Source: an uncultured archaeon
GTDB lineage: Archaea; Micrarchaeota; Micrarchaeia; Micrarchaeales; CABMGC01
Assembly (NCBI GenBank): GCA_963830445.1
Contig: CAWHMC010000005.1
Location: forward strand, 12,357-76,356
Direction: 5' to 3'
DNA length: 64,000 nucleotides
Shown: positions 1 through 64,000 of the stretch, one piece after another
How the letters are laid out: the number at the start of each line of letters is the position of its first letter
How positions within the stretch are numbered: position 1 is the first letter of the stretch
Notes under the pieces: generated by a model
What the model was told of the DNA's origin: nothing
Database searches by the model: none
Seen by the model: the letters and a program-made list of their open reading frames with translations, nothing else
Program-made: the position numbers and the translations under genes

Positions 1-1
1 C

Positions 2-982
2 GAGATAAAGATAACTGGAGAGGACGTCAGGGAGGGATTGTGTGCTGTCCTGTCAGTACTCATGCAGAATCCGGAGTTTGAAGGCCAGACAAAGGAAAAG
101 CTTGGCAATACGCAGATTCGGACATTGATAGAAACGGAGGTTTACGCTTCATTCTCAAGATACCTGGAAGAACACCCGGCAGACGGGCGGGCGATCATAG
201 AGAAGGCGAGCTCGGCAGCCAATGCGCGCGAGAGCGCGAAGAAGGCAAGGGAACTATCGAGAAAGAGGAGCCTGCTTGACAGCACCGTGCTGCCCGGGAA
301 GCTCACCGACTGCATCGAGAATGACCCGACCAAGACCGAGATATTTATAGTGGAGGGAGAGAGTGCCGGGGGATCGAGCCGCATGGGGCGCGACAAGAAC
401 ATACAGGCCATACTGCCGCTGCGCGGAAAGATACTTAACGTGGAGAAGGCGAGCTACGAAAGGATATTCGACAACAATGAGATAAAGGCGATGATAACCT
501 CGTTCGGTACGGGCATACGCGAGACCTTCAATATAGCTGGCGCGAGATACCACAAGATAATAATAATGACCGATGCGGACGTGGACGGGAGCCACATCCG
601 CACGCTGCTGCTCACTTTCTTCTACCGCTACATGAAGAAACTCATAGAAGTGGGCTACGTTTACATCGCCCAGCCGCCGCTCTATAGAGTAAAGATCGGC
701 AAGGAGGAGAAGTACGTTTACAGCGACGAGGAGCTCGCCGCCGTAAGAGCAGGGGAGCACTCCGACGCGGAGACGCAGAGGTACAAGGGACTTGGGGAGA
801 TGAACCCGGAGCAGCTGTGGGAGACGACCATGAATCCGGCCAACAGACTGCTCAAGCGGGTGCGGATAAAGGACGCGCAGATAGCGGACAGTCTTTTTAC
901 GATACTTATGGGTGTGGATCCGGCCCAGAGGCGCAGGTTCCTGCACGACCATGCTGAAGAGGTCAACTTCCTTGACGTATGA
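2..982 (+). CDS. gyrB: DNA gyrase subunit B, C-terminal part (5' end lies outside the window)
   Basis: Toprim and C-terminal GyrB motifs: EGESAGGS, PLRGKILNVEKA, IMTDADVDGSHIRTLLLTFF, YKGLGEMNPEQLWETTM. The frame is open from the window edge. Confidence 0.95.
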   Translation, partial: EIKITGEDVREGLCAVLSVLMQNPEFEGQTKEKLGNTQIRTLIETEVYASFSRYLEEHPADGRAIIEKASSAANARESAKKARELSRKRSLLDSTVLPGKLTDCIENDPTKTEIFIVEGESAGGSSRMGRDKNIQAILPLRGKILNVEKASYERIFDNNEIKAMITSFGTGIRETFNIAGARYHKIIIMTDADVDGSHIRTLLLTFFYRYMKKLIEVGYVYIAQPPLYRVKIGKEEKYVYSDEELAAVRAGEHSDAETQRYKGLGEMNPEQLWETTMNPANRLLKRVRIKDAQIADSLFTILMGVDPAQRRRFLHDHAEEVNFLDV

Positions 983-3439
983 GTGTTCACCATGACCGAC
1001 AAGATATCTGATATTAATCTGGAAGATGAGCTGCAATCAAGCTACATCGATTACGCGATGAGCGTGATCATAGGCAGGGCCATACCAGATGCACGGGACG
1101 GTCTCAAGCCGGCCCAGAGGCGCATACTCTACGCCATGTACCGCATAAACAACACGCACAGCCAGCCAACCAAGAAGAGCGCAAGGATAGTTGGAGAGGT
1201 GATTGGTAAGTTCCATCCGCACGGCGACACTGCGGTGTACGAGACGGCGGTGCGCATGGCCCAGGACTTCTCCATGAACCACATGCTCGTCGAGGGACAG
1301 GGCAACATGGGTTCGATCGATGGGGACCCGCCCGCGCATATGAGATATACCGAGGTCAGACTCACGAGGATGGCGGAGGAGCTGCTCGAGGACCTGGACA
1401 AGGAAACGGTCGAGATGGTCCCGAACTTCGACAATACCGAGAAGGAGCCGAGCATCCTGCCTGCCAAGCTGCCGAACCTCTTGATAAACGGCGCCTCAGG
1501 CATAGCCGTAGGAGTGGCGACGAGCATGCCCCCGCACAACCTCATGGAGGTCTGCGATGCGGTGGTGCATAGGCTTGCGAATAAGGAGGCTACGCCTGAC
1601 GATATGCTGAAGATAATAAAGGGTCCGGACTTCCCAACGGGCGGCATAGCGGTAATGTCAAGCAGCTCCTACAACGGGTACAGGACAGGGAGGGGCCAGC
1701 TCACGATCCGGGCGAAGGTAGAGATAGACGAAAAGAAAAACAGGCTCGTGGTGAACGAGATCCCGTACAACGTGAACAAGTCAGCGCTTATACAGAACAT
1801 TGCGGAGCTCGTGAAGCAGAAGAAGATTACCGGCATAAAGGACATTCGCGACGAGACGGGCCGCACCGGAATGAGCATAATGATCGAGCTCAAGGCGGGC
1901 GAGGATCCGAACCAGGTCCTCAACATGCTCTACAACCACACCCAGCTGCAGGTGACATACCCGATAATCAACCTGGCGGTGATAGGGAGAAGCCTGAAGA
2001 GCCTGAACGTGCTCCAGATGATAACCGCCTTCATCGACCACAGAATGGAGGTAATACTCAAGAGAAGCGTGTACGAGCTGGAGATTGCAAAGGACAGGCT
2101 GCACATAGTCGACGGGCTCGTGATAGCGTTGGGCAGCATCGATGAGATAATAAAGACGATAAAGAAGAGCGACGAGCTCGCGGACGCGAGGAAGAACCTC
2201 ATAGCCCAGTTCAGGCTCTCCGAGAAGCAGGCGAACGCCATACTGGAGATGCGCCTGAGCCGGCTAACCCACCTGGAGAGCCAGTCGCTGGCGAAGGAGA
2301 AGGTGGAGCTCGAGAGGAAGATAGTGCACTACAACGAGCTCATAGCCGACAAGGCCAAGATGGAGGCGCTCATCGTCAACGAGATGGCGGAGCTGAAGAA
2401 GAGGTACGGGAAGCCGAGGCGCACGCAGATAATACAGGCGGAGGGAGGGCTCGACATAAGCGACGAGGACATGATAAGCAACGAGAAGGTCACGATCATA
2501 CTAACGAACGAGGGCTACATCAAGCGCATGGGCACGGAGAACTACCGCGAGCAGGCGCGGGGAGGAAGGGGGATAATCTCCATCAACCTCAAGGAGGGCG
2601 ACTTCGTCAAGCAGATAATCACCTGCAACAACAAGAACTACATCCTGTTCGTCTCGGACAAGGGCCAGGCCTACTGGCTCAAGGCCTACAACATCCCGGA
2701 GACCGGCCGTTACTCAGAAGGAAAGGCGATAGTCAACCTGCTGAACATAAGGGACGAGAAGATAGTGCAGATGATGGACATCGCCAGCTTCGCCGACTCC
2801 AAGATGGTCTTCGTCACGGAGAAGGGCCTCGTTAAGAAGACGGATGCAAAGCTCTTCTCCCACCCGCGCTCATCCGGCATACGCGCCATAACGCTGAATG
2901 CGGGCGACAGGATAGTCGACACGATAATCTACACCAAGGAGAAGTACCTGGTCATAGTGACCAAGAACGGCAAGTCCATAAAGTTCGAGGAGCAGGAGCT
3001 GCGCTTCACAGGAAGGGCTGCGATGGGAGTCAGAGGTATAAGGCTGAAGGGCGACCAGGCGAAGAATATAATGGCGACGAACGAGGCGGGCATGATCCTC
3101 ACCGTCACCGAGAAGGGCTATGGAAAGCTCACCGACGTGGCAAAGTATCGTATGCAGGGACGCGGCGGTGGCGGAGTCATAAACATCAAGGCTAACGAGA
3201 AGACCGGGCCGGTGTCGAAGGCGATTTTCGTAGAGAAGGAGGATCTCCAGCTCATACTGATAAACTCCCTCGGAGTTAGCATAACGATACCCATCGCTTC
3301 CATAAGAGTAACAGGACGTGCAGCAAGCGGCGTTCGGCTTATGCGGCTTGATGCGAAGGCGCGGGTTACTGATGCGCGGCTGTTCGAAGGCGAGCAAACG
3401 ATTCCAACACCCACACCAGCACCAACTGCAGGCCAATAA
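983..3439 (+). CDS. gyrA: DNA gyrase subunit A
   Basis: 818 aa. N-terminus has YAMSVIIGRAIPDARDGLKPAQRRILYAM and KFHPHGDTAVYETAVRMAQ. C-terminus has repeated beta-pinwheel-like blocks. The start (GTG 983 or ATG 992) directly follows the gyrB stop. Confidence 0.95.
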   Translation: MFTMTDKISDINLEDELQSSYIDYAMSVIIGRAIPDARDGLKPAQRRILYAMYRINNTHSQPTKKSARIVGEVIGKFHPHGDTAVYETAVRMAQDFSMNHMLVEGQGNMGSIDGDPPAHMRYTEVRLTRMAEELLEDLDKETVEMVPNFDNTEKEPSILPAKLPNLLINGASGIAVGVATSMPPHNLMEVCDAVVHRLANKEATPDDMLKIIKGPDFPTGGIAVMSSSSYNGYRTGRGQLTIRAKVEIDEKKNRLVVNEIPYNVNKSALIQNIAELVKQKKITGIKDIRDETGRTGMSIMIELKAGEDPNQVLNMLYNHTQLQVTYPIINLAVIGRSLKSLNVLQMITAFIDHRMEVILKRSVYELEIAKDRLHIVDGLVIALGSIDEIIKTIKKSDELADARKNLIAQFRLSEKQANAILEMRLSRLTHLESQSLAKEKVELERKIVHYNELIADKAKMEALIVNEMAELKKRYGKPRRTQIIQAEGGLDISDEDMISNEKVTIILTNEGYIKRMGTENYREQARGGRGIISINLKEGDFVKQIITCNNKNYILFVSDKGQAYWLKAYNIPETGRYSEGKAIVNLLNIRDEKIVQMMDIASFADSKMVFVTEKGLVKKTDAKLFSHPRSSGIRAITLNAGDRIVDTIIYTKEKYLVIVTKNGKSIKFEEQELRFTGRAAMGVRGIRLKGDQAKNIMATNEAGMILTVTEKGYGKLTDVAKYRMQGRGGGGVINIKANEKTGPVSKAIFVEKEDLQLILINSLGVSITIPIASIRVTGRAASGVRLMRLDAKARVTDARLFEGEQTIPTPTPAPTAGQ

Positions 3440-3446
3440 AGGTGCT

Positions 3447-3791
3447 GTGACGCTGAAGTCTGGTGTTGATTTTTCCATATTCAGTTCATTGGACATACGT
3501 GTCGGAAGAGTAGTTAGTGTTGAGGATTCGGCTACAAAAAAGCCCACCTATAGAATAACTGTAGACTTCGGTCCTGAAATAGGCAAGAAGAGGACATGTG
3601 GAGCATATAGAAATTACTCTAAAGAGGAGTTAGAAGGCAAGCTCGTGGTGGGATTGATAAATGTCGGAATTAAGAAGATGGGGAGCGAGATGTCAGAATT
3701 TCTGCTGCTCGGAGTGGCAAATGGCAAAGGGGACACCATCTACCTAATGCCGCAATGCGATGTTCAGCCTGGCGTGACTGTTTTTGCTTAG
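3447..3791 (+). CDS. Stand-alone tRNA-binding OB-fold protein (CsaA/Trbp111/EMAP-like)
   Basis: DIRVGRVVSVE...YRITVDFGPEIGKKRTCGAY...LVVGLINVGIKKMGSEMSEFLLLG aligns by eye with CsaA. I chose GTG 3447 because the longer ORF (3318) overlaps the gyrA 3' end. Confidence 0.7.
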   Translation: MTLKSGVDFSIFSSLDIRVGRVVSVEDSATKKPTYRITVDFGPEIGKKRTCGAYRNYSKEELEGKLVVGLINVGIKKMGSEMSEFLLLGVANGKGDTIYLMPQCDVQPGVTVFA

Positions 3792-3805
3792 CCGTTGCAG
3801 GGAAC

Positions 3806-6571
3806 CTAATTCCTTTTCCAGAACCTGCTGTTTCTTATGAACAGTCGCTGCGCTCTCAGAAGATCCTCAAAGAACATCTTCTCGTTCTTGCGTATTATCT
3901 TCAGCAGCTTGCCTGCCGTAGATAAGCCTATGCCATAGGTCAGGAAGGCCATCAGCGCCCTGTCCCCATAGGCGTCCACAAGGCTCGCCTCTTTGATTAC
4001 GTTGGTGTAGGTCTCGCGCTCCGAGTTTGTGAATCGTTTGCCTTCCTTCTTCTTTGATAGAACGTCGTAGTACTCCTGTTTGTAGGTCGAGACCATAGGA
4101 CTGCTGCATCGCATGCAGAGGATCTTATCCTGATCTTTTTTGTTAGGTGTGATAGTCCTGGAGAAGGTGAAAGAGCAGTAGGTACAGAGCAACTGCACCG
4201 ACTTCCCTGAGAGCTTGCGTTTCAGCTCCTCAATGTCGGTATCGGCGATGTCTGAACCTGACATGAGCTCCCGGTATCCCAGCGCTGAGTGCAGGAGCTC
4301 GCGTGAGAGTGGTGAGCCTGATGGAACTCGCGATATCTCGATCTTGCCTGCGCTGAGACCGCTTAGGAAGGATGAGACTGTCTCGTAGTCTATGTAATTC
4401 TTCTTTAGGTCGCGCACCGTCTCATCGTAAACAGGAGTGCCACGGTAAAACTCGATGAGCCGGTTGAGCGCGCTCTTGGTGAGGACGGCCTTCTTCTCGG
4501 CTATGCCGAACAGCTTCGCCACCTGGGCGAACTTGTACCTGAAGAGCTCCGAGCCGGCCATTATCTCGCCTGAGGAAGCGAGCGCATCGGACTGGGAGAG
4601 TGCACGGAACGTTTTCTCCGGATCCGGCCTCTTCCTTGTGAGCTTTAGGTCAAGTATGATCGCGTAGGGAGTAGGTCTGACTGAGATCTCACCGCCAGCC
4701 TTTCTAACAGTGTATGCCAGAGCCCGTGAGATGAACTCGTTCGCCAGCTTCCCCAGCGGCAGGTGGAGTATGGTATAGTCATCTAGCTCCTCTATGAGGA
4801 GCCGGTTGCCTGCCGGAATGAAGAAACGCTTCTGCTTTTCTGTGAAGAGGTGGATTGCATCGTACGAAGCGGGCTCTATCATCTCTTTTGCGCTCTCAGG
4901 ATGGGCTAGGTAGGAGACTGCACTCTCGGCTATCAGAAACGAGACCGGGATGTCCTCCCCTTCCCAATCTGGTATTGAGGCTTCCACCTCCGTGCCCTGT
5001 TCGACGAATATGGTGTCTCCCTCTATGCTCACCACCTTCCAGGGCACGCCCTTCGTTATGAAAGAGGCGTTCTCGTCGATATTCGCGAACACGAACCGCT
5101 CGTCCAACGTGGAGATTATCTTGTTAGTCGATGCCCGCTTCACGAAGAAGCGCCTTGAGTCAGGTATCACGCTGACGTTCTCTATGAAATAGGTCCTGGA
5201 GCGCCTTCCGAGGGAGAGCATCTCCTTGTTTATCTTTATGAGACCGAGGCTGGCGCAGAACTCTGCCATCCGCATGAACTCGGACTCCTTGAGCTCTGCA
5301 TACGGGGCTGCGCGCTTCACTATTACGTACGCTTTCTGTATGGGAAGCTCCCTGTATTCAAGAACCATCCCGGAGATCTGGTTTGCGAGCACGTCCAGTG
5401 CCATTCGTTCCATTCTGTGGCTCTCGAGCCTTTTCTTCGAGGCTGCCTTTATCGTTGCGGCTGCCTCCAGCGCCTCAATCGCGCTTGATGCGATGATTAC
5501 TCCTTTCGATACGGCACCTTCTCTGTGTCCTCCTCTACCTATCCTCTGGAGCAGGCGGTTCGCCTGTCGTGGAGAGCCGTACTGCACGACCATATCTATC
5601 CTCCCGATGTCTATGCCCAGCTCCAGCGAGCTCGTCGCGATTATGCAGTTTATCTTCCCGTTCTTGAAGCTGTCCTCGATCTGGATGCGCTCTTCCCGAT
5701 CAAGGGAACTGTGGTGTATTCCGACGTAGTCGAAGCCTTCCAGCCTGCTCAGGTAGATTATCTTGCTGCCCAGCGACTCCACCACCTGGCGCGTGTTGGC
5801 GAACACCAGGGTCGCCTTGGAACTCTTTATCATGTCCTCCAGGTACTCGATGCGCCCCAGTGCCGCATCGTCCAGGTCGAAGGAGGCCTCGAACTCGGGG
5901 TGCCTGCGCTGCGGGAGCGTGGGCATGACCACGTGGACATCAAGCCGCTTCTCCACCTCGGAGTTTATCTCCCTGTGCGGGCGCTTCCCGAAGAGGAAGG
6001 CGGCTGCCTCGTCCGCATCCCCGATGGTTGCGCTGATCCCTATGCGCGTGAATCCTGGTGCGCGCTCCTCAAGCCTCTCCAGCCCTATGGAGAGCTGGGC
6101 TCCCCTCTTGTTCTGGTAGAGCTCGTGCAGCTCATCCACGACGACAAATTTCAGGCGAGCGAAGGCCAACCTCAGCCGAGGCGAGAGGAGCATGTTCTGT
6201 ATGCTCTCCGGCGTGGTGATCAACAGCTTGGGGGGATGCAGCACCTGTTCCCTCCGCTCCTTCTGGGATGTGTCGCCGTGGCGCACGCCGATCGTTATCC
6301 CGAGGGAGGTGCAGAGCTCCTCCAGGCGCTTCATCAGGTCGCGGTTGAGCGCGCGCAATGGAGTGACGTAGAGCGCCAGCACTCCCTCGCCTTCTATGCT
6401 GTTTATGGCTTCCAGGATCGGGAGTATGGCGGCCTCGGTCTTGCCGCTGCCCGTGGGGGCCATTATCAGGCAGTTCTGCGCCGAGCTGATCACAGGGAAT
6501 GCGGACTCCTGGAGCGCATTGAGCCTTCCGACCCTCTCGATGAAAAGAGAGCGAGCGCTCCTCATGGTCAC
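3806..6571 (-). CDS. lhr: Lhr-type superfamily-2 ATP-dependent helicase
   Basis: 921 aa. Walker A is APTGSGKTEAA, the DEAH-type box is VVVDELHEL, and motif VI is QRIGRGGHR. A long Lhr-like C-terminal extension contains a Cys4 ribbon (CTYC...CMRC). Confidence 0.85.
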   Translation of the reverse strand: MTMRSARSLFIERVGRLNALQESAFPVISSAQNCLIMAPTGSGKTEAAILPILEAINSIEGEGVLALYVTPLRALNRDLMKRLEELCTSLGITIGVRHGDTSQKERREQVLHPPKLLITTPESIQNMLLSPRLRLAFARLKFVVVDELHELYQNKRGAQLSIGLERLEERAPGFTRIGISATIGDADEAAAFLFGKRPHREINSEVEKRLDVHVVMPTLPQRRHPEFEASFDLDDAALGRIEYLEDMIKSSKATLVFANTRQVVESLGSKIIYLSRLEGFDYVGIHHSSLDREERIQIEDSFKNGKINCIIATSSLELGIDIGRIDMVVQYGSPRQANRLLQRIGRGGHREGAVSKGVIIASSAIEALEAAATIKAASKKRLESHRMERMALDVLANQISGMVLEYRELPIQKAYVIVKRAAPYAELKESEFMRMAEFCASLGLIKINKEMLSLGRRSRTYFIENVSVIPDSRRFFVKRASTNKIISTLDERFVFANIDENASFITKGVPWKVVSIEGDTIFVEQGTEVEASIPDWEGEDIPVSFLIAESAVSYLAHPESAKEMIEPASYDAIHLFTEKQKRFFIPAGNRLLIEELDDYTILHLPLGKLANEFISRALAYTVRKAGGEISVRPTPYAIILDLKLTRKRPDPEKTFRALSQSDALASSGEIMAGSELFRYKFAQVAKLFGIAEKKAVLTKSALNRLIEFYRGTPVYDETVRDLKKNYIDYETVSSFLSGLSAGKIEISRVPSGSPLSRELLHSALGYRELMSGSDIADTDIEELKRKLSGKSVQLLCTYCSFTFSRTITPNKKDQDKILCMRCSSPMVSTYKQEYYDVLSKKKEGKRFTNSERETYTNVIKEASLVDAYGDRALMAFLTYGIGLSTAGKLLKIIRKNEKMFFEDLLRAQRLFIRNSRFWKRN

Positions 6572-8211
6572 ACTATGTAGGCGCTGCCCGTCGTCCTGTA
6601 GGTGGCGTTGCCCGTGCCCAGCGTGTAGTTGATGCCCAGCTTGAGCGTGAGGCCCAGCGGCAGTCCGGTCAGGACGTTGCCGTTGCTGTAGCAGATTGAT
6701 GTGACGCTCGCGGTTGCGTTAGGACGTATCGTCAGGTTCAGCTGCGCATAGGAGGGCGAACCGTTCTGGTAGCAGGCGATGCTGCGCAGCGTGAAGGTCT
6801 GGTTGATCTTGTTGTAGAACTGCAGGGTCAGGTTGCCGTTCACCAGTGAGGGGCTCCTGCAGGAGAGGCTGAAGTTCAGGCCGCAGCTGCTGTTCAGGCC
6901 TGCGGAGAAGGACTGGCTCTGCCCCGAGACGTTGAACTCGGAGAGCAGCCGTATGCCCGCCACGCTCTGGGCTGCCACATAGGAAGTGTTGACCAGCGAG
7001 ATGACCGAGAGGTTCTCCTGGCCGACGAATGCGGTGGTGCGGACCAGCGAGAGGGCGCCTATGCTGCCCGACCTGCCGAAGAGGTAGGTGGAGCAGTAGC
7101 TCCTGTTGTAGAGGGTGCTTATCACTCCGTAGCAGACGTAGTCGGAAGCGGTGTTCGGCTGTGCGCCCTCGTATATTATGGAGCTGTTGATGAAGGCGAG
7201 CCTGCCGTAGGTCGGCCCGAGGATGGAGCTGCCGGTCACGTTCGCTATGGTGGTGCTGCCGTTTATGGCAGGCAGGAAGCCGGGCGTTGCGGGAGTGGAG
7301 AGCGAGCTGCTCTTCTTTGCCAGCTGTACAGCACAGTTGCCGGCGCCTTCGTAGGTCAGCGTCTTCAGCCATCCGGCGTTGTACCAGCCGCAGGTGGTGG
7401 TGTTGCTGTTCAGGTGCGTGACCGCAAGCGTTGTTCCGTTAATGCTGGTGTAGTTAGTCTTGAGCTTGAGGCCCTGGGCCCACACGGCGGTGACGTTGCT
7501 GGAGAGGGAGCCCTGCAGCCAGAGCGAGTAGGCGCTGGCGTTCGGGTAGGTCGCCTCGGCCGAATACATGCTGTTTATGTAGCTGTAGGTGAGATTCAGC
7601 AGCGGGGTGAAGAAGGCATCGGCTGCTGGAATCTTGGAGAGGGCGAAGTTGGAGAGACCGTAGTTCCCGACGAGATAGGAGTAGGTGAGGTAGCCCACCT
7701 TGCTGAGGTAGGTCGACTTCTCTCCAGTCCAGTTGGACGGAAGTGTGGTGTAAGCGGAGGGTGTGGCTGGGGCCTGGACTATTATCTGGAAGTGCACCTG
7801 GGCGTTGTTCCTGTTCACCAGGTCGTAGAGCTTGCTCGGATCCGAGATGAAGCTCACGTTGTAGGTGCCGGGCACGGTGAACTGCTTGCTGAAGTTGATA
7901 TAGACGTTGCGGCCCGTCGGCAGCGAGACGTTGTATATGGAGGTCAGGTTGTTGTTTACGAATATCCCGATCCCGACGCTCTTTATGGCGTCCGTGCCTG
8001 CGTTCGTAATCTCGACGGGGATGAAAACACTCTGGTAGGGATAGATGCGCGTGGTTATGTTGCTCTGGCTTACGTTAAGCTGCAGGTTGATCGGGCCACT
8101 GCCCGTTCCGTGCGTCTCGGTGTAGAGCACCGCCAGCGCGGCTATCGCGATGACTATTATTGCTACCCAGGTGTATTTGTCGTTTTTCTCCATGCGATCA
8201 CATTCCCGCAT
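6568..8211 (-). CDS. Membrane-anchored, sequon-rich surface protein with an N-terminal CARDB-like domain
   Basis: N-terminal TM helix WVAIIVIAIAALAVLY, then a CARDB-like block (VEITNAGTDAIKSVGIGIFVNN...YINFSKQFTVPGTYNVSFISDP) and dozens of N-x-S/T sequons. An alternative start at 8193 (MEKNDKY) would avoid overlap with the upstream gene. Confidence 0.6.
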   Translation of the reverse strand: MRECDRMEKNDKYTWVAIIVIAIAALAVLYTETHGTGSGPINLQLNVSQSNITTRIYPYQSVFIPVEITNAGTDAIKSVGIGIFVNNNLTSIYNVSLPTGRNVYINFSKQFTVPGTYNVSFISDPSKLYDLVNRNNAQVHFQIIVQAPATPSAYTTLPSNWTGEKSTYLSKVGYLTYSYLVGNYGLSNFALSKIPAADAFFTPLLNLTYSYINSMYSAEATYPNASAYSLWLQGSLSSNVTAVWAQGLKLKTNYTSINGTTLAVTHLNSNTTTCGWYNAGWLKTLTYEGAGNCAVQLAKKSSSLSTPATPGFLPAINGSTTIANVTGSSILGPTYGRLAFINSSIIYEGAQPNTASDYVCYGVISTLYNRSYCSTYLFGRSGSIGALSLVRTTAFVGQENLSVISLVNTSYVAAQSVAGIRLLSEFNVSGQSQSFSAGLNSSCGLNFSLSCRSPSLVNGNLTLQFYNKINQTFTLRSIACYQNGSPSYAQLNLTIRPNATASVTSICYSNGNVLTGLPLGLTLKLGINYTLGTGNATYRTTGSAYIV

Positions 8212-8668
8212 CCTTGCTCTTGAGGACGTTGACTACCTCGCCGAGTTTGCCGGCGATCCCCTTGTAAAAGATCTCGAACGTGCTTATGGACCAGTTGTAG
8301 GGGTCGTACCGGTCGCCCTGCGCCGGGGGTTTGAAATAGAACTTGGTCTGGTTGTTCTCGACGAAACCCATGCGCTTCATGCGGAGCAGGTGGTAGCGAA
8401 GGGTCTTCTCGTTTATAGTCTCCCAGTTGGTGTTGATGTAGGCCGAGAGGTCCTTCACCGTCGGGTCCTGCTTCCTGATGAACTGGAAGTACACCAGAGC
8501 GTCGAGCACCGCGAGTGAGCCCAGGCGCGACTCACCCGGATTGATTATGCCGAGGGAAAGCGCAAGCCACCGCACCGCGGAACGGCGCGTGTCCAGGACC
8601 TCCTTGCTCACTCTGAGGTCGCGTATGGTTAGCTCCCGCTCTATAAGCTCCGCTTCGTTTAGTTCCAC
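8198..8668 (-). CDS. Hypothetical protein, possibly winged-helix DNA-binding
   Basis: 156-aa ORF with a BRE/TATA-like GAAAGGTTTAAAATC about 27 nt upstream. The TLRYHLLRMKRMGFV segment looks like a wHTH recognition helix plus wing. No firm family assignment. Confidence 0.45.
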   Translation of the reverse strand: MELNEAELIERELTIRDLRVSKEVLDTRRSAVRWLALSLGIINPGESRLGSLAVLDALVYFQFIRKQDPTVKDLSAYINTNWETINEKTLRYHLLRMKRMGFVENNQTKFYFKPPAQGDRYDPYNWSISTFEIFYKGIAGKLGEVVNVLKSKDAGM

Positions 8669-8729
8669 AGAATCATATTATATGAGGTTGATTTTAAACC
8701 TTTCTGAAGGATTTGGCTTTCGTTACTGA

Positions 8730-9050
8730 TCACAGGCTCTTGGTGCAGAGCGAGAGGAGGAGCTCGGTGTTATCGCCTGACGCGGCGTTCACCCGCTTGC
8801 GGGCCCTGCACTTGGCGCACTCGTACTCGATGGTGTAGTCGTTGCCGTTGTACTCCGCACCTACTGGCTTCATCAGGCCCTTGCACTTGGAGGCCCGGTC
8901 GCCGGGATTGTTGTCCACGTGCTTGCTGGTCAGGCAGTTGGGGCAGTGATCGGTGTAGCCCGTGCCCTTTACCTCTGTCCCGCACACCTCGCAGGTGAAG
9001 TCCTCCTTTTTGCGCGTGAATCTGCCTGGGGTCTTGGGCATCTGAAACAT
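8730..9050 (-). CDS. RNHCP-domain zinc-ribbon protein
   Basis: FTCEVCGTEVKGTGYTDHCPNCLTSKHVD...ECAKCRARKRV, with the characteristic R-N-H-C-P-like core (DHCPNC). I chose the internal Met start (9050) because an AT-rich TATA-like tract lies just upstream. Confidence 0.6.
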   Translation of the reverse strand: MFQMPKTPGRFTRKKEDFTCEVCGTEVKGTGYTDHCPNCLTSKHVDNNPGDRASKCKGLMKPVGAEYNGNDYTIEYECAKCRARKRVNAASGDNTELLLSLCTKSL

Positions 9051-9119
9051 CCTCGCATCCGATATTCGTACAATAAACCTAAATATCTGAATTTTAGGAA
9101 GGCTAATGGTTGGGAGAAG

Positions 9120-9458
9120 ATGGAGTACCAAATAATAGGACATGTACGCGTAGGAGTATCAAGGTGTGCGGTCAGCTGTAGTGTTGAGCGGCCGCTTGCC
9201 GATGAGAGGCACGGGAGGGACAGGAATCGACCTTCCCAGATTGCCCAGGTGCTTGAGATAAAACTGAAGGAGCTGGAGCGGGGACCGAAAGGTGAAGTGG
9301 CGAAGCTGATTGGGATAGGGAGCGAGTCGTTACCTAATGAAGGGATACTTGTCTTCGGAGCCCTGCCTCGTTGCTCCAAGGAGGGGATGATTAACAGTCT
9401 GGTGGAGCTTGCGACAGAGCTGGGCAAGCAGGCGGAGGAGCTGCTCTACAGGAGTTGA
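9120..9458 (+). CDS. Hypothetical small protein
   Basis: 112-aa ORF. Codon usage (ATA, AGG, AAG, GAG) resembles the neighbouring genes. A TATA-like AAACCTAAATATC sits about 38 nt upstream of the ATG. No recognisable family. Confidence 0.35.
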   Translation: MEYQIIGHVRVGVSRCAVSCSVERPLADERHGRDRNRPSQIAQVLEIKLKELERGPKGEVAKLIGIGSESLPNEGILVFGALPRCSKEGMINSLVELATELGKQAEELLYRS

Positions 9459-9508
9459 GCAAGGCTTAAATATCTTGGACCTATAATCAATCTCCTTGGA
9501 CTGATTTT

Positions 9509-9826
9509 ATGATAAACAAAGCAGCTGTTGTCGGATCGCCGGCACCGGGATGGAAGGTGAAGGAGGACTCCGTAATGATAGAGCACACTTTGAGCACCGA
9601 TAATGCGATAAAACTCTTCATGGGCGCCAGAAGGGCGCCTCCGAAGGTCGAGACCGCTGAGGCCAGGGATGCAAACCTTAGGATCTCCCTGGGGGTCGAC
9701 AGCGCAGGGATCACCATCATGGGAGACAAGATCGGTGCCTCGGAGAAAGTAATAGACGAGATGAAAAAGATTATTTCGGAGCTCGCGCTAGCTTTTAGAA
9801 CTAACGCGCCGACTAATACCAGCTAA
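9509..9826 (+). CDS. Hypothetical small protein
   Basis: 105-aa ORF with a promoter-like AAGGCTTAAATATC about 39 nt upstream. No recognisable family. Confidence 0.4.
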   Translation: MINKAAVVGSPAPGWKVKEDSVMIEHTLSTDNAIKLFMGARRAPPKVETAEARDANLRISLGVDSAGITIMGDKIGASEKVIDEMKKIISELALAFRTNAPTNTS

Positions 9827-10131
9827 GAGTTGAGCATCAGCTCTATCTGAACTGTGTCCGGAACCGGGATTCGCATTATCTGACGCAGAGCGGTCTCGCT
9901 GCCGTCTATCTCTACGAGCCACTTGTGTATGCGCATCTGCCAGTGCTCAAACGTGTGGGAGCCGTCGCCGCAGGGCGTCTTGCGCGTGGAGATGTCCAAT
10001 GTGCGCGTGGGCAGGGGGATCGGGCCCTTGAACTTTATTCCAGAGGCCTTCGCAATCTCGATTATCTGGCGCGCGATGTCGCGCGCGTCGTTCTTGCTCC
10101 TGCTTATCAGTTTTATTCGCGCAGTTGGCAT
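9823..10131 (-). CDS. rps10: 30S ribosomal protein S10 (uS10)
   Basis: ARIKLISRSKNDARD...IKFKGPIPLPTRTLDISTRKTPCGDGSHTFEHWQMRIHKWLVEI. It lies directly downstream of tuf, as in archaeal str-type operons. Confidence 0.95.
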   Translation of the reverse strand: MPTARIKLISRSKNDARDIARQIIEIAKASGIKFKGPIPLPTRTLDISTRKTPCGDGSHTFEHWQMRIHKWLVEIDGSETALRQIMRIPVPDTVQIELMLNS

Positions 10132-10143
10132 CGATTCACACTA

Positions 10144-11412
10144 TTACGCTTTCTTGACGATCTCCAGGATGACTCCCGCTGCCACCGTCGAACCCATGTC
10201 GCGGATTGCGAACCTTCCCAGTTGCGGGAACTCGCTGTACTTCTCGCAGCAGATGGGCTTGGTCGGCTTGACCATCACGATGGCGATGTCCCCGTTCTTG
10301 ATGAACTCTGGGTTCTTCTCCATGGTTGCGCCGGTCTTCGGGTCCTTCTTCTCCAGTATCTCGGTTATCGTTGCGGCGATCTGGGCCGTGTGGATGTGGA
10401 AGACCGGGGTGTAGCCCTTGGCGATGGCGGTCTTGTGGTTTATGACCACTATCTGCGCCTTGAACTCGGTGACTATGGAGGGCGGGTTGTTAGCCGGGCC
10501 TACCACGTCTCCGCGCTTAATGTCCTTCTTGTCCACGCCCTTCAGGTTGAATCCGACGTTGTCGCCCGGTCCTGCCTGGGTGAGCTGCTGGTGGTGCATC
10601 TCGATGCTCTTGACCTCTGTCTTGATGCCCTGCGGGTTGATGATTATGTTCTCGCCCGGCTTCATGATCCCGGTCTCGACCTTTCCTACCGGCACTGTGC
10701 CGAAGCCCGAGATGCTGTAGACGTCCTGGATCGGAAGTCGCAGCGGCTTGTCCGTGGGCTTGTTCGGGATGGTGAACTGGTCGAGCTGCTGAAGCAGCGT
10801 GTTGCCCGTGTACCAGGGCATCTTTGCGCTCTTGGTAGCGACGTTGTCGCCCTGCAGTGCAGAGTAGGGAACGAATGCGATCTTCTCGATGTTGTAGCCC
10901 ACCGTCTTGAGCAGTTCCTGTACCTTGGCCTTGGTCTCCTCGAACTTGGCCTTGTCGTAGTTGGCCGCGTCGATCTTGTTCATGCCGACGATCAGCTGGG
11001 AGATACCGAGCACTCGTGCCAGGTATGCGTGTTCGCGCGTCTGCGCCTGTATGCCGTCGACCGTGGAGACCACCAGCACTGCGGCGTCTGCCTGGCTCGC
11101 GCCCGTGATCATGTTCTTTACGAAGTCGCGGTGGCCCGGTGCGTCTATGATGGTGAAGTAGTACTTCTGGGTCTGGAAGTCGCGGTGCATGATGTCGATG
11201 GTGATGCCGCGTTCGCGCTCCTCCTTGAGCTGGTCCATGACGAACGCAAACTCGAAGGATGGTCGGTTATACTTCGTGACCTCGTCCCTTATCTTCTTCA
11301 TGTCCTGCTCTGTGATCGCTTTCGTATCGTAGAGCAAGCGTCCAACTGTCGTAGACTTGCCGTGGTCTACGTGCCCAATGAAAATCACGTTTATGTGTGG
11401 TTTTTCTGCCAT
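10144..11412 (-). CDS. tuf: Translation elongation factor EF-1 alpha
   Basis: GHVDHGKSTTVGRLLY, DAPGHRDFVKNMITGASQAD and NKID motifs. Length is 422 aa. Confidence 0.97.
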   Translation of the reverse strand: MAEKPHINVIFIGHVDHGKSTTVGRLLYDTKAITEQDMKKIRDEVTKYNRPSFEFAFVMDQLKEERERGITIDIMHRDFQTQKYYFTIIDAPGHRDFVKNMITGASQADAAVLVVSTVDGIQAQTREHAYLARVLGISQLIVGMNKIDAANYDKAKFEETKAKVQELLKTVGYNIEKIAFVPYSALQGDNVATKSAKMPWYTGNTLLQQLDQFTIPNKPTDKPLRLPIQDVYSISGFGTVPVGKVETGIMKPGENIIINPQGIKTEVKSIEMHHQQLTQAGPGDNVGFNLKGVDKKDIKRGDVVGPANNPPSIVTEFKAQIVVINHKTAIAKGYTPVFHIHTAQIAATITEILEKKDPKTGATMEKNPEFIKNGDIAIVMVKPTKPICCEKYSEFPQLGRFAIRDMGSTVAAGVILEIVKKA

Positions 11413-11576
11413 GTTATCAACTTCTATTTAAGTAGCAAAGCTGTGGATTCTGATATCAAAGAAAATGGATTCTGCTTTCTTTAATACTAACACTAAGTTA
11501 GTGGTATAGTATAATCGGCTAAGATATTTAAAGCTTTCTTCGGCTTGTATAGGTAGAAGCGGACCGACGTGAACCA

Positions 11577-12017
11577 ATGTTTATATTTGAACCGCACAGG
11601 GCAGGCATAGGGGCTGCGCTGGTGCACAAACGGAAGGTGCTGCTCATAAAGCGCAGGAATGTGCCCCTAATCTCGAATCCGGGCATCTGGTCCCTGCTCT
11701 TCGGGGGTACGGAGAGGGGGGAGAAGCCGCTGGAGACCGCCCATCGGGAGATCTGGGAGGAGACGCGGCTTGAGAGGGAGACGCTGCGCCTGGCCTCGGA
11801 GCCGGTCCGGCTGATGCTCTTCGAGGTGAGGCACCCGGAGGAGCGCTGGTACAACTACTTCTACGTCTTCCACGTCGATACGGACAGGATACGGCTCGGT
11901 TGGGAGAACGCCAGGTACCGGTGGGCCAGTTTTGATGACGTCAAAGAGGACAGGGAGTATACGAACGTCTTCTGCGACCGGGAGAAGGTGGAACGCATGA
12001 TTCGGAAGGCGCTGTAG
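11577..12017 (+). CDS. NUDIX hydrolase
   Basis: Nudix box GGTERGEKPLETAHREIWEETRLE. Confidence 0.8.
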   Translation: MFIFEPHRAGIGAALVHKRKVLLIKRRNVPLISNPGIWSLLFGGTERGEKPLETAHREIWEETRLERETLRLASEPVRLMLFEVRHPEERWYNYFYVFHVDTDRIRLGWENARYRWASFDDVKEDREYTNVFCDREKVERMIRKAL

Positions 12018-12041
12018 ACGCACCGCCAGTATTCCAAAACT

Positions 12042-12530
12042 ATGGAAAAGGATAAAAAGTGGAGCGTTCAGTACTCATCCATGGCGATCAAGTACTGGGA
12101 GTTCGAGGATGCTCCCCTGAAGGAGAAGTTGAGGGAGCCCAGCGTGAAGGAGGTGGCGAAGATCTACTTCGAGAACGAGACCCGAGCCTACAGGTTCGCC
12201 ATGGCGCTCTCAGAGGTAAAGAAGAAGGGCCAGCTGCGCCTCAGGGACTGCGGGCCGCAGCTTCCGCTGGCTACCTGGAAGAGGTATCTGGACTTCGGCG
12301 TGACCGTCGGCATACTCAACCACGAGAGCAGCGCCTACAGCTTCACCGACAGGTACTCGAAGCCGTTCCGCAACATAGCCACCTACATAAAGGCGTGGAT
12401 AGAGGGTGGAAAAGAGGAGGACCTGGCACTTCTTTTCGTGACTGCTAAGACGGGAAGGCAGGCCCAGCGTGGCGGGCGAACCGCCGAAGCAAAGGATGCT
12501 TCTACACCGGCTGCTGAAAATAGCGTTTGA
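12042..12530 (+). CDS. Hypothetical protein
   Basis: 162-aa ORF in a tight gene array. Its stop abuts the convergent cysS. No recognisable motifs. Confidence 0.45.
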   Translation: MEKDKKWSVQYSSMAIKYWEFEDAPLKEKLREPSVKEVAKIYFENETRAYRFAMALSEVKKKGQLRLRDCGPQLPLATWKRYLDFGVTVGILNHESSAYSFTDRYSKPFRNIATYIKAWIEGGKEEDLALLFVTAKTGRQAQRGGRTAEAKDASTPAAENSV

Positions 12531-13976
12531 TTAAGAAGTGGAGGTCGTAGTATACCAGGCAGTACCTTCCTTTGTGTCCTCAACCATTACCTTGAACTCG
12601 TCCCTTAATTTATTCCTGAGCTCGTCCGCCCTCTTGAACTCCTTTTCCTTCCTTGCCTGCTCGCGTTCCTCTATTAATTCAGCTGCGCCCTTTGGAAGTT
12701 CGGTGCTCAGGTGCTTCTCGAAGTCGAGCCCGAGTATGGAGTCGAACTCTACAAGTATCTTGAGCACCTGGGCGGCGTCTCTCTTTCCCAGCTCTGTGCC
12801 TCTCTTCTTCGCCAGGTTGAGGAGCTCGTGCATCCTAGAGACCGCAACGGGAATGTTGAGGTCGTCCTCGGCGCTCCTGAAGAACTCATCGCGCAGCGCC
12901 TCCGCCGCTTTCTGGAACTCCTCGTCGTTCTTGCCCCTGTCGCTTATCGCACTCAGCTTGCCGATGGTTGCGTAGACCGACTTGAGCGCATCCTCGGAGT
13001 GCTTGACATTCTCGAATGTGAAGTTGGCGAGGCTGCGGTAGTGGTTGTTGAGCACGAAGAACCGGTAGCCCAGCGGCGTGATCCCCTTCCTGTGCAGGTC
13101 CGTGAGAGTGTATATGTTCAACAATGACTTCGCCATCTTCCTGCCGTCCACCATCAGGAACTCCCCGTGCATCCAGTAGTTCACGAACTTCTTGCCTGTC
13201 GCAGCCTCCGACTGCGCTATCTCATTGGGATGGTGTATGGGGATGTGGTCGGCGCCGCCGCAGTGGATGTCGAAGTGCTCGCCCAGGTAGTGCATGCTCA
13301 TCGCGCTGCACTCGATGTGCCAGCCCGGGACGCCGTGCCCCCACTTCGTGTCCCAGACCATGTCCTTCTCCTGCTCCGAGGCCGTGCGCCAGAGCGTGAA
13401 GTCGGTTATGTTGCGCACGCCGTCGGGCCTCTCGACCCTTGCGCCCGCCTGCTGGGTCTCGTTGAGCTCCTTGAAGGTGCGCCCTGTCAGTTCGCCGTAG
13501 CTCTTGAACCTGGAGGTGTCGAAGTAGACACCGCTTGGGAGGTTGTAGGTGTAGCCTTTCTTCTCAAGTCTTTCTATCAGCTCGAGCATCAGTGGGATGT
13601 GTTCGCTCGCCGGGCAGAGGATCTCCGGCATCAGGATGTTCAGCGCGGTGACGTCCTTGAGGAAGGCCTGGGTGTAGAAGCGTGCGATCTCGTGCGGGGT
13701 CTTGTGCTCCTTTCGCGCCTCCTCCCTCACCTTGTCCTCCGTCTCCGATGCGTCGCCCGCGTTATGGCCCACGTCGGTCACGTTCATCACGTGCCTTACC
13801 GAGTAGCCAGCGTGGGTGAGCGTGCGCTTGAGCACGTCCTCGAAGACGTAGGTGCGCAGGTTTCCGATGTGCGCGTAGAAGTAGGCGGTGATGCCGCAGG
13901 TGTACAGCCCGACCTGCTTCCCAGTAATGGGCTTGAACTGCTCCTTCCTGCGCCCCAACGTGTTGAAGATCTGCAT
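12531..13976 (-). CDS. cysS: Cysteinyl-tRNA synthetase
   Basis: Class I HIGH-type motif [10 protein letters not shown] and KMSKS-type motif [17 protein letters not shown] is typical of CysRS. Confidence 0.93.
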
Positions 13977-13994
13977 GCAATGAACTCCTGCGCG

Positions 13995-14762
13995 TCAGCT
14001 TTGGTTGAGCACCGCCTGATCTATGAGTATACCCGGCGAGGCCACCGGGGTGCGGCCCAGGTAGAAGCCCCCAACTGCGATATCATCATACTGAGTGCCA
14101 TGGCCGCCGAGCACGTCGGCTACCACGCGTATCGAAACGTTGCTGCATAGTAATGAGGCGATCGGGATGCTGGCGTTGAAGAACGTGCTTGCATTCTGCC
14201 CGCTGTTGCCGAAAGTGTTGTAGAACGCCTTTATCGCAGGCTTTCCGTTCTTTATCAGCTCGACATAGAGGTTGTTGTTCTGCGGTGAGATGATCTGGAA
14301 GTTCAGGTAGGGCTGCGTAACCTCGAAGGGTGCGGATGTGAGGTTTCCTGTGGTCAGGCCGATGCCGCCGGCATAGGTAGAAGCGAAGAACGTGCCGCCC
14401 AGATAGTCGGCCCAGGGCGAGCTGTAGTAGTCGTTGTTCTTGTTATTGTAGGTGATGTTCTGCGGGGCTGAGCCGAAGCCCGTGCCATTGGTCGTCCAGT
14501 CCGCATAGGTGCCCGTGCTGAAGGCGCCGTTGGCCACAGATTGAGTGAGGCTGCTGGAGAGGCATCCCTGGTAGTTTATGATCGTGGTGGTGGGTACCGT
14601 GGGCGGCAATGTGGTCGCAGCCGTGGAGGTGGTTGTGGAAGTGGAGGTGGTGAAGAAATTAGTGGTATGCGGTACCGCTCCTACGGATTGGAGGAGTAGG
14701 AAGATGAGCACTGCCGCAACGCACAGCGCAGCAACAATCAGTACGGCGGTCCTGGAGTTCAT
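13995..14762 (-). CDS. Secreted or anchored Thr-rich protein with a jelly-roll/lectin-like C-terminal part
   Basis: N-terminal TM or signal segment MNSRTAVLIVAALCVAAVLIFLLL, a Thr-rich linker (TTSTSTTTSTAATT), many sequons, and the tail DDIAVGGFYLGRTP. The longer ORF reaches 14792. Confidence 0.55.
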   Translation of the reverse strand: MNSRTAVLIVAALCVAAVLIFLLLQSVGAVPHTTNFFTTSTSTTTSTAATTLPPTVPTTTIINYQGCLSSSLTQSVANGAFSTGTYADWTTNGTGFGSAPQNITYNNKNNDYYSSPWADYLGGTFFASTYAGGIGLTTGNLTSAPFEVTQPYLNFQIISPQNNNLYVELIKNGKPAIKAFYNTFGNSGQNASTFFNASIPIASLLCSNVSIRVVADVLGGHGTQYDDIAVGGFYLGRTPVASPGILIDQAVLNQS

Positions 14763-14885
14763 ATAGCCACACGAGTAAATAGATAGCCGCAAGTATTATT
14801 ATACTTGCGCAATAATTCTATAACCGCATTCGGTCATGGTGTTTATCTGGGTAGCATACCAAGAAAATGGAAGAAGAAGGGACGG

Positions 14886-14960
14886 ATGCGCTGGAAGTGG
14901 GTAAAGAAACGCAGAAAAAGGATCAAGCGGGCCCAGAAGCGCAGAGTAGGCGAGTTGTAA
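14886..14960 (+). CDS. rpl41e: Ribosomal protein L41e (24-aa micro-ORF, absent from the ORF track)
   Basis: Translates to [24 protein letters not shown] followed by TAA. This closely resembles eukaryotic L41 ([25 protein letters not shown]). The same frame upstream reads ...[10 protein letters not shown] but has no canonical start. Confidence 0.6.
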
Positions 14961-14965
14961 CTACC

Positions 14966-15406
14966 TTAGGTTGGTCTTACAGACTGCTTCAGCGGAGCGG
15001 CAGCGGGAGATTGGAAGAATTTGCGCTCAACCTTCTCCCCGATTCTTCGGATGGTGGAGATCATCCAGGCGTTGTGGGAGATGTCCTCTGCGGAGTTGCC
15101 CCAGCGCAACAGTCCGCGTAGCACGAATACTGAGAGTCCGAAGTGCCTGTAGTTCGAAGCCATGCTGTTTATTTCAGAGGTTGGACCGTGGTTCTCTTGG
15201 ACCAATAGCCTGCGGGCGTATTTTATCATTGGATCAAATCTATCCAAAGCGGTGAGGGACACTGTTATCTCGAATTTTGCAATGTAGGAATGTGTCCGGA
15301 TGTACCCTTGTTCAGAGGGCAGGTTAGTCTCTTCTTTGATGGTAAGGTCGGAAGTGTATCTGCTTATCCGCTCCGTGTGTTTTGTAGGCATTATCTCACT
15401 ATTCAT
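14966..15406 (-). CDS. Hypothetical protein (downstream gene of a two-gene cassette)
   Basis: 146-aa ORF whose start directly abuts the stop of the upstream ORF (15406/15407). No recognisable family. Confidence 0.5.
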   Translation of the reverse strand: MNSEIMPTKHTERISRYTSDLTIKEETNLPSEQGYIRTHSYIAKFEITVSLTALDRFDPMIKYARRLLVQENHGPTSEINSMASNYRHFGLSVFVLRGLLRWGNSAEDISHNAWMISTIRRIGEKVERKFFQSPAAAPLKQSVRPT

Positions 15407-15838
15407 CTAGGCCCTTGCCACATTGAGTTTCTGGCGCAGTTCTGCAACCGGGGTTTCTGTGGATGTGGACTTGAAACATTCCGTGTCCAGATGCATGGCG
15501 AGGCTAGTTATGAGTTTCAACACGTCTTTGTCTAAATAGGCCCCGCCGTTCAGGCCGGAACTTACCGAGACTTTGATGAAACCGGGATCAGCAAGCGGCA
15601 TTCCAGACGTGCTGAATGACAAAGATACATCTTCCGCTGCCGCTGGTGTCGTCTTCCCGTTCTGGACCGACTCTCGTATAAAATTTCTTGTCAGGACGCG
15701 TAGGTGCTCCAGGCGCAGCAAGTATACCTCATTGAGCGGTAGCAGTAGGTTGTACTTCGCCATGCTTTCGCTCGTTTCCATGTGCCCGTGGCTGAGGAGC
15801 GGGGCTATGACTTCAGGCTTATTCTTCTTTACCGGCAT
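15407..15838 (-). CDS. Hypothetical protein (upstream gene of a two-gene cassette)
   Basis: 143-aa ORF with a TATA-like CTTATATATC about 38 nt upstream. No recognisable family. Confidence 0.5.
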   Translation of the reverse strand: MPVKKNKPEVIAPLLSHGHMETSESMAKYNLLLPLNEVYLLRLEHLRVLTRNFIRESVQNGKTTPAAAEDVSLSFSTSGMPLADPGFIKVSVSSGLNGGAYLDKDVLKLITSLAMHLDTECFKSTSTETPVAELRQKLNVARA

Positions 15839-15892
15839 TGGCTCTCCTTGATGATAGGCAGGTGTTTGTCCAGATATATAAGTCTAGCTGGA

Positions 15893-16489
15893 TTAGGCCA
15901 GGGTGCGGGTCTGGTACCTTCCTCTTCGCTCGATCGACTCGAGCCTCTTCAGCGCCTTTGCCGAATCAACATAGGCCTTGGAGTAGTAACTTATGAAGGT
16001 GGCGTACTGCGTTTTTGTTATGGAACGTTTCATGAGTAGTAGATCGAGCGCCTTCTCTTCCATGCTGTTCGTGACTTCCGAAAGTCCGAAGTCTATCACG
16101 ACCACCCTGCCTTCCGTCACCATCAGGTTCGCCGGCGTGAAGTCGCCGTGGGCAACATCGGCCCTGTGCATTGCAGCCAGCACTCTCCCTGCCTGCGTGA
16201 AGGTCTTCGCGTCTGGATTTTTGACGTCCTTGAGCAACGTCCCGTTTATCCGTTCCATGTATATATCAAATGTCCCGACGGCTATGAGCGCAGGAACTGG
16301 AACACCGGCTTTGCCAAGTCTGGCCAGTATGCGCGCCTCACACTTTGTCCTTGCCCTACGGATCTCCTGATCGAGCGCAGGTATCCGGTAGGCCTTTGCC
16401 TGCCTCTCTTTGACCACCACAGCGTAGCCGAATATTTTTGCGGCGTAGATACGCGACTCCGCGCCTTCGTTCAGCAGTGCTCTATTCAT
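15893..16489 (-). CDS. bud32: Bud32/PRPK-type small kinase of the KEOPS complex
   Basis: GAESRIY glycine loop, VVVKER lysine, HGDFTPANLMV catalytic loop and VVIDFGLSE. It overlaps the kae1 3' end by 8 nt. Confidence 0.9.
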   Translation of the reverse strand: MNRALLNEGAESRIYAAKIFGYAVVVKERQAKAYRIPALDQEIRRARTKCEARILARLGKAGVPVPALIAVGTFDIYMERINGTLLKDVKNPDAKTFTQAGRVLAAMHRADVAHGDFTPANLMVTEGRVVVIDFGLSEVTNSMEEKALDLLLMKRSITKTQYATFISYYSKAYVDSAKALKRLESIERRGRYQTRTLA

Positions 16490-17453
16490 GTATAACCATC
16501 TCGTCTATCCTATATCTCTGCTTTATGTCGCACTCGCTGGGCTTCACTGCCCCATACTTCATCGTCTCCTCCCCAAGGAGCGCGATCATCGCACCGTTAT
16601 CGGCGTTGTACTCGTTCGGGGCACGGCCAAACTTCATCCCATGTGACTTTGCCACCGACTCCAGCATGCCTGCAAGAGTGTCACTCTGCGCAACGCCTCC
16701 ACACACGGCGAGTTCGGTGCTGTTGGTGAGAAGGGCGGCGCGTTCGGTAGCTTCGCAGAGCATGGAGAATGCGGTCTGTTGCATTGAGTAACATAAATCC
16801 CGCGGATTCTCCTTTCCTATCAGAGAACTTGTTCGCGTAAGCAGACCGGTGAATGCGAAGTCCATTCCCTTGACCGTATAGGGCAGCCTTATGTAGGAAC
16901 CCCCCTGGCCCATCTTCTCGACGGTGGAGCCCCAGGCCGGATTGAGTTTGAGATTGCGCGCAAACGCATCCAGCATGTTGCCCACTCCGACATCGAATGT
17001 CTCGCCTAGAATTGCGTATCTGTGGCGTTTCTTATCCAGCTTCAGGATCTGCGAGTTGCCACCGCTGACGTACAGCGTAAGCGGATCCTTCAGCTTGGCC
17101 GCGTGGCGCGTTATCTCTACATGTGCAACTCCGTGATTGACGGGCACAAGCTTTACGCCCAACCGGATAGCGAGAGTTTTTGCGGAGAGCATGCCCACGT
17201 GCAGGCAGGGCCCTAAACCCGGGCCCATTGTGTAACTCACTGCCTTTATATCATCCAGATTTATTTTTGAGGCGTTGATTGCGCGTTCTATGACGAGCGC
17301 CGCATTCTCGACGTGCGTGGCGGCCACCTCTGCCGGAATCATTCCGGTGCGGCCTATCCTGTACATCTCCTTCTCGTTGGCCAGAATGCGCCCTTTCTCC
17401 ACTACCCCTACGCCAAAAGTATGTGCGCTGCTTTCAATGCCTATTACCGCCAC
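16482..17453 (-). CDS. kae1: tRNA N6-adenosine threonylcarbamoyltransferase Kae1
   Basis: IGIESSAHTFGVGVV, PVNHGVAHVE (metal-binding His pair) and VCGGVAQSDTL. Length is 323 aa. Confidence 0.93.
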   Translation of the reverse strand: MAVIGIESSAHTFGVGVVEKGRILANEKEMYRIGRTGMIPAEVAATHVENAALVIERAINASKINLDDIKAVSYTMGPGLGPCLHVGMLSAKTLAIRLGVKLVPVNHGVAHVEITRHAAKLKDPLTLYVSGGNSQILKLDKKRHRYAILGETFDVGVGNMLDAFARNLKLNPAWGSTVEKMGQGGSYIRLPYTVKGMDFAFTGLLTRTSSLIGKENPRDLCYSMQQTAFSMLCEATERAALLTNSTELAVCGGVAQSDTLAGMLESVAKSHGMKFGRAPNEYNADNGAMIALLGEETMKYGAVKPSECDIKQRYRIDEMVIHE

Positions 17454-17462
17454 GGTCCCACT

Positions 17463-18581
17463 TCATCGGAGCATGACTTCCCCTAGCTTGCCCTTCAGCT
17501 GCTCGCGCTTCTTCCGGTGCTCGTCTAGGAATGCATTGATTGTTGCTGCGAGGTGCGCCTTGTGCTCGCCTGCAAGCATCGTTCCGTTGCGCTCCGCGTC
17601 AAAGATAGCCTTGAGTTTCTTGTCGTCAGGCTCGAAGAAGAAGCGGTAGTACTGGCACACTGCGCACTTGTCGGGATCGCCGCCAAACTTCTTCTGCAAC
17701 TCCGCGGTGTCCTGCTGGCCTGTGATTGCGCGGTTGACTTTTTTCTTTACTACTTCGGGAGTGTCGTTAAGGTAGATGGTGTTGTCCGGATCGCTCGAGG
17801 ACATCTTCTGCTGGCCCTTGAGTCCGGGCATGAACTTGCTGTGCATGATTGCCGGTTTGTAATAGCCCATCTTGTCTATGACGTCCCTCGCGACACGGAA
17901 GTGTACGTCCTGGTCTATGCCAAGGGGGATGAGACAGGGCACGTTCTTCCCGTCCTCCACGGACTTTATGAATGCACCCACCGCCTGCAGGCTGGTGTAG
18001 AAGATTGCGCCGATGTTGGTCTCGTTCGTGTACCCGAACGCATCTTTTATCGTGGAGAAGGTGATGTGCTTGGCGACTCTCACCCCCTGCTTGTACAGGA
18101 AGTTAGCGTAGTCGGTGTCGACGAATATCTTCGTTTTCTTCCGGTCGAATCCCAGCGCCATTATGCTGAGCGCATCGTCGTAGGCGAGCTCGTGCATGCG
18201 CTCAAGCGTTATTGTAGGGTCCTTCTTGTTTAGGAACTTCTCCTCGTCGGGAATCTGGATGTAGACCTCTGCTCCGAAGCGTTCCTGCAGCCATCGCGCC
18301 ATGGTGAAAGAGAGGAGGTGTGCTACGGTCATTGTGCCTGAAGGTGCTATGCCAGTGTATACGTAGAACTTGTTTCCTTTCTCGTATTCGTCGAGCAACC
18401 AGTTAAGATCGCGCTGGGCGAAGTAGATGCCGCGCCTTATCATGAAGTTGGACTCACCAGCTAGGCGTTCGATCCTGTGCTGCAGCTCCTTGTCCATGAG
18501 GCCTATGCCGAACTGCTTTACCAGCTCGTCGTAGTCGACCTTGCCCTTAACGTCGTAGGGGTTTACCTCGAATTGCGCCAT
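17463..18581 (-). CDS. trpS: Tryptophanyl-tRNA synthetase (archaeal/eukaryal type)
   Basis: FYVYTGIAPSGTMTVAHLL, CLIPLGIDQDVHFRVARD and KMSSSDP. The overall pattern matches the eukaryote-like TrpRS family rather than TyrRS. Confidence 0.88.
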   Translation of the reverse strand: MAQFEVNPYDVKGKVDYDELVKQFGIGLMDKELQHRIERLAGESNFMIRRGIYFAQRDLNWLLDEYEKGNKFYVYTGIAPSGTMTVAHLLSFTMARWLQERFGAEVYIQIPDEEKFLNKKDPTITLERMHELAYDDALSIMALGFDRKKTKIFVDTDYANFLYKQGVRVAKHITFSTIKDAFGYTNETNIGAIFYTSLQAVGAFIKSVEDGKNVPCLIPLGIDQDVHFRVARDVIDKMGYYKPAIMHSKFMPGLKGQQKMSSSDPDNTIYLNDTPEVVKKKVNRAITGQQDTAELQKKFGGDPDKCAVCQYYRFFFEPDDKKLKAIFDAERNGTMLAGEHKAHLAATINAFLDEHRKKREQLKGKLGEVMLR

Positions 18582-18642
18582 CTAACCAAAAGGAATTAGC
18601 AATAATAAACTATAAATGCGTGCTGCAAGAGCAGGGCTTTGC

Positions 18643-19377
18643 TTAGTAGTACGAGCCTGCTACAACCTCCGTGCGGGCCTCCTGGACCGCATCGTGCTGC
18701 ACTTTGAGCGCCTCACGCGCTTTCCTGCGTTCCGCTCTGCGCAGCGCCTTGAAGGTCTTGCGGGCGTCCTTGCGTGCCTCATTGATTACCTGGTCCACGC
18801 CCTTGTCCTGCTCGGTCCGCGGGTCGAGGTGTACTCTTAGTTCATGGCGCTCGCGCTCGAGCTTCTTTATCTGTTTCTCGGTCTTCTCGGACTTGTAGCC
18901 GTCCCGCAGCGCCTTGTAAATCGGAAGCACTACCCGCAGCCCTCGCGCAGATGCGGCGAGTATGCCGGCTATGGTGGCGGTGGCGGTGAAGCCGTTATGG
19001 AGGACCTTTTGCATCAGGTTCTGGCCCCAGTCGGTCGTAGCGACCTCTATAAGGACTGCCGGAATCGCAACAGCAGCGGCTGCCTCTAGTCTCCTTAGGG
19101 GCTTGAGGGCGGCCTTCATCCTGAATGCATTGTGCCTGTGCTCCTTCGCCTTCTTGCCCAGGTGCTTCAGCTCGTGGTTGAGCAGCTTCATCTCACGGCG
19201 ATAGGCCACGATCTGATCGGGATTGTCCCTAGCGAGCTTCTTCAGTTCTCTGTGGTTCAGGGCATGGTAGCCGCTAGCCTCGGGTTGTTCCCTTCCCTTA
19301 GTCTCACGCACTAGTAATACTGCCACTTTTCCACCGATTATATTACTGATTTTCTGATATATAGTATTACTCTGCAA
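18643..19377 (-). CDS. Hypothetical charged/coiled-coil protein with a central hydrophobic segment
   Basis: 244-aa ORF starting at TTG. Lys/Arg/Glu-rich helices flank AAAAVAIPAVLIEVA...ATIAGILAASA. No family assignment. Confidence 0.4.
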   Translation of the reverse strand: MQSNTIYQKISNIIGGKVAVLLVRETKGREQPEASGYHALNHRELKKLARDNPDQIVAYRREMKLLNHELKHLGKKAKEHRHNAFRMKAALKPLRRLEAAAAVAIPAVLIEVATTDWGQNLMQKVLHNGFTATATIAGILAASARGLRVVLPIYKALRDGYKSEKTEKQIKKLERERHELRVHLDPRTEQDKGVDQVINEARKDARKTFKALRRAERRKAREALKVQHDAVQEARTEVVAGSYY

Positions 19378-19416
19378 AGCTAGGGAAAACTTCCACTACA
19401 AGCGCTTTTTAAAAAG

Positions 19417-19436
19417 CTATTTAAACCTATTTAAAC
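19417..19436 (+). promoter_or_regulatory. Tandem duplicated TATA-like element (CTATTTAAAC x2) upstream of the RNA polymerase operon
   Basis: Exact 10-nt tandem repeat preceded by AAAAAG, lying 65-85 nt upstream of the rpoH GTG. Confidence 0.4.
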
Positions 19437-19500
19437 TAATAAAGGGTATGCCTAACGTAAGAGTTAGAGTCAGCGCGCGTTTTTTGGCAGTGGTGTAAGA

Positions 19501-19731
19501 GTGTCCGAGAGAGCCATCCATGAGTTCGTACCGTTTCACGAGATTCTTAGCGATAAGGAAGTAAAAGAGGTCTGTGCAAAATTGAATCTGCGGGTGGAGA
19601 ACCTGCCCAAGATGCTGAGCACAGATCCGCAGGCGATCAGACTGAGTGCAAAGCCCGGCAATGTGGTCATGATAAAGCGGGATGACCAGGGCAATGAGTA
19701 CACCTATTACAGGCTCGTTGTCGAGGGTTAA
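19501..19731 (+). CDS. rpoH: DNA-directed RNA polymerase subunit H (Rpo5)
   Basis: HEFVPFHEILSDKEVKEV...LPKMLSTDPQAIRLSAKPGNVVMIKR...YYRLVV. GTG start. First gene of the rpoH-B-A operon. Confidence 0.9.
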   Translation: MSERAIHEFVPFHEILSDKEVKEVCAKLNLRVENLPKMLSTDPQAIRLSAKPGNVVMIKRDDQGNEYTYYRLVVEG

Positions 19732-19753
19732 AAGCCCTACGTAGCGTGATTTA

Positions 19754-21250
19754 ATGGAGGACAAAAACGTATTGCTGAGTTCGTATTTGACGCAGGCCAC
19801 ACTGGTACAGCACCAGAACGACAGCTTCAACAGATTCCTCGACACAGGCATCCCGAAGGCGATGGGCAACCAGAGCCTCATAGAGCCCAGCGTCGAGGGC
19901 TTCGCACTGAAGCTTGGCGCAGTACGAATCGGCAGCCCCTCCATCGTCGAGGCCGACAGCTCGCGCAGGAACATAATGCCCAACGAGGCTCGCCTGCGCA
20001 ACGTCACCTACTGCGCCCCTATCTACATGGAAGTCGTACCGGTCATCCGCGGCATAGAGAAGACGGCCTCCTACGGAGAGGTTTATGTGGGCGATCTGCC
20101 GATCATGGTGCGCAGCAATCTTTGCCACATGAAGACGATGAGCCGCACGCAGCTCATCGAGAACGGCGAGGATCCGGACGACCCGGGTGGATACTTTATA
20201 ATCAAGGGTGTTGAGCGCGTACTCATCGGTCTTGACGACGTCGCCTCAAACCGCATAATCACCACGAAGGAGAAGAAGGGCAGCGAGGTCAAGAGCCGCG
20301 TCTTCTCATCTACACCGGGCTTCAGGGCGCGGTGCGTAGTCACAAGAAACCAGAACGGTGCGTTCGTCGTGGACTTCCCGACGGTGAGCCGCAGCCTGGA
20401 ACTCACTCTGCTTCTGCGCGCGCTGGGCATGCAGATAGACGAGATAAAAGAATATTCAAGTTCACTTCTGCCGCTTAAGAACGACATCCTGCTCAACATA
20501 GAGTTGAGCAGCGTCAACAAGAAAGAGGGCGGCGGCGTCATGACTCCGGCAGAGGCACTGCTGGAGATCGGCAAGCTCGCAGCTCCCGGCCAGGCCAAGG
20601 AGTACCAGATCAAGAGGGCGGAGATGCAGATGGACAGCTACCTGCTCCCCCACGTCGGCGCCGATGAGAAGGCACGCAAGGAGAAGGCGAAGTACCTGCT
20701 CGAGATGGCGAAGAAGTCGACAGCGGTCGCGAACCGCATGGTCAAGCAGGACGACAAGGACCACTACGCGAACAAGCGTACGCGCTTCGCAGGCGAGCTC
20801 ATGGAGGAGCTCTTCGCCTACGCATTCCGATTCTTCCTCAAGGAGGTGAAGTACCAGATCGAGCGCATGAGCGCGAGAGGACGTCGCCTCAGCATGCAGT
20901 CGATAATCAGCCCCGACACGCTCACCGAGAAGATCGCCTACGCCATGGGAACAGGAACCTGGGTGGCGGGGCAGACGGGAGTCTCGCAGGTGCTGGACCG
21001 CACGAACCTGATTAGCACCTATGCACATCTGAGAAGGGTGAAGTCGCCACTGGCGAAGAAGCACCCGCACTTCCGTGCGCGCGACGTTCACGGCACGCAG
21101 TGGGGCAAGATCTGCCCGACAGAGAGCCCAGAAGGCCAGGAAGTCGGCCTGACCAAGTACCTTGCGCTCATGGCCAAGGTGACGGTCGGCGCCGACGAGG
21201 CCATGACTGAGACCGAGATAAAGAAGCTCGCGAGCATCAAGCCGGTTTAG
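19754..21250 (+). CDS. rpoB2: DNA-directed RNA polymerase subunit B'' (Rpo2N, N-terminal half of split B)
   Basis: 498 aa with LVQHQNDSFNRFL, GYFIIKGVERVLI and GLTKYLAL. It ends where the B/B' split occurs in several archaeal lineages. Confidence 0.93.
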   Translation: MEDKNVLLSSYLTQATLVQHQNDSFNRFLDTGIPKAMGNQSLIEPSVEGFALKLGAVRIGSPSIVEADSSRRNIMPNEARLRNVTYCAPIYMEVVPVIRGIEKTASYGEVYVGDLPIMVRSNLCHMKTMSRTQLIENGEDPDDPGGYFIIKGVERVLIGLDDVASNRIITTKEKKGSEVKSRVFSSTPGFRARCVVTRNQNGAFVVDFPTVSRSLELTLLLRALGMQIDEIKEYSSSLLPLKNDILLNIELSSVNKKEGGGVMTPAEALLEIGKLAAPGQAKEYQIKRAEMQMDSYLLPHVGADEKARKEKAKYLLEMAKKSTAVANRMVKQDDKDHYANKRTRFAGELMEELFAYAFRFFLKEVKYQIERMSARGRRLSMQSIISPDTLTEKIAYAMGTGTWVAGQTGVSQVLDRTNLISTYAHLRRVKSPLAKKHPHFRARDVHGTQWGKICPTESPEGQEVGLTKYLALMAKVTVGADEAMTETEIKKLASIKPV

Positions 21251-21258
21251 GTGATATT

Positions 21259-23082
21259 TTGGACAACGCAAAGAAAGCTTATGTATATCTGAATGGACGC
21301 GCAATCGGCACCATAGAGGACCCGAAGGCATTCGTGACAGAGGTACGCTCGGCCCGCAGGAGCGGCAAGATATCGGGAGAGATAAACATCACCCTCGTGG
21401 AAAGGCTCAACAGCGTCAACATCAACACGGACCGCGGCAGGCTTCGCAAGCCCTACATAATCGTCGAAGGCGGGAAGTCAAAGGTGACTCCGGAGATACT
21501 TGATCGCCTCAAGAAGAAGGAGATAAACTTCAACTACCTGATACGCAGCGGCATAGTGGAGTACCTCGACGCAGAGGAGGAGGAGAACGCGCTTGTCGCC
21601 ATCGAGGAGAAGGATATCACCGAGAGGCACACGCACCTCGAGTTCGACCTCGCCTCGATCTTCGGACTCTCCATAAACCTTGCACCCTTCGAAGAGCACA
21701 ACGCATCTGCACGTCAGGCCATGAGCGCGAACTACATGAAGCAGTCAGAAGGACTGTATGTAACGAACTTCAACCAGAGGTTCGACTCCCGTTCCTACAT
21801 CCTGTTCTACCCGCAGGCGCCGATCGTAACGACCATGCCCTACGAGGCTCTTGACATCAAGCGCCACCCAAGCGGACAGAACCTGGTGGTCGCTATCAGC
21901 ACCTACTACGGATACAACATGTCCGACGCAATTGTGCTCAACAGGGCAGCGGTCGACCGCGGAGTCGGACGCAGCATGTTCTACAAGTCCTACACGGACG
22001 AGGAGCGCAGATACCCGGGCGGGCAGCGCGACCGTTTCAAGATTCCATCGGCAACTTCAGAGGGCTACATGGGAGAGCACGCCTATTCAAAGCTCAGCGA
22101 GGACGGAATCATCGAGCCGGAGATGGCGGTCGAGGAAGGCGACGTCCTTATCGGAAAGGTCGCACCTCCGCGATTCCTTGAGGAGAACATAGGCGCGAGC
22201 GGACTGGAGGAGCGCACGCGCGACGACTCGGTGGTGCTGAAGCCGAGCGAGAACGGAGTGGTAGACAGCGTCGTCTTCACGGAGACGCAGGGCGCCACGA
22301 AGACGGTCAAGGTGCGCATACGCAGCATCCGAATTCCTGAGCGCGGAGACAAGTTCGCAAGCCGTCACGGACAGAAGGGAGTGGTTGCGCTCATAGCGGA
22401 TCCGGCAGACATGCCGTTCAGCGAGAGCGGCATAGTCCCTGACCTGCTGCTCAACCCGCACTCCATACCTACTCGACTCACGTTCGGGCACCTGCTGGAG
22501 GAGATAGCGGGCAAGGCGGGCTCAGTAGACGGAAGAAAGGTCGACGGCACCGCATTCACCCAGACCGGCAAGGAGAGGCTTGCGGAGTACAGCGAGATGC
22601 TCAAGGCAGCGGGCTTCGACGAGCACGGAGATGAGATACTTTACGACGGCATGACCGGCCGGCCGTTCAAGGCGAAGATATTCACCGGAGTTGCATACTA
22701 CAACAGGCTGTACCACATGGTCAGCAACAAGATACAGGTGCGCAGCCGCGGCAAGGTGCAGATACTCACCCACCAGCCCACGGAAGGAAAGGCCCGACAG
22801 GGTGCTCTGCGATTCGGAGAAATGGAACGCGATGCACTCATCGGCCACGGCGCGAGCCTGCTGCTCAAAGAGAGGATGCTTGACCAGAGCGACAAGACCA
22901 CGGTGCTCATCTGCAAGACCTGCGGAGGCATGGGCTACCACGACTTCCTGAAGCGCGTGGACGTCTGCCCGCTCTGCGGCAACGGCACCCTGATACCCGT
23001 CGAGATAAGCTACGCCTTCAAGGTGCTGCTTGACGAGATCCGTTCGATGCACATAATGCCGACGGTCAAACTGAAGGAGTGA
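21259..23082 (+). CDS. rpoB1: DNA-directed RNA polymerase subunit B' (Rpo2C, C-terminal half of split B)
   Basis: 607 aa with GDKFASRHGQKGVV, NPHSIPTRLTFGHLLE, RFGEMERDALIGHGAS and a C-terminal Cys4 ribbon (CKTCG...CPLCG). TTG start. Confidence 0.93.
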   Translation: MDNAKKAYVYLNGRAIGTIEDPKAFVTEVRSARRSGKISGEINITLVERLNSVNINTDRGRLRKPYIIVEGGKSKVTPEILDRLKKKEINFNYLIRSGIVEYLDAEEEENALVAIEEKDITERHTHLEFDLASIFGLSINLAPFEEHNASARQAMSANYMKQSEGLYVTNFNQRFDSRSYILFYPQAPIVTTMPYEALDIKRHPSGQNLVVAISTYYGYNMSDAIVLNRAAVDRGVGRSMFYKSYTDEERRYPGGQRDRFKIPSATSEGYMGEHAYSKLSEDGIIEPEMAVEEGDVLIGKVAPPRFLEENIGASGLEERTRDDSVVLKPSENGVVDSVVFTETQGATKTVKVRIRSIRIPERGDKFASRHGQKGVVALIADPADMPFSESGIVPDLLLNPHSIPTRLTFGHLLEEIAGKAGSVDGRKVDGTAFTQTGKERLAEYSEMLKAAGFDEHGDEILYDGMTGRPFKAKIFTGVAYYNRLYHMVSNKIQVRSRGKVQILTHQPTEGKARQGALRFGEMERDALIGHGASLLLKERMLDQSDKTTVLICKTCGGMGYHDFLKRVDVCPLCGNGTLIPVEISYAFKVLLDEIRSMHIMPTVKLKE

Positions 23083-23086
23083 TACC

Positions 23087-25645
23087 ATGCAGGCTGAAGC
23101 AATAAACTTTATACGATTCGGAATCCTCTCACCGGAGGAGATCAAGAAGCTCAGCACCGCGAAGCTCACGGTGCCGGACACCTACAACGAGGACGGCTAC
23201 CCCATAGACGGGGGCCTGCTCGACCAGAGGCTGGGGGTCATAGACCCGGGCCTGGTGTGCAAGACCTGCGGCGCGCGCGCCAAGACCTGCCCGGGCCACT
23301 TCGGCCACATCGAGCTGGTCAGGCCGGTGCTCCACAGCGAGTTCTCCAAGGTCCTCTACGCCATACTGCGCGCGACGTGCTTCGACTGCCACAGGATTCT
23401 CATAGATGACAAGCAGATCGAGAAGCTGCGTGAGATCGACGTGACGGAGGACGAGGCAGCAGCCGTCGTTGCCGCGGAAGACAAGAAGGAGGGCAAAGAC
23501 GAGGCAGCAGAGGAAAGACGCGGCGGGATGACCAACAGCAAGGTCAAGACGAGCAAGAAGTGCCCGCACTGCGGCTCGGTCCAGCCGAAGCTCAAGTTCT
23601 CACAACCAACATTCTTCAACATAGGCGACAGGAAGCTGAAGCCGGACGAGATACGCGACATGGTCTCCCGCATAAGCAAGGAGGACCTCAAGCTTCTCAA
23701 CATCGACCCGCAGGTGAGCAACCCGGCGTGGCTCGTGCTGAGCGCGCTTATCGTGCCGCCGGTGAACGTCCGCCCGTCCATCACTCTCGAATCCGGAGAG
23801 AGGAGCGAGGACGACCTCACCCACAAGCTCGTGGACATCATGCGCATAAACCAGCGCCTGGAGCAGAACATCAATGCGGGCGCGCCGCAGATCATAATCG
23901 ACGACCTGTGGGAGCTTCTGCAGTACCACGTAACCGCCTACTTCAACAACGAGACATCGGGCATCCCGCCGGCCCGCCACAGGAGCGGCAGGGCCCTCAA
24001 GACCCTCGCCCAGAGGCTGAAGGGCAAGGAGGGACGCTTCAGATACAATTTGAGCGGCAAGCGTGTCAACTACTCCGCAAGAACGGTCATCAGCGTCGAC
24101 CCCTACGTCAACATCGACGAGGTCGGAGTGCCCATGGAGATAGCATCGAAGCTCACCGTGCCATTTTACGTAACAGCGTGGAACGTGGAGCACGCCAAGG
24201 AGATGCTCATGCGCACCGCCTATCCGACCATCGTCAACGTCATAGCACGCGACGGGAAGCGCAAGCGCGCAATCGACACGAACCGGGAGGAGCTGGTGAA
24301 GGAGCTCGCGGTGGGCGACATAATGGAGCGCCAGCTGGTCGACGGAGACATAGTCCTATTCAACAGGCAGCCATCGCTGCACAGGATCTCCATCATGGCC
24401 CACAAGGTCAAGGTGCTGCCGGGCAAGACGTTCAGGATAAACTTCTGCACCACCGCTCCGTACAACGCAGACTTCGACGGAGACGAGATGAACCTGCACG
24501 TGCCGCAGACGCTGGAGGCCCAGGCCGAGGCGCGGCTGCTCATGGACGTGAAGTACCAGGTCTTCTCGCCCAAGGACGGCGGAGCGATCATAACGAACAA
24601 CGAGGACGGACTCAGCGGAGTCTTCGAACTCACCCAGGAAAAGACCCTGCTCTCCAAGGACGAGGCCTCCTACCTGCTCGGCATAGCGGGCGTATACGAG
24701 CTTCCGAAGCCGGTGAAGGGCGGCCTCTACAGCGGAAGGGACGTCTTCTCCATGGTGCTGCCACCAGGCATAAACTTCGAGAACAAGTCTGTCAAGATAA
24801 AGAACGGGAAGATAGTCGACGGGATAATAACCAAGGAGTCCTACGGCAAGGGCAACGGCCTGTTCATACGGATAGCGATCGACCACGGCTACGACGTCCT
24901 CAAGGAGTTCATCTTCACCTCATCCAAGCTGGCAGACGCCTACGTCACGCTAGCAGGAGTCACTGTGGGAGTGAAGGAGTACGCGATTGATGAGATTCTG
25001 GAGAAGGAGAGAGCGAAGATCATCACTGAGACGTTCGAGAAGGTCAACGCGCTGATTGAGCAGTACAAGAGCAAGAAGCTCGAGCCGCTCATCGGCTACA
25101 CGCTGCGCGAGTCCCTGGAACGCATCATAATAACAGAGCTCAACATCGCCAGAACGAAGGCGGGAGACATACTCATGAAGCACGAGGGCAACACCGACAA
25201 CAGCGCAGTCAAGATGACCAAGTCCGGAGGCAGAGGAAACGTGCTGAACCTGGAGCAGATGAGCATGTTCCTGGGCCAGCAGGCGACACTGAGCGGAGGC
25301 CGCATAAAGAGAGGATACTACACCAACAGGGTGCTGCCACACATCGCGCCGGGAGAGGTCGGACCAGTTGCTCACGGCTTCGTAACGACGAGTTACTACT
25401 CGGGCATGGCCCCGGTGGAGCTGTTCATGCACGCGGTCGGATCAAGAGGTTCAGAGGTTTACAAGGCGCTTCTCACAGGACGTTCGGGCTACCTGTACCG
25501 CAGGCTCTCCAACGCGCTGCAGGACTATTACGTCAAGAAGGACCTCAGCGTGCGTGATGTCAACAACAACATCATACAGACGCTGTACGGCGGGGACGCG
25601 ATAAACCCGACCATGGCCCAGTTCGAGAAGGTTGATGGTGAATAA
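23087..25645 (+). CDS. rpoA1: DNA-directed RNA polymerase subunit A' (Rpo1N)
   Basis: 852 aa with the zinc motif CKTCGARAKTCPGHFGHIEL, the catalytic NADFDGDEMNLH, and RQPSLHRISIMAHKV. Confidence 0.96.
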   Translation: MQAEAINFIRFGILSPEEIKKLSTAKLTVPDTYNEDGYPIDGGLLDQRLGVIDPGLVCKTCGARAKTCPGHFGHIELVRPVLHSEFSKVLYAILRATCFDCHRILIDDKQIEKLREIDVTEDEAAAVVAAEDKKEGKDEAAEERRGGMTNSKVKTSKKCPHCGSVQPKLKFSQPTFFNIGDRKLKPDEIRDMVSRISKEDLKLLNIDPQVSNPAWLVLSALIVPPVNVRPSITLESGERSEDDLTHKLVDIMRINQRLEQNINAGAPQIIIDDLWELLQYHVTAYFNNETSGIPPARHRSGRALKTLAQRLKGKEGRFRYNLSGKRVNYSARTVISVDPYVNIDEVGVPMEIASKLTVPFYVTAWNVEHAKEMLMRTAYPTIVNVIARDGKRKRAIDTNREELVKELAVGDIMERQLVDGDIVLFNRQPSLHRISIMAHKVKVLPGKTFRINFCTTAPYNADFDGDEMNLHVPQTLEAQAEARLLMDVKYQVFSPKDGGAIITNNEDGLSGVFELTQEKTLLSKDEASYLLGIAGVYELPKPVKGGLYSGRDVFSMVLPPGINFENKSVKIKNGKIVDGIITKESYGKGNGLFIRIAIDHGYDVLKEFIFTSSKLADAYVTLAGVTVGVKEYAIDEILEKERAKIITETFEKVNALIEQYKSKKLEPLIGYTLRESLERIIITELNIARTKAGDILMKHEGNTDNSAVKMTKSGGRGNVLNLEQMSMFLGQQATLSGGRIKRGYYTNRVLPHIAPGEVGPVAHGFVTTSYYSGMAPVELFMHAVGSRGSEVYKALLTGRSGYLYRRLSNALQDYYVKKDLSVRDVNNNIIQTLYGGDAINPTMAQFEKVDGE

Positions 25646-26679
25646 ATGGCAAAAGGACGCAGCAAGTACACAGTTCATTATGGCGAGCCCGTAGGCATGA
25701 TAGCAGCCCAGTCGCTGGGAGAGCCGGGCACCCAGATGATCCTGAGGGCATTCCACTTCGCAGGCATAGAGTCTACCATAGCCACGTCAGGGCTTCCGCG
25801 CATAGTGGAGCTCGTGGACGCGCGCAAGAAGCCTCCCACGCCTATTACCTTCGTCTACCTCACCGGAGACGCGAGGAAGAACTTCGACAAGGCGAGCGCG
25901 GTGGTCAAGAAGATAAGTGAGGTGCGCATGAACTTCATAGTAAAGCGCGCCCTGGAGAACTTCTCCAAGGGCATAATCAAGCTCGTCCTGGACGAGCAGA
26001 TGGTCAGCGCCAACGACCTCACGCCCGGGCAGATCTCCCAGAAGATAGGGAAGCGCATGGGGGCGGAGTCCAAGGTGGACCACGACGGCAACATACTCAT
26101 ACGGCTCAAGACTAAGAACCTCACCGAGATTCGCTCCACGAGCGTCAAGATCATGAAGGAGGTCATCCAGGGTATTGAGGGCGCCGGGAAGGCGATCCTC
26201 CAGCAGGACAAGGATGGCGAGTTCTACGTAATAGCGGCAGGCAGCAACATCAAGGACATCATAGACGTGGACGGCGTAGACAAGTCGCGCCTCTACACCA
26301 ACGACGTCTTCGCCATGTACAGGCAGTTCGGCGTCGAGGCTGCGCGCAACACCATAGTCAGGGAGCTCAGCAACACGCTCAAGGAGCAGAAGATCGGCGT
26401 TGACGACAGGCACCTGATGCCATCGCGGACGCCATGTCCTACGACGGCACCATACGCGGAGTGGGACGGCACGGACTCAGCGGCCAGAAGCGCAGCGTCT
26501 TCGCCAAGGCGGCCTACGAGGAGACGGTGAAGCACCTGGTCAACGCGGCGGCGTTCAGCGAGATTGACAACATGCGCGGCGTAACCGAGAACATCCTGGT
26601 GGGCAAGCAGATACCCCTGGGCACGGGCTCGGTAAGGCTTGCGATAAAGAAGGAGGACGTGCAGAAGGCGAAGAAGTAG
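25646..26679 (+). CDS. rpoA2: DNA-directed RNA polymerase subunit A'' (Rpo1C), interrupted by a 1-nt frameshift near 26420
   Basis: The frame from 25646 reads [28 protein letters not shown]...VDDRHLM and then junk. The conserved continuation [39 protein letters not shown]...GTGS is in the -1 frame and runs to 26679. The span of 1034 nt is not a multiple of 3. Confidence 0.85.
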
Positions 26680-26715
26680 TCCTTCCTCCAGGTTCTATTT
26701 GAGTATTAGCTTCAG

Positions 26716-29700
26716 CTATTGTACAAGGCGGCTCAGATAATTGGTGGCTGACCCTAGCGCACCATTGATAACATCATCAACCGTGGGCTTGCCGTTGTTG
26801 TAGATGTATTGCTGTGGGGAAGGGGTAGAAACAGTAGCATTTACAGGTGTGGGGATTGTTGTTAGCACTGTGCTTGTAGAGGTAGAAGGAGCAGCGGTGC
26901 TTGCGGTTTGGGCTATCAGTTTAGGCACAGGAACTGGTATGGTAGTGGTAGGAGTTGGTGCACTTACGAAGTAGGACGGGCCTATTACAACCGACGCAGG
27001 CTGAGAGTTGGAGGGTGCGGCCTGGGTTTGAGCCTGAGTCACGAGTACGGTCGCAGCTGTATCATAGATGTCGACACTTATGTCTGACACTGACACGCAG
27101 TAGGTCGTTGTTGAGGATGGATTTACAGTGTATGAAGAAGAAGTAGTGTTGGGTATCAGCGTGTAGGCGTTGCTGTTACAGGAGGGGCTTCCGGTAGAGG
27201 AGTTGGCCGTAGAGAACCAATGATAAGAGTAGGGGGGCGTTCCGCCAACAGCTGAAACTGTAAGTGTGACAGGTTGGCCCTGCGATGCCGTCTGCGAAGA
27301 GGCGGAGAGGCTGGCGTTTAGTGGCGCGGTGGTGGAGGCAGTGGGGTATACTGTAGAAGTTGCAGTTGTGATGGTGCTTGTGACCGCATCGCCAGTTACG
27401 GCCTGGGCGGTCTTGGCGGTGCTCGATACGTTTATTATAGTATTTAAGTAGTATATGTCGCCGCTATTGTTGTTCATTCCATTGTCATAAATTTTTACAC
27501 AGTAACGAGTAGTGGATGTAGGGTGGACTACATACGTCGCCCCGCCACCCTGTGAAGTTTCATTATATCCTTGGTACAGGCACTGCCCTATGTACGAGTC
27601 GCCGGTGGGATTAGTGTACCAGATGTAGTTGAAGGGGGGCGTGCCTCCGATAACATTGACAGTCATGGTCACCGCTTGCCCCGGCTGCACAGTGTAAGAT
27701 GAGACGGAGAGCGTAGCCTTCATGTTCTGAACCTCTCCGAAGAGGTTCAGGGTGTTGTTGTACATACTCTGATTGAAGATGAGCACTGTGGAGTTCATCC
27801 CAGTGACACTGCTTTTTAGAGTATAGTATGCAGGTCCCTGATATCCATGGAGGGAGTATAACGTGGGGTTCGGGTTGGTCAGCCAGGTGTAGTACTGGTT
27901 CTGAGAGGTTATATTATATCCCAATTCTGTAGTGTTAGGGTAGTTGTATATAGCGTAAAAGCCCGAACCTTGCCAGCCGTTGGCTGCAGTACGTAATCCT
28001 ATCCAGGACCAGGTGTTGCCAGTTATTGTTATGGGGATGGTCGTGAACGTGCGGTTGTAGGCGGCCTGAGAGTTGAAGTACCAGCTCAGGTTAAAGAGTG
28101 CGTAGGCATGTGGGAAGTTTGGATATAGCCCGGTGCTGCCCTGCATGTAGTATCCTGGGCCTTGCCAGCCGTTCCAGGTAGGGTAAATATTGATTTTCGA
28201 AGAGGGGACGGCCGTTACCCAGGCAGCCACATCATAAAGATTGTTATTGCTGTCAGTTATTGAAACGCAGTATAGTGTGTTGACTGTTGGGTAGGCCGTG
28301 TAAGACGCCGATGTGGCACCGGTTATTTGAACATAGGCCATATAGGTGCAGTTGCCGTTCTCGAAGCCCCCGTCGTAGGTAGCTGCTGTTGAGAACCACC
28401 TATAGTTATAGGGCGGCGTGCCTCCGGACGCAGAAACACTTAAGGTAAGGGGCTGCCCCACGCTCGCTACGACCCAACTGTTTACCATTGATGTTGATGC
28501 GAGCCCAGCCGGACTCACGGCGTCTGCAAACATAAGAACATGCAATGGAGTTATTGTAGTGCCGGGTTCTGTTGTTGCGTTTGTAGTGGAGGCTGGGGTG
28601 TTTAATACGATTGTCGTGGTGGAGGTGGTCGGGGTTGATGTGATGGTTGTCGCTGCCTGGGGCGCGCTAGCGTAGTCGGCAGTCAGGGTTATTGGTCCCG
28701 TGACATTGATTGACAGCCCGCTCGTGATGCACGGATTTGAAGAGGGAATCGCGCCGCTCCAGGAGGCGAAGTTGTAGTTTGGCAGGCTATCCCAGTTTGC
28801 CGTGCAGAGATAGTTTATCTGGGAGCCGTAGGGCACCTCGACGGACGCCGATGGCGTACCTGGACCTGCACAGGTCTGGCCGGAGGATCCGGCGTAATTG
28901 AAGCATGCGCCCCAGCTGGTTGCGGCCGCGGCAGGAGTTTCTTGGATTGTTACTTGCTCATAGGCGACAGTAGTAGTTGACGTGGTTGTTGTGGTAGAGA
29001 CGGTGGTTGTCGAACTTTGCGTTGTGGTGCTACTGGAAGTAGCTGTATATAACGCTTGGATCGTGAGCGGGCCTGTGATGTTTACAATGTAATTGTAGTT
29101 TATGCAGGGACTTGCCGGGTAGCGGAGGGTTGGAATCCAGTAGTTTGTGTTCTCTACCCAGCCGTAGAAGTTGTAGGCTGGAGAGCCGCCCCAGTTTGAA
29201 GTGCAGAGATAATCTAGATCAGAACCGTATGGAACCTGAATGGTGGTGGATGCTTGGCCGTTTCCCACACACACCTGCCCACTGCTGCCATTATAGTTGA
29301 AGCATGCGCCCCAGCTGTTTGCAGCTGCTTGAGGACCCTCTTCGATCGTGACGGGCTCGTATAGAATTGTCGTTGTAACTATGGGTGCATAATTTGCCAC
29401 GATTGTAAGGGGAGATGTGACATTGATTGATAGCCCGCTCGTGATGCACGGATTTGAAGAGGGAATCGCGCCGCTCCAGGAGGCGAAGTTGTAGTTTGGC
29501 AGGCTATCCCAGTTTGCCGTGCAGAGATAGTTTATCTGGGAGCCGTAGGGCACCTCGACGGACGCCGATGGCGTACCTGGACCTGCACAGGTCTGGCCGG
29601 AGGATCCGGCGTAATTGAAGCATGCACCCCAGCTGTTGGATGCCGCCGAAGGGGTCTCCTGAATAGTGACAAGGACTGGGGCTGACGAGGAAGCGTATAC

Positions 29701-29784
29701 AGGATGGCCAATCATACTGAAGAGGATAAGTGCTAGTGCTAATGAGGCTAGGAGCAGTGCATGGCTAGTACGCAGGATTGTCAT
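26716..29784 (-). CDS. Giant (1022-aa) Sec-signal, repeat-rich, sequon-rich surface or adhesin-like protein
   Basis: Signal peptide MTILRTSHALLLASLALALILFSMIGHPVYA/SSS. Three roughly 95-aa Cys-containing beta modules (WGACFNY.GSSGQ.C...VPYGS..(N/D)YLCT.NW), Thr-rich linkers, and three Ig-like modules with GGTPP(Y/F).Y.W. Confidence 0.75.
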   Translation of the reverse strand: MTILRTSHALLLASLALALILFSMIGHPVYASSSAPVLVTIQETPSAASNSWGACFNYAGSSGQTCAGPGTPSASVEVPYGSQINYLCTANWDSLPNYNFASWSGAIPSSNPCITSGLSINVTSPLTIVANYAPIVTTTILYEPVTIEEGPQAAANSWGACFNYNGSSGQVCVGNGQASTTIQVPYGSDLDYLCTSNWGGSPAYNFYGWVENTNYWIPTLRYPASPCINYNYIVNITGPLTIQALYTATSSSTTTQSSTTTVSTTTTTSTTTVAYEQVTIQETPAAAATSWGACFNYAGSSGQTCAGPGTPSASVEVPYGSQINYLCTANWDSLPNYNFASWSGAIPSSNPCITSGLSINVTGPITLTADYASAPQAATTITSTPTTSTTTIVLNTPASTTNATTEPGTTITPLHVLMFADAVSPAGLASTSMVNSWVVASVGQPLTLSVSASGGTPPYNYRWFSTAATYDGGFENGNCTYMAYVQITGATSASYTAYPTVNTLYCVSITDSNNNLYDVAAWVTAVPSSKINIYPTWNGWQGPGYYMQGSTGLYPNFPHAYALFNLSWYFNSQAAYNRTFTTIPITITGNTWSWIGLRTAANGWQGSGFYAIYNYPNTTELGYNITSQNQYYTWLTNPNPTLYSLHGYQGPAYYTLKSSVTGMNSTVLIFNQSMYNNTLNLFGEVQNMKATLSVSSYTVQPGQAVTMTVNVIGGTPPFNYIWYTNPTGDSYIGQCLYQGYNETSQGGGATYVVHPTSTTRYCVKIYDNGMNNNSGDIYYLNTIINVSSTAKTAQAVTGDAVTSTITTATSTVYPTASTTAPLNASLSASSQTASQGQPVTLTVSAVGGTPPYSYHWFSTANSSTGSPSCNSNAYTLIPNTTSSSYTVNPSSTTTYCVSVSDISVDIYDTAATVLVTQAQTQAAPSNSQPASVVIGPSYFVSAPTPTTTIPVPVPKLIAQTASTAAPSTSTSTVLTTIPTPVNATVSTPSPQQYIYNNGKPTVDDVINGALGSATNYLSRLVQ
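28700..28918 (-). repeat. Intragenic direct repeat, copy A (pairs with 29417-29635)
   Basis: Positions 28715-28908 are identical over 194 bp to 29432-29625 at an offset of 717 nt. The flanks are near-identical. Confidence 0.9.
29417..29635 (-). repeat. Intragenic direct repeat, copy B (pairs with 28700-28918)
   Basis: See copy A. One mismatch occurs at 29431 vs 28714 before the 194-bp identical run. Confidence 0.9.
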
Positions 29785-29813
29785 CTTTGCACAGTATGCG
29801 TAAGCATAAATCA

Positions 29814-29828
29814 GATATATAGTGCTTT
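29814..29828 (-). promoter_or_regulatory. BRE/TATA-like promoter (AAAGCACTATATATC on the minus strand) of the 1022-aa gene
   Basis: The TATA tract is centred about 34 nt upstream of the ATG at 29784. It shares the AAAGC-plus-TATA layout with other promoters in the window. Confidence 0.45.
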
Positions 29829-29870
29829 CCCTCAGCTATTCTTGATGGGAACCCCTTAGTGCGTCTAGGG

Positions 29871-30461
29871 CTATCTTAGATTCTGCGCTATGGTGTTTAT
29901 TATGCTAGTTTCTTGGGAGGAGGTGAGTGCGCCGTTTGGCTCGTTAAGGGTGACGCTGACGAACAGGTTGTTCTTGTAGCCTGTTAGCGACAGGAAGGCC
30001 GGGGAGCCCGGCGCCGCGATTAATATTAAAGAGTAGGTGAAGTTGTCTGCGGTGCCCGATGCCATCTGCGCCTGGTTTTGAATTTGTGCGAGCTTGGCGA
30101 CTATCGAATTGTAATTGTTCTTTATCATCCCATATTTGCTTACGATGCTTGTATTGACCAGGTGTATACTCTCCTTGAATGAGGTGGGATTGTTTGGATC
30201 ACTGGTCTGGAAGCTTATCGAGGATAGGAGTGTGTAATTATCAGTGCCTGTGTTGTTTGAGGTTAGACATGCACCATTGCAGTAGGTGTAGGTGCCGGTG
30301 CCGAACGTTGAGGAGAGTTGATAGGGTGTTGGCATATCAGGAACTGCGACAGGTGAAATGAAATATAGGACCATGGCCGCAAGAATAATTAGTAGGGCTA
30401 TTATCATAGCGTATACTTTCTTGTTTTTCGAAAGCGGCGTTTTGGAGTTGTTGGAATCCAT
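29871..30461 (-). CDS. Small N-terminally anchored extracellular protein, paralog of 32561-33169
   Basis: TM helix YAMIIALLIILAAMVLYFI. The C-terminal block FTYSLILIAAPGSPAFLSLTGYKNNLFVSVTL matches MTYTLFTISIGGGSGLHLIGYKGDLLISMDV in the paralog. The Met at 30461 lies 11 nt after the upstream stop. Confidence 0.65.
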   Translation of the reverse strand: MDSNNSKTPLSKNKKVYAMIIALLIILAAMVLYFISPVAVPDMPTPYQLSSTFGTGTYTYCNGACLTSNNTGTDNYTLLSSISFQTSDPNNPTSFKESIHLVNTSIVSKYGMIKNNYNSIVAKLAQIQNQAQMASGTADNFTYSLILIAAPGSPAFLSLTGYKNNLFVSVTLNEPNGALTSSQETSIINTIAQNLR

Positions 30462-30472
30462 TTTATCACAGT

Positions 30473-32506
30473 TTATGCGTATGAACAGTAGCCGCCCTGG
30501 GTGGTGATCCATGTTCCTCCGCTTGCCCTACATGATGCCGGCGTGTTTATCGTTGTGGTGAATGGCACGGTAGTGGTTGACACCGTAGTGCTGGTTGTCG
30601 GACATGAGCCCCCGTTCTGTCCGGCCAGTGGGGTGTAGGTTATTGAAGCGTATTCGTAGGAGGAGATGGTGCCGGTTGGGCAAAGGTGGCTTGGGTCGTT
30701 CGTGCCGCAGCCTCCGCCTCCCAACGTTACGTTCAGGTAACTGTACCCTGCTGGATTGAAGTCTTGGTCCGCCTCTGCTATTGCCAGGTCCGACTCTGTG
30801 TCTGTGGCGTTGGACCAGGTCGTCGAGGGATTACTAAAAGTGCTAGGGCCTATTCCAGTAAATGCGTAGGCGACGTCTGGGCCGTATTGATCCTCTACGA
30901 ATCCTATCGCGTGTAGGTGGATGTTTGTGGCGTTCGGATATTGGGTGAGGTCTACCCCGTAGTTCCAGACATAGGATGGTCCGTAGCCTCTCCCTGCTGA
31001 GACCAGAGAGACGGTCTCTTGAGAACAGAGGGGCAGGATGGTGGTGGTTGTGGAAGTGCTCGTGGTTGATGTTGTGCTTGTGGACTGTACAACTAATGCT
31101 GCGGTTGGCGAAAGTACAGGATCGTCCGCTCCATAGCAGAAGTAATAGGTCCCTGCACTTTGAGTTTGAGCGGAGGAGATGGTTTGGGTATTTGTGCAAC
31201 CGCTAGTACATAGTAGAGCAGCTACACTACAAGGACCTGAGGATTGCCCAGAAGCCTGATACCATCCTGAAACGTATGTGCCTGCCGGACCACTCGCATC
31301 GGCAGTTAGTGTTGCAGTCTGCCCAGTGGTTATCGTTGATGGGTATATTGATGGCGTGCCGGCGTAGATTAGGATACTCGTTGTTGTGGTGGAAGCGGAT
31401 GTTGACGTGCTTGTGGATGTTGATGTTGAAGTTGACGTGGAGGTGCTGGTGGAGGTGGAAGTCGACGTCGTTGAAGTGGTCGTTATCGCGACGTAGTTCG
31501 CCTGCAGTGTCATCGGTGCGTTCACCGTGGGCCCTGCGATGCTCGACGGGCATGCGGTGCTCGAGCTGTATCCGTTGCTCCAGCTCGTGAATCCGTAGGC
31601 GCCGTTGTTGTTGTAGTTAGGTTGGGTGCAGATGAATGAGATCGTGGACCCAGAAGGGACGGACTCTGAGACTGAGGATTGCCCTGCGCCGTTGCAGAAC
31701 AAGGCGGTTTGGTTGCTCTGGTAGGTGTACTTGAAGCACGCCTGCCAGTCGGCTCCTACTGCTCCCGGGCTTAGCTGCAGAGTCACCGTGTAGTAGGTTA
31801 TTCCCATGATCGTGGTTGAGGTAGTCGAGGAGGTAGTGCTTGTTGTGGTGGACGTGGATGTGGAAGTCGTTGAGGAAGAGGGTATTGTAGATCCGCCGCC
31901 GGAGACTGTGGTAGTGCTGCTTGAGCTTGATGCTGTGGAGGCAGCAGAGGTTGGGGACGTTGTTGTGGCGGTTGTTGATGTCGTCGATGCCGTTTGTGGC
32001 GCTGGGGTTGGCCCGGGAGCGGATACGACCGCCGTGCCGGCAATCTTTAATGCGGTGAGGGCGCTTGGATTGCTGCAGGCGCCGGTGTTGCACTCCTTGT
32101 ACTGTATGTAGAACTCAGGGTTGACCTGACTCCCCTGGGTCGGGCTGAAGCCTTTTATGAATGTTGAGCAGCTAGCGCTCTGGCCGGGAAGCAGCTGGGT
32201 CGTATTACAGGATCCTGACGCGTACTGGCTGCCGACAGCCGGAGAGACCACATACCCGGTTATCAGCATCGGCGTGCTTTGAAGGTTGGTGAAGAGGGTG
32301 GTGAGGTTGGATCCCAGGGTGTTTGACGTGAAGGTCGTCCTGTAGCAGTCGATCTCCGCTGAGATATAGCAGTAGGAGGAGGTTGATGCTATCTGCCGCT
32401 GCACCGTCGCTATGGCGAAGATTGCTGAGATGGTAAGGATGAGTAAAGCTATCGCCCAGGAGTACTGCATAAGGAATTCTGTTGAGGATTGGCCCTTTAA
32501 ATCCAT
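30473..32506 (-). CDS. Large (677-aa) protein with a class III (prepilin-like) signal peptide, conserved pilin-like N-module and adhesin-like C-terminal domains
   Basis: N-terminus MDLKGQ/SSTEFLMQYSWAIALLILTISAIFAI. A Cys-patterned module is shared with 33180-34856 and 34919-36430. Long Ser/Thr linkers include (ST)n, and a Cys beta-module is related to those in 26716-29784. Confidence 0.75.
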   Translation of the reverse strand: MDLKGQSSTEFLMQYSWAIALLILTISAIFAIATVQRQIASTSSYCYISAEIDCYRTTFTSNTLGSNLTTLFTNLQSTPMLITGYVVSPAVGSQYASGSCNTTQLLPGQSASCSTFIKGFSPTQGSQVNPEFYIQYKECNTGACSNPSALTALKIAGTAVVSAPGPTPAPQTASTTSTTATTTSPTSAASTASSSSSTTTVSGGGSTIPSSSTTSTSTSTTTSTTSSTTSTTIMGITYYTVTLQLSPGAVGADWQACFKYTYQSNQTALFCNGAGQSSVSESVPSGSTISFICTQPNYNNNGAYGFTSWSNGYSSSTACPSSIAGPTVNAPMTLQANYVAITTTSTTSTSTSTSTSTSTSTSTSTSTSTSASTTTTSILIYAGTPSIYPSTITTGQTATLTADASGPAGTYVSGWYQASGQSSGPCSVAALLCTSGCTNTQTISSAQTQSAGTYYFCYGADDPVLSPTAALVVQSTSTTSTTSTSTTTTILPLCSQETVSLVSAGRGYGPSYVWNYGVDLTQYPNATNIHLHAIGFVEDQYGPDVAYAFTGIGPSTFSNPSTTWSNATDTESDLAIAEADQDFNPAGYSYLNVTLGGGGCGTNDPSHLCPTGTISSYEYASITYTPLAGQNGGSCPTTSTTVSTTTVPFTTTINTPASCRASGGTWITTQGGYCSYA

Positions 32507-32560
32507 GAATTAACTATTGATTAAAAACAATTATATATTCATTGCTATTGCGCCGTACAT

Positions 32561-33169
32561 CTAGGATACTTGCGCCACGGCCGTAATGAGGTTGTTCTTG
32601 GTTGCGTTGTTTGTGTAGGGAGGTAGACCGACAACGTCCATGGAGATGAGTAGGTCTCCCTTGTATCCGATAAGGTGCAGGCCAGACCCCCCGCCGATGC
32701 TTATCGTGAAGAGGGTGTAGGTCATCCCATTTATAGTGCCAGACGCGGTTGCCTGTATCGAGCTGGCGCCGGTGTAGTTCTTGAAGATTCTGATCGTGCT
32801 GTTATACCATGCGCTTGAGGAGTAGCGGGCATTACTAGTTGGGTACAGTATAGCCTCGATGGATTTGCCGGTTGTAGGTGCGCTGAAATTGAACAGCGCC
32901 GTGGCGATGTCCATGGGCGTGTTATTGTTATTGATACGTATGTATGCGGATGTTATTTGGGAGCTATAACTGCCGCTGGCGCCCAGTATCCTCGAGAGGG
33001 AGGTTTGGTTTAGGAGTAATGAGGGTGCTGTTGGAATTTGCTGTGGGATGGTGGTGGTCGTGGTGGTGCTTGTTGGAACCGTAGAGGAGAAATGCAGTAC
33101 GAAGCATGCACCTATCGCTATCACTAAAACTATTGCAACAGCCGTATACAAGAGTCTTTCGTTTTTCAT
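32561..33169 (-). CDS. Small N-terminally anchored extracellular protein, paralog of 29871-30461
   Basis: TM helix LLYTAVAIVLVIAIGACFVL, a Thr linker, and the shared C-terminal block. The start lies 10 nt after the upstream stop. Confidence 0.65.
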   Translation of the reverse strand: MKNERLLYTAVAIVLVIAIGACFVLHFSSTVPTSTTTTTTIPQQIPTAPSLLLNQTSLSRILGASGSYSSQITSAYIRINNNNTPMDIATALFNFSAPTTGKSIEAILYPTSNARYSSSAWYNSTIRIFKNYTGASSIQATASGTINGMTYTLFTISIGGGSGLHLIGYKGDLLISMDVVGLPPYTNNATKNNLITAVAQVS

Positions 33170-33179
33170 GAAATCATAT

Positions 33180-34856
33180 CTATATGCTTACAACTGTGCT
33201 GTTGGATTCCAGAATGGCCCAGGCTGTTGAGCCTCCGCCACCGTTAGGATGCACGTATACGTAGCCATATATGCGATAGTTGCCAGCCGGTAGACCGCCC
33301 TCCGTCCACTGGAAGGTAGCTGCCGGACCGCCCTGGCCGGCATTGCTTGCTATTACGCTGTCCGGATCATTGTAATTATTGGCTCCGTTAACTGCGGTCG
33401 GATAGTAATTTCCTTGGACCGGCCCCCAGCATCCGGCGTTCGGAAGGCCCGCCGGAATCTGCGCTTCTAGGTAGAACGAGCCGTAGTAAATGTTTTCTGA
33501 GCTGCGGCTATCCGAGTTCCAGTTGAACGTGAATGTGCCGGAGCTGTAACCGAACGAAGTACTAGGCATGTAGGAGCCATAGGGGCCGAGCCCGTAGTCG
33601 GGAACTAGTATGTATGCGGGGGTGGCCAATGGTGAAGCGCCCGCGCTCTGTATATTGTAAGGCCCTTGCCACCCTCCACCCGGGTTTTGCGGGCCGGGAT
33701 TTCCGCAGCTGTAGGAGTAGCTCACTGTCGTGGTGGTGCTCGATGTGGTGGTTGAGGTTGTCGATGTAGTGTATGTTCCGGTGATTGTGACTGGTCCCGC
33801 AACTGGGCTGCCGACGTTCGGGTCGTATTTGTTGCCCGAGTAGCTGATCCCGCTCCAGCCCTGCAGGTCGTAGGGCCCATTGCCCCACCAGCCCGCGGTG
33901 GCCAGGTAGTTGATTGTTGATCCATAGGGCACATCTACGGTAGCGCTTGGTTGCCCGTAACCTGTGCAGGTCTGTGGCTGGGTTGTCCCGTCAGGCATGG
34001 TATAGTTGACGCAGGCGGCCCAGTAGGTCGAGACTGCGCTCGGGGTTATCTCAAGGGTAACCGGTTCGTATTGTATTGATGTTGTGGAAGTGCTTGAGGT
34101 GGTGCTTGGGGTTGTGCTGCTGGCGAGAGTGGTGGACGTAGAGGTCGAGGTGCTGGTGGAGGTGGTGGTCGAGATTGTACTGCCGACAATGGTGGTTGTG
34201 GCTGTGCTGGTCGACGTGGATGAGGTGGATGTTGAAGCGCTTGTGGGTGGAGGACCGCCGGATACAGTGGTGGTGGAAGTTGTAATGGTTGTGGAGGCCG
34301 TAGACGTTGTTGAGGTAGAGGTGGTGCTACTGCTTGCCGTAGTCACGGGTCTGGGGGTTACCGGTGGCACCTGGAGTATGGCCGTACCGGCTATTCCCAG
34401 CTGCTTCAGGCTGCTGGCGTTCATGCACGTGCCGCTGCACTCCTTGTACTGGACATAGAAAACCGGGTTTAGCTGGGCGCCTACCGCGGGAGTGAAGCCC
34501 TGGACTGTAGAGTAGCAGGCCGCGCTCTGGCCTATCTGCAGGACGGTGGCATTGCATCCGCCCGCGGTGTAGGCCCCGGTGCTCGTCGGAGAGACCGCAT
34601 ACCCGGTTAGGAGTATTGCCGTGTCCTGGAGGTTTGTGAAGCGCGTCGTTATGTTGGAACCCATGGTGTTTAGACTGATGGAGGTCTGGTAGCAGTAGAA
34701 CTCGGGGGAGATGTAGCAGTAGGACGGCACCTGCTGCAGCTGGCGCTGGGCGGATGAGATGAATAGGACGGCTGAGAGGGTAATCACCAGGAGGACGAGA
34801 GCCCAGGAGTACTGAGCTATGAACTCTAGAGAGGACTGCCCCTTGCTCGTGCGCAT
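33180..34856 (-). CDS. Large (558-aa) protein with a class III (prepilin-like) signal peptide, conserved pilin-like N-module and adhesin-like C-terminal domains
   Basis: N-terminus MRTSKGQ/SSLEFIAQYSWALVLLVITLSAVLFI. I chose the Met at 34856 because the 44 upstream codons of the tracked ORF overlap the previous gene's 3' end, while AAAGCTTTATAAGG lies about 34 nt upstream of 34856. Confidence 0.75.
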   Translation of the reverse strand: MRTSKGQSSLEFIAQYSWALVLLVITLSAVLFISSAQRQLQQVPSYCYISPEFYCYQTSISLNTMGSNITTRFTNLQDTAILLTGYAVSPTSTGAYTAGGCNATVLQIGQSAACYSTVQGFTPAVGAQLNPVFYVQYKECSGTCMNASSLKQLGIAGTAILQVPPVTPRPVTTASSSTTSTSTTSTASTTITTSTTTVSGGPPPTSASTSTSSTSTSTATTTIVGSTISTTTSTSTSTSTSTTLASSTTPSTTSSTSTTSIQYEPVTLEITPSAVSTYWAACVNYTMPDGTTQPQTCTGYGQPSATVDVPYGSTINYLATAGWWGNGPYDLQGWSGISYSGNKYDPNVGSPVAGPVTITGTYTTSTTSTTTSSTTTTVSYSYSCGNPGPQNPGGGWQGPYNIQSAGASPLATPAYILVPDYGLGPYGSYMPSTSFGYSSGTFTFNWNSDSRSSENIYYGSFYLEAQIPAGLPNAGCWGPVQGNYYPTAVNGANNYNDPDSVIASNAGQGGPAATFQWTEGGLPAGNYRIYGYVYVHPNGGGGSTAWAILESNSTVVSI

Positions 34857-34885
34857 TGTATCCAGAGAAAAAGGTCTGCCTAGCC

Positions 34886-34897
34886 TTATAAAGCTTT
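34886..34897 (-). promoter_or_regulatory. BRE/TATA-like promoter (AAAGCTTTATAA on the minus strand)
   Basis: Lies in the 62-nt spacer between the two prepilin-like genes, about 34 nt upstream of the ATG at 34856. Confidence 0.5.
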
Positions 34898-34918
34898 TGC
34901 ACAGCGCAGGCCGCGGGG

Positions 34919-36430
34919 CTAGTTGACCGTGCCGAAAGTCGCGGTGGGCATGGCTCCGCCGGGCAGCAGGGTGCGCGTGCGTACCCACTCTACATACAGG
35001 TTGACGGTATTAGGTGCGGGGCCCGTCGCACGGAGCGTGACGTTGAACGGCGGCGGAGGGATGTAGGTGGTCAGCGTGGACGGAGAACCGTAATCCCTGT
35101 AGGTAGTGGCGCTGGTGCCGGTGTAATACAAACCGAAGACGTGATTGTAATTGTCATAGGTGTAGCTGTTTAGGGATTGGCTCAGGCCGTTGTAGGCGAT
35201 GAAAACGAACGAGCCCAGGTAGGCGTCCCAACCTACCTTGTACAGGCCCCCGTCTATTCCTGGAGTTGCGAAGAATAGCAGGCTCGTCTGACCCAGTCCT
35301 CCGGAAAGCGATCCGGTGAAGTTGCCGTAGAACTCCAGGACATCGCGCGCTGCGCTGTTTCCGAACGTGTTCGAGGTTGATGAGATGCGGCAGTCGCAGC
35401 CGCCGGTGCCGTACAGCGTTATGCCGTTGTCCACCAGGGAGTTGGCAAATGCTCCTGCTCCGTAGATCCAGTTTGGGCCGGGTACCTGGCCGGCGAAGTT
35501 GTCGTAGAAGCTGAATACCTGGGCACCGTCGTCATACTGGCCGTAGGTGCCGCGGCAGGTCGCCGGGTTCGAATTGCCGCAGGTGAGCAAGGGGGCAAGG
35601 CCCGTCGGTCCCGCGGTTGAGAGCACGAAATTTGGCATGAAGTCCATGTAGATTATGGTGTTGGCGCCGGAGGGGATGCTGTTCGCCACCTTCACCCACA
35701 CTACGGTGTGGGTGGCTGTGCCTGTGGCGTTGCTCTCCACCCAGGCGTTGAGCAGGCTGCCCGTGGCATTGGGACCCGTGGTGAACTCGACGTTAGACCA
35801 GGCGGTGCTGATGGGGTACTTGTAGCTGGGAATGGCAAGCATCTGCTGGTAGTTCGCACCGGTGGGGCTGGCCTGGAAGTTGGTCAGTGTAATCGGGACA
35901 TAATAGACGCGCGTCAGGGTGGTGGCGATTATGGCAGGCGCCTGGACGACCGCGCTCCCGCGCGTGGTGAACGTCTGGGTCTCGGTTGCCGGGTTGCATA
36001 TGTAATTATTACATAGTTTATAGCCCAAACTTAATTGCGGAGAGATCTGTGATCCGGTGCTGGGAAGGAAGTTGCCTGAGAAGGAGGTGCATGAAGCCGT
36101 CTGGCCGGGCTGGAGCACGGAGGCGTTGCATACTCCAGGCGCATAGGTGCCGGAAATAGTTGGTGCTGTGGAGTAACTAGTCAGTATTATGGGTGCATCC
36201 TGTTGGTTTGTGATGAATGTAGTGAAGAGCGTGCCGGTGGTGTTCATCTGCATGGAGGTCTGATAGCAGTTGATCTCTGGGGAGATGTAGCAGTAGGTGG
36301 AGGAGTTGGCGTACTTCTGCTGCGACATTGAGATGTAGTATACGACGCCTACCGCAACCGCTATGATCAGTATCGCCCAGGAGTATTGTATGACGAACTC
36401 CGTAGCGGCCTGTCCCTTTATCTGATCCAT
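34919..36430 (-). CDS. Large (503-aa) protein with a class III (prepilin-like) signal peptide fused to DUF2341-like and LamG/ConA-like lectin domains
   Basis: N-terminus MDQIKGQ/AATEFVIQYSWAILIIAVAVGVVYYI. The DUF2341-like block is YYVPITLTN...WSNVEFTT...LLNAWVES...HTVVWVKVANSIPSGANTIIYMDF. The C-terminal LYVEWVRTRTLLPGGAMP is typical of the associated LamG-like domain. Confidence 0.75.
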   Translation of the reverse strand: MDQIKGQAATEFVIQYSWAILIIAVAVGVVYYISMSQQKYANSSTYCYISPEINCYQTSMQMNTTGTLFTTFITNQQDAPIILTSYSTAPTISGTYAPGVCNASVLQPGQTASCTSFSGNFLPSTGSQISPQLSLGYKLCNNYICNPATETQTFTTRGSAVVQAPAIIATTLTRVYYVPITLTNFQASPTGANYQQMLAIPSYKYPISTAWSNVEFTTGPNATGSLLNAWVESNATGTATHTVVWVKVANSIPSGANTIIYMDFMPNFVLSTAGPTGLAPLLTCGNSNPATCRGTYGQYDDGAQVFSFYDNFAGQVPGPNWIYGAGAFANSLVDNGITLYGTGGCDCRISSTSNTFGNSAARDVLEFYGNFTGSLSGGLGQTSLLFFATPGIDGGLYKVGWDAYLGSFVFIAYNGLSQSLNSYTYDNYNHVFGLYYTGTSATTYRDYGSPSTLTTYIPPPPFNVTLRATGPAPNTVNLYVEWVRTRTLLPGGAMPTATFGTVN

Positions 36431-36459
36431 GTCTCTCCTTAGTGGATAACTATTCTGCG

Positions 36460-36472
36460 TTTATAAAGCTTT
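36460..36472. promoter_or_regulatory. Palindromic TATA (TTTATAAAGCTTT) in a divergent intergenic region, probably a bidirectional promoter
   Basis: It lies 30-40 nt upstream of the minus-strand ATG at 36430 and about 20-30 nt upstream of the plus-strand ATG at 36490. Confidence 0.5.
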
Positions 36473-36489
36473 GTTCAGAATATAGAAAC

Positions 36490-37065
36490 ATGGCGCGCGT
36501 GTTTGTTGTCCATAAATGGCACGGAACTCCAGATGATGACTGGTATGGGTGGATTGGCGGAGAGCTCTCAAAGCGAGGGCATGAGGTGCACATACCGGAG
36601 ATGCCAGACACTGACAATCCTACCGTGGCGGCCTGGGTATCGTGCCTGGCACGCGAGGTGGGCACCCCGGATTCTAACACCTACCTGGTCGGTCACAGCA
36701 TAGGCTGCCAAACAATACTCAGATATCTTGAATCGCTTGATGGCAGCGTGAAGATAGGTGGGGTGCTGCTGGTCGGGGCGTGGATGACGCTCAATCTGGA
36801 GGCGCTTGACCCGGGAGAGCCGAAAATTGCCAGGAAGTGGATGAGTACGCCGTTGAGATGGCAGATTATCAAAGGGCGGGCGCGACAATTCACAGTGATA
36901 CAGTCGGAAAATGACCCCTACGTGCCTCTGGAGAATACAGATCTGTTCAGGCGCATGCTTGATGCGCGGGTGTTGATACAGCCGCGGGCGGGACACTTCG
37001 AGAAGGGGGATGGATTCGACGAGCTGCACGTTGGGCTGAACGAACTGTTGAAGATGATGAAGTAG
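36490..37065 (+). CDS. Alpha/beta serine hydrolase (YdeN/RBBP9-like)
   Basis: Nucleophile elbow GHSIG, then SENDPYVP (Asp) and AGHF (His). About 190 aa, typical of this small hydrolase family. Confidence 0.7.
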   Translation: MARVFVVHKWHGTPDDDWYGWIGGELSKRGHEVHIPEMPDTDNPTVAAWVSCLAREVGTPDSNTYLVGHSIGCQTILRYLESLDGSVKIGGVLLVGAWMTLNLEALDPGEPKIARKWMSTPLRWQIIKGRARQFTVIQSENDPYVPLENTDLFRRMLDARVLIQPRAGHFEKGDGFDELHVGLNELLKMMK

Positions 37066-38526
37066 TCACGCGCTCTTTAGCTTCTCGAAAAGGTGGCCCT
37101 CCTTCTTTACCGTGCTTGTGAAAGCAGTGAACTTGCACGCCGATAGGTCCTGCGTTCCAACGCCCAGCTGGCGCAGGATGCGTTCCGATGCTTCGGGCAT
37201 GAACGGCGTCAGTAGTATCGCTGTTATGCGTATCGCCTCGAGGAGGTTGTAGATGGCGTTCCCGAGCCTCTCCTCCTTGAGCTCCCATACCTTGTTCTCG
37301 TTTATGTACTTGTTCGATGCACGCACGAATGACCAAATCTCGTTGAGGGCTGCGAACGTGTCCAGCGCGTCCATGTGATCGGAGATCTTTGCCAGGTTGA
37401 GCTTGGACTCTAGTGAGGGGGTGCCTTTTATCTGTCCCTTGAACCTCTCGGCCAGGGTAAGTGTGCGGTAGACCAGGTTGCCAAGATCATCCACCAGCTC
37501 GCCGTTTATCCTTGCGGTCAGCGCCTTCTCGGAGAAATCGCCATCGCCTCCGAAGGGCATCTCACGGGCGAAGAAATAGCGTAGTTGGTCGACGCCGTAC
37601 TTCTTGGTAATCTCGGTCGGATCTATGCCGTTGCCCAGCGACTTGCTCATCTTCTTCCCGTCAACTGTCCACCATCCATGGGCGAATACCTCTCTGGGGG
37701 TCTCCACACCTGCAGAGAGCAGCATGGCCGGCCAGATGACGGTGTGGAACCAGTTGATCTCCTTCCCCACCACATGGACGTTTGCGGGCCAGAACTCCTT
37801 TGACTTGGCGTCCGGCCAGCCTACGGCGCTAAGATAGTTGACAAGCGCATCGAACCAGACGTAGACGGTGTGCTTCTCGTCCATCGGGAACGGGATGCCC
37901 CATTTGACGGAAGTGCGGGTTATGCTGAGATCCTTCAGTCCGTCCTTGACGCGGTTTATTATCTCCTTCGAACGCAGTTCTGGGGAGAGCAGCGCGGGGT
38001 TCTTTTGGTACAGTTCCAGGAGTTTGCTTTGATATTTGCTGAGCTTGAAGAAATAACTCTCCTCCTTTATCCTCTGCACCGGGCGGCCGCAGGTCGGGCA
38101 CTTGCCATCCACCAGCTGCAGCTCCGTTATGAACGTCTCGTCAGGCACGCAGTACCATCCTTCGTAGTTCCCTTTGTAGATGTCACCCGCATCATAGACT
38201 CTCCTGATGAACTCTTTCACGGTGCGTTCATGGTTCGGATCCGTAGTGCGTATGAAATAATCGTTGGAGATGTTCAGCGCCTTCCAGCGTTCCGTGAACT
38301 GAACGACTATGCCATCAGCGAATGCCTTCGGCTGCAGGTTCTCCTTCGCTGCCGCCTTCTCCACCTTCTCGCCGTGGTCATCGGTTCCGGTGAGGAAGAA
38401 GACGGTGTCTCCCCTGAGCCTGTGCCAGCGTGCTATGATGTCGGACATCACTATGCAGTAGGCATGCCCCAGGTGCGGCTTGTCGTTGACATAGAATATT
38501 GGAGTCGTTATGTAATAATTCGCCAT
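37066..38526 (-). CDS. metG: Methionyl-tRNA synthetase (short form lacking the C-terminal tRNA-binding domain)
   Basis: TTPIFYVNDKPHLGHAY (HIGH-type), KMSKSLGN, and a Cys knuckle CPTCG. 486 aa. Confidence 0.93.
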   Translation of the reverse strand: MANYYITTPIFYVNDKPHLGHAYCIVMSDIIARWHRLRGDTVFFLTGTDDHGEKVEKAAAKENLQPKAFADGIVVQFTERWKALNISNDYFIRTTDPNHERTVKEFIRRVYDAGDIYKGNYEGWYCVPDETFITELQLVDGKCPTCGRPVQRIKEESYFFKLSKYQSKLLELYQKNPALLSPELRSKEIINRVKDGLKDLSITRTSVKWGIPFPMDEKHTVYVWFDALVNYLSAVGWPDAKSKEFWPANVHVVGKEINWFHTVIWPAMLLSAGVETPREVFAHGWWTVDGKKMSKSLGNGIDPTEITKKYGVDQLRYFFAREMPFGGDGDFSEKALTARINGELVDDLGNLVYRTLTLAERFKGQIKGTPSLESKLNLAKISDHMDALDTFAALNEIWSFVRASNKYINENKVWELKEERLGNAIYNLLEAIRITAILLTPFMPEASERILRQLGVGTQDLSACKFTAFTSTVKKEGHLFEKLKSA

Positions 38527-38613
38527 GCGCCCACCGGGACTTCCACTAAAACCTTTTTCTGTTCTCTTTTTTATGTCTTTGCAGATATATAACTTGCTGT
38601 GGTAGGTGCAGCG

Positions 38614-40680
38614 ATGGACGAGATAGCCGCTAACGAGTTGAGCAACAAGTTCCTAGAGTTCTTCAACGCCTATTACACGGAGCAGATAAAGGATATGTAC
38701 ATCGCCTACCCGAAGAGCAGGAGCCTCTACCTGGACATAAAGGACCTGGAGAGGTTCGACACGGAGCTCGCGGAGCAGCTGATGAACTCTCCTGACAACA
38801 TACTTCCGACGGCGAATGCTGCACTCGCAAAACTTAATCCGAATCCTAATGCTACCGAACCAGTATACGCGCGTTTTTACGGGATGGACCTTCACATGCC
38901 GCTCATACAAGATGTGGGCTCGGAATACATCGGCAAGATGCTCAGCCTCGACTCGCTTGTGGTCAAGCGCTCGGAGATCACTCCGCGCGTGAACCTGGGC
39001 GTGTTCAGGTGCCTCTTCTGCGGCACGGTGCTCAAGCTGAAGATAGACAGGGAGAGCGTCGTTGACGTCTGCCCGCAGTGCAAGCGTAGGGCCCTTAAAC
39101 AGGACAACGCGGAATCACATTTCACGAATTTGCAGCGCATAGCGGTGCAGGATCCGCTGGAGCGTCTGCGCGGGAGCACGCCCACCTGGCACCTTGAGGT
39201 GTGGATGGAGGACGACCTGGTCAACAGGGTGATACCGGGCGACCGGCTCGACATCACCGGCATACTGCGCATCAAGCCACGCAGGACGAGCAAGGGGAAG
39301 GAGGACAAGCTTCTCTTCACCATGTTCTTCGACGCGATTGCGATCCAGCAGAAGCAGAAGGAGTTCTCGGAACTGGAGATAAGCCAGGAGGAGGAACAGA
39401 AGATACGCGAGATGGCCAAGGACCCTGAGATATTCAACAAGATAGCGAAGTCGATCGCGCCCAGCATCTACGGGCACGACGAGATAAAGAAGGCTCTCGA
39501 GCTACAGCTGTTCGGAGGCACTCCGGACAAGCGCCTCATTGACGGCGGGCGCATCAGAAGCGACATACACATTCTACTTATAGGAGACCCGGGTAGCGCA
39601 AAGACGCGCCTGCTGCAGGCGGTGACCGAGATAGTGCCAAAGGGCATCTACGTCAGCGGAAAGTCCACCAGCGGTGCAGGTCTGACGGCGGCAGCTGAGC
39701 GCGATGAGTTTTCAGAAGGCGGCTGGACTCTGAAAGCTGGAGCCATGGTGTTGGGATCTGGCGGAGAAGTTTCCATTGACGAATTTGACAAGATAGGCGA
39801 TGAGGACAAGTCCTCGCTCCTTGAGGCTCTCGAGTCGCAGACCATCAGCGTCGCGAAGGCAGGAATAGTCGCGAAGTTCGTGGCGAAGACTTCAGTCCTA
39901 GCCGCCGCGAACCCGAAGTTCGGGCGCTTCGACCAGAACGCCTATCCGGCCGAGCAGTTCGACATCGCACCCGCGTTGATTTCACGTTTCGACCTCATCT
40001 TCCCGATAAAGGACGTCCTTGACGAGGAGATGGACACGAAGATCGCACGTCATATATTGATACAGCACGAGGCTGCCGGAGCGCAGCTGGCAGACATAGC
40101 CAATTACGAGCAGGTGGACAAGCCACCCATAGATGCGGACTTCCTGCGCAAGTACGTCGCCTACGCGAGGAAACGCATCAAGCCGAGACTCAGCCCGGAG
40201 GCGAGCCAGAAGTTGCAGAGTTACTACGTTGAACTGAGGAAGCTCGGGATAAAGAGCGGTGCGGTTCCGATGACTCCGCGTCAGATCGAAGGCTTGGTGC
40301 GCCTCGCTGAGGGTAGCGCGAAGTCGCGGCTCTCGGAAATTGTTGAGGCGCGCGATTCTGAGGTTGCGATCGCGCTTCTCGAGCACATGCTTAACACGCT
40401 TGCGGTGGATCGCGGCGGAAGGAGGGACATCGATGCGCTCATGACCGGACTGCCGCGGGAGAAGGTGAACAAGATCAACTCGCTGATGATCATAATCAAG
40501 CAGCTGGACAAGGACGAGGGCAGCGCGCGCATGGTGCGCATACTCGAGGAGGCAGAGAAGCAGGGCATCGACCGCGCGACCACCACGAAGTACATAATAG
40601 AGCTGGAGCGCAGCGGCGACGTGTTCAGCCCGAAGAGCGGAGTCATTAAAGTAGTTAAGCGTGATGAGGAAGGGCTGTAG
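38614..40680 (+). CDS. mcm: MCM replicative helicase
   Basis: Zinc motif CLFCG...CPQC, Walker A LLIGDPGSAKT, Walker B IDEFDK and arginine finger SRFDLIF. No intein. ATG at 38614 (the ORF is open from GTG 38599). Confidence 0.95.
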   Translation: MDEIAANELSNKFLEFFNAYYTEQIKDMYIAYPKSRSLYLDIKDLERFDTELAEQLMNSPDNILPTANAALAKLNPNPNATEPVYARFYGMDLHMPLIQDVGSEYIGKMLSLDSLVVKRSEITPRVNLGVFRCLFCGTVLKLKIDRESVVDVCPQCKRRALKQDNAESHFTNLQRIAVQDPLERLRGSTPTWHLEVWMEDDLVNRVIPGDRLDITGILRIKPRRTSKGKEDKLLFTMFFDAIAIQQKQKEFSELEISQEEEQKIREMAKDPEIFNKIAKSIAPSIYGHDEIKKALELQLFGGTPDKRLIDGGRIRSDIHILLIGDPGSAKTRLLQAVTEIVPKGIYVSGKSTSGAGLTAAAERDEFSEGGWTLKAGAMVLGSGGEVSIDEFDKIGDEDKSSLLEALESQTISVAKAGIVAKFVAKTSVLAAANPKFGRFDQNAYPAEQFDIAPALISRFDLIFPIKDVLDEEMDTKIARHILIQHEAAGAQLADIANYEQVDKPPIDADFLRKYVAYARKRIKPRLSPEASQKLQSYYVELRKLGIKSGAVPMTPRQIEGLVRLAEGSAKSRLSEIVEARDSEVAIALLEHMLNTLAVDRGGRRDIDALMTGLPREKVNKINSLMIIIKQLDKDEGSARMVRILEEAEKQGIDRATTTKYIIELERSGDVFSPKSGVIKVVKRDEEGL

Positions 40681-40821
40681 GTGCTTTGACTGGAGCGTAG
40701 AATAGACATCCGGCAGCTTGTTGCAGTCCTCTCGCTTTTCCTGATAGCGCAGTTTGGAGGGCTGCTGCTCGCCTACGTCTCGTTCCCCCCATCGTCGGTT
40801 GGGATTCTTGCTCAGCAGCAG

Positions 40822-41781
40822 ATGAGTGCCCCGCAGCCCAGCTCGGCCTCCTTCATAATCATATTTGTAGTGGAGATCATCGCCGTGGCGGCGGTGCTCT
40901 TCGGAGTGAAGAACTTCTACACTGGCAAGAACTTCTACAGGATGCTCGAGGCCTACATAATACTCTTCGGCTCATTCTTCTTTTTCTTCTTCGTTGTCGG
41001 CGATCTGCTGCCCTACATAGACCCGGTGGCGCTCGCTGCGATTTCGTTCGTTCTCGCTGCGGGGGTGTACCTCGCCAAGCGGCGCAGGGTGTGGAACACC
41101 CAGAGCCTGCGCAACATCGTGACCCTTATCTGCAGCGTAGGCGCTGGAGTCTTCATCGGGATAAGCATCGGTGCCCAGTTCGGCGTACTTGTTTTGTACG
41201 CGGTGCTCGGGCTGTTCGCAGTGTATGACTACCTCGCCGTCTTCGTCTTCAAGTTCATGATCCCGCTGGCCAAGCAGGCGGTCAGCATGGATCTCGCGTT
41301 CATGATCGGCTCCTCTGAGATGGAGCTTATGCCGAAGAGTGCGAAGAGCAAGCAGGAGCTCGCCTACAGGAAGGAGGCGCTCGCCAACATCAAGAGCAGC
41401 TACGTCCGGGAGCTGGTGAAAAAGGACAACATGCCCGTGGTCTCCAGCGTGATGCTCGGCAACGGCGACATCATCCTCCCGCTGGCGGTGGCCTCCGGCG
41501 CCTACGCCTACACCGCAAACCTCGGGCTTGCGCTGGTGATAGTGATGGGAGCGGGCATCGGGCTCATCGTCACCTTCGGGATACTGAGGAAGTACAAGCT
41601 TGGGCTCCCGGCCATCCCCCCGATCTTTGCATTCGTCAGCCTTGCACTGGCGGTCTTTGCCGCGGTCACTGGTGCCTATGGCATTATTTTCATGTGCATA
41701 TTCCTACTTGCGGCGGCGGCCTCACTTTTAGCCATGTATCTCACGGTGAAGAGACAGCTCAAAAAAGGCGCGGACAAATAG
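40822..41781 (+). CDS. Presenilin/signal-peptide-peptidase-like GxGD intramembrane aspartyl protease
   Basis: Polytopic membrane protein with YD (AVYDYLAVF), GxGD (LGNGDIILP) and a PAL-like motif (LPAIPP). The frame stays open upstream to 40690 and encodes one more hydrophobic helix there. Confidence 0.65.
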   Translation: MSAPQPSSASFIIIFVVEIIAVAAVLFGVKNFYTGKNFYRMLEAYIILFGSFFFFFFVVGDLLPYIDPVALAAISFVLAAGVYLAKRRRVWNTQSLRNIVTLICSVGAGVFIGISIGAQFGVLVLYAVLGLFAVYDYLAVFVFKFMIPLAKQAVSMDLAFMIGSSEMELMPKSAKSKQELAYRKEALANIKSSYVRELVKKDNMPVVSSVMLGNGDIILPLAVASGAYAYTANLGLALVIVMGAGIGLIVTFGILRKYKLGLPAIPPIFAFVSLALAVFAAVTGAYGIIFMCIFLLAAAASLLAMYLTVKRQLKKGADK

Positions 41782-41794
41782 TAATGCGGATTAA

Positions 41795-43141
41795 ATGGAG
41801 TGGCTGGAGCGGATAAGAGAGTCGGACCCGGAGCTCTTCGGCTACATGAAGCAGGAGCAGGAGCGCCAGCAGACCTCCCTGGAGATGATCCCTTCGGAGA
41901 ACTTCACCAGCGAGGCGGTGCTCGAGGCGATGGGCAGCATACTCACCAACAAGTACTCGGAAGGCTATCCGTTCAAGCGCTACTATGGCGGCAACGAGTT
42001 CATAGACAAGATCGAGAGTCTTGCGATAAAGCGCGCCAAGGAGCTGTTCAAGGTCCCGCACGCGAACGTGCAGCCCTACTCGGGCTCGCCGGCCAATCTT
42101 GCGGTGTACATGGCCCTGTGCAAACCGGGGGACACGATAATGGGCATGAGCCTCACCCACGGCGGGCACCTCACCCACGGCTGGAGCACCAGCGTCACGG
42201 GCCAGATATTCAACAGTGTGCCCTACCATGTCAGGGAAGACGGATACCTGGATATGGACGAAGTAGAGGGACTCGCCAACCAGAACAACCCGAAGCTCAT
42301 CTGGGTCGGCGCGACAGCGTACACGCGTAGGCTACCGTTCGCGAAGTTCGCGGAGATTGCGGACGGCGTTGGTGCATACCTCGTCGCTGATATCGCGCAT
42401 ATCTCAGGGTTGGTGGTCGGAGGAGTGCATGAAAGCCCGGTGGAGTATGCACACATTGTAACCACAACGACGCACAAGACCCTGCGCGGGCCGAGGGGAG
42501 CGATGATAATGGTCACTGAGAAAGGCATCCAGAAGGACAATGATCTGCCGTCAAAGATCGACAAGGTTATCTTCCCTGGGATGCAGGGCGGGCCCCACGA
42601 CCACATAACCGCGGGCATCGCAATTGCATTGCAGGAGGCTGCAAAGCCCGAGTTCAAGACCTATGCTGAACAGATAGTCAAGAATGCGCAGGCGCTAGCC
42701 GATGGGCTGATGAAGAGCGGGTTAACTCTGGTCACAGGAGGTACTGACAACCACATGGTGCTTGTCGATCTAAGCAATATGGCGCCAGGGATGGGCGTGT
42801 TCGCGCAGGATGCTCTGGATGTGGCTGGAATAACAATGAACAAGAACACCATACCCGGTGAGCGTTCGTCACCATTTTATCCGAGCGGATTGCGCATGGG
42901 CACTCCAGCACTGACAACACGCGGGATGAAGGAGACAGAGATGCAGCAGATTGCAGGATTCATAAGCACTTCAATATCTGAGATAAAATCGGAGCGGCTT
43001 CCGGAGGAGAAGGAGGAGCGTATCGCATACCTGAAGTTATTCAGGGAGAAGATAAAACAGAATCCGAAGCTTCTGGAGATAAGAAAACAAGTTGCGGAAC
43101 TCTGCCTGAGATTCCCGCTTTATCCAGACATGAAACTCTGA
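41795..43141 (+). CDS. glyA: Serine hydroxymethyltransferase
   Basis: LEMIPSENFTS, GHLTHG and the PLP-lysine region TTTTHKTLRGPRG. Confidence 0.95.
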   Translation: MEWLERIRESDPELFGYMKQEQERQQTSLEMIPSENFTSEAVLEAMGSILTNKYSEGYPFKRYYGGNEFIDKIESLAIKRAKELFKVPHANVQPYSGSPANLAVYMALCKPGDTIMGMSLTHGGHLTHGWSTSVTGQIFNSVPYHVREDGYLDMDEVEGLANQNNPKLIWVGATAYTRRLPFAKFAEIADGVGAYLVADIAHISGLVVGGVHESPVEYAHIVTTTTHKTLRGPRGAMIMVTEKGIQKDNDLPSKIDKVIFPGMQGGPHDHITAGIAIALQEAAKPEFKTYAEQIVKNAQALADGLMKSGLTLVTGGTDNHMVLVDLSNMAPGMGVFAQDALDVAGITMNKNTIPGERSSPFYPSGLRMGTPALTTRGMKETEMQQIAGFISTSISEIKSERLPEEKEERIAYLKLFREKIKQNPKLLEIRKQVAELCLRFPLYPDMKL

Positions 43142-43143
43142 GT

Positions 43144-43617
43144 TCAGGCGCGCACGTATTTTTTGTACGTGAACTCTTTGAACTCTTTTGCCTCTACTTC
43201 TTTCCATTCTTTAAAATCTACTTCTGGAAAGTGTGCGTCGCCGGAATAGATCTCTTTTACCCATGAGATATGCAAGGTTTTGGCCAGGGGCAGCATTGCA
43301 GTGTAGAGTTGGGCGCCGCCTATGCAGAATACCTTACCGTTTTGCTCCTCTGCTCTCTTCATTGCCTCATTGATGTCCTTGCACAATATTGCACCGTCGG
43401 CGTTCTCAAGCGTGCCGCTTACCGCTATATTAACCCTGTCGGGCAGTGGCCTGAAGCGCATGGGTATGGAGAGCCATGTGTTCTTCCCCATTATCACCGT
43501 GTTGTTTGAGGTCAGCCTCTTAAACAGGTTCAAATCCTGCGGTATGCTCCAGGGAATCTTCCCGTCCTTGCCGATTATTCTGTCGCGAGTCATCGCAACT
43601 ATTATCTGGATCTCCAT
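43144..43617 (-). CDS. folA: Dihydrofolate reductase
   Basis: IVAMTRDRIIGKDGKIPW, TVIMGKNTWLSIP and FCIGGAQLY. 157 aa. Confidence 0.9.
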   Translation of the reverse strand: MEIQIIVAMTRDRIIGKDGKIPWSIPQDLNLFKRLTSNNTVIMGKNTWLSIPMRFRPLPDRVNIAVSGTLENADGAILCKDINEAMKRAEEQNGKVFCIGGAQLYTAMLPLAKTLHISWVKEIYSGDAHFPEVDFKEWKEVEAKEFKEFTYKKYVRA

Positions 43618-44490
43618 TTAAACCGCGATCTCAAATTTGATTGAAGGATAGCTTTGGTAGTTCTCTATCACTGTGTTAGTTGATTCCCATTCAAAGATGC
43701 TTCTGAAGTTATCCGTCCGTATTGTAGGTAGCGCGTACTTCTTCGGGTCCCTGCTTAACTGCTCCTTTGCTCCATCAACGTGGTTCTCGTATATGTGGAC
43801 GTCTGCTAGGAATCCGACGAGCTTGCCTTCCTTAAGCCCAGATTCCTTTGCCAGCAGGTGCAGCATCAGGGCGTAGCTTGCGATGTTGTAAGGGAGGCCC
43901 AGCATCGTGTCCACGGAACGCTGGTTCCATAGGAGGTTAAGCTTACCGCCGATTACAGTTACCTGGAATCCGTAATGGCATGGTGGTAGGCCCATCTGGT
44001 TAAGCTGCTGCGGATTCCACGCAGATACTATCATACGGCGGTCGGTGGGGTCGGTCTTTAGCTTTTCTACTATCTTTTTGATCTGGTCGACTCCTTTCCC
44101 TGTGTAATCTGCATCGTAGTTGGTATATTCGGCATTGAAATGCCTCCACTGAAATCCGTAAATAGGGCCGAGGTCGTTCTCTGCAAGCATCTTCCTCTTT
44201 GCTTCCTCCGTGTGCCCATAGGGCGCCTTCTGGGGATTGGCCCACTCATCCCAGATGTGGTTGTTCCTTGCCTGAAGCCACCTCTTGTCAGTGAGACCTT
44301 TTATGAAGAACTCTAGTTCTGAAGAGATGTTCTTGAATCCAACCTTTTTTGTGGTGAGAAGAGGGAACCCCTTGCTCATGTCGTGCTCGAATAGTGCTCC
44401 TGCTATTGCGAGCGTCTTGACACCGGTGCGGTTGTCCTTCCACTCGCCGGTCTCAAGGATCTTTCGTACGATATCGAGATACGCCTTCAA
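43618..44490 (-). CDS. thyA: Thymidylate synthase (ThyA type)
   Basis: DNRTGVKTLAI, GPIYGFQWRHF, the active-site LPPCH, and the VHIYENH region. Its stop abuts the folA start. Confidence 0.95.
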   Translation of the reverse strand: MKAYLDIVRKILETGEWKDNRTGVKTLAIAGALFEHDMSKGFPLLTTKKVGFKNISSELEFFIKGLTDKRWLQARNNHIWDEWANPQKAPYGHTEEAKRKMLAENDLGPIYGFQWRHFNAEYTNYDADYTGKGVDQIKKIVEKLKTDPTDRRMIVSAWNPQQLNQMGLPPCHYGFQVTVIGGKLNLLWNQRSVDTMLGLPYNIASYALMLHLLAKESGLKEGKLVGFLADVHIYENHVDGAKEQLSRDPKKYALPTIRTDNFRSIFEWESTNTVIENYQSYPSIKFEIAV

Positions 44491-44550
44491 TTGCTTACCC
44501 CTTATGAATCTGGGTGAAAATATAAATGTACTACAGCAATAACATAGAAA

Positions 44551-45495
44551 CTAGGTTACAACGCTGAGTATCAGGACCCCTACAATTAAAATCAGTCCGC
44601 CTATAATACTCTCAAACGTAAAGCTACCGATCCAGATGCTGGCAAGAACCACTAGCACCGTATCCAGCTCGGCTGCATTATTTATGAAGTTACGTACGCC
44701 AACGTCGTTGCGTTTGTTGTTCTTTAGACTCTGAACAACAGCACGAATCTCAGTTATAAATGCTGCGCAGAGAAGGAATCCGGAGATCACTCCGATTGCG
44801 AGCATCTCGACGAATGTGGTGTTTAGCACTATTGGAATCGGTTGTAGAGGTATTAGTATGACTCCAGCTATTGTTCCAACAATTGTATACGCGAGGAACT
44901 TCGATTCTGTGTTATCTCGTTCCGTCTTGTAGACCATCACGTAATAGCCAACGCCGGAGAAGAATATTATTCCTATGATGTAGGGTAGTGCCGCGAAGTC
45001 GAATGTGAATCCAGTACTTTGGCATAGGTACGTGCCTATGAACACAATCAATACCCCTAAGATCAACGGCAAGACCTGTGAATTGTGTATCTTCTTTCTA
45101 TTGATCAGGAAGTCAAGGGCCAGGAAGACCAGCGAGCCGCCTTCAATCAGTGGAAAGACACTAGACAGAGTGTAGCTGCGATACGCAGTGAATATCAGTG
45201 CACCGGTCAATGCGAACGCTATCCCATATATCCAGGCTTGCTTTGTCAGATGTAGTTTTGTGAATGCACTTACCTTGCCCCGCTCCAAGTATAGAAGAGT
45301 TAGGAGAAAAATAAGGCTGCCGATGCGGGTCGAGATCAGTGCCACTCCTGGAGAGATGCTTACTGCAACAAAATATCCCATCAGGCTGCTTACTGCGTAG
45401 CAGAGTATGCTTACGGCTAGAAGCAGTATTACTTTGTTTCTTATGGGATTACCCTTGCTGAGAAGCATGCGCATACCTTTTATGAAAAGTATCAC
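44551..45495 (-). CDS. Polytopic membrane protein, DMT/EamA-like transporter (tentative)
   Basis: About 10 predicted hydrophobic helices in 314 aa. It is more AT-rich than its neighbours (45 G+C in the 100 nt I counted, 44581-44680). Family assignment is by topology only. Confidence 0.5.
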   Translation of the reverse strand: MILFIKGMRMLLSKGNPIRNKVILLLAVSILCYAVSSLMGYFVAVSISPGVALISTRIGSLIFLLTLLYLERGKVSAFTKLHLTKQAWIYGIAFALTGALIFTAYRSYTLSSVFPLIEGGSLVFLALDFLINRKKIHNSQVLPLILGVLIVFIGTYLCQSTGFTFDFAALPYIIGIIFFSGVGYYVMVYKTERDNTESKFLAYTIVGTIAGVILIPLQPIPIVLNTTFVEMLAIGVISGFLLCAAFITEIRAVVQSLKNNKRNDVGVRNFINNAAELDTVLVVLASIWIGSFTFESIIGGLILIVGVLILSVVT

Positions 45496-46212
45496 TTGTG
45501 AATGTATTAGACTTGCTGTTTGCTAGAATACGCCGAACCTTCGTCTGTGATCCTTCGGATCATCTCTGTTGTTGTCGCTCGTGCCGGTGCTCTCCACCTT
45601 CACCCTGAACTTCTCGGTGACAAATTCTGCCCCTTCCCGCTGCACACTTTGCAGGCTTTCTCAAATATCTTACCCCTGCCTCTGCACTTGTCGCAGGTGG
45701 TAATCATCTCGAACCTTCCCAGGAAGGTGTTCTGCTGCACCTTCCTCCTGCCCATCCCGTTGCAGGAGGTGCACTTGATCTGCTTTGCGCCGGGCTCACC
45801 GCCAGTGCCGCTGCAGTGCGTACACCTCTTGAAGTGCTGCATCTGGTACTCGCGTTCCATCCCTTGCTCTATGTCTTCGAACGATAGGGTCAGGTTCACC
45901 GCGTTCGGCTGCTGCACTTCATCGTTGAAGATGTTCTCTCCGAACGGGCTGCCGCCTCCGAAGGCGCCCGAAGCGAAGAGATCCTTGAAGATGTCGTTCG
46001 CATTGAAATTGCGGAAGATGTCCTCCTGGCTGTACTGCTGGTTGAATTGGTCTGGGCCGTAGGCGTCGTAGCGCTTCCGCTTCTCCGGATCTCCGAGCAC
46101 CGCATAGGCTTCGTTCACCTCTTTGAACTTCGACTCGGCCGACTTCTCGCTGTTGCGATCGGGATGTAGCTTCAGGGCCAGATCCCGGTAGGCCTTCTTT
46201 ATCTGGTCCTGG

Positions 46213-48072
<1,860 letters not shown>

Positions 48073-48083
48073 TTTATCACTTT

Positions 48084-48596
48084 TTAAATATCCTTTTTGT
48101 TCTCCGTTTCCTTCTTCTCCTCCTGTCCGCTTGAAACGATCACGGACGCGGGCCTGATCATCATCCCGTTGAGGCAGTAGCCCTTCCTCACCACCTCTAT
48201 TATCGTGCCCTCGGGTTCCTTGCTGCTCTTTGTAAGCATTATCTCGTGCTTGTACGGGTCGAATACCCCTTTTGCCTCTATCTCGCTTACTCCCTCTTTC
48301 TTGAGTGCATCGCGCAGGTTTGCGAAGACCAGGCCTATTCCCTTGTCCTTGTCGTCTTTCTGTGCGGCTGCAACGGCGAGTTCAAACTCGTCCAGGACCG
48401 GAAGAAGCTTCCTTATGAGCTCGGCCTTCCCGAACGTCTTGGAGCTTTCCACCTCCTTTGCCGTCCGCTTCTTGTAGTTGTCGAAGTCCGCCGCTAGTCG
48501 CAGCAGCCTCTCCTTCAGCTCGGCCTCCTCTCCCTTCGGCTCCTCCGGAGCAGGCTCCTGGGCCTTTTTATCGTTGTTTTTCTTTTCTTCGGGCAT
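48084..48596 (-). CDS. grpE: Nucleotide exchange factor GrpE
   Basis: [18 protein letters not shown] and DPYKHEIM. 170 aa, upstream of dnaK. Confidence 0.9.
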
Positions 48597-48999
48597 TTGT
48601 GTTACCTTCGAATATCTCGTCCATGCGCTGCGCGAAGTCTATCATCCTGCTGAACTCGCGCTCCATGTCCGCCTGCATCTCCTCCAGCGTGCTTGCGAGG
48701 TCGTCGGAGCGCAGGTAGTACCTCCTGCCTCTCCTGATCACAAGTCCTGTTGAGATGAACTGATTTAAGTGGTAGATGACTGTGCTCCTGGGTACGTCGA
48801 GCCTCTCGTTGAGTCCCTTGCTCGTCACTCCCTCGCCGTTAACGCTGCTGCCCATTATCTCCTTGAGCAGTGCCGGCTCCATCGCATCGCCCTTGTTCGA
48901 GAGGTTGAAGACCTCGCAGAACCACTCCAGGAGCGCGTCGGGGTCGTTCTTGCCCGGCCTGCTTACTTGGCGTATCACTAGCTTCTCTCTGTTTGCCAT
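48568..48999 (-). CDS. Winged-helix transcription regulator heading the grpE-dnaK-dnaJ operon
   Basis: wHTH segment LNERLDVPRSTVIYHLNQFISTGLVIRRGRRYYL. It overlaps the grpE start by 29 nt. Confidence 0.6.
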   Translation of the reverse strand: MANREKLVIRQVSRPGKNDPDALLEWFCEVFNLSNKGDAMEPALLKEIMGSSVNGEGVTSKGLNERLDVPRSTVIYHLNQFISTGLVIRRGRRYYLRSDDLASTLEEMQADMEREFSRMIDFAQRMDEIFEGNTNARRKEKQR

Positions 49000-49040
49000 A
49001 TTCTAAGTTATATATGAAATAATATATAAATGTTTGCTTT

Positions 49041-49061
49041 CTTTCAACAAAATGTTGAAAG
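49041..49061. promoter_or_regulatory. Perfect inverted repeat CTTTCAAC-N5-GTTGAAAG, candidate operator upstream of the regulator/Hsp70 operon
   Basis: 8-bp arms with a 5-nt spacer, immediately upstream of a TTTATATA box (49023-30) that lies about 27 nt from the ATG at 48999. Confidence 0.45.
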
Positions 49062-49073
49062 AATGGCTTTTTG

Positions 49074-49646
49074 CTAGCTTATCTTCGTCATTTTGACAAA
49101 AAAGAGCTGGAACTCGTCCTTTTCCCAATGATCAATACGGAAACCGCGCGCCGCAGCGTCCTCCATGCGAATCGGCGGCGAGTTTACACTAGAGACGTGA
49201 TAACTCTTGCCTCCGCGTTTAGTGGTTAGGGCTAGGTTATCCAGGAGCTTCCGTCCGTCTTCGTATCCTATTATTGCAGGGTCCAGCACGTTAATCGAGT
49301 AGGTCACATCCGCCGCGATGGTGACTGGCAGTGGTTTGGTGAAATCAGTGTCGTGCATTACTCCCAGCTGTTCCTCGCTGGTAAGGGACTCAGAGTAGTT
49401 TGATGCGTCCACTCCTCCGACCTTGCTCCCGAATTGACGCTTCATGGCGTAGAGAAGTTGACCGTATCCGACACCAAAACCGAAGATATGCAGGTTCGAA
49501 GGATTCTCGAAATCAGTCGTGATCTCGCTGAAGAGGCGGTAGCCGAAGACGTAGGTTGATACGGTGGCACCGAAGATGTAAAACGAGGATTTAAGCGCTT
49601 CTTTTCTGCGCTCTTCCTCTTCGTGAGAACGGGGTATGTAGTCCAT
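49074..49646 (-). CDS. Hypothetical protein, possibly a class I SAM-dependent methyltransferase
   Basis: A Gly-rich motif I-like IFGFGVGYG is followed by an acidic loop (VGGVDAS). Weak assignment. Confidence 0.4.
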   Translation of the reverse strand: MDYIPRSHEEEERRKEALKSSFYIFGATVSTYVFGYRLFSEITTDFENPSNLHIFGFGVGYGQLLYAMKRQFGSKVGGVDASNYSESLTSEEQLGVMHDTDFTKPLPVTIAADVTYSINVLDPAIIGYEDGRKLLDNLALTTKRGGKSYHVSSVNSPPIRMEDAAARGFRIDHWEKDEFQLFFVKMTKIS

Positions 49647-49929
49647 CAAAGATTGTATTATTGTGGATGCTCTGCGATTTTGGGGTCCTAGGTCCCTCTC
49701 CGCGCGGGCCTCGTAGGCCTCTACAAGAGACTGGTATCGCGCTATAGCATCTAGATTAATCGGCCTTGGGAGTACTTTACTGACGCTCTCAGTAGGCTTA
49801 GTTGTATTGATGTTATTACCTTAGTATGTAGGGGATTTTCTGATATAAATGCTTGACGTGGCGGCCATCAGACGGCTAGGCATAAATTATTATATTCTGC
49901 CATCGTTAGTAAATCAGACATGTGATCGT

Positions 49930-50157
49930 ATGAAACATACACACGCGACGATAACGGGGACTATACTTTCGCTGGTTTTCGTAGTGGTTGGCTTTGCGGC
50001 CATACTGGCAGCGATTCTGGCGGTGCCGTTCGCCACGATTTCGTACACCATCTCCCTCATAATATTTCTGATAGTGTTGTGGGTCCTGATGTTGTACGTA
50101 ATGCATGCGCGCGAGCCGGTTCCTTCAGAAGGAAGGGCTAGACGACGCGCAAAGTAA
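49930..50157 (+). CDS. Small two-TM membrane protein
   Basis: MKHTHATITGTILSLVFVVVGFAAILAAILAVPF...LIIFLIVLWVLMLYV with a basic tail. The longer ORF starts at 49849. Confidence 0.4.
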   Translation: MKHTHATITGTILSLVFVVVGFAAILAAILAVPFATISYTISLIIFLIVLWVLMLYVMHAREPVPSEGRARRRAK

Positions 50158-50253
50158 TTCTTGTGGGCCCTTTTGGGGCCCTATTATTTTATTTAGTTTT
50201 GTAGAAATATTACGCTTAGTGTATAATGTATTCGCTCTGTTCTTGGGGAGATA

Positions 50254-51912
50254 TTGAAGAAACGTTCCGCAAAGAAAAGAATGAAGACTGGCGTAGTGGC
50301 GCAAACTAGGGAGTACCTCAAGGAAAGGAAAAACCGGATCACTCTTCTTGCCCTGGGCCTGATCTTGCTTTACACTGCCATATACGGCATTGTCTTCGTC
50401 ATAGGGCCGTCCTACTTCGGAGACGACCTTACCTACACTTTCTTCGCGAACCAGATGATCCATGGAACGTTCGTGCAGGGGACTCCTTTCAGCTTTAGGC
50501 TGATGAACATCTTCCCGATAGCTTTCTTCTATGCGCTGTTCGGGATAGGTAGCCTCACGACTGCGGCGTGGTCGATGGTGTGCTTCCTTGGCATCATAGT
50601 TGTGACCTTCCTTATAGGGCGGAAACTCTACAATGAGCTCGCTGGCATCCTTGCTGCGCTCCTTGCCGCTTTCTTCCCGCTTTTCGTGACGCTCTCGGGT
50701 ACCGACAGTCCGAACATCGTGGGCGGGTTCTTCGTAGGACTGATACTGCTCTCTGCCATCTACGCGGTTAGGGAGAGGTCAAAGCGATGGTATTTCTGTA
50801 CGGGAGTGTTTGTTGTTGCGGCACTGCTCTCAACGCCGCAGACGGCCGGTATATTGGTGGTACTTATCCTCTATCTTGCGATTGAATTCTTCAAAAAGAA
50901 CGCAAGGATTGATAGGATCAGTGTATACCTGCTCTACGGCTTGCTCGCGGCCGGTGCCTTGCTCGCAGTCTACAACTATGCGAACACGCAAAATCCCATT
51001 GAAACGCTCACCGGTACCGTCAACACCTACGCCAGCGCATCGGCTCAGAATTACAACATGGACCTGGGCTACTATTTCTCTGTGATGTTCCCGTACAAAA
51101 TACTTGCAGGCGTGTGGAACGGGCTGTCCTCCGGACAGCTAAACCCATTAAACCTGCTGCAGACCATCTATATCCCATACAACAACTTTGTTGGATACTA
51201 TATATATGCGGTTGTGGCCTGTGGGGCGTATCTTGCCCTGAAGCGCGACAGGCACGCGTACATCCCACTTCTCTGGACATGCGTCGGTTTCCTCTGCCTT
51301 GAGTTCGGCTGGGTCTACATAAGCCTCAGCCCGTTCCACTACGTGCTCACCGGCAGGCTCGAGCGTTATCTGACAGTAATAGGAATCCCGATTGCACTGC
51401 TGATCTCATTCGCTGTCGTCAGGTTCATCGGCAGCGTCAAGAGAAGCTGGCCGCTGATCGGCAAGGCTGCCCTGGCCGCGGTGTTCATCTTACTATTAAT
51501 CGGCACGGCCGTTCCGATATCGCAGTTCTGGTACAATCTGGTACAGTACCAGACCTACGGTCAGAAACAGATTGCCGCATACCTCAGTGCGCTGCCGAAC
51601 AACACGAAGGTCTACCTGGATACGGCCTTCAACAATGTCGTAGTGTATATGGGCTACGTGAACCAGAGCAGGTTTACGGCCTATGACGGGATAAAGGACT
51701 GCGGGTACATACCGGCCAACGTTTACGTGATCGTGCCCGTAAATATGAGCGTCTCCGGACTCAATTATACGCTGAATCCGGAGAGCTACTGCCCGGGATG
51801 GCAGCCGGTGATGGACAAACAAGAGCCGGGTACATTCCCCAGTTATATAGCAAACGCTGCAGGTCCGTTCGTGGCCAGGCTGTACTATGTCAACAGCAAC
51901 AGCAGCACCTAG
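50254..51912 (+). CDS. GT-C fold membrane glycosyltransferase (ArnT/PMT-like)
   Basis: 552 aa with more than 10 TM helices. The first extracytoplasmic loop carries the acidic FGDDLTY motif typical of ArnT/PMT_2-type enzymes. A soluble C-terminal domain follows. Confidence 0.6.
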   Translation: MKKRSAKKRMKTGVVAQTREYLKERKNRITLLALGLILLYTAIYGIVFVIGPSYFGDDLTYTFFANQMIHGTFVQGTPFSFRLMNIFPIAFFYALFGIGSLTTAAWSMVCFLGIIVVTFLIGRKLYNELAGILAALLAAFFPLFVTLSGTDSPNIVGGFFVGLILLSAIYAVRERSKRWYFCTGVFVVAALLSTPQTAGILVVLILYLAIEFFKKNARIDRISVYLLYGLLAAGALLAVYNYANTQNPIETLTGTVNTYASASAQNYNMDLGYYFSVMFPYKILAGVWNGLSSGQLNPLNLLQTIYIPYNNFVGYYIYAVVACGAYLALKRDRHAYIPLLWTCVGFLCLEFGWVYISLSPFHYVLTGRLERYLTVIGIPIALLISFAVVRFIGSVKRSWPLIGKAALAAVFILLLIGTAVPISQFWYNLVQYQTYGQKQIAAYLSALPNNTKVYLDTAFNNVVVYMGYVNQSRFTAYDGIKDCGYIPANVYVIVPVNMSVSGLNYTLNPESYCPGWQPVMDKQEPGTFPSYIANAAGPFVARLYYVNSNSST

Positions 51913-51918
51913 CCGTGC

Positions 51919-52623
51919 TCAGTCCTTCCTGAAGCGGAGCTTGATTACCTCCTTGGTGAGGTAGACCATGTCCGAGCCGGGCGGGACTGTGCTGTCCACC
52001 TCTACCCAGGCCACGGGCATGGAGAGCGGCCGTATCCCCTTCCGCTGGGCGAGCACGAGTATCTCGGTGTCGAAGAACCAGCGGTCGTCGCGTATCAGCG
52101 GCAGCATCTCTTTTATCAGCCGTGCCTCCCAAAACTTGAAGCCGCACATGTGGTCGCTGGCGCGTGATCCGAGAACAGTTATAACCATGAGATTGTAGGC
52201 GACGCTGCCCAGCAGACGCATTGGGGCCCGCTTCGTACGCGATTTGCTATTGTACCTCGAGCCGAAGACGAGCTGGTTCCCGCTCTCTACAAGGGAGAGT
52301 GCCTTCCCTATGTAGGACGCCGGTACGGCCAGGTCGATGTCAGTGTATCCGATAACATCCCCTCGGGCCGCAGCTATCGCTTTCTTTATGGCGAATCCCT
52401 TCCCCACATTTTTTTTGAATGAGAGTACACGCACGTTCTTGACGCGTCGCGCGAACTGCCTAGCGAAGTATGCGGTCTTGTCTGAGGATCCGTCTTCGGT
52501 CACTATTATCTCAGAGTCCCCTATCTTCTGCACCTCGGCGTAGATTAGGGGCAGGTTCTTCCGAATGTTCTCCTGCTCGTTGTATGCGGGTAGTATAAGA
52601 CTTAACCTCATTGTATCTTCCAT
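51919..52623 (-). CDS. GT2 family glycosyltransferase (polyprenyl-phosphate sugar synthase-like)
   Basis: LSLILPAYNEQENI, EIIVTEDGSSDKT and YTDIDLAVP (DxD). Confidence 0.8.
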   Translation of the reverse strand: MEDTMRLSLILPAYNEQENIRKNLPLIYAEVQKIGDSEIIVTEDGSSDKTAYFARQFARRVKNVRVLSFKKNVGKGFAIKKAIAAARGDVIGYTDIDLAVPASYIGKALSLVESGNQLVFGSRYNSKSRTKRAPMRLLGSVAYNLMVITVLGSRASDHMCGFKFWEARLIKEMLPLIRDDRWFFDTEILVLAQRKGIRPLSMPVAWVEVDSTVPPGSDMVYLTKEVIKLRFRKD

Positions 52624-52748
52624 CCGTCGCCGTTGTACCTATTTGTATGGCTAACGGATCGTACCGTATGCTGAGCGTAAATATTTATGGCCTCCAGTCG
52701 CACCCGACTGAGTTTTTAAATTGTTGGTCTCAATAATAAAGAGATAGA

Positions 52749-53990
52749 ATGAAGAGTTCTCACACCCTCAGGCTTCTGGACAAGGTTGTCGGCATTCCGG
52801 CTTGCCTGCTGCTCTCGGGGATTTACGCTTTTGTGCCGAAGCCCAGAGACAAGAAGATAAAGAAGGTCCTTGTAATCGAGCTATTCGAGATGGGAGCCAC
52901 GATAATGCTGTACCCTTCTCTTCGGTACATAAAAAGGAATGTGGAGGGATGCGAACTCTACTGCCTTACTGCGAAAAGCATCAGGAGCACCTGGGAGATG
53001 CTGGACATGGTGCCCAAGGAGAACATATACAGCATTGACGACACCAACCTGTGGAGTTTCGTGCGCACCGGGCTTTCTGCAATGGCACAGCTGCGCGCCG
53101 AGGGGATGGACCTCATAATAGACTACGAGCTCTTCATGCGCATCTCATCGGTCATCTCAGGGATGATAGGCGCGAAGTTCAAGGCAGGTTTCTGGGGCTA
53201 TGAGATGGAGGGGCTCTACAAGGGCGACTTCTACTCCCAGCGATGCCAGTTCAACCAGAACACCCACATAGCCAAGAACTTCCTCGGTTTGACAAAGACA
53301 GCGGTCGGGGTAGAGAAAGAGTATCCCAATTACAAAGGAAGGGTGGAGAATAGCGAACTTGTTGTTCCAGAATACAAATCTGATCCGGCAATACGAAAAT
53401 CGCTAATTGAGAAGATCGGGTTGGCTCCCAAAGAGAAGATTATACTTGTATCCCATGACGTCGGGCGCAACCTCAGCATGAGAAACTACCCAAGGGAGAA
53501 TTTCGTCAACGTTATAAAGAAACTTATTGCAAAGTACCCGCGCTCCCATGTCCTGCTCATGGGCACCAAATCGAACCGGGAGACTGCTGATTACATAGTC
53601 GGGAGGGTAGGAGACAATAGGTGCAGGAACTTCTGTGGGGAGACGCCACTGATGCGGGAGCTGTTCGAGCTCCTCAGCATGTCTGACCTGCTTATAACCA
53701 ACGACAGCGGCGCGGCCCATTTCGCTGCGGTAACCGGCACCAGGACCCTTGCGCTGTTCAGTACCGATGCACCCACGATGTACGGGCCTCTCGGCAAATG
53801 CGTGATAATGTACAGTTATTATCAGTGCAGTCCGTGCATCTCCGCCTACAACCACAAGGAGTCGAAGTGTACCAACAACCTTTGCCTGCAGACGATAAAG
53901 CCGGAATCGGTCTATGAGATGGCCGTGCGTGTGATTGAAGGAAAAGTGACCTACCAGACGGTGAACGGGCTGCTCAATTACCTGGCCTGA
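52749..53990 (+). CDS. GT9 family glycosyltransferase (heptosyltransferase-like)
   Basis: KKVLVIELFEMGATIMLYPSL at the N-terminus and LLITNDSGAAHFAAVTGTRTLALF at the C-terminus are hallmark GT9 blocks. Confidence 0.7.
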   Translation: MKSSHTLRLLDKVVGIPACLLLSGIYAFVPKPRDKKIKKVLVIELFEMGATIMLYPSLRYIKRNVEGCELYCLTAKSIRSTWEMLDMVPKENIYSIDDTNLWSFVRTGLSAMAQLRAEGMDLIIDYELFMRISSVISGMIGAKFKAGFWGYEMEGLYKGDFYSQRCQFNQNTHIAKNFLGLTKTAVGVEKEYPNYKGRVENSELVVPEYKSDPAIRKSLIEKIGLAPKEKIILVSHDVGRNLSMRNYPRENFVNVIKKLIAKYPRSHVLLMGTKSNRETADYIVGRVGDNRCRNFCGETPLMRELFELLSMSDLLITNDSGAAHFAAVTGTRTLALFSTDAPTMYGPLGKCVIMYSYYQCSPCISAYNHKESKCTNNLCLQTIKPESVYEMAVRVIEGKVTYQTVNGLLNYLA

Positions 53991-54026
53991 CCGCCTCTGC
54001 TCCTTAACGTAAAGGGATAAGTATAA

Positions 54027-54122
54027 TGGACTCCGCGGGATTTTCGTGCCGTTTGAGGCGGCGATTCGAACCCGCAACCTCCTGCATGCCATGCAGGCGC
54101 GCTGCCGTTGCGCCAGGAGCCC
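54027..54122 (-). tRNA. tRNA-Ala (anticodon GGC) with a 24-nt intron at position 59/60. No encoded CCA.
   Basis: The hand-folded 72-nt mature cloverleaf has acceptor GGGCUCC/GGAGUCC with G3:U70, D stem GCGC/GCGC, anticodon arm CCUGC-AUGGCAU-GCAGG, T arm GCGGG-UUCGAAU-CCCGC, and discriminator A. Confidence 0.85.
54041..54064 (-). other. tRNA intron (UCGCCGCCUCAAACGGCACGAAAA) within a bulge-helix-bulge motif
   Basis: Outer helix is the T stem. Central 4-bp helix is UUCG/CGAA. There are two 3-nt AAU bulges. Inner helix GCCG/CGGC closes a 7-nt loop. Confidence 0.75.
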
Positions 54123-54136
54123 ATTAGCGTGATAGG

Positions 54137-54385
54137 TTATGCTGGTGAGATGAACAGTATGTTGCCTCCGCGCAGAAGGATTACGCCCAGCTTGGCGTGC
54201 ACTGCGCCGCCTTCCTGGAGCTCCTCCGAGTTCTCGAGCACTATGTTCATATGGACGTCGAAGGATTGCACCTTGCCGCGTATGTCGGTCCCGTTCTTCA
54301 GGCGTATTAGCACCTGCTGTCCGATGGCTTTGTTCAACAAATCAAAGGGTCTCTCATGGTTCATGGGCATGGTTTCACCAAACAA
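54137..54385 (-). CDS. Sm-like archaeal protein (SmAP/LSm)
   Basis: RPFDLLNKAIGQQVLIRLKNGTDIRGKVQSFDVHMNIVLENSEE...ILLRGGNILFISP gives the Sm1 and Sm2 motifs. Confidence 0.9.
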   Translation of the reverse strand: MFGETMPMNHERPFDLLNKAIGQQVLIRLKNGTDIRGKVQSFDVHMNIVLENSEELQEGGAVHAKLGVILLRGGNILFISPA

Positions 54386-54433
54386 ACGTTTGTATATTGC
54401 CGACTAAGATTTATAAGGGTTAGTGAGGCTGGC

Positions 54434-54988
54434 TCAGATGTATTCTGCCGAGAGCGCAGCCACCAGCTGCGTAACCTTGGTGCCCGTGCCGGGCAGTGAG
54501 TAGTTTATCCACAGGTAGCCGGCATAGGTTGTCTGGCCTCCTGCGGATGTGGCTCTGCCTCCCTGATTGTAGCAGTAGATCAGGAAGTTGTGCGATGCGC
54601 CGCTGAATATCTTTACTCCCGTGCCGGGCGAGGAGCCAGAGGGATAATAAGCGACCGTATTGGTGGTGTAGATGTTGCCATAGGTGGGTGTGGGCGAGCT
54701 CGTGCTGCCGTTCAGGGTGGAGGAGCAGGCTATCCCGTAGATGGTTATGTCGCCTCCGGTAGCCTGCACTATGGAGATGTTCATTATCCCGTTGAAATAT
54801 AGGAACATGTAGCCGCAGGCGAAGCCAGAGGTGGCCACGCACTCCTGGGAGGTGAATGCCTGCTTTGTCGGTGCGCTGATGAAGTAGACCGCTGCGAGTG
54901 CGGCGACGATTATCACTATGGCTACGCCATAGGAGATCATGAAGTCCAGCGCCGCCTGCGCCTTGTACGCGTTTCCCGATTGCTTCAA
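54434..54988 (-). CDS. Short (184-aa) archaeal type IV pilin-like protein with a class III signal peptide
   Basis: N-terminus MKQSGNAYKAQ/AALDFMISYGVAIVIIVAALAAVYFI, followed by a Ser/Thr/Gly-rich beta-type domain. The TTG start directly follows the rps2 TAG. Confidence 0.7.
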   Translation of the reverse strand: MKQSGNAYKAQAALDFMISYGVAIVIIVAALAAVYFISAPTKQAFTSQECVATSGFACGYMFLYFNGIMNISIVQATGGDITIYGIACSSTLNGSTSSPTPTYGNIYTTNTVAYYPSGSSPGTGVKIFSGASHNFLIYCYNQGGRATSAGGQTTYAGYLWINYSLPGTGTKVTQLVAALSAEYI

Positions 54989-55618
54989 CTATTTCGCCTT
55001 CATCTCCACCTTCGCTTCGAAGTCGGAGAGCTTGTAGTTGAACTCCTCGTTAGACTTTATTAAACCTTTCTCCTTGAGGAACTCTCGGGAGAGGATATAG
55101 TAGATGAGCGAGAGCGATCTGCGACCCTTGTTGTTGCAGGGGATGACCAGGTCCATGTACTTCATCCAGTTGTCCGTGTCGCAGAGGGCAATGATCGGGA
55201 TGTTGGTCTTGTTGGCCTCCTTCACCGCCTGTCGCTCGTTGCGGTTGTCGCTGATGAGTATGATGTCGGGCTCGATGAAGTCCTCCCTATTCGGGTTGGT
55301 GAAGATTCCCGGCATGACCCGTCCGGTTATCACCTTTGCGCCTGTTATCTCGGCGAACTTTGATGCCGCAGCTATTGAGTATATTCTCGATGCGGTGACG
55401 ACTATGTTCTTGGCGTCGTAGCGGGCGAGCATCTTGGCCGCCAGCTTCAGGCGCTGGTCGATGGTCTCCAGGTCCAGCAGGTACAGTCCGTCCTCGCGCA
55501 CCTTGTAGATGTAGCGCTTGACCCCCTGGGTCTTTACCTTGGTGCCGATGTGTATGCCTACCTCCAGGTACTCGTTCTGATCCACCAGCATCTTGTTTTC
55601 TGTAGTCATATTAAGCAC
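54989..55618 (-). CDS. rps2: 30S ribosomal protein S2 (uS2)
   Basis: YLEVGIHIGTKVKTQGVKRYIYKVREDGLYLLDL and PIIALCDTD. Confidence 0.93.
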   Translation of the reverse strand: MLNMTTENKMLVDQNEYLEVGIHIGTKVKTQGVKRYIYKVREDGLYLLDLETIDQRLKLAAKMLARYDAKNIVVTASRIYSIAAASKFAEITGAKVITGRVMPGIFTNPNREDFIEPDIILISDNRNERQAVKEANKTNIPIIALCDTDNWMKYMDLVIPCNNKGRRSLSLIYYILSREFLKEKGLIKSNEEFNYKLSDFEAKVEMKAK

Positions 55619-55619
55619 A

Positions 55620-55820
55620 TCACTTGCGGCTGTAGTTGATTATATCGTCGATTAGGTCCACGTGGCCCAGGAGCATGCGCCTGCAGCAGTAGCGGGTCAC
55701 GCCCAGCTCCGCGAGGACCGTCTTCGGGTCCTCCTTCTCCTTGTTCACGCGCTTGTCGTAGAGCTCCCACTTGTCGGCAATTACCTGGCCGCATGAGAAG
55801 CATCGCACTGGTATCATCAT
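55620..55820 (-). CDS. rpoN: DNA-directed RNA polymerase subunit N (Rpo10)
   Basis: [21 protein letters not shown]...[20 protein letters not shown]. The upstream part of the tracked ORF overlaps S9 in another frame. Confidence 0.92.
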
Positions 55821-55824
55821 GGTA

Positions 55825-56382
55825 TCATCTGTAGGATGTCTGGAATCGTGCACGCGCCTTGGTTCCGAGGAACTTCTTCGGCTCCACGCGCCTGTGGTCA
55901 TCAACGAGCATGCTCCTGTCGTAGTCGAGGAAGGTCTTCTTGAGGGCCTCGCTGCCCGATGACATGACCAGGGTCTTGGCGAGCGCGTTGCGCGCCGCCT
56001 GGGCCTGGCCGCTGATCCCACCGCCTGAAACGTTGATTATGATCTTTGAGCCCGCCATTATCTCGCGTGCCTGGTGTGAGACCCGGAGGGGCTCCATTAT
56101 GAGCTCGCTTATCTCGTGGGGCTTCATGAGCTCGGCGCGTATGCCATTGACTATGACCTCTCCTGAACCTGAGACCAGGCGTGCGCGGGCTATCGCCTCC
56201 TTTCGCTTGCCCTTCTGGACCGAGACCTGCTTCACGCTCTTGCGGCGGGGCTTTGCGGCCTTCTTGACTGTACCCTTTACGGCCTTGCCCGCTACCACTG
56301 CCGGCTGGGTCTCGCCCTGGAACTCGCTGAGCGCTGCGTCGATGTCCTTCACGCCGCGGGGTGTCTTTGTTTCATCTGCCAT
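55825..56382 (-). CDS. rps9: 30S ribosomal protein S9 (uS9) with a roughly 50-aa Lys-rich N-terminal extension
   Basis: [12 protein letters not shown]...[19 protein letters not shown]...[18 protein letters not shown]. An alternative GTG start at 56235 would give a standard-length protein. Confidence 0.9.
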
Positions 56383-56386
56383 AATA

Positions 56387-56824
56387 TCACACGTAACCCA
56401 GCTTTCCAGCCAGCTCCTTGATCGTGATGAGGTTCTCGTAAACGTCGCGGCCGTCCTTCAGGTGGAGCGTGTCCTTCGCAGGTACCTTCACGCCCTCCGG
56501 GACGCCCATGTAGACCTTGAGCCTGTCGAATGCCGCCTTGCCCCTGGGCTGGCGGTAGGGAAGCATGCCGCGTATCACGCGCTTCACAAACAGGTCCGGA
56601 CGCCTTGAGATGTAGGGTGAGTGCTCCGGGTTCGCCTTGTCCTTGCGCTCAACGTGGGCCTTGTACTTCGCCACCAGGAATTTGAGGTGGCCGCTTATGA
56701 CTATCTTCTCGGCGTTGACTACGATGACCTGGTCTCCGTTGAGCGTAAGCTTCGCGACGTGCGTTGCCAGCCGCCCGAGAATCTTGCCCTCTCCGTTGAT
56801 TACATGATCCGCCATAAATATCAC
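56387..56824 (-). CDS. rpl13: 50S ribosomal protein L13 (uL13)
   Basis: VINGEGKILGRLATHVAK...VVNAEKIVISG...IRGMLPY..PRGKAAFDRLKVYMGVP. Confidence 0.93.
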   Translation of the reverse strand: MIFMADHVINGEGKILGRLATHVAKLTLNGDQVIVVNAEKIVISGHLKFLVAKYKAHVERKDKANPEHSPYISRRPDLFVKRVIRGMLPYRQPRGKAAFDRLKVYMGVPEGVKVPAKDTLHLKDGRDVYENLITIKELAGKLGYV

Positions 56825-57168
56825 ACTATTATCTTGATCTCCTTCTCCTTCAGCATCTCCTCCAGCGTGAGCACCCTGCAGCCCGCCGCCTTGAGGCGCG
56901 CCGCCGCCGTTCCCGAGTACTCGATTGCTGTGATGTTGAACTTCTTTGTGTTCACGCCTGTGGCGAGCACCTTGCCGGGCACTATCACGTTGTCCGAGTC
57001 GTTGGCGTACATGTTGAGCTTCTTGAGGTTGACCGCGACCCGCTGCCTTCTCGGCTTTGTCGCCAGCACCAGCACGTCCCTGGCCACGTTGATGTGCTTG
57101 TTGTCATGCTTGACGCTTGAAAGGGTAGCGATCCATCGCTGAATGTTTGCCTTCTCTATGTTTTCCAT
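56821..57168 (-). CDS. rpl18e: 50S ribosomal protein L18e
   Basis: VNLKKLNMYANDSDNVIVPGKVLATG...ITAIEYSGTAAARLKAAGCRVLTLEEM. I chose the Met at 57168 because the longer ORF runs into tRNA-Leu. Confidence 0.88.
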   Translation of the reverse strand: MENIEKANIQRWIATLSSVKHDNKHINVARDVLVLATKPRRQRVAVNLKKLNMYANDSDNVIVPGKVLATGVNTKKFNITAIEYSGTAAARLKAAGCRVLTLEEMLKEKEIKIIV

Positions 57169-57187
57169 TTTGTGTACCTTTTCCGTA

Positions 57188-57274
57188 TGCAAGGGGTGAG
57201 ATTCGAACTCACGCATGCACTAAAGCAACTGACCCCTCAAGCCAGCGCATTTGACCAAGCTCTGCCACCCTTGC
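57188..57274 (-). tRNA. tRNA-Leu (anticodon GAG), class II with a long variable arm. No encoded CCA.
   Basis: Hand-folded with acceptor GCAAGGG/CCCUUGC, anticodon arm CUGGC-UUGAGGG-GUCAG, a 16-nt variable region, T arm GUGAG-UUCGAAU-CUCAC, and discriminator A. Confidence 0.85.
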
Positions 57275-57277
57275 ATT

Positions 57278-57859
57278 TTATTTCTTCAGCTCTTTCTGTA
57301 TCTCTTTCACGTTTGTGTTTATTATATCTAACGCACGTGCGAGCATCTCCGGTGCCGTCATCTGGCCAAATGATTCAATATAAAACTCGAAGTCCTTCTC
57401 CTTCTCGTCGGCGGTGTAGCTGGCGAGGCCCGCCTGGTACTTGGCGCTGGTGCGTCCGGTTCCGAGCTTCGCCTTCGCGTCCACCCTCAGGACCTGCCCC
57501 TGGGCGAGCTTGATGAGCGGGATGTTGTCGTTGGCGACCTCCACTTCCCCGCTGCTCTTCAGCTCCTTGGAGTAGACAGTCTTGGGGCCCGTCTCGTTGA
57601 GGGAGAGCAGGACCTCCTCCTTTCCGTTGTAATTCTTGGGTGCCTTGAGCGGGACCAGGCCCAGCCTGTGGGCGATGTACTCGTCGAACATGGCGCTCGT
57701 GTTGTCGTAGAATGTGACGTTGTCTATGGCGAAAGTGGGGATGCTCGTCATTATTATCCGGCGCAGCGCGTTGACAAAGTTGTAGGTCGCTCCGCTGAAT
57801 TTCACCCGGACTGCGAAGGGTGTGCTCTCTAACACGCTAATTTTCATAAGATCCGCCAA
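57278..57859 (-). CDS. rpoD: DNA-directed RNA polymerase subunit D (Rpo3)
   Basis: FVNALRRIIMTSIPTFAIDNVTFYDNTSAMFDEYIAHRLGLVPLK. 193 aa. Confidence 0.92.
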   Translation of the reverse strand: MADLMKISVLESTPFAVRVKFSGATYNFVNALRRIIMTSIPTFAIDNVTFYDNTSAMFDEYIAHRLGLVPLKAPKNYNGKEEVLLSLNETGPKTVYSKELKSSGEVEVANDNIPLIKLAQGQVLRVDAKAKLGTGRTSAKYQAGLASYTADEKEKDFEFYIESFGQMTAPEMLARALDIINTNVKEIQKELKK

Positions 57860-58021
57860 AAGAAGGCACTATGGTTAAGAATATGCAAGATAATGTATTT
57901 AAACCTAACTACGCAGACGGGATTAGTGGACAAACGCCAGCATTTATCGGATTTTTTATTTAAATAGGTTGTAGAACTATAAGGTAGAATTAGGCTTAAA
58001 ATGGGTGCCGAGTTTGAACAA

Positions 58022-59092
58022 TCATTTCGCTTTGTCAATTATTCTATGAAGTTGGTTTAAAAACTCATAGGTATCTACGAAGTAATTTGGGTACGCTTTT
58101 TGTAGGTCGTGAGCTGCGTCAACGCTCACAAGAACTACGTCGTATTCTTTATTACCAGTATATCGCTTTTCGAGAGTGGCGTACTCATTTAGTGCCTGTT
58201 GTTCTTCTTTCTTTGTATACGTGTGAATTAGTAGCTTTTCTCCTGGAATGTCTAGTTCCAACAAGGAAAATCTGACTTCTCCTTTTCTTTTGGTCTTTTC
58301 GTTAAAGACCTTCAGTGCGCTCGTCCAGCCTCTCATTTTGTTTATAATGTTTAGTTCTTTTTCCTTTTGCTTGATCTTCGCATATAGCTCTTTTTCATCG
58401 CCAGGAGTGTCTGGCACTACTGGACAGTTCTCTATTTTAGCAAAAGCTGCGCTCACAAGTTTAAAAAATTCTAATAGTTCGGGGGATCCCTCGTTTGATT
58501 TTATTGCTTGTCTGGTGAAAAAACCGGCAGTTTCAACTGCGGTAGCCCATATGTGTTGTAACCGTGATCTTATTTGGACTTCGATTAGTAGTCCGGTGTA
58601 CTCTTTTTTCCCTTCTCTGTCGCTGTTGTAGTTATAAATCAGGTGTATGCCCCTATAGCCGTCTTGTTTTGGTGTCGTTATATAATCTTTAAATCCTGTT
58701 CTTTTGTGCTTCAGGTCTCCTTTAAGATAATAATTATCACATAATTTCTTGGCTAATGTAACGTTTGATAAAACAGCCCTGCAGCCACCAATATCCTGCA
58801 TCTGATAAAGGGCCATGGATGGATTATGGCCGTGGTACTTTCTACGTAATTTGGCGATGATCGCTGGCGCACGCTTTAAACGGCTTGCGATGAGCGAATC
58901 TTTATCTAATTTCTTTGAGACTATCTTCAAACGCATGTAAAATACGTGCATGGGATAACTGTGGACTGCCCGCCAATTGTCTAGTATCTCTAAGGCTTTG
59001 TCCATGTCGGGACTTGAAGTATCGGAATCGCGTAGTACCCTTCCGGCCCAATTAATCTCACTTTTATTATAAAGTGGTTTTTCCCACGCCAT
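58022..59092 (-). CDS. RelA/SpoT-family nucleotidyltransferase (small alarmone synthetase / toxSAS-like) with a roughly 140-aa C-terminal extension
   Basis: All four synthetase motifs are present: SRLKRAPAIIAKL, DIGGCRAVL, KDYITTPKQDGYRGIHLIY and EVQIRSRLQHIWA. The gene is AT-rich (43 and 37 G+C in two 100-nt samples, against 70 in a 100-nt sample of adjacent rpoD). Confidence 0.85.
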   Translation of the reverse strand: MAWEKPLYNKSEINWAGRVLRDSDTSSPDMDKALEILDNWRAVHSYPMHVFYMRLKIVSKKLDKDSLIASRLKRAPAIIAKLRRKYHGHNPSMALYQMQDIGGCRAVLSNVTLAKKLCDNYYLKGDLKHKRTGFKDYITTPKQDGYRGIHLIYNYNSDREGKKEYTGLLIEVQIRSRLQHIWATAVETAGFFTRQAIKSNEGSPELLEFFKLVSAAFAKIENCPVVPDTPGDEKELYAKIKQKEKELNIINKMRGWTSALKVFNEKTKRKGEVRFSLLELDIPGEKLLIHTYTKKEEQQALNEYATLEKRYTGNKEYDVVLVSVDAAHDLQKAYPNYFVDTYEFLNQLHRIIDKAK

Positions 59093-59125
59093 AATTGTAT
59101 ATGCGTACTTACTATTATTTAAATG

Positions 59126-59194
59126 TTCATTTGCGCGGTTATCTCTAAGACGACAATATACATATATGCGTATTAATTATTCATTTTGCGCGGT
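59126..59194. repeat. Imperfect direct repeats (TATATGCGTA...TTCATTT(T)GCGCGGT, two copies) in the promoter region of the RelA/SpoT-like gene
   Basis: TTCATTTGCGCGGT at 59126-59139 and TTCATTTTGCGCGGT at 59180-59194. Each is preceded by TATATGCGTA (59098-59107 and 59163-59172). Confidence 0.6.
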
Positions 59195-59332
59195 AAAGGA
59201 ATTTGATAAGACCGTAAAACTATGGAAATCGCTTTAAACTACAAACCGATTGGCCACTCGAATAACGGAAGTTTCGGTAACGGGGTTAAGCTTTTTAATT
59301 CTTCTCACACAGTATTAGTCAAGGCGATTAGA

Positions 59333-59617
59333 ATGAAGATCTCTGAAATATACAGGATGGATATATACAGCGATGACGGTCAGTACGTCGGTGACGTGCA
59401 GGATGTGATCATAGACCTAGAGAAGGGCGAGATAAGCAGGCTTCTCATGACACCATGGAAGAACGCGAAGGGCGATGCCAACCTGGTATTGAAGAAGAAG
59501 AGCATACTTTACAAGAGCGTCAAGAACATCGGCGACGTGGTACTCGTAGGTGGAGCCGCTTCGGGCTCACGCGAAGAGGCTGCAAGCCGGGAAGAGATAA
59601 ACGACCTGTCTAGATAA
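59333..59617 (+). CDS. PRC-barrel domain protein
   Basis: MDIYSDDGQYVGDVQDVIIDLEKGEISRLLM...SVKNIGDVVLV. AAGCTTTTTAAT lies about 35-45 nt upstream of the ATG at 59333. The longer ORF starts at 59222. Confidence 0.65.
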   Translation: MKISEIYRMDIYSDDGQYVGDVQDVIIDLEKGEISRLLMTPWKNAKGDANLVLKKKSILYKSVKNIGDVVLVGGAASGSREEAASREEINDLSR

Positions 59618-60202
59618 CTAGATAGATTTCTGCTTTTCCTTTTCTTTTTTGTAGGGCCGGTCTAGGTGCACCACCTTGGGCACCCTGACGCCCCGCTGAC
59701 CCAGATACTTGCCGCTGTAGGCGTTCTTTACCGGATTCAGCGTAGCGGCGAAGATCACGTGGGCGAACCGCATCCCTGGTTTCAGGAGTATCTTCGTTTC
59801 TCCGGCGTTGAACACCTCGAGGGTTACGTTGCCTTCGAAGCCTGCGTCGATTATCGTGGGAGGGAGCAGGAGGCCGTGGCGCGCCCAGGTGCTGCGCAGC
59901 TCCACGAAGCCCATCAGGTTGTTGGGCAGCTTGATGTACTCGTAAGTTGACATTAAAACCTGCTCATGTGGATTGATTACCAGTCCTTTTTCGTTGCGCT
60001 CGATCACGTATTCTTTCGCTACGTGCTCCTCATTTTCCGGATCGAGTATGAAATCGGGATTGAGCTTCGGGTTGTGGCGTGCCATCTCCATATCGAGACG
60101 CAGGTCCATCCCATTCTCGCGTATGAGCTCATGGTGGAAGGGCTTTATGACAAGCCGTTGGCTGCGAATCATGTTTTCCAGATCATAGTCGGATAGAATC
60201 AT
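59618..60202 (-). CDS. dcd: dCTP deaminase (possibly bifunctional dCTP deaminase/dUTPase)
   Basis: MILSDYDL, GFVELRSTWARHGLL, IDAGFEGNVTLEVFN and AHVIF. Confidence 0.88.
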   Translation of the reverse strand: MILSDYDLENMIRSQRLVIKPFHHELIRENGMDLRLDMEMARHNPKLNPDFILDPENEEHVAKEYVIERNEKGLVINPHEQVLMSTYEYIKLPNNLMGFVELRSTWARHGLLLPPTIIDAGFEGNVTLEVFNAGETKILLKPGMRFAHVIFAATLNPVKNAYSGKYLGQRGVRVPKVVHLDRPYKKEKEKQKSI

Positions 60203-60857
60203 TCAGTTCACCAGTGTAAGTAGTCTTTATCTCAATGAATGCGGCCTTTGTGATTGCGCTTATGTCCTTCTTTGCATCGATCTTCGCCCATCTCTTCGCG
60301 CCATACCCATCTGCCCAGAGCTTCAGGTAGAAGGAGCGCACCTTCTCCTGGAAGAGCAGGTCCTTCTCCATGCGGTCTGCTGTGAGTTTCTTCTGCTTCG
60401 CTTTCCTCTTGAAGGCGTCCTTTGCAGGAATGTCGAAGTATAGAACTAGGGTAGGGGAGGGGAGTTTCATTATCCTGCTCGCTATCATCTTTATCTCTTC
60501 ATAGTCGAAGCCATTAGAGGACTGGTAGGCTATGGTGGAGAAGAAGTATCGGTCTAGGAAGACGACCTTGCCGGCATCGAGATCTTTCTCTATGAGCCCT
60601 TTGTCTCGCACCATGTCGAGCAGATACAGGCACACCTGCTCTACCGGGGAGAGTTCCAGCTTTCCGGCCAGGAACTGCTTCCTTATTATCCTACCGTAGA
60701 ACTTGTCGTGAGTCGGATAGGAGTAGATGCTGGATTCTATGCCCGCAGCCTTGAGGTGGCGTGCAAGAAGGGGGATCTGGGTGGACTTGCCGGACCCGTC
60801 AACACCCTCTAAGGCAACAAGAATACCTCGCACCACCAGGACCTCCGCTAGATACAA
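60183..60857 (-). CDS. tmk: Thymidylate kinase
   Basis: P-loop ALEGVDGSGKSTQ, DRYFFSTIAYQ, and a lid-like basic region. It overlaps dcd by 20 nt. Confidence 0.85.
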   Translation of the reverse strand: MYLAEVLVVRGILVALEGVDGSGKSTQIPLLARHLKAAGIESSIYSYPTHDKFYGRIIRKQFLAGKLELSPVEQVCLYLLDMVRDKGLIEKDLDAGKVVFLDRYFFSTIAYQSSNGFDYEEIKMIASRIMKLPSPTLVLYFDIPAKDAFKRKAKQKKLTADRMEKDLLFQEKVRSFYLKLWADGYGAKRWAKIDAKKDISAITKAAFIEIKTTYTGELNDSIRL

Positions 60858-60913
60858 TAGCTAAGAATATTTATATCTTGCAAGCCTCGATATATACGCT
60901 GCTATAGTGGCGC

Positions 60914-60988
60914 GCTCCTATCGTCTAGTTCGGCCAAGGACGCGGGGCTTTCAATCCCGCAACCCGGGTTCAAATCCCGGTGGGAGCA
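60914..60988 (+). tRNA. tRNA-Glu (anticodon UUC). No encoded CCA.
   Basis: Hand-folded with acceptor GCUCCUA/UGGGAGC, D stem GUCU/GGAC, anticodon arm CGGGG-CUUUCAA-UCCCG, and T arm CCGGG-UUCAAAU-CCCGG. Confidence 0.85.
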
Positions 60989-61041
60989 TCAGGTGAATCG
61001 GACCCTAGAGACCCGCATCTGCGGCAGTGATCCCTGCCGGA

Positions 61042-62217
61042 TCAGGAACAGGTCATGTTGGGGCCAAAGATGGTTGGATGCGGTCCGTTAAAGCCCACAT
61101 AGCCGGACCAGTCGGGTGTGCCGTTCCGGTATACGTTTAACGAGATGTTATAGGCAGGTCCTACAGAATAATTTATGTCCGTAGTGTAGACCGCGCGGAT
61201 AGCGGACCCCGGTAGGCCGATGCCGTCGGAGAGGGAATCGGGAGCCCCGCTCTCATTGTAGGAGTAGGCAGACCAGGTGGTCGAATTTGGTTGGCCCGGA
61301 TCGTGGATGCACCCGGAGAACGTGTCCCCGGCCGGATCGACACGCGTCCAGCTCCCGCAGGTACCATGATAAAATTCATATCCGCCTCCTCCGGAAGCAA
61401 CGCTTGCCCAGGAGGGCATGGAGGTATATCCGCCGACGGGTAGAGTAGCAATACCGGCCACCCCTATATTGTATAGTCTGACATCGTCACGCCCGTTGGA
61501 GTAATCATAAACGTAGCGGCCGGTCCAGGTGCAGTAGCCGGAAGTGATATCCGATGTGCACTGCCCCGGCTTGCAGACGGGCGAGAGCGTGATCGTACCG
61601 GAACTCCTCCGGCCCGTGTTCAGGTCTACTGCGGTTATGTTGTATACTCCCGCTGGTGTGGTTACATTTGCAAAAAAGTCGTAGAGCAGCGTGCTGGACT
61701 CGCCGTAAAATTCGCCGGAGGCGGGTCCCGCCGTTGGCCCGTCCACGACCTGGCCGTTTACTAATAGTTCTACGGTGTCAGAGATCGGGTTCCCTGAAGC
61801 CAGGATCGTCTCGTACTGAGTATACCATATTGTGGCGTTGCTTATGTTTAGGGTTGGCCCACCCGTGGATGATTGCACAGTGCTTGTCTGCGGGATTGTT
61901 GTTTGCCCTCCCAGTGCCTCGCTTAGTTGGGCCTGGCTGGAGATGAATACATCTTGCCCGTTTATGTTGTAATATCCTGTACCTGCGTACCCAAGGCCCG
62001 GGTTATAGGGATTCGCTGCCGTTCCTGCCTGGGCCGTCTGGGGAGTGGCAGTTGAGGAAAGAAGGAGATAGGCACCGATGACGACGATTACCAATAAAAC
62101 ACCTACGATCACCGCTGTGTTGGACTTTGCTTTCGGTGGCGAGGCGGGTTGTGCGGGGGCCTTGGATGTTGCGGAGGCCTTAGACGTCGTAGCGGTTTTG
62201 GATGCCATGTAGGTCAC
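61042..62217 (-). CDS. N-terminally anchored extracellular orphan protein
   Basis: A Lys/Ala/Ser/Thr-rich cytoplasmic tail, then the TM helix AVIVGVLLVIVVIGAYLLL, then a Cys-, Gly- and Tyr-rich ectodomain with sequons. No family recognised. Confidence 0.55.
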   Translation of the reverse strand: MTYMASKTATTSKASATSKAPAQPASPPKAKSNTAVIVGVLLVIVVIGAYLLLSSTATPQTAQAGTAANPYNPGLGYAGTGYYNINGQDVFISSQAQLSEALGGQTTIPQTSTVQSSTGGPTLNISNATIWYTQYETILASGNPISDTVELLVNGQVVDGPTAGPASGEFYGESSTLLYDFFANVTTPAGVYNITAVDLNTGRRSSGTITLSPVCKPGQCTSDITSGYCTWTGRYVYDYSNGRDDVRLYNIGVAGIATLPVGGYTSMPSWASVASGGGGYEFYHGTCGSWTRVDPAGDTFSGCIHDPGQPNSTTWSAYSYNESGAPDSLSDGIGLPGSAIRAVYTTDINYSVGPAYNISLNVYRNGTPDWSGYVGFNGPHPTIFGPNMTCS

Positions 62218-62364
62218 TTGTCTAATTAGCCCTTCCGAAGGTTAAGTATAAAAGACGTCGCGTTGGTGGCGTTCTTTAGAAAAGATGTCCCTAGACGAAT
62301 CCTTAATATCTAAACCTACCACGTCCATCACATTGTTTTTAAATTGTGGCTGCGTAAGAGCATC

Positions 62365-62772
62365 ATGGAAAAGATGCGTGTCTTCGGATACGAGCTCCTG
62401 CTGGACTGCTACGACTGCAAGCCGGAGGTCTGCGGCCAGATTGACCACTGCTACAGCTACCTGGACAGGCTTGTGGACTTCATAGGTATGAAGAAGCAGG
62501 AGCCTCCGTCGATCTTCAGGACCGACCGGAAGTCTTTCCCCGACAAGGCCGGTCTCAGCGGTTGGGTTCCCCTGGCCGAGTCATCTATCGTGATCCACAC
62601 TCTCTCGCAGAAGAACTTCATCAGCATAGACGTCTACAGTTGCAAGGAATTCAATCCTGCTAAGGTCGTTGCTTTCACCAGGCGTTACTTCGCTCCTAAG
62701 AAGATAGAGCGCCAGTTTATCCTCAGGGGAAAGCATTATTTCGATGCGTATAAGAAGGCGCGCAAAGCATAA
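62365..62772 (+). CDS. speH: Pyruvoyl-dependent S-adenosylmethionine decarboxylase proenzyme
   Basis: FGYELLLDCYDC and the self-cleavage site LAESSIVIHT, then ISIDVYSC. Confidence 0.85.
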   Translation: MEKMRVFGYELLLDCYDCKPEVCGQIDHCYSYLDRLVDFIGMKKQEPPSIFRTDRKSFPDKAGLSGWVPLAESSIVIHTLSQKNFISIDVYSCKEFNPAKVVAFTRRYFAPKKIERQFILRGKHYFDAYKKARKA

Positions 62773-62806
62773 TCCTAATTGCACCCCGAAAACCGGATTT
62801 TAGAGA

Positions 62807-63334
62807 GTGTTGTTCATGGAATTGCTCAAGGAGATTACAGAAAGTTCGCTGGGGCTCAGCAGGCACCTTGCCTCGCGCTACAAGGTCCGCAGAGCTGCCC
62901 GGGCCGTCCTCTTCAACGAGAAGGAGGAGGTGGCATTGCAGTACTCTTCGCGGCTCAAGTACCATAAACTGCCCGGGGGAGGCATAGAGGAAGGCGAGAG
63001 TGTAGAGACTGCCCTGCGGCGCGAGATAAAAGAGGAGACGGGATGCCTAATCGATAGGTTCACCGAGATGGGCCTTGTTATGGAATACAGGAACAGGGCA
63101 CGTGTGCTGGGAATCTCATTTTGTTTCATGGCCTACACCAAGGGAGCCAGGCAGCCACTCATGCTCACGAAGCGCGAGCGTATGCAGGGATTCGTAGTGG
63201 AGTGGATGCCTCTCGACAAGGCGATAGCAACGGTCCGGTCCGAAGAGCGCGGTGGATACCTGGGGCGGTTCATGAGGGCGCGGGAGATACTGCTGCTTGA
63301 GACTGCCAGGAAGAGGCAGCAGTTGCAGAGTTAA
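62807..63334 (+). CDS. NUDIX hydrolase
   Basis: Nudix box GGGIEEGESVETALRREIKEETGC. Confidence 0.8.
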   Translation: MLFMELLKEITESSLGLSRHLASRYKVRRAARAVLFNEKEEVALQYSSRLKYHKLPGGGIEEGESVETALRREIKEETGCLIDRFTEMGLVMEYRNRARVLGISFCFMAYTKGARQPLMLTKRERMQGFVVEWMPLDKAIATVRSEERGGYLGRFMRAREILLLETARKRQQLQS

Positions 63335-63439
63335 TGACGACGTCGATGGAGTTAGTGATAAAAGGGTATTGGTGCATATTTAATCGCCTAGCGCAGCTGC
63401 GATTTGACACGAGATTCGCTGGCAGAAGCGTGACCCATA

Positions 63440-64000
63440 ATGAAGTATGTTTTGTCGATATTGATTGGCTTTTTGCTGCTGCAGGTGGTTATGGCCTATA
63501 CTGCCAATGCGGTAGCGACCGGGAGCGTGAATGTGCTGTGCCCTTTTAAGGTCACTCCTAACTTTTCCTATATTTACCAGATTGCAGGAAACATTGTTCT
63601 TGATTACAATGCGCAAACACTGTCCAACTGCGTAATAAACTCCGCGGCGGGCACTTTGAGCATCGCCTATGCCTCGAACCAGTTGAGCATTTACAGTACA
63701 TCGATATCTGCAGCCAGCTTCAACTCGCTGCCGACGGCCCAGGTCTCGCCGCCTATAAACGCCCTCCTGTTCACGCAGGGGAACTACCTCGCCACGATCT
63801 CTCTGGCAATCGGGGCCTCGTCGAACACAACTTCCGGTACGGCGCGGTTTGCTCCAGCGTCACAGCTCGTTGTTTCCGGTTTCTCGGCGACCTCTGTGCC
63901 GCAGGGGAATCCAGTAGTGTTCGCAGTTAACGTGGCAAACAACGGGCTCTCTGCGAGCAACACAATAATGCTGAACTTGCAAGTGACAGGCCCGAGTTCG
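63440..64000 (+). CDS. Secreted protein with a CARDB-like domain (3' end lies outside the window; absent from the ORF track)
   Basis: I translated the open frame from ATG 63440 to the window edge. It gives the signal peptide MKYVLSILIGFLLLQVVMAYTANA and later VVSGFSATSVPQGNPVVFAVNVANNGLSASNTIMLNLQVTG (CARDB-like). Confidence 0.6.
   Translation, partial: MKYVLSILIGFLLLQVVMAYTANAVATGSVNVLCPFKVTPNFSYIYQIAGNIVLDYNAQTLSNCVINSAAGTLSIAYASNQLSIYSTSISAASFNSLPTAQVSPPINALLFTQGNYLATISLAIGASSNTTSGTARFAPASQLVVSGFSATSVPQGNPVVFAVNVANNGLSASNTIMLNLQVTGPSS

Follow-up and report, generated by a model that had tools for sequence, protein, structure and literature searches.

The locus described here occupies the minus strand of a 64,000-nucleotide stretch of archaeal DNA, the whole of which is referred to as the window, and is best read as encoding modular, type IV pilin-like proteins at the surface of an archaeon of the Micrarchaeota (DPANN). 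In the direction of transcription, P1 (34919..36430, 503 aa) comes first, followed by P2 (33180..34856, 558 aa) and S1 (32561..33169, 202 aa), then by P3 (30473..32506, 677 aa) and S2 (29871..30461, 196 aa), and finally by D (26716..29784), a 1022-aa surface protein with a Sec signal that belongs to the same cluster. P1, P2, and P3 are open reading frames for modular pilin-like proteins, and S1 and S2 encode predicted type II membrane proteins that begin 10 and 11 nt past the stop codons of P2 and P3, respectively (gaps at 33170-33179 and 30462-30472); P1 has no S partner. This gene order, with its strand and gap lengths, is as given in a first-pass annotation of the same DNA, which had also called the P proteins giant; P2 and P3 are indeed large for pilins, but not for surface proteins. 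The P2 start was placed at the ATG of MRTSKGQSS, in agreement with a 558-aa database entry and with the alignment of P2 to P1 and P3, and the S2 start at 30461 is favored over a longer ATG at 30512 by its closest relative, P0007 (41% identity). The cluster does not stand out from its surroundings in GC content (0.53-0.60) and is flanked by housekeeping genes; with no matches among viral contigs either, a viral or mobile origin was rejected. A defense-system reading was likewise set aside, as PADLOC models gave no matches in P1-P3, S1, S2, or D.

TATA-like elements, whose function is putative, could be read directly upstream of each P gene. The heptamer TTTATAA occurs at 36461-36467, approximately 34 nt 5' of the P1 ATG, and again at 34886-34892, approximately 33 nt 5' of the P2 ATG and inside the 62-nt P1-P2 spacer, with the context AAAGCTTTATAA common to both. 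P3 is preceded by AATATATAA at 32531-32539, approximately 29 nt 5' of its ATG and inside the 54-nt S1-P3 spacer, where a T-run (TTGTTTTT) comes after it, and D has its own upstream element, CTATATATC, at 29814-29822 (all on the minus strand). No TATA-like element was found by direct reading at the same upstream spacing for S1 or S2, which bears out the earlier claim of one such element per P+S pair. Co-expression of P and S is plausible, with TATA-like elements upstream of P genes only and P-S gaps of 3-42 nt everywhere; the "obligatory" co-expression proposed earlier goes further than these positions do, and a promoter could lie inside the P coding sequence.

The P proteins consist of a class-III-type signal, a helix plus Cys-rich beta-sandwich (the "pilin module"), a Ser/Thr stalk that is probably glycosylated, a "WGAC" beta domain, and a variable C-terminal domain (CTD). 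The signal takes the form [KR]-G/A↓Q-S-S-x-E-F; motif reading gave MDQIKG↓QAATEF for P1, MRTSKG↓QSSLEF for P2, and MDLKG↓QSSTEF for P3, each followed by approximately 25 hydrophobic residues, and a motif of the KGQSSxEF type is kept in all P proteins, including those of L010, L005, L006, L011, and L012 as well as P0006. In P2, the signal (residues 1-6, MRTSKG↓Q) leads into a hydrophobic helix (7-37), a Cys-rich beta domain reaching to approximately residue 165, a Ser/Thr/Pro linker, the WGAC domain (residues 261-363, 33768-34076), and the CTD (residues 380-558, 33183-33719). P3 has the corresponding signal (residues 1-5, MDLKG↓Q), a pilin-type domain to approximately residue 165, a Ser/Thr linker, and a WGAC domain (residues 238-339, 31490-31795), with an Ig-like domain (residues 378-474, 31085-31375) ahead of its CTD (residues 491-677, 30476-31036). 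P1 joins its KGQAATEF signal and pilin-type N-terminal domain to DUF2341 (PF10102, E = 1.6e-7), and D carries three WGAC domains and Ig-like domains behind its Sec signal, with neither a pilin signal nor an S partner.

P2 and P3 are homologous, sharing 46% identity over approximately 380 aa (E = 6e-100, BLASTP with composition adjustment and low-complexity filter off); default BLASTP returned no significant match between them, an omission that we attribute to its correction for Ser/Thr-rich composition. The N-terminal 165 aa are 42-55% identical among P1, P2, and P3 (42-43% for P1 against the other two). No mutual similarity was detectable by sequence comparison between the CTDs of P2 and P3. 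The CTDs are rich in Gly, Ser, Tyr, and Thr and carry one Cys near each end, a pair that could form a disulfide. They look like binding modules rather than enzymes, and family searches for toxin and enzyme families in the CTDs of P2 and P3 gave no matches.

Curated HMMs for pilins and class III signals (Pfam PF04021 and PF07790; NCBIfam) matched neither the isolated N-termini of P1-P3 at E <= 10 nor the full proteins at E <= 1, which counts only weakly against membership because the models are short and the sequences divergent. An AlphaFold2 model of the P3 N-terminus comprises a helix (residues 8-36) and a seven-strand beta domain, with a mean pLDDT of 73.8; a Foldseek search with this pilin-module model gave generic Ig-like sandwiches as the best matches, with 8fk7_A, an archaeal type IV pilus subunit, no higher than 49th (E = 0.022). 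No pilus-assembly genes (prepilin peptidase, type IV pilus ATPase/TadC) are present within the 64-kb window; genes for two type IV pilus systems and for a prepilin peptidase are known from a cultured member of the Micrarchaeota (PMC5498576). The unmatched signal, the generic nearest folds, and the lack of assembly genes in the window all count as points against the explanation of the P-S pairs that we come to favor below.

Pilins of modular build that display adhesion modules are well established for bacteria, in which tip adhesins such as S. sanguinis PilB/PilC and ETEC CofB, like the P proteins, have a pilin-type signal and module with grafted C-terminal binding modules (PMC8179133). In CofB, beta-repeat and beta-sandwich modules sit behind a flexible linker, a layout similar to that of P2 and P3. 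CofB also has a partner, CofJ. Archaeal class III signal proteins with DUF2341, the domain also found in P1, have been proposed as PilY1-like pilus-tip adhesins (PMC4858521). The P proteins differ from the modular pilins in that their pilin module is unmatched by pilin HMMs and their stalk is a very long Ser/Thr low-complexity region, and the descriptions of PilB/PilC, CofB, and the DUF2341 adhesins include no dedicated membrane-anchored partner of PsbP-like type from a gene directly downstream.

Such a partner is what the S genes appear to supply. S1 and S2 are distant homologues: composition-adjusted BLASTP recovers the C-terminal block already noted in the first-pass annotation (43% identity over 37 aa, E = 2e-5), BLASTP without composition adjustment aligns the full lengths (23.6% identity over 208 aa, E = 2e-8), and the outer domains score z = 6.6 against shuffles, with 0 of 2000 shuffles reaching the observed score. 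An HMM of the S1 clade also finds S2 at E = 5e-4, and P0010 is matched strongly by both S clades. A profile built from S1 and S2 retrieved approximately 10 relatives, as full-length matches, from among 1.84 billion representative proteins (E = 3e-26 to 4e-6). These came from an exhaustive HMMER search; a word-indexed protein search was insufficient, returning for S1, S2, and the N-terminal profile of P the query alone or the single match P0006. Genome, metagenome, and viral contig collections, scanned with an S1-clade motif, yielded no confirmed S locus; the 11-sequence S alignment was too divergent for a scan pattern. Several weak matches to the S HMM were not counted as S, namely the window ORF at 13995-14792 and L010 3476-4336, whose only substantial match extends over the TM helix and linker and a few residues past them (model positions 14-83), L008 1287-1613, L046 1-546, and two ORFs in L047, for which hhalign aligns the Ser/Thr linker only.

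The 11 aligned members are approximately 200-240 aa long and have an N-terminal signal-anchor helix, a Ser/Thr linker, an outer domain with the motif G-[MF]-x-Y-[TS]-[LIF] ... G-[YW]-[KNS]-G, and a C-terminal amphipathic helix. In S1, the TM helix spans residues 6-27 (33089-33154; residues 3-26 in the AlphaFold2 model), the linker residues 28-54 approximately, and the alpha/beta outer domain residues 55-202, with the conserved block GMTYTLF...LIGYKG at 32633-32725 (minus strand); in S2, the TM helix spans residues 16-35 (30357-30416) and the block FTYSLI...LTGYKN lies at 29946-30041 (minus strand), so each protein has the single N-terminal TM helix ascribed to it earlier. The first hairpin of S2 carries a Cys-x3-Cys pair, and a conserved Cys pair occurs in several members. 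Positive charges precede the TM helix, and N-glycosylation sequons number 2.6-3.0 per 100 aa in S against 0-0.83 in cytosolic proteins of the window (n = 11). From these features, S is predicted to be inserted N-in/C-out by a single signal-anchor helix, with the outer domain on the outer face of the membrane. Readings of S as a pilin or as a lipoprotein were rejected, as neither a [KR]-[GA] cleavage motif nor the lipobox-like IGAC of S1 is conserved in the family.

None of the 11 S members matched the Pfam families PknH_C, DcrB, LpqN, PsbP, or DUF1795 at E <= 10, nor did any match NCBIfam or PDB sequences. The first-pass annotation had recognized no family for S1 and S2, and this holds at the level of sequence, but not for the predicted fold. 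An AlphaFold2 model of S1, built from the 11-sequence alignment, gives the outer domain (residues 50-202) a pLDDT of approximately 80-90 and folds it as an alpha-beta-alpha sandwich, in which an antiparallel sheet is flanked by helices. Foldseek matches this model to TiME (7cu8, E = 4.9e-4) and the PknH sensor (4esq, E = 7.3e-4), and further to 4tmd, 6e8a (DcrB), 2xb3 (PsbP), 6e5d (LpqN), 1tu1, 6xrf, and 1eq6 (Mog1); an Rv0999 orthologue and PA0094/Eag are also represented, with E-values of 5e-4 to 5e-2, probabilities of 0.75-1.0, and TM-scores of approximately 0.5 over the full length, disordered 50 residues included. The S outer domain is thus predicted to adopt a Mog1/PsbP/PknH-sensor-like fold, and S is a previously unnamed protein family with a known fold, as far as the model goes. 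The same alpha-beta-alpha sandwich is found in Mog1, PsbP, DUF1795, and PknH-sensor-like proteins, including PA0094/EagT6/SciW. Many such proteins either act outside the cytoplasm as accessory or binding proteins, tethered to the membrane or anchored by a lipid, or are effector chaperones (PMC4524185, PMC12881460), and proteins with this fold have been described as protein-interaction, assembly, or stability factors (PMC4524185). S differs from them in having no sequence similarity to them, and in its archaeal host, its signal-anchor helix with Ser/Thr linker, and its pilin-like partner.

In related Micrarchaeota-type contigs, S genes lie directly after P-type genes, an association that the first-pass annotation had proposed as a check. 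Among 12 distinct S genes, 9-10 follow a P-type stop codon by 3-42 nt on the same strand (the pairs counted are two in the window, two in L005, and those of L010, L043, L006/L007, L004, L008, and L009), and this order, strand, and spacing persist in at least nine pairs in which S identities go down to 20-28% and the chromosomal sites differ. Because the two-gene cassette recurs in related genomes, P and S probably work together at the cell surface. Were there no functional link, P and S would have come to lie side by side simply because surface-protein genes that evolve fast form tandem arrays, as might be suggested by the clustering of P1, P2, P3, and D and by two S genes without an upstream P, namely P0014, after which a P gene starts at a distance of 64-115 nt, and P0016, the most distant S member, which has no P nearby. 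Such an origin is very improbable in our judgment, as it is at odds with the recurrence of the pairs at various sites and with the absence from all S genes of a separate TATA-like element at the usual distance. The same two unpaired S genes also count against the explanation that we favor.

The closest genome found, a Micrarchaeota-type MAG (L010) with an 85% identical RpoB', has just one P+S pair, of another type, at the same site, between rpoA'' and Ser-hydrolase/MetRS genes. The locus behaves as a variable cassette site. The order of P2-type CTD, S1-clade gene, and P3-type CTD is found again in L006, so the two-pair arrangement predates the split of the window and L006 lineages. An ancient tandem duplication of the pair, as claimed earlier, is in keeping with this old order and with the homology of S1 to S2 and of P2 to P3; however, a simple duplication of the whole pair is not the case, because the CTDs of P2 and P3 lack detectable similarity, and these domains would have either diverged beyond recognition or been swapped.

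Across the pairs, S clade tracks CTD type and not the pilin module. S1, P0009, and P0013 (32-45% identical) come after P2-type CTDs (46-54% identical; the CTD of P2 itself is 46-52% identical to those upstream of P0009 and P0013), S2 and P0007 come after P3-type CTDs (65% identical), and P0015 and the L010 S (86% identical) come after the L010-type CTD, whereas the pilin modules of P2 and of the L006 protein with the same CTD type are just 25% identical. P genes with other CTD architectures have no S, as in P1, L011, L012 (DUF2341/LamG type), P0006, and the distant P genes of L049-L060. The archaellum proteins FlaF and FlaG, which accompany a type IV filament, are small and monotopic, combining a hydrophobic helix at the N-terminus with a beta-rich domain outside the membrane, and S is likewise small and monotopic, with an N-terminal helix and an outer domain. 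By analogy, S might serve the pilin module or a membrane step (insertion, retention, or a stator-like role), its N-terminal helix packing on that of P in the membrane, or might merely be a co-expressed envelope protein. The FlaF/FlaG-like layout of a monotopic anchor with an outer beta-rich domain, and the persistence of one S family despite differing CTDs, speak for this possibility. We nevertheless think it unlikely, since the same pilin module with another C-terminal architecture (P1, L011, L012) goes without S, S clades do not follow pilin-module type, and FlaF/FlaG are absent from the 50 best Foldseek matches of S1; S is also predicted to be alpha/beta and PsbP-like rather than a beta-sandwich, and it is encoded with individual adhesin genes rather than in an assembly operon.

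The explanation that we favor, with a confidence that falls slightly short of even, is that S serves outside the cytoplasm as the cognate partner of the CTD carried by the P protein encoded upstream, in the role of a holding or assembly factor. P2 and P3 would each be co-transcribed, and probably translationally coupled, with their own S, which by means of its signal-anchor helix and Ser/Thr linker would display the Mog1/PsbP/PknH-sensor-like domain outside the membrane. There, tethered to the membrane, S would bind the CTD of the P from the gene just upstream and serve to hold, fold, or dock it, keeping the adhesive CTD folded and masked beside the membrane while P, its signal presumably cleaved, waits anchored by its own N-terminal helix. 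P would then join a pilus, probably at its tip, or be exposed on the cell surface to make contact with a host or partner cell, such that CTD and S would form a specificity cassette that can be exchanged behind a pilin module particular to the lineage. The roles of anchor, chaperone, or assembly factor suggested in the first-pass annotation belong to this leading, if unproven, class of explanation. This requires that the CTDs share a fold or that S binds them in a generic way, as the CTD types have no detectable similarity to one another and all S belong to one family, and the co-variation of S and CTD could be mere physical linkage, the CTD being the DNA that adjoins S.

A variable CTD followed by a small linked gene, the two moving together, is also the arrangement of the polymorphic toxin systems CdiA-CT/CdiI and Rhs-CT/RhsI, whose toxin-immunity cassettes, like the P-S locus, vary between close relatives. 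On this model, a surface or pilus protein P would carry a variable CTD that harms neighboring or host cells, and a membrane-anchored S would neutralize the cognate CTD on the producing cell. The general layout fits (N-terminal trafficking module, repeats or stalk, variable CTD, small downstream gene), as do the exchange of CTD and S together behind differing pilin modules, the other cassette in the closest genome, the faster evolution of S (38-41% identity in orthologous pairs, against 52-65% for the CTDs), the "orphan" genes P0014 and P0016, and the presence among the Foldseek neighbors of S1 of the T6SS immunity protein TplEi and of Eag chaperones. A distant P-type gene in L047 even ends in a pretoxin-HINT-like domain (PF07591, E = 1.4e-4), but this match is below the curated cut-off, and the S homology of the protein encoded after it could not be demonstrated with hhalign. 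A variable C-terminal module and S cassette behind a conserved N-terminal module is present, but this feature is not specific to toxins. In addition, P has no recognizable toxin domain, its CTDs resembling binding modules with no match to toxin or enzyme families and the locus none to PADLOC; what serves it for trafficking is a pilin-like signal, not one of the T5SS, T6SS, or T7SS kind; and S is a single family, whereas known unrelated toxins have unrelated immunity proteins. A role in effector immunity is thus, in our estimate, rather doubtful.

The predicted surface exposure of both CTD and S, together with the differing cassette types of close relatives and the extracellular sensor and ligand-binding domains within the S fold family (e.g., PknH), would also suit a ligand-receptor pair, in which a pilus-tip CTD binds the S outer domain on sibling cells for cassette-specific self-recognition or aggregation. 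This is quite improbable: a receptor and its ligand do not need tight translational linkage, there is no evidence of aggregation or trans binding, and DPANN cells are thought to attach to hosts and not to each other (PMC5498576, PMC11329633). A broader proposal treats CTD and S as the specificity cassettes of a DPANN pilus-borne contact system, as an archaeal counterpart of polymorphic effector/immunity pairs or as a host or kin recognition code; we rate it as a minor possibility. In such a system, the type IV pilin module would deliver the variable CTD as an effector or ligand, which the membrane-anchored PsbP-like S would neutralize or recognize.

DPANN archaea, such as the Micrarchaeota, live attached to other archaea, and few of the molecules that establish this contact and set its specificity have been characterized. 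The present analysis defines a small unannotated family, S (approximately 200 aa), that is nearly always encoded right after large pilin-like proteins with variable tips, and it offers the CTD of P and S as testable candidate interaction partners at the surface of the symbiont. The variable cassette locus, which adjoins the RNA polymerase operon, could underlie host or partner specificity. If S is a dedicated accessory factor of modular pilins, as we favor, it would represent a new type of component in archaeal type IV filament biology; if it is instead an immunity or recognition protein, polymorphic contact systems would be extended to DPANN archaea.

On its minus strand, the window carries a surface-protein gene cluster that encodes, in order, the modular pilin-like proteins P1 (34919-36430, 503 aa) and P2 (33180-34856, 558 aa, starting at the ATG of MRTSKGQSS), the small membrane-anchored protein S1 (32561-33169, 202 aa), a third pilin-like protein, P3 (30473-32506, 677 aa), its small neighbor S2 (29871-30461, 196 aa), and a further surface protein, D (26716-29784, 1022 aa). 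The first-pass annotation had described P2-S1 and P3-S2 as a duplicated two-gene module, and this observation is confirmed by the open reading frames, the intergenic gaps, the homology of S1 with S2 and of P2 with P3, and the TATA-like elements. The gaps are indeed 10 nt (P2-S1) and 11 nt (P3-S2). TATA-like elements lie approximately 29–34 nt 5' of the start codons of P1 (TTTATAA), P2 (TTTATAA), P3 (AATATATAA), and D (CTATATATC), and direct reading of the sequence found none at this spacing upstream of S1 or S2, in agreement with the claim that each P+S pair has an element of its own. Housekeeping genes flank the cluster on both sides, with split rpoB, rpoA', and rpoA'' (19754-26530, plus strand) on one and genes for a Ser-hydrolase, MetRS, MCM, and an SPP-type protease on the other; gyrase, Lhr, EF-1alpha, CysRS, SHMT, ThyA, DnaK/GrpE, and glycosyltransferase genes are more distant. 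No pilus-assembly genes were found in the 64-kb window. For RpoB', identity is 85% to the protein of an uncultured archaeon MAG (MFD04780.bin.2.2) and 76–83% to those of many Candidatus Micrarchaeota MAGs, which assigns the window to a Micrarchaeota (DPANN) archaeon. Outside the cluster, a 547-aa protein (6568-8211, minus strand) with a CARDB adhesion-related domain (E = 8e-5) is likely another surface protein, and a 356-aa protein (58022-59092, minus strand) carries a RelA/SpoT synthetase-type domain (PF04607, E = 2e-15), here in a DPANN archaeon.

P1, P2, and P3 all begin with the motif [KR]-G / Q-[SA]-[SA]-x-E-F and then approximately 25 hydrophobic residues, a pattern that is that of archaeal class III (prepilin-type) signals and is kept in relatives; this N-terminal signal matched no curated pilin HMM. 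In the model (mean pLDDT 73.8), the pilin module comprises a helix (residues 8–36) and a beta domain of seven strands that contains six conserved Cys. Because Foldseek returned mainly generic Ig-like sandwiches and placed an archaeal type IV pilus subunit (8fk7) only at rank 49, the predicted N-terminal architecture is consistent with a pilin, and its assignment by fold is tentative. Behind this module follow a long Ser/Thr-rich stalk, a beta-type "WGAC" domain of approximately 100 aa (residues 261–363 of P2 and 238–339 of P3), an Ig-like domain in P3, and a variable C-terminal domain (CTD; residues 380–558 of P2 and 491–677 of P3), while P1 has DUF2341 in place of the WGAC/CTD architecture. 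In other archaea, DUF2341 is a mark of large proteins with class III signals for which a role as pilus-tip adhesins has been proposed (PMC4858521). Bacteria are known to have "modular pilins" that present grafted binding modules (PMC8179133), and a cultured Micrarchaeota member has genes for two type IV pilus systems and a single prepilin peptidase (PMC5498576). In DPANN archaea, large pilin-like adhesins are to be expected. D has the WGAC domain, in three copies, in common with P2 and P3 but bears a Sec-type rather than a pilin-type signal; its copies 1 and 3 (around residues 38–135 and 277–375) are nearly identical, a likeness that suggests recent internal duplication or gene conversion. A 184-aa protein encoded at 54437-54988 (minus strand) has a class-III-type signal (YKAQ/AALDFMISYGVAIVIIV) and no Pfam match; an HMM relates it weakly (E = 2.6e-5) to the pilin module of the P proteins, and it could be a major pilin of a putative filament bearing P1–P3.

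P2 and P3 show clear homology across their first ~380 aa (46% identity, E = 6e-100), a match that emerged only once composition adjustment and the low-complexity filter had both been switched off, the default comparison having failed because of the Ser/Thr-rich sequence; a 165-aa N-terminal module is common to P1, P2, and P3 (42–55% identical). For S1 and S2, BLASTP with composition adjustment recovered the block that the first-pass annotation had quoted as shared (43% over 37 aa, E = 2e-5), and without adjustment it gave a full-length match (23.6% over 208 aa, E = 2e-8). For the outer domains alone, z was 6.6 and the observed score was reached by 0 of 2000 shuffles, and clade-specific HMMs link the two proteins both directly (E = 5e-4) and via the database relative P0010. 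The proposed similarity is thus upheld, and S1 and S2 are, as judged from sequence, distant but real homologues.

S1 and S2 had no match in Pfam, NCBIfam, or PDB sequences, and a word-indexed protein search returned the queries alone. Relatives were retrieved by an exhaustive HMMER search of 1.84 billion representative proteins with an S1+S2 profile (E <= 0.001), which yielded 12 proteins: S1, S2, nine true relatives matching end to end (P0007-P0010 and P0012-P0016; 197–240 aa; E = 3e-26 to 4e-6), and P0011, rejected as a low-complexity match. Their common layout opens with a short positively charged N-terminus and one hydrophobic helix of 20–22 residues; a Ser/Thr/Pro-rich linker then leads to a ~150-aa domain bearing the motifs G-[MF]-x-Y-[TS]-[LIF] and G-[YW]-[KNS]-G, and an amphipathic helix forms the C-terminus. 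The family divides into clades formed by S1, P0008, P0009, P0013, and P0014 (32–47% identity within the clade), S2 and P0007 (41%), P0010 and P0012 (32%), P0015 and the S protein of the closest genome found, the Micrarchaeota-type MAG L010 (86%), and P0016 alone; identity between clades is 19–29%. The density of N-glycosylation sequons (2.6–3.0 per 100 aa in S1 and S2, versus 0–0.83 in 11 cytosolic window proteins), a conserved Cys pair in several members, and the confinement of charges to the N-terminal side of the helix speak for an N-in/C-out topology and an exposed outer domain, which is probably glycosylated. Three clustered glycosyltransferase genes (50254-53990; PMT_2-type, GT2, and GT9) could encode enzymes that modify the P, S, and D proteins, with their many Ser/Thr residues and sequons. 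Presenilin/SPP-type intramembrane proteases cut N-in/C-out helices, the orientation also predicted for S, and one such protease (PF06550, E = 2.3e-8) is encoded at 40822-41781 (plus strand), 4.4 kb from P1. An AlphaFold2 model of S built from an 11-sequence alignment contains a helix (residues 3–26), a disordered linker, and a confidently modeled alpha-beta3-alpha-beta4-alpha domain (pLDDT ~80–90). Foldseek matched the outer domain to TiME (7cu8, E = 4.9e-4), the PknH sensor domain (4esq), and an Rv0999 orthologue (4tmd), and further to DcrB, PsbP, LpqN, PA0094, EagT6, SciW, and Mog1; the modeled domain is a Mog1/PsbP-like fold, whose members act, according to published descriptions, in protein interaction, assembly, or stability (PMC4524185, PMC12881460).

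The P-to-S pairing is conserved: the association claimed for the window also holds in relatives, with S directly after a P gene in 9–10 of 12 distinct S genes, and mere chance adjacency of the two is highly improbable. In L010, S begins 9 nt after a 1299-aa P protein that combines the pilin module seen in the window with SprB/PKD Ig-like repeats, the pair occupying the same site as the window cluster, between rpoA'' and the Ser-hydrolase/MetRS genes. Among the related contigs, L005 has two consecutive P-to-S pairs (gaps of 24 and 23 nt), and L006 reads S (P0014), P with a P2-type CTD, 12 nt, S (P0009), P with a P3-type CTD, contig end; on the short contigs L004, L007, L008, L009, and L043, where just the 3' end of a P-type gene is seen, it lies ahead of S by 18, 12, 42, 3, and 9 nt, respectively. 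The exceptions are P0014, which is preceded by an Nre gene and has a P gene beginning 64–115 nt 3' of it, and P0016, the most distant member, which has PemK-type genes on one side and an LD-carboxypeptidase gene on the other. No S accompanies the P-family genes whose C-terminal architecture is different (P1, L011, L012, P0006, and distant P genes in L049-L060). P genes at L005 161-1472 and L006 7177-9988 and 10797-13634 are frameshifted in or just after the repeat and CTD regions, as a result either of misassembly of low-complexity sequence or of pseudogenisation.

Weak S-like matches in L046, L047, window 13995-14792, and L010 3476-4336 were rejected: for two L047 ORFs, hhalign aligns the Ser/Thr linker only, and for the window and L010 proteins the sole substantial HMM match is confined to the TM helix and linker plus a few residues past them. 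These latter two, with L013 2692-3462 and L008 1287-1613, form a second unannotated family (minus strand in the window) of S-like layout (signal-anchor helix, Ser/Thr linker, conserved ~190-aa domain), with an outer domain unrelated to S. Across related MAGs the family keeps its place upstream of the RNA polymerase operon, and in L008 the S gene is directly followed by a gene whose N-terminal part resembles this family. L047 3-1910 (plus strand) encodes a distant P-type protein with a terminal pretoxin-HINT-like (PT-HINT) domain (PF07591, E = 1.4e-4, below Pfam's cut-off), followed after ~13 nt by a TM helix and Ser/Thr linker protein (1926-2807); a second such protein (3911-4474) lies 4 nt after a P remnant, and the outer domains of both show no demonstrable homology to S.

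Judging by sequence relationships, S clades follow CTD type: S1, P0009, and P0013 come after P2-type CTDs (46–54% identical), S2 and P0007 after P3-type CTDs (65% identical), and P0015 and the L010 S after the L010-type CTD, with no BLAST similarity between CTD types. Pilin modules are 42–55% identical within the window and L010, 76–80% within L005 and L006 (contigs of assembly ERZ25039529; modules compared at L005 2309-5047 and L006 7177-9988 and 10797 onward), and 18–27% between these groups, even where CTD type is shared and despite CTDs up to 52% identical, a pattern that suggests concerted evolution of pilin modules or cassette exchange. Since S follows CTD type and is uncoupled from the pilin module, CTD+S acts like a cassette placed behind a pilin module that is specific to the lineage. 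A caveat is that the CTD adjoins S in the DNA, so that linkage alone could give rise to the pattern. That S acts with the pilin module or at a membrane step is doubtful. Close relatives differ in the cassettes at the locus beside the RNA polymerase operon: in place of the window's P1, P2-S1, P3-S2, and D, L010 (15457-19959, minus strand) has one P+S only, of other CTD and S type, which marks the rpoA''-Ser-hydrolase/MetRS locus as a hot spot of surface-gene turnover. Cassette behavior would also suit a polymorphic effector/immunity-like system, as would the faster evolution of S, the orphan S genes, and the sub-threshold PT-HINT domain in a distant P gene; however, no toxin signature was found and the S proteins are a single family, and we consider this explanation unlikely. 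A ligand-receptor recognition pair is quite improbable.

The best-supported reading, which we hold tentatively and at slightly short of even chances, is that S would serve as the cognate extracytoplasmic partner of the CTD of its co-expressed modular pilin-like adhesin, acting as a membrane-tethered holding, folding, or docking factor; it is favored because of the fold family, the topology, and the tight coupling to P. More broadly, it is fairly probable that each S binds its own P. The S family, which belongs to no named family and comprises only approximately 10 clusters among the 1.84 billion representatives, its near-obligate position after one class of modular pilins, and the cassette behavior of CTD+S all appear undescribed in the family libraries and literature searched. 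The known kind to which the P-S pair would belong is that of modular pilins or adhesins accompanied by an accessory protein of their own.

Follow-up and report, generated by a model that had tools for sequence, protein, structure and literature searches.

The minus strand of positions 54027-54122 of the window, by which is meant the whole 64-kb stretch of DNA that was analysed, very probably encodes a functional tRNA-Ala(GGC) of Micrarchaeota that is interrupted by a spliced bulge-helix-bulge (BHB) intron of 24 nt, located in the T-loop between tRNA positions 59 and 60. The complete 96-nt pre-tRNA gene was delimited from its sequence, its fold and ARAGORN, and a re-reading of the minus-strand letters agreed exactly with the transcription given in the initial annotation. 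Its 5' exon (54065-54122, minus strand; tRNA positions 1-59), delimited by the fold and near-invariant in 54 unique orthologs, comprises the 5' strand of the acceptor stem (GGGCUCC), the D arm, the anticodon arm, the variable loop, the 5' strand of the T stem and T-loop positions 54-59, with the anticodon GGC at 54088-54090 (minus strand; ARAGORN and coordinate check). The predicted intron, UCGCCGCCUCAAACGGCACGAAAA, occupies 54041-54064 (minus strand) according to both the fold and the orthologs. The 3' exon (54027-54040, minus strand) consists of U60, the T stem strand CCCGC, the acceptor strand GGAGUCC with its G3:U70 pair, and the discriminator A73; CCA is not encoded, A73 being followed by UUAUAC.

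Deletion of UCGCCGCCUCAAACGGCACGAAAA gives a predicted exon junction of ...GGGUUCGAA joined to UCCCGCGGAGUCCA and a 72-nt body whose fold is a cloverleaf that has GGC as its anticodon, a G3:U70 pair and A73, as had been claimed; ARAGORN calls this spliced form tRNA-Ala(ggc). The identity features of tRNA-Ala (G3:U70, A73 and the alanine anticodon GGC) are thereby all present. The G3:U70 pair is unchanged in 45/45 distinct aligned sequences from the orthologous loci described below, and the acceptor pairs adjacent to it vary in compensatory fashion only.

Folded without constraints, the 96-mer has a minimum free energy (MFE) structure of -44.6 kcal/mol that contains the T stem, a UUCG/CGAA helix, two AAU bulges and a GCCG/CGGC helix, reproducing the elements that had been proposed from inspection of the sequence. 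All of these lie on the minus strand. The T stem serves as the outer helix h, in which GCGGG (54071-54075) pairs with CCCGC (54035-54039) with a pair probability of 0.98 (100% paired in orthologs). The central 4-bp helix H is formed between the exon strand UUCG of positions 54-57 (54067-54070) and the intron strand CGAA (54043-54046), with 96% of cells paired in the alignment of orthologs. The 5' bulge, consisting of A58, A59 and the first U of the intron (54064-54066), would be cut after A59, between 54065 and 54064, and the 3' bulge, consisting of the last two A residues of the intron and U60 (54040-54042), would be cut between 54041 and 54040. The interior of the intron (54047-54063) holds the inner helix h', in which GCCG (54059-54062) pairs with CGGC (54048-54051) with a pair probability of 0.72-0.73, a 7-nt loop (CCUCAAA, 54052-54058), and a C.A mismatch (54063/54047) that sits between h' and the 5' bulge.

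Two opposite 3-nt bulges are therefore separated by 4 bp and flanked by h and a slightly relaxed h', and excision at the bulges restores a canonical cloverleaf, all of which are features of an hBHBh' intron. The initial annotation had described the motif as textbook; its 3-4-3 core deserves that description, but the mismatch at the base of h' does not fit it, and the motif as modelled is near-textbook rather than strictly so. Likewise, the statement that the T arm cannot form before splicing holds for the T-loop but not for the T stem, which is present in the precursor fold as the outer helix, so that the predicted disruption is limited to the T-loop.

Thermodynamic backing for the window's own motif is modest. 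In 200,000 shuffles of the intron, a 4/4 central helix together with an inner helix of 4 bp or more arose in 1.25e-4 of trials, and a 4/4 central helix alone in 2.9% of trials. The 41-nt segment of T arm and intron has z = -1.9, with 13/200 shuffles folding equally well, and the pair probabilities of the central helix are about 0.5. As z-scores of this size could not sustain the argument, the case for the motif was built on comparison with relatives.

The archaeal/eukaryotic-type ribosomal protein uS2 encoded upstream of the tRNA gene (54989-55618, minus strand) was used to locate syntenic loci in Micrarchaeota. A uS2 protein search of a species-level genome collection yielded 61 loci, nearly all of them labelled Candidatus Micrarchaeota, Micrarchaeia or Micrarchaeaceae; genomes so named share 80-86% identity in uS2 with the window, and gene order is kept. 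Since the uS2 matches are nearly all from Micrarchaeota, the host, at 55% GC, is a DPANN archaeon of this phylum; DPANN-type lineages had been named in the initial annotation among those known to have non-canonical introns. The best match (86% identity) is locus L009 on contig CAWBCT010000005.1.

A search with nhmmer, using the 96-mer as query, found a full-length homolog in 10 of the uS2 loci; it is syntenic, lying roughly 0.9 kb downstream from uS2, and its total length varies. An exact search with the 45-nt 5' half against the contigs of the species-level genome collection gave no match. A metagenome scan with an exact exon 30-mer, invariant in 11 sequences, added 66 further loci; the invariance of the anticodon arm and of the 5' strand of the T stem is thus partly built into the sample by this exact 30-nt probe, and the intron and the 3' half of the orthologs are free of probe selection. 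The complete orthologs number 70, with 54 unique sequences.

An insert of 13-44 nt is present at the identical T-loop site in 51/54 unique sequences. The other three, from six loci, are insert-free and exactly 72 nt long; the Rfam tRNA model matches them along its whole length with 65-66 bits, and the insert-free allele of L083 and L105 (65.6 bits) differs from the predicted spliced product of the window by one D-loop base. The exons are nearly invariant (mean column identity 93%), and the inserts share little except the motif. The central helix has standard pairs at 4/4 positions in 44/51 intron-bearing alleles and at 3/4 in the remaining 7. In 2000 shuffles of the introns, a 4/4 helix arose on average in 0.9 alleles and never in more than 6. 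Position 57 covaries with its intron partner, the 51 alleles comprising 16 with G:C, 28 with A:U, 1 with G.U and 6 with a mismatch.

Pairs were also counted on a gapless alignment in which intron interiors were trimmed to their first and last three nucleotides. On this alignment, the register proposed here has 97.7% of its cells paired; displacing the 3' partners by 1-3 columns lowers this to 35-52%. The covariation score is 0.159 versus 0.067 for shuffles, with 0/500 shuffles reaching the observed value. The acceptor stem, the helix between exon and intron, and all three h' pairs tested show compensatory changes. Introns of 13-16 nt are of the bulge-helix-loop (BHL) type, without h', and longer ones, including that of the window, have both bulges and h'. 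We regard this comparative evidence for a BHB intron as decisive.

The following route from transcript to tRNA is proposed. The gene would be transcribed from the minus strand, probably on one transcript with the LSm gene, whose stop codon precedes it by 14 nt. In the precursor, the T stem would act as the outer helix, U54-G57 would pair with the intron-terminal CGAA as the central helix, the two 3-nt AAU bulges would display the scissile phosphates, and GCCG/CGGC would form the inner helix. The splicing endonuclease EndA, in this lineage presumably the three-unit homodimeric epsilon2 type, which is expected to see the bulges independently of the tRNA body, would cut after the second nucleotide of each bulge to release a 58-nt 5' exon, the 24-nt intron and a 14-nt 3' exon. 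A ligase of the RtcB type would then seal the exons into the 72-nt tRNA with the T-loop UUCGAAU, and CCA would be added later.

The chemistry assumed for this predicted cleavage and ligation is that of published accounts, according to which EndA recognises both bulges, cuts after the second nucleotide and leaves a 2',3'-cyclic phosphate and a 5'-OH, RtcB ligates the ends that EndA generates, and CCA addition comes later (PMC3239211, PMC3488258, PMC12397907, PMC4090602). Because the central helix uses U54-G57, splicing of the window pre-tRNA would have to precede T-loop formation, docking of the T-loop with the D-loop and modification of the T-loop.

A broad-specificity endonuclease, which had been anticipated for the lineage, was sought with an EndA sequence of Methanocaldococcus jannaschii, validated against PDB 1A79 (371 bits, full length); this probe also matches the ARMAN-2 enzyme 4FZ2 at 3e-34. 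With phmmer it found no EndA among the six-frame ORFs of the 64-kb window, and Pfam scans of 30 larger ORFs in the window found neither EndA nor RtcB. Relatives of the window organism do encode the enzyme. The same probe was run against six-frame ORFs from all the fetched loci as well, and at locus L107 an EndA ORF lies 3.4 kb from the tRNA-Ala ortholog and aligns end to end with 4FZ2, the crystallised three-unit epsilon2 enzyme of ARMAN-2 (residues 12-384 with 14-387, 498 bits). A database search with the L107 protein gave 1433 homologs at E<=1e-20, of which the best 120 are of about 380-406 aa with query coverage of 96-100%, the named ones being mostly from Micrarchaeota. On the 659,142-bp contig of L009 (locus at 397.6-406.2 kb), a 384-aa epsilon2-type EndA (P0048) is encoded at about 424.5 kb, approximately 20 kb from the orthologous tRNA of the window's closest relative. 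It aligns with 4FZ2 over residues 11-384 (524 bits), and Y236, H251 and K282 of the catalytic triad are conserved in it, as is K161 of the specificity loop (residue numbers as in PMC3488258). The three-unit (alphaN-alpha-betaC) architecture with the triad and K161 was thus found in L107 and on the L009 contig, and the host falls within Micrarchaeota/Micrarchaeia, as expected of the substrates of an epsilon2 EndA. An epsilon2 EndA may be inferred from the close relative for the window's own genome as well; provided that synteny with contig CAWBCT010000005.1 is maintained, its gene would be expected some 14 kb past the right end of the window, adjacent to a radical-SAM wyosine-synthesis gene and a gene for an LPG-synthase-like membrane protein.

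Splicing of the window intron by an endonuclease of another type, alpha4 or other, appears quite unlikely. Such an enzyme might suffice, as any archaeal EndA can cut a near-strict 3-4-3 BHB and the window motif has a strict 3-4-3 core; DPANN lineages with alpha4, (alpha-beta)2 and epsilon2 enzymes are on record (PMC5829648), and the window itself lacks an EndA gene. However, in the closest relative (86% identity in uS2) a full-length epsilon2 enzyme is encoded on the contig that also carries the tRNA, the best 120 EndA homologs point to the same type, and the related 13-16-nt introns without h' need a broad-specificity enzyme (PMC3239211). The epsilon2 type is accordingly retained as the probable partner of this intron, and the comparative set shows 59/60 T-loop introns paired with epsilon2 EndA to be widespread in Micrarchaeota. 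To our knowledge, epsilon2 EndA had been reported as of 2018 solely from ARMAN-1/-2 and Mia14.

The position of the junctions is ambiguous from the window sequence alone, as AAU occurs at both intron ends and four registers are possible. An intron that is real but has its junctions elsewhere (e.g. 57/58, 58/59 or 60/61) would be compatible with the window, where several 24-nt deletions yield an identical product, yet this reading is very unlikely in the light of the orthologs. Their 5' bulges are AAU, AAA, AAG or AAC, and their 3' bulges are AAU, AUU, UCU, UAU or AGU. Where the bulges are unequal (AAA with AUU, UCU, UAU or AGU), solely cuts after the second nucleotide give the T-loop UUCRAAU, and other registers would yield UUCAAUU or UUCAAAA. 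Cleavage after the second bulge nucleotide is also the established rule for BHB motifs (Marck and Grosjean 2003, as cited in PMC4090602). When this rule is applied to both bulges, UUCGAAU or UUCAAAU results in 51/51 orthologs, and the insert-free alleles have precisely these two T-loops. Because second-nucleotide cuts reproduce the insert-free T-loops in every case, the predicted junction is resolved as 59/60, the position originally assigned, at which the orthologs also carry their inserts.

A tRNA pseudogene, that is, an intact tRNA-Ala(GGC) inactivated by a random 24-nt insertion and left unspliced, is an exceedingly improbable explanation. It would account for the failure of ARAGORN to find a tRNA here, for the partial Rfam match and for the absence of an endonuclease gene from the window. 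Relaxed exons and an unstructured insert, the marks of such a pseudogene, are not what the 54 unique orthologs display: the exons are near-invariant, the 51 inserts vary in sequence and length yet all hold the 3-4-3 geometry with compensatory changes, and the changes in the acceptor stem and other helices are all compensatory. The initial annotation had considered that a second, intact tRNA-Ala(GGC) would speak for a pseudogene; none was found in the 64-kb window or in any fetched locus, the gene being single-copy at each. Self-splicing group I or group II introns and mobile insertions, which have a catalytic RNA core or encode a protein and typically run to hundreds of nucleotides, were also considered and rejected: the insert measures 24 nt in the window and 13-44 nt in the orthologs, with no match to Rfam intron families in the window at E<=1.

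The gene was nearly invisible to tRNA-finding tools, as the initial annotation had foreseen. ARAGORN called nothing on the unspliced 96-nt gene, with the intron option on or off. The Rfam tRNA model (RF00005) gave a local match only, of 30.3 bits over model positions 8-63, just above the gathering score; it relies on a different T arm, which is bulged and not conserved in orthologs, and it gives the acceptor no pairing partner. The match does not amount to the covariance-model fold against the proposed junctions that had been named as a possible refutation. The idea that the gene works unspliced through this alternative arm (GCGGG UUCGAAU C-g-CCGC), with everything downstream as trailer, has the local Rfam alignment in its favour and can be dismissed as next to impossible, since the 5' strand of the acceptor would have no partner even though its perfect complement, GGAGUCC, comes after the insert, the inserts of orthologs start with AUUUU, AUGA, UAAAC etc., and the MFE fold favours the BHB. 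The Rfam scan of the window at E<=1 found no additional hidden tRNAs, and a match to IRES_Bip is attributed to chance. That tRNA genes of DPANN genomes are overlooked by automated annotation has already been remarked (PMC5829648). In the present case, a required tRNA-Ala isoacceptor is unseen by ARAGORN and half-seen by Rfam/Infernal, and pipelines would score tRNA-Ala(GGC) as missing; the value of the window gene taken alone is chiefly one of annotation.

The wider set of alleles offers a view of intron turnover. In a neighbour-joining tree of the adjacent LSm proteins, which has low resolution at 74 columns, the window is paired with L009, and the insert-free alleles branch at four distinct points, in each case next to relatives that have the intron. 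From this scatter, the intron would be ancestral and would have been precisely lost more than once. The locus may record active intron turnover, with 51 introns at one site ranging from BHL to hBHBh' and approximately four independent precise losses. The 51 different introns, from 13 nt (BHL) to 44 nt (hBHBh'), together with the precise intron-free alleles, constitute a natural series that could help to define the tolerance of the epsilon2 enzyme and to study intron loss.

Similar introns are known from other archaea, 59/60 being a listed recurrent site of non-canonical archaeal introns (PMC4090602). The closest precedent is ARMAN-2 (Ca. Micrarchaeum acidiphilum), in which disrupted genes make up 56% of all tRNA genes (Fujishima 2011, PMC3239211). 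In the same report, a 13-nt intron of the hBH type interrupts pre-tRNA-Cys(GCA) of ARMAN-2 at 59/60 and is cleaved in vitro by epsilon2 EndA, and pre-tRNA-Pro(GGG) is interrupted at both 53/54 and 59/60. A further account describes the ARMAN-2 epsilon2 EndA as recognising bulges irrespective of tRNA architecture, with tRNA-Ile and tRNA-Cys as the substrates (PMC12397907). The window gene shares with the tRNA-Cys and tRNA-Pro genes of ARMAN-2 the phylum, the 59/60 T-loop site, the use of the T stem as outer helix and of T-loop nucleotides in the central helix, and the epsilon2 family of the probable partner enzyme; its 13-16-nt relatives are of the BHL/hBH type, as is the 13-nt tRNA-Cys intron.

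It differs in being from another organism, whose closest relative has an EndA that aligns with the ARMAN-2 enzyme along its full length (524 bits) but shares only part of its residues, and in its isoacceptor, Ala(GGC), which may be included among the tRNAs tabulated in PMC3239211. Moreover, the 24-nt window intron, with both bulges and h', is nearer to hBHBh' than is the relaxed tRNA-Cys intron of ARMAN-2. Because its position, architecture and lineage are as in ARMAN-2, the window intron is an additional case of an already known kind; it is expected for Micrarchaeota and leaves the current picture of archaeal tRNA splicing unchanged.

In canonical archaeal introns at 37/38, EndA cleavage is followed by RtcB ligation. 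The window intron resembles them in its 3-4-3 BHB, in the predicted cleavage after the second bulge nucleotide and in the predicted chemistry of cleavage and ligation. It is unlike them in its location and in that nucleotides 54-57 of the T-loop, and not those of the anticodon loop, contribute to its central helix, and tools that consider only 37/38 miss the gene. The non-canonical introns of Thermoproteales/Crenarchaeota, as reviewed in PMC4090602 (Sugahara 2008, Marck and Grosjean 2003), are likewise transplantable BHB motifs with 59/60 as a recurrent site and a broad-specificity endonuclease. Their endonuclease, however, is a heterotetrameric (alpha-beta)2 EndA with a Crenarchaea-specific loop, in contrast to the independently evolved epsilon2 enzyme with its ARMAN-specific loop that is probable here (PMC3488258).

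The neighbours of the tRNA gene encode archaeal-type uS2, uS9, L13, RpoN and RpoD and an LSm/Sm-like protein. The LSm gene (54137-54385, minus strand) has its stop codon 14 nt upstream of the 5' end of the tRNA. LSm was found next to the tRNA in 67 fetched loci, with the stop codon 10-60 nt from the 5' end of the tRNA and 60-91% identity. LSm and the split tRNA gene may be transcribed together as a unit that is conserved throughout Micrarchaeota, in which processing of the pre-tRNA would set the 3' end and the stability of the LSm mRNA, although we rate this as unlikely. If it were true, maturation of the tRNA by RNase P, and possibly by EndA acting at the T-loop BHB, would be coupled to the expression of LSm, itself a factor in RNA processing. 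Known LSm-tRNA operons were also sought in the literature, which yielded general papers on SmAP proteins.

The rest of the window is an ordinary archaeal chromosome, with genes elsewhere in it for gyrase, Lhr, CysRS, Kae1, the B and A subunits of RNA polymerase, MetRS, MCM, SHMT, ThyA and DnaK/J. An ORF of 503 aa is also present on the minus strand at 34919-36430.

Natural insert-free alleles of the tRNA-Ala(GGC) gene, each exactly 72 nt long, are present in six of the fetched relative loci (L083, 1878-1949; L088, 473-544; L105, 12281-12352; L116, 1785-1856; L120, 1231-1302; L122, 3104-3175). In the LSm tree these alleles occupy four separate positions amid intron-bearing relatives, and this scatter suggests that the intron has been precisely lost more than once. 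The LSm/Sm-like protein gene itself (window 54137-54385, minus strand) ends 14 nt upstream of the 5' end of tRNA-Ala, and the pair is kept in 67 fetched loci, including loci that have no uS2 gene nearby. Since the spacer in the window contains no obvious TATA-like box, co-transcription of the LSm gene and tRNA-Ala(GGC) is suggested. The partial Rfam tRNA match at tRNA-Ala (window 54058-54075, minus strand) arises because UCGCCGC, with which the intron begins, can imitate the end of the T-loop and the 3' strand of the T stem with one G bulged; this mimicry is peculiar to the window and is not kept by the orthologs.

Full-length EndA genes of the epsilon2 type, which the literature as of 2018 recorded from ARMAN-1, ARMAN-2 and Mia14 alone (PMC5829648), are common on Micrarchaeota-like contigs, with query coverage of 96-100% in each of the best 120 homologs listed. 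They include those of L107 (4294-5505), L132/L133 (1501-2667) and L129 (1501-2655; contig_20207 / CAWBCT010000005.1, at approximately 424.5 kb), the last on the same contig as L009 of the window's closest relative. A LPG_synthase_TM membrane protein is a conserved neighbour of EndA in L128, L129, L131, L132 and L133, and a radical-SAM Wyosine_form (Taw1-like) tRNA-modification gene is found immediately upstream of EndA in L128, L129 and L131.

In 29 Micrarchaeota loci (L001-L008, L011, L012, L016, L017, L019-L025, L027-L030, L032, L034, L035, L040, L043 and L094) a further interrupted tRNA separates rpoN from uS2, approximately 20-120 nt upstream of the latter. Its bulge-helix-bulge-type insert of 12-30 nt is located at site 59/60, and the product spliced in silico was identified by ARAGORN as tRNA-Pro(AGG). 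A34 is unusual as the wobble base of an archaeal tRNA-Pro. The tRNA-Pro gene of L010 (3879-3982) has two inserts, one of 17 nt at 53/54 and another of 13 nt at 59/60, and was called by ARAGORN only with both taken out, an architecture like that of the ARMAN-2 pre-tRNA-Pro (PMC3239211). The rpoN-uS2 tRNA-Pro is absent from the window and from its closest relative, L009; in the window the RpoN stop at 55620 directly adjoins the uS2 start at 55618.

Labels of "Candidatus Saccharimonadales bacterium" or "Candidatus Marsarchaeota" were found among the records L008 (DATJMH010000004.1), L029, P0008, P0056 and P0066. Because the records so labelled bear Micrarchaeota-type uS2, interrupted tRNA-Ala and epsilon2 EndA, either their taxonomy is probably misassigned or they come from mixed bins.

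Two other tRNA genes of the window, tRNA-Glu(UUC) (60914-60988) and tRNA-Leu(GAG) (57188-57274, minus strand), are uninterrupted. Although tRNA-Leu(GAG) scores 49.7 bits in Rfam against a gathering score of 29, it was missed in "gathering" mode and found only under laxer filters, an omission that looks like a filter artefact rather than biology.

Follow-up and report, generated by a model that had tools for sequence, protein, structure and literature searches.

Gene content and base composition of the locus

The window (the whole stretch of DNA analysed here, 64 kb) carries an ORF of 356 codons plus stop at 58022..59092 on the minus strand. Comparisons with Pfam, PADLOC and PDB, together with an AF2 model and Foldseek, identified it as a CapRel-like gene, that is, a fused toxSAS toxin-antitoxin. 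On one side it is flanked by rpoD (189 aa; 57278..57847, minus strand; assigned by Pfam and homologues) and on the other by a PRC-barrel gene (94 aa when read from its second ATG; 59333..59617, plus strand; Pfam PRC). Genes for dCTP deaminase, thymidylate kinase and ribosomal proteins are also found in the neighbourhood. A tRNA-Leu gene sits beyond rpoD, on the side away from the CapRel-like gene. PADLOC analysis of ten neighbours returned generic TMK and NUDIX matches only, and the setting is not that of a defence island or provirus.

The interval 57860-59332 forms an AT-rich island with a GC content of 0.390, compared to a mean of 0.546 (sd 0.037) for segments of equal length. It is the global GC minimum of the 64 kb, with <0.1% of segments equally low. 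The GC3 of the CapRel-like gene (0.41) is the lowest among 61 ORFs (mean 0.70, sd 0.09). Chance fluctuation does not account for the AT-rich island, which is real. These statistics, run on the window, bear out the first-pass annotation, which had described the gene as far more AT-rich than its surroundings: the gene deviates strongly from the rest. The value of 70 G+C per 100 nt given there for the adjacent rpoD was overstated; rpoD was measured at 55% GC overall, with a GC3 of 0.79.

Domain layout of the 356-aa protein

Pfam detected RelA_SpoT at residues 70-184 (E 2e-15) as the only match. The synthetase motif strings quoted previously were all located in the protein (SRLKRAPAIIAKL at residues 70-82, DIGGCRAVL at 100-108, KDYITTPKQDGYRGIHLIY at 135-153 and EVQIRSRLQHIWA at 171-183), as were the strings of the N-terminal helical segment. 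No HD, TGS or ACT domain was found in the 356-aa protein by Pfam, which agrees with the earlier remark that a hydrolase domain is absent and differs from the layout of long RSH enzymes. Residue mapping onto CapRel-SJ46 placed the toxSYNTH (pyrophosphokinase) domain at residues 1-193 (58514..59092, minus strand). It contains R71 and R105 of the adenine pocket, Y146 of the G-loop, D100 and E171. R71, R105 and Y146 align with R79, R116 and Y155 of CapRel-SJ46, and these five residues and Q173 are invariant among 49 members of the clade.

The C-terminal antitoxin/sensor region (residues 204-356; 58025..58483, minus strand) consists of anchor helices, a pseudo-zinc-finger domain (pseudo-ZFD) and a C-terminal helix. 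The description of this part as Lys/Glu-rich was correct in direction (24% K+E vs 14% in the N-terminal part), but the enrichment is only moderate. In the AF2 model (pLDDT 84.9, pTM 0.81), helices span residues 204-220, 233-270, 294-310 and 327-355, and strands span 275-281, 286-292 and 317-323. The cysteine-free beta-beta-alpha-beta topology at residues 271-325 (58118..58282, minus strand) fits the published description of the CapRel-SJ46 pseudo-ZFD (PMC9712102), and by analogy this domain is presumed to be the trigger-binding surface. A YXXY autoinhibition motif, Y334-P-N-Y337 (58082..58093, minus strand), aligns with Y352/Y355 of CapRel-SJ46; in that protein Y352A or Y355A gives rise to a constitutively toxic form (PMC9712102). 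Y334, P335 and Y337, together with V320, L321 and A333, are invariant among the 49 clade members.

Across 80 clade members, the entropy of the pseudo-ZFD was 1.26-2.0 bits vs 0.88 bits for the catalytic core, and the N-terminal helices vary as much as the sensor region. The arms-race signal is weak, since the sensor is only moderately above the core in variability and the N-terminal helices are equally variable.

Relationship to CapRel and other RelA/SpoT families

Over its full length, the 356-aa protein is homologous to CapRel, a fused toxin-antitoxin of Salmonella phage SJ46. The best phmmer matches in PDB were 7ztb_A/9erv_A (CapRel-SJ46; E 3e-46), which aligned with query residues 8-353 and extended to SJ46 residue 371. 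The next matches were the small alarmone synthetases (SAS) RelQ/RelP (E 2e-8), covering the N-terminal domain only; in bit scores, CapRel reached 161 vs ≤37 for SAS/Rel. When the AF2 model was searched with Foldseek, 7ztb_B came first (E 4.6e-25, TM 0.72) over 360 columns, i.e., at full length, and SAS structures aligned over ∼190 residues. The structural check suggested earlier for the C-terminal domain thus gives a match to CapRel-SJ46 along the whole chain. PADLOC likewise produced a full-length match, to PDC-S33 (E 7.9e-116; protein residues 1-354 vs profile positions 1-343 of 349). A tblastn search against phage records recovered the SJ46 RelA/SpoT gene at 34% identity and 97% coverage. 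The models for housekeeping enzymes were not reached: NCBIfam GTPPhKinYjbM gave 41.6 bits vs a cut-off of 320, and TIGR00691 (long RSH) gave 16.5 bits vs a cut-off of 499.

Nine of ten experimentally defined SJ46 residues are kept (A77, R79, R116, Y155, V338, L339, A351, Y352 and Y355); the functional roles of the catalytic and autoinhibition residues are taken from PMC9712102. The sole difference is A341, which is S323 here, so that five of the six docking-interface residues (SJ46 A77, R116, V338, L339, A341 and A351) are identical. In a midpoint-rooted NJ tree, built without labelled PhRel, FaRel and FaRel2 references and without branch support values, the clade falls within the fused CapRel homologues, a group that also holds SJ46 and genes carried by phages, and the internal branches are very short. 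The CapRel-type fused layout proposed in the first-pass annotation therefore holds, as the match to CapRel-SJ46 includes the C-terminal domain and conservation extends to the ATP-site residues and the YXXY motif.

CapRel-SJ46 (PDB 7ZTB, 9ERV) is alike in being one polypeptide of ∼360 aa (34-38% identity in full-length alignment), in its toxSYNTH residues R79, R116 and Y155, in its anchor helices and cysteine-free pseudo-ZFD, and in an identical AYPNYF (YXXY) in the C-terminal helix. It differs in being phage/prophage-borne, whereas the gene described here resides in an archaeal host in a chromosomal housekeeping context, with an archaeal TATA promoter, a probably leaderless mRNA and clade-specific repeats. 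Going by published descriptions, CapRel-Ebc and CapRel-Kp (Enterobacter, Klebsiella) belong to the same fused family and are bacterial. The C-terminal domain sets the trigger specificity of CapRel (PMC9712102). Triggers can be other than capsid proteins, for example T7 Gp0.4 with FtsZ (PMC13423816).

PhRel/ATphRel (mycobacteriophage Phrann gp29/gp30) and the bicistronic CapRel/ATcapRel of Actinobacteria comprise, by their descriptions, a homologous toxin and antitoxin, but as two-gene operons, whereas toxin and antitoxin are fused here. PhRel and CapRel are sister subfamilies (PMC7229694, PMC9712102). The PDC-S33 label is itself that of an uncharacterised candidate system, with no mention in the literature searched. 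RelQ/RelP (YjbM/YwaC) share the synthetase fold over ∼120-190 residues at ∼20% identity; unlike the 356-aa protein with its extra domain, enzymes of this type are single domains of ∼210 aa with no C-terminal autoinhibitory domain. A protein of the Nitrososphaera provirus Pro-Nvie1 is likewise encoded by an archaeal mobile-element gene and has an N-terminal Rel_Spo-like domain, but only residues 65-183 align (31% identity) and the architecture is different.

A single-gene insertion between the PRC-barrel gene and rpoD

An empty site was found in L007, the closest syntenic relative, in which the order is TMK-DCD-PRC-176 bp-rpoD with no CapRel-like gene. The PRC orthologue of L007 (93 aa) directly adjoins rpoD. 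Homology to L007 stops at ...GGCCAATCGGTT and restarts at TGTCCACTAA. Since L007 has the same gene order and lacks the gene, the window carries a single-gene insertion of ∼1.3 kb (57936..59240, minus strand), made up of the promoter region, the CapRel-like ORF and a short 3' tail. The extra DNA relative to L007 is this segment and not the entire 57860-59332 interval. A 64-aa ORF (57844-58038) straddles the insertion boundary. The promoter of rpoD itself (GGTTTAAATA), conserved with L007 and L174, is kept downstream of the insertion.

The CapRel-like gene is absent at the rpoD locus in all four relatives compared (L007, L174, L008 and L009); RpoD identity was 71% for L007 and 84% for L174. Horizontal acquisition, which had been suggested from the position and AT content of the gene, is shown by its foreign composition and the empty site in relatives, and the synteny comparison delimits the insertion at 57936-59240. 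The acquisition by this tiny, symbiotic archaeon, Micrarchaeota-like as judged by its best RpoD matches, is recent and the insertion fresh. The opposite case, a housekeeping SAS conserved at this locus in relatives, does not apply, as the gene is missing from all four of them. The first-pass annotation had also pointed to the missing S13-S4-S11 genes upstream of rpoD. They are indeed missing, and none of the ten small window ORFs scanned matched S13, S4 or S11. As evidence for an insertion this observation fails, because the genes are equally missing in the four relatives devoid of the CapRel-like gene; their absence is a lineage trait unrelated to the insertion.

A separately assembled Logan contig (L001; run ERR11630400, 3,262 bp) with the order TMK-DCD-PRC-CapRel-rpoD is an exact substring of the window, so both insertion junctions are spanned by an independent assembly. 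An assembly chimera or contamination, in which low-GC foreign DNA was misjoined to a Micrarchaeota contig, would explain a sharp GC drop limited to ∼1.3 kb, but it is extremely improbable: L001 crosses both junctions exactly, both flanks are collinear with L007, and many independent assemblies contain comparable insertions of a single gene.

The island showed neither terminal inverted repeats nor an integrase or transposase, and no tRNA integration site adjoins it. GTTTGT occurs at the left junction (59241..59246, minus strand) and at the right junction (57930..57935, minus strand) and was considered as a possible short target duplication; at 6 nt only, it is at chance level. Another candidate target duplication was a stretch of 23 nt at the 5' end of rpoD (57826-57848) that resembles part of the CapRel upstream region (59142-59164), at a spacing of 1316 nt. 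It was taken as chance because its p value was ∼0.06 vs shuffles (local alignment) and the upstream copy lies between the two operator-like copies described below.

Promoter and upstream repeats

An archaeal TATA box, TTTAAATA (59116..59123, minus strand), was recognized from the sequence, starting 31 nt before the ATG, and from this spacing a leaderless mRNA is predicted. Among 80 related upstream regions, TTTAWAT had 62 matches located 20-39 nt before the ATG. Scanning for sigma-70 promoters and terminators gave counts near those of shuffles (promoters 6 vs 4.1, terminators 4 vs 1.6); these are bacterial models and not meaningful for an archaeon.

Members of the clade have such an archaeal TATA promoter in common, and two operator-like repeats (ACCGCGCAAAA, about 54 nt apart) come before it. 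In the window, the proximal motif, ACCGCGCAAATGAA (59126..59139, minus strand), is immediately upstream of BRE/TATA, and the distal copy, TACCGCGCAAAATGA (59181..59195, minus strand), is 55 nt upstream of the proximal one. The motif has only two matches within the 64-kb window, both upstream of the CapRel-like gene. The 12-nt repeats accompany the CapRel-like gene across archaeal phyla; of 76 loci from bacteria or phages, 75 lack them. They exist in several variants (GCGCAAAA, GCCCAAAA, GCGCATTTTGACA, GCGCAACTGAACA and CCCGAAAT), and all copies in one promoter vary jointly. The two repeats probably serve as binding sites for a regulator controlling expression of the CapRel-like gene. It is speculative that CapRel itself is this regulator; it is proposed as the repeat binder because it is the only candidate encoded by the cassette. 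If CapRel binds the repeats, a fused toxSAS would gain a DNA-binding, autorepressing function, like classical type II antitoxins.

Distribution and mobility of the archaeal clade

More than 120 related clusters at ≥60% identity and at least 80 metagenomic loci were assigned to the archaeal clade, both mostly from DPANN archaea. The statement that RelA/SpoT homologues are rare in archaea is thus misleading for this clade. No conserved neighbour gene was detected among 87 related loci, with no neighbour family common to more than four of them. The absence of a separate antitoxin gene is supported by this result and by the flanking genes, which also occur in the gene-free L007. A scan of genome contigs with the 356-aa protein recovered five loci. 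Homologues 73-75% identical occupy other housekeeping loci. In hosts of high GC content, the CapRel-like gene has a higher AT content than its flanks, and in those of low GC content the two match. At several loci of the clade the cassette is flanked by direct target duplications of 15-61 nt, different at each locus, and the cassette may spread by duplicative (Campbell-type or similar) insertion. Inspection by eye showed no obvious conserved sequence between loci in the 3' regions of the cassettes. That the archaeal CapRel clade is a self-contained, self-regulating mobile immunity cassette (promoter, operators and one gene) is a doubtful reading.

Function of the archaeal CapRel-like protein

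The locus is likely to hold an archaeal fused CapRel-family toxSAS, which a Micrarchaeota-like DPANN archaeon gained by horizontal transfer in a single-gene cassette of ∼1.3 kb that now separates the PRC-barrel gene from the rpoD operon. By analogy, its mechanism is most likely virus-triggered tRNA pyrophosphorylation, as modelled on CapRel-SJ46 and CapRel-Ebc. At rest, the C-terminal pseudo-ZFD would be folded back, with the YXXY 3-10 helix plugging the adenine pocket between R71 and R105. Binding of a protein of an infecting virus (capsid or other) to the pseudo-ZFD/anchor surface would then keep the enzyme open. The N-terminal domain would move pyrophosphate from ATP onto tRNAs at their 3' CCA end, and this would block aminoacylation and translation, so that the infection is aborted.

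A different product is conceivable, in that the enzyme may be a toxic nucleotide pyrophosphokinase whose product is (pp)pApp or (p)ppGpp and which drains ATP or GTP, leaving tRNA unmodified. All RSH enzymes have these ATP-site residues and the RelA_SpoT synthetase fold in common, and other toxSAS (FaRel, GRel/Pag1B) act on nucleotides. There is no known signature for tRNA use, and the tRNA-modifying and nucleotide-modifying toxSAS are inseparable by sequence alone; Kurata et al. also noted no clear sequence signature that separates the two. We regard this activity as quite unlikely, however, since CapRel-SJ46 and CapRel-Ebc, the sole close relatives to have been characterised, pyrophosphorylate tRNA, and the similarity to CapRel (161 bits) is much greater than that to nucleotide-modifying SAS (≤37 bits). 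A housekeeping small alarmone synthetase giving a stringent-response-like signal is very unlikely. The catalytic residues of the synthetase domain are intact and the gene adjoins transcription and translation operons, but it is missing at the locus in four relatives, has a foreign composition, scores far under the cut-off of the NCBIfam SAS equivalog, carries a 150-aa autoinhibitory domain of the CapRel type and has no alarmone hydrolase among its annotated neighbours.

The gene could instead be a selfish toxin-antitoxin (addiction) cassette that has no antiviral role and is kept by the cost of its loss or by drift after transfer. Consistent with this, it is a solitary gene in varied housekeeping settings outside defence islands, it is frequently transferred as judged by GC mismatch with hosts, target duplications surround the cassette in several loci, and the hypervariability of the sensor region is weak. 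This reading is nevertheless unlikely. A fused polypeptide is unable to use the differential decay of two proteins, unlike classical addiction modules, and the autoinhibition and sensor apparatus is conserved in full. In addition, the tested bacterial homologues act in defence and have phage proteins as their triggers (PMC9712102, PMC11578894, PMC13423816).

The archaeal fused CapRel extends a known bacterial immune family to archaea; the family concept is unchanged and no new kind of system is involved. We found no discussion of the archaeal CapRel clade in the CapRel/toxSAS literature searched, where the sole mention, in one paper, is of toxSAS in "even some archaea". CapRel is among the best understood bacterial immune proteins that sense a viral protein directly; it is a self-inhibited enzyme, and on such detection it halts protein synthesis in bacteria. 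An intact CapRel with an archaeal promoter, catalytically complete as judged by sequence, is widespread in DPANN archaea and still exchanged among them; by analogy with the bacterial proteins, translation shut-off via the tRNA CCA end therefore probably serves for immunity across domains of life. Because the trigger of CapRel is by definition a viral protein, the archaeal proteins offer a way towards the DPANN viruses, of which very little is known.

A fused CapRel homologue in an archaeal genome

The RelA/SpoT open reading frame (58022..59092, minus strand) was confirmed to encode 356 aa, and every peptide string quoted from it in the first-pass annotation was found at the expected position. 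Pfam gave one RelA_SpoT domain (residues 70-184, E 2e-15); HD, TGS and ACT domains were not found, in agreement with the earlier statement that a hydrolase domain is lacking. A phmmer search of PDB sequences retrieved CapRel-SJ46 (7ztb_A and 9erv_A, E 3e-46), query residues 8-353 corresponding to residues 15-371 of the chain. The C-terminal ~150 residues, at first left unassigned, lie inside this alignment. The next-best PDB matches were the housekeeping small alarmone synthetases (SAS) RelQ/RelP, at E 2e-8 and over the synthetase core only. An AlphaFold2 model of the query, with 49 clade members as input, had a mean pLDDT of 84.9 and a pTM of 0.81. Its top Foldseek structure was 7ztb_B (E 4.6e-25, TM 0.72, 360 aligned columns), whereas only ~190 residues aligned with SAS structures. 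In Foldseek the 7ztb and 9erv entries are titled "Salmonella tRNA pyrophosphokinase CapRel" and "CapRel bound to Bas11 Gp54". The comparison with the CapRel C-terminal domain that had been proposed gave a positive result. In the model and sequence, residues 275-323 form a cysteine-free beta-beta-alpha-beta unit, a predicted topology shared with the pseudo-zinc-finger domain (pseudo-ZFD) of CapRel (PMC9712102).

We aligned the positions tested in CapRel-SJ46 by Zhang et al. to the query. A77, R79, R116, Y155, V338, L339, A351, Y352 and Y355 correspond to query A69, R71, R105, Y146, V320, L321, A333, Y334 and Y337, respectively, and the sole substitution among the mapped residues is A341 to S323. 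The hexapeptide AYPNYF, which bears the YXXY plug, is the same in both proteins. Judged from the sequence, the catalytic and autoinhibition apparatus is intact. In PADLOC the query matched PDC-S33, a candidate single-gene system, along its full length (E 7.9e-116), NCBIfam housekeeping models scored far under their cut-offs, and tblastn against phage records hit the RelA/SpoT gene carried by Salmonella phage SJ46 (34% identity, 97% coverage). The domain, residue and architecture features that define a fused CapRel and that sequence can address are all present. The query is a CapRel family member by sequence and fold, and among toxSAS subfamilies its placement with CapRel is strongly suggested; the full-length PDB alignment, the fold match and the mapped residues bear out the CapRel-type assignment made initially.

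The loop that joins the synthetase to the anchor helices (58490-58522, residues 191-201, RQAIKSNEGSPE) was modeled at pLDDT <50. Even so, few segments of the clade are as well conserved (entropy 0.69 bits), and CapRel-SJ46 shares the loop (SNEGHPE), which may act as a functional hinge or contact the substrate.

Insertion of the cassette upstream of rpoD

The AT-rich island noted earlier (57860-59332) has a GC content of 0.390, the global minimum of the 64 kb (mean 0.546, sd 0.037 for windows of equal length). In 300-nt sliding windows GC was 0.36-0.42 from ~57800 to ~59450 and 0.53-0.61 on both sides. GC3 of the gene (0.41) is the lowest among 61 ORFs (mean 0.70, sd 0.09), and that of rpoD is 0.79; the GC content of 70% previously given for rpoD was too high, the measured value being 55%. 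The adjacent RpoD has its best named matches in Micrarchaeota/Micrarchaeia MAGs, and the window includes archaeal RNA polymerase and ribosomal protein operons.

In L007, the closest relative with a long contig (RpoD 71% identical), the gene order is thymidylate kinase, dCTP deaminase, PRC-barrel, 176 bp, rpoD-L18e-L13-S9-rpoN-S2-LSM, and the RelA/SpoT gene is absent. DNA homology with L007 from the PRC side ends at ...GGCCAATCGGTT and restarts at TGTCCACTAA...GGTTTAAATA (rpoD promoter)...ATG; the extra DNA in the window is therefore 57936-59240 (1,305 nt). The gene is likewise absent upstream of rpoD in L174 (RpoD 84% identical) and in two further relatives, L008 and L009. With these empty sites and the foreign composition, we concluded that the gene was inserted horizontally and recently, as had been suspected. 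One argument for this did not hold: S13-S4-S11 was found upstream of rpoD in 0/4 of these gene-less relatives, so its absence is a lineage feature unrelated to the gene. The hexamer GTTTGT flanks 57936-59240 on either side, but at 6 nt it is at chance level and was rejected as an insertion signature.

A tRNA-Leu(GAG) gene (57187-57275) lies between rpoD and the L18e gene, within the rpoD-ribosomal protein operon and off the insertion boundary. At 54058-54115 (minus strand) there is a weak partial tRNA match (Rfam 30.3 bits; gathering score 29), at which ARAGORN called no tRNA; a matching sequence occurs next to the LSM gene in L010, a Micrarchaeota-like contig. PADLOC candidate models also matched the thymidylate kinase (60183-60857, PDC-M51B, 1.2e-18) and a NUDIX protein (62807-63334, PDC-S07, 5e-9). 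The kinase is a housekeeping gene with a conserved position in L007, and its match is probably generic domain similarity. Several ORFs at 30473-36430 and 54434-54988 have alike hydrophobic N-termini (e.g., TEFLMQYSWAI, TEFVIQYSWAIL, ALDFMISYGVAI), which resemble archaeal type IV pilin-like signal sequences; 54434-54988 had no match in Pfam or PADLOC.

Promoter and operator-like repeats

The gene has its own dedicated archaeal promoter by sequence criteria. A TATA box, TTTAAATA (59116-59123, minus strand), starts 31 nt before the ATG; TATA-to-start spacing in archaea follows a usual rule, and from this spacing the transcript is predicted to be leaderless. Immediately upstream is the motif ACCGCGCAAATGAA (59126-59139, minus strand), and a second copy (59181-59195, minus strand) is located 55 nt farther upstream; the 64-kb window contains no third match. 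Across the loci compared, the 300 nt upstream of the gene contain 6.7 copies of GCGCAAA per kb and the remainder of those loci 0.049 per kb, making the motif ~137-fold enriched upstream of archaeal CapRel genes. It is absent from 75/76 bacterial and phage loci. In 58 of 80 loci the proximal copy precedes the ATG by 40-49 nt (typically -44/-45); the next copy is most often 52-56 nt away. With a stricter pattern, 126/132 matches were upstream of a CapRel gene in sense orientation. The consensus is AACCGCGCAAAA (12 nt), and a gap of 5-7 nt separates it from the TATA box.

This repeat architecture is found throughout the clade (the window, L002, L003, L005, L010, L011 and L092-L173). Where the canonical motif is missing, a single variant (GCCCAAAA, GCGCATTTTGACA, GCGCAACTGAACA or CCCGAAAT) takes its place at every copy within the promoter. 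Operator sites would be expected to vary together in this way if they serve a sequence-specific factor that travels or co-varies with the cassette, and the 12-nt element resembles an operator for a regulator linked to the cassette. The concerted variation could also come from repeat units being duplicated locally.

Direct repeats around cassettes in relatives

Long exact direct repeats of local sequence surround the cassette in 6/56 loci, which are five distinct loci because L012 and L132 are one contig. They measure 61 nt in L132/L012 (4262-4322 and 5617-5677), 41 nt in L126 (4734-4774 and 6127-6167), 22 nt in L167 (392-413 and 1792-1813), 18 nt in L133 (315-332 and 1794-1811) and 15 nt in L010 (7707-7721 and 9137-9151); the longest repeat in reversed or reverse-complement controls was 13 nt. 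The repeats vary by locus and extend imperfectly past the exact core. Those of L132, read by eye, seem to take in the start of the downstream gene, which suggests a duplicative insertion that would preserve this gene. No recombinase gene was found in the repeat-bracketed single-gene cassettes, and no long flanking repeat of this kind was seen in the window. In L010 a short unit (TGTCGGAATAATSC-like), distinct from the operator motif, is also present in five copies around the cassette (~7740-7800 and 9080-9160).

Distribution of the archaeal clade

An indexed search returned 2,326 homologues, the best 120 at 60-75% identity; where names were given among these 120, they were Woesearchaeota, Micrarchaeota, Nanoarchaeota/Nanoarchaeia or "archaeon". 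In an exhaustive search of 50%-identity representatives, 4,637 passed E≤1e-3, of which 1,342 also passed E≤1e-30. Among the top 150 of the 4,637 almost every one aligns full-length, so the fused architecture is the rule. Close relatives were present in two Iainarchaeum, one Woesearchaeota and one Nitrosotalea species-representative genomes and at no fewer than 80 loci in JGI metagenomes (54-68% identity). IMG/VR relatives, mostly at 34-41% identity, are taken to be from bacterial phages or prophages. In a midpoint-rooted NJ tree with short, unsupported branches, the 31 sampled members of the archaeal clade were monophyletic and nested within a comb of fused CapRel homologues, SJ46 and phage-borne genes among them. 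Two intermediate representatives apparently have archaeal contexts: L173 adjoins an archaeal-type S15/S13e gene, and in L172 the upstream motif of the clade occurs together with an archaeal TATA box.

No neighbor family was shared by more than 4/87 loci; the organization is solitary, consistent with the original observation that a separate antitoxin gene is missing. The two closest homologues occupy positions different from that in the window. One (73% identical; L010 8001-9068, compared with window 19378-19500) lies immediately upstream of the rpoH-rpoB-rpoA operon of another Micrarchaeota-like genome, in the same orientation as the operon; the other (75%; L011) lies between LeuRS and a glycosyltransferase. 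A neighbor family resembling RpoD by sequence was seen in 3/87 loci, including the window and L134. A preference of insertion for promoters of RNA polymerase operons is possible.

Mean GC over 59 loci was 0.33 for the gene and 0.35 for the host. In high-GC hosts the gene was markedly richer in AT, the gene and host values being 0.34/0.53 (L002), 0.39/0.54 (L010), 0.42/0.50 (L011) and 0.41/0.55 (window), and one locus, L132, has the opposite mismatch (gene 0.475, flanks 0.38). These mismatches indicate repeated transfer. The L132 contig (17.7 kb) is also L012 (IMG/VR GVMAG-S-1041346-124_000001), labelled a giant-virus MAG. Its homologue (60%) was the sole close one from the viral collection, and the contig is probably cellular and wrongly binned. 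In L173 a 79-aa WYL-domain gene (7074-7313) overlaps the 3' end of the 43%-identical CapRel homologue. WYL proteins are often regulators of defense genes. The Nitrososphaera provirus Pro-Nvie1 (FR725450.1, 5945-6256) has a gene annotated with an N-terminal Rel_Spo-like domain that matches query residues 65-183 (31% identity). Its architecture is unlike that of the query, and it is another RelA/SpoT-like gene on an archaeal mobile element.

Proposed mechanism and alternatives

By analogy with CapRel-SJ46 and CapRel-Ebc, as described in PMC9712102, PMC11578894 and PMC13423816, the gene most likely works as a CapRel-type, virus-triggered translation shut-off. In the resting state the pseudo-ZFD would dock on the synthetase and the YXXY helix would occlude the adenine pocket between R71 and R105. 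Upon infection, a viral protein would bind the C-terminal domain and keep the enzyme open; the open enzyme would pyrophosphorylate tRNA 3' ends, stopping translation and aborting the infection. The tRNA CCA end is universal, so this chemistry should work in an archaeon. Two observations weaken this reading: the sensor region exceeds the core only moderately in variability (entropy 1.3-2.0 vs. 0.88 bits), with the N-terminal helices matching the sensor region, and the gene is not located in a defense island.

A purely selfish toxin-antitoxin cassette agrees with the mobility and the genomic contexts, but it fits poorly with the fused architecture and with the behavior of characterized homologues, and we consider it unlikely. 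Somewhat less probable again is a toxin that modifies nucleotides, a reading left room by the fact that the substrate of a toxSAS cannot be read from its sequence. That the gene encodes a housekeeping SAS is very improbable: relatives have empty sites, the composition is foreign, the model scores are far too low and the protein has an extra domain. We give the least weight of all to a chimeric assembly: the flanks are collinear, and L001, assembled separately (run ERR11630400), is an exact substring of the window that covers TMK, DCD, PRC, the gene and the beginning of rpoD.

The papers on CapRel and toxSAS that were consulted describe the subfamily as bacterial and phage-borne, one paper adding "even some archaea"; our literature search for a link between CapRel and DPANN found only one survey naming both terms. 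The fused CapRel kind is therefore known, and the query has its sequence-testable features; what is new is a sizeable archaeal clade of that kind, an addition to the known family. This clade brings two undescribed details, the operator-like repeats and the long target duplications.
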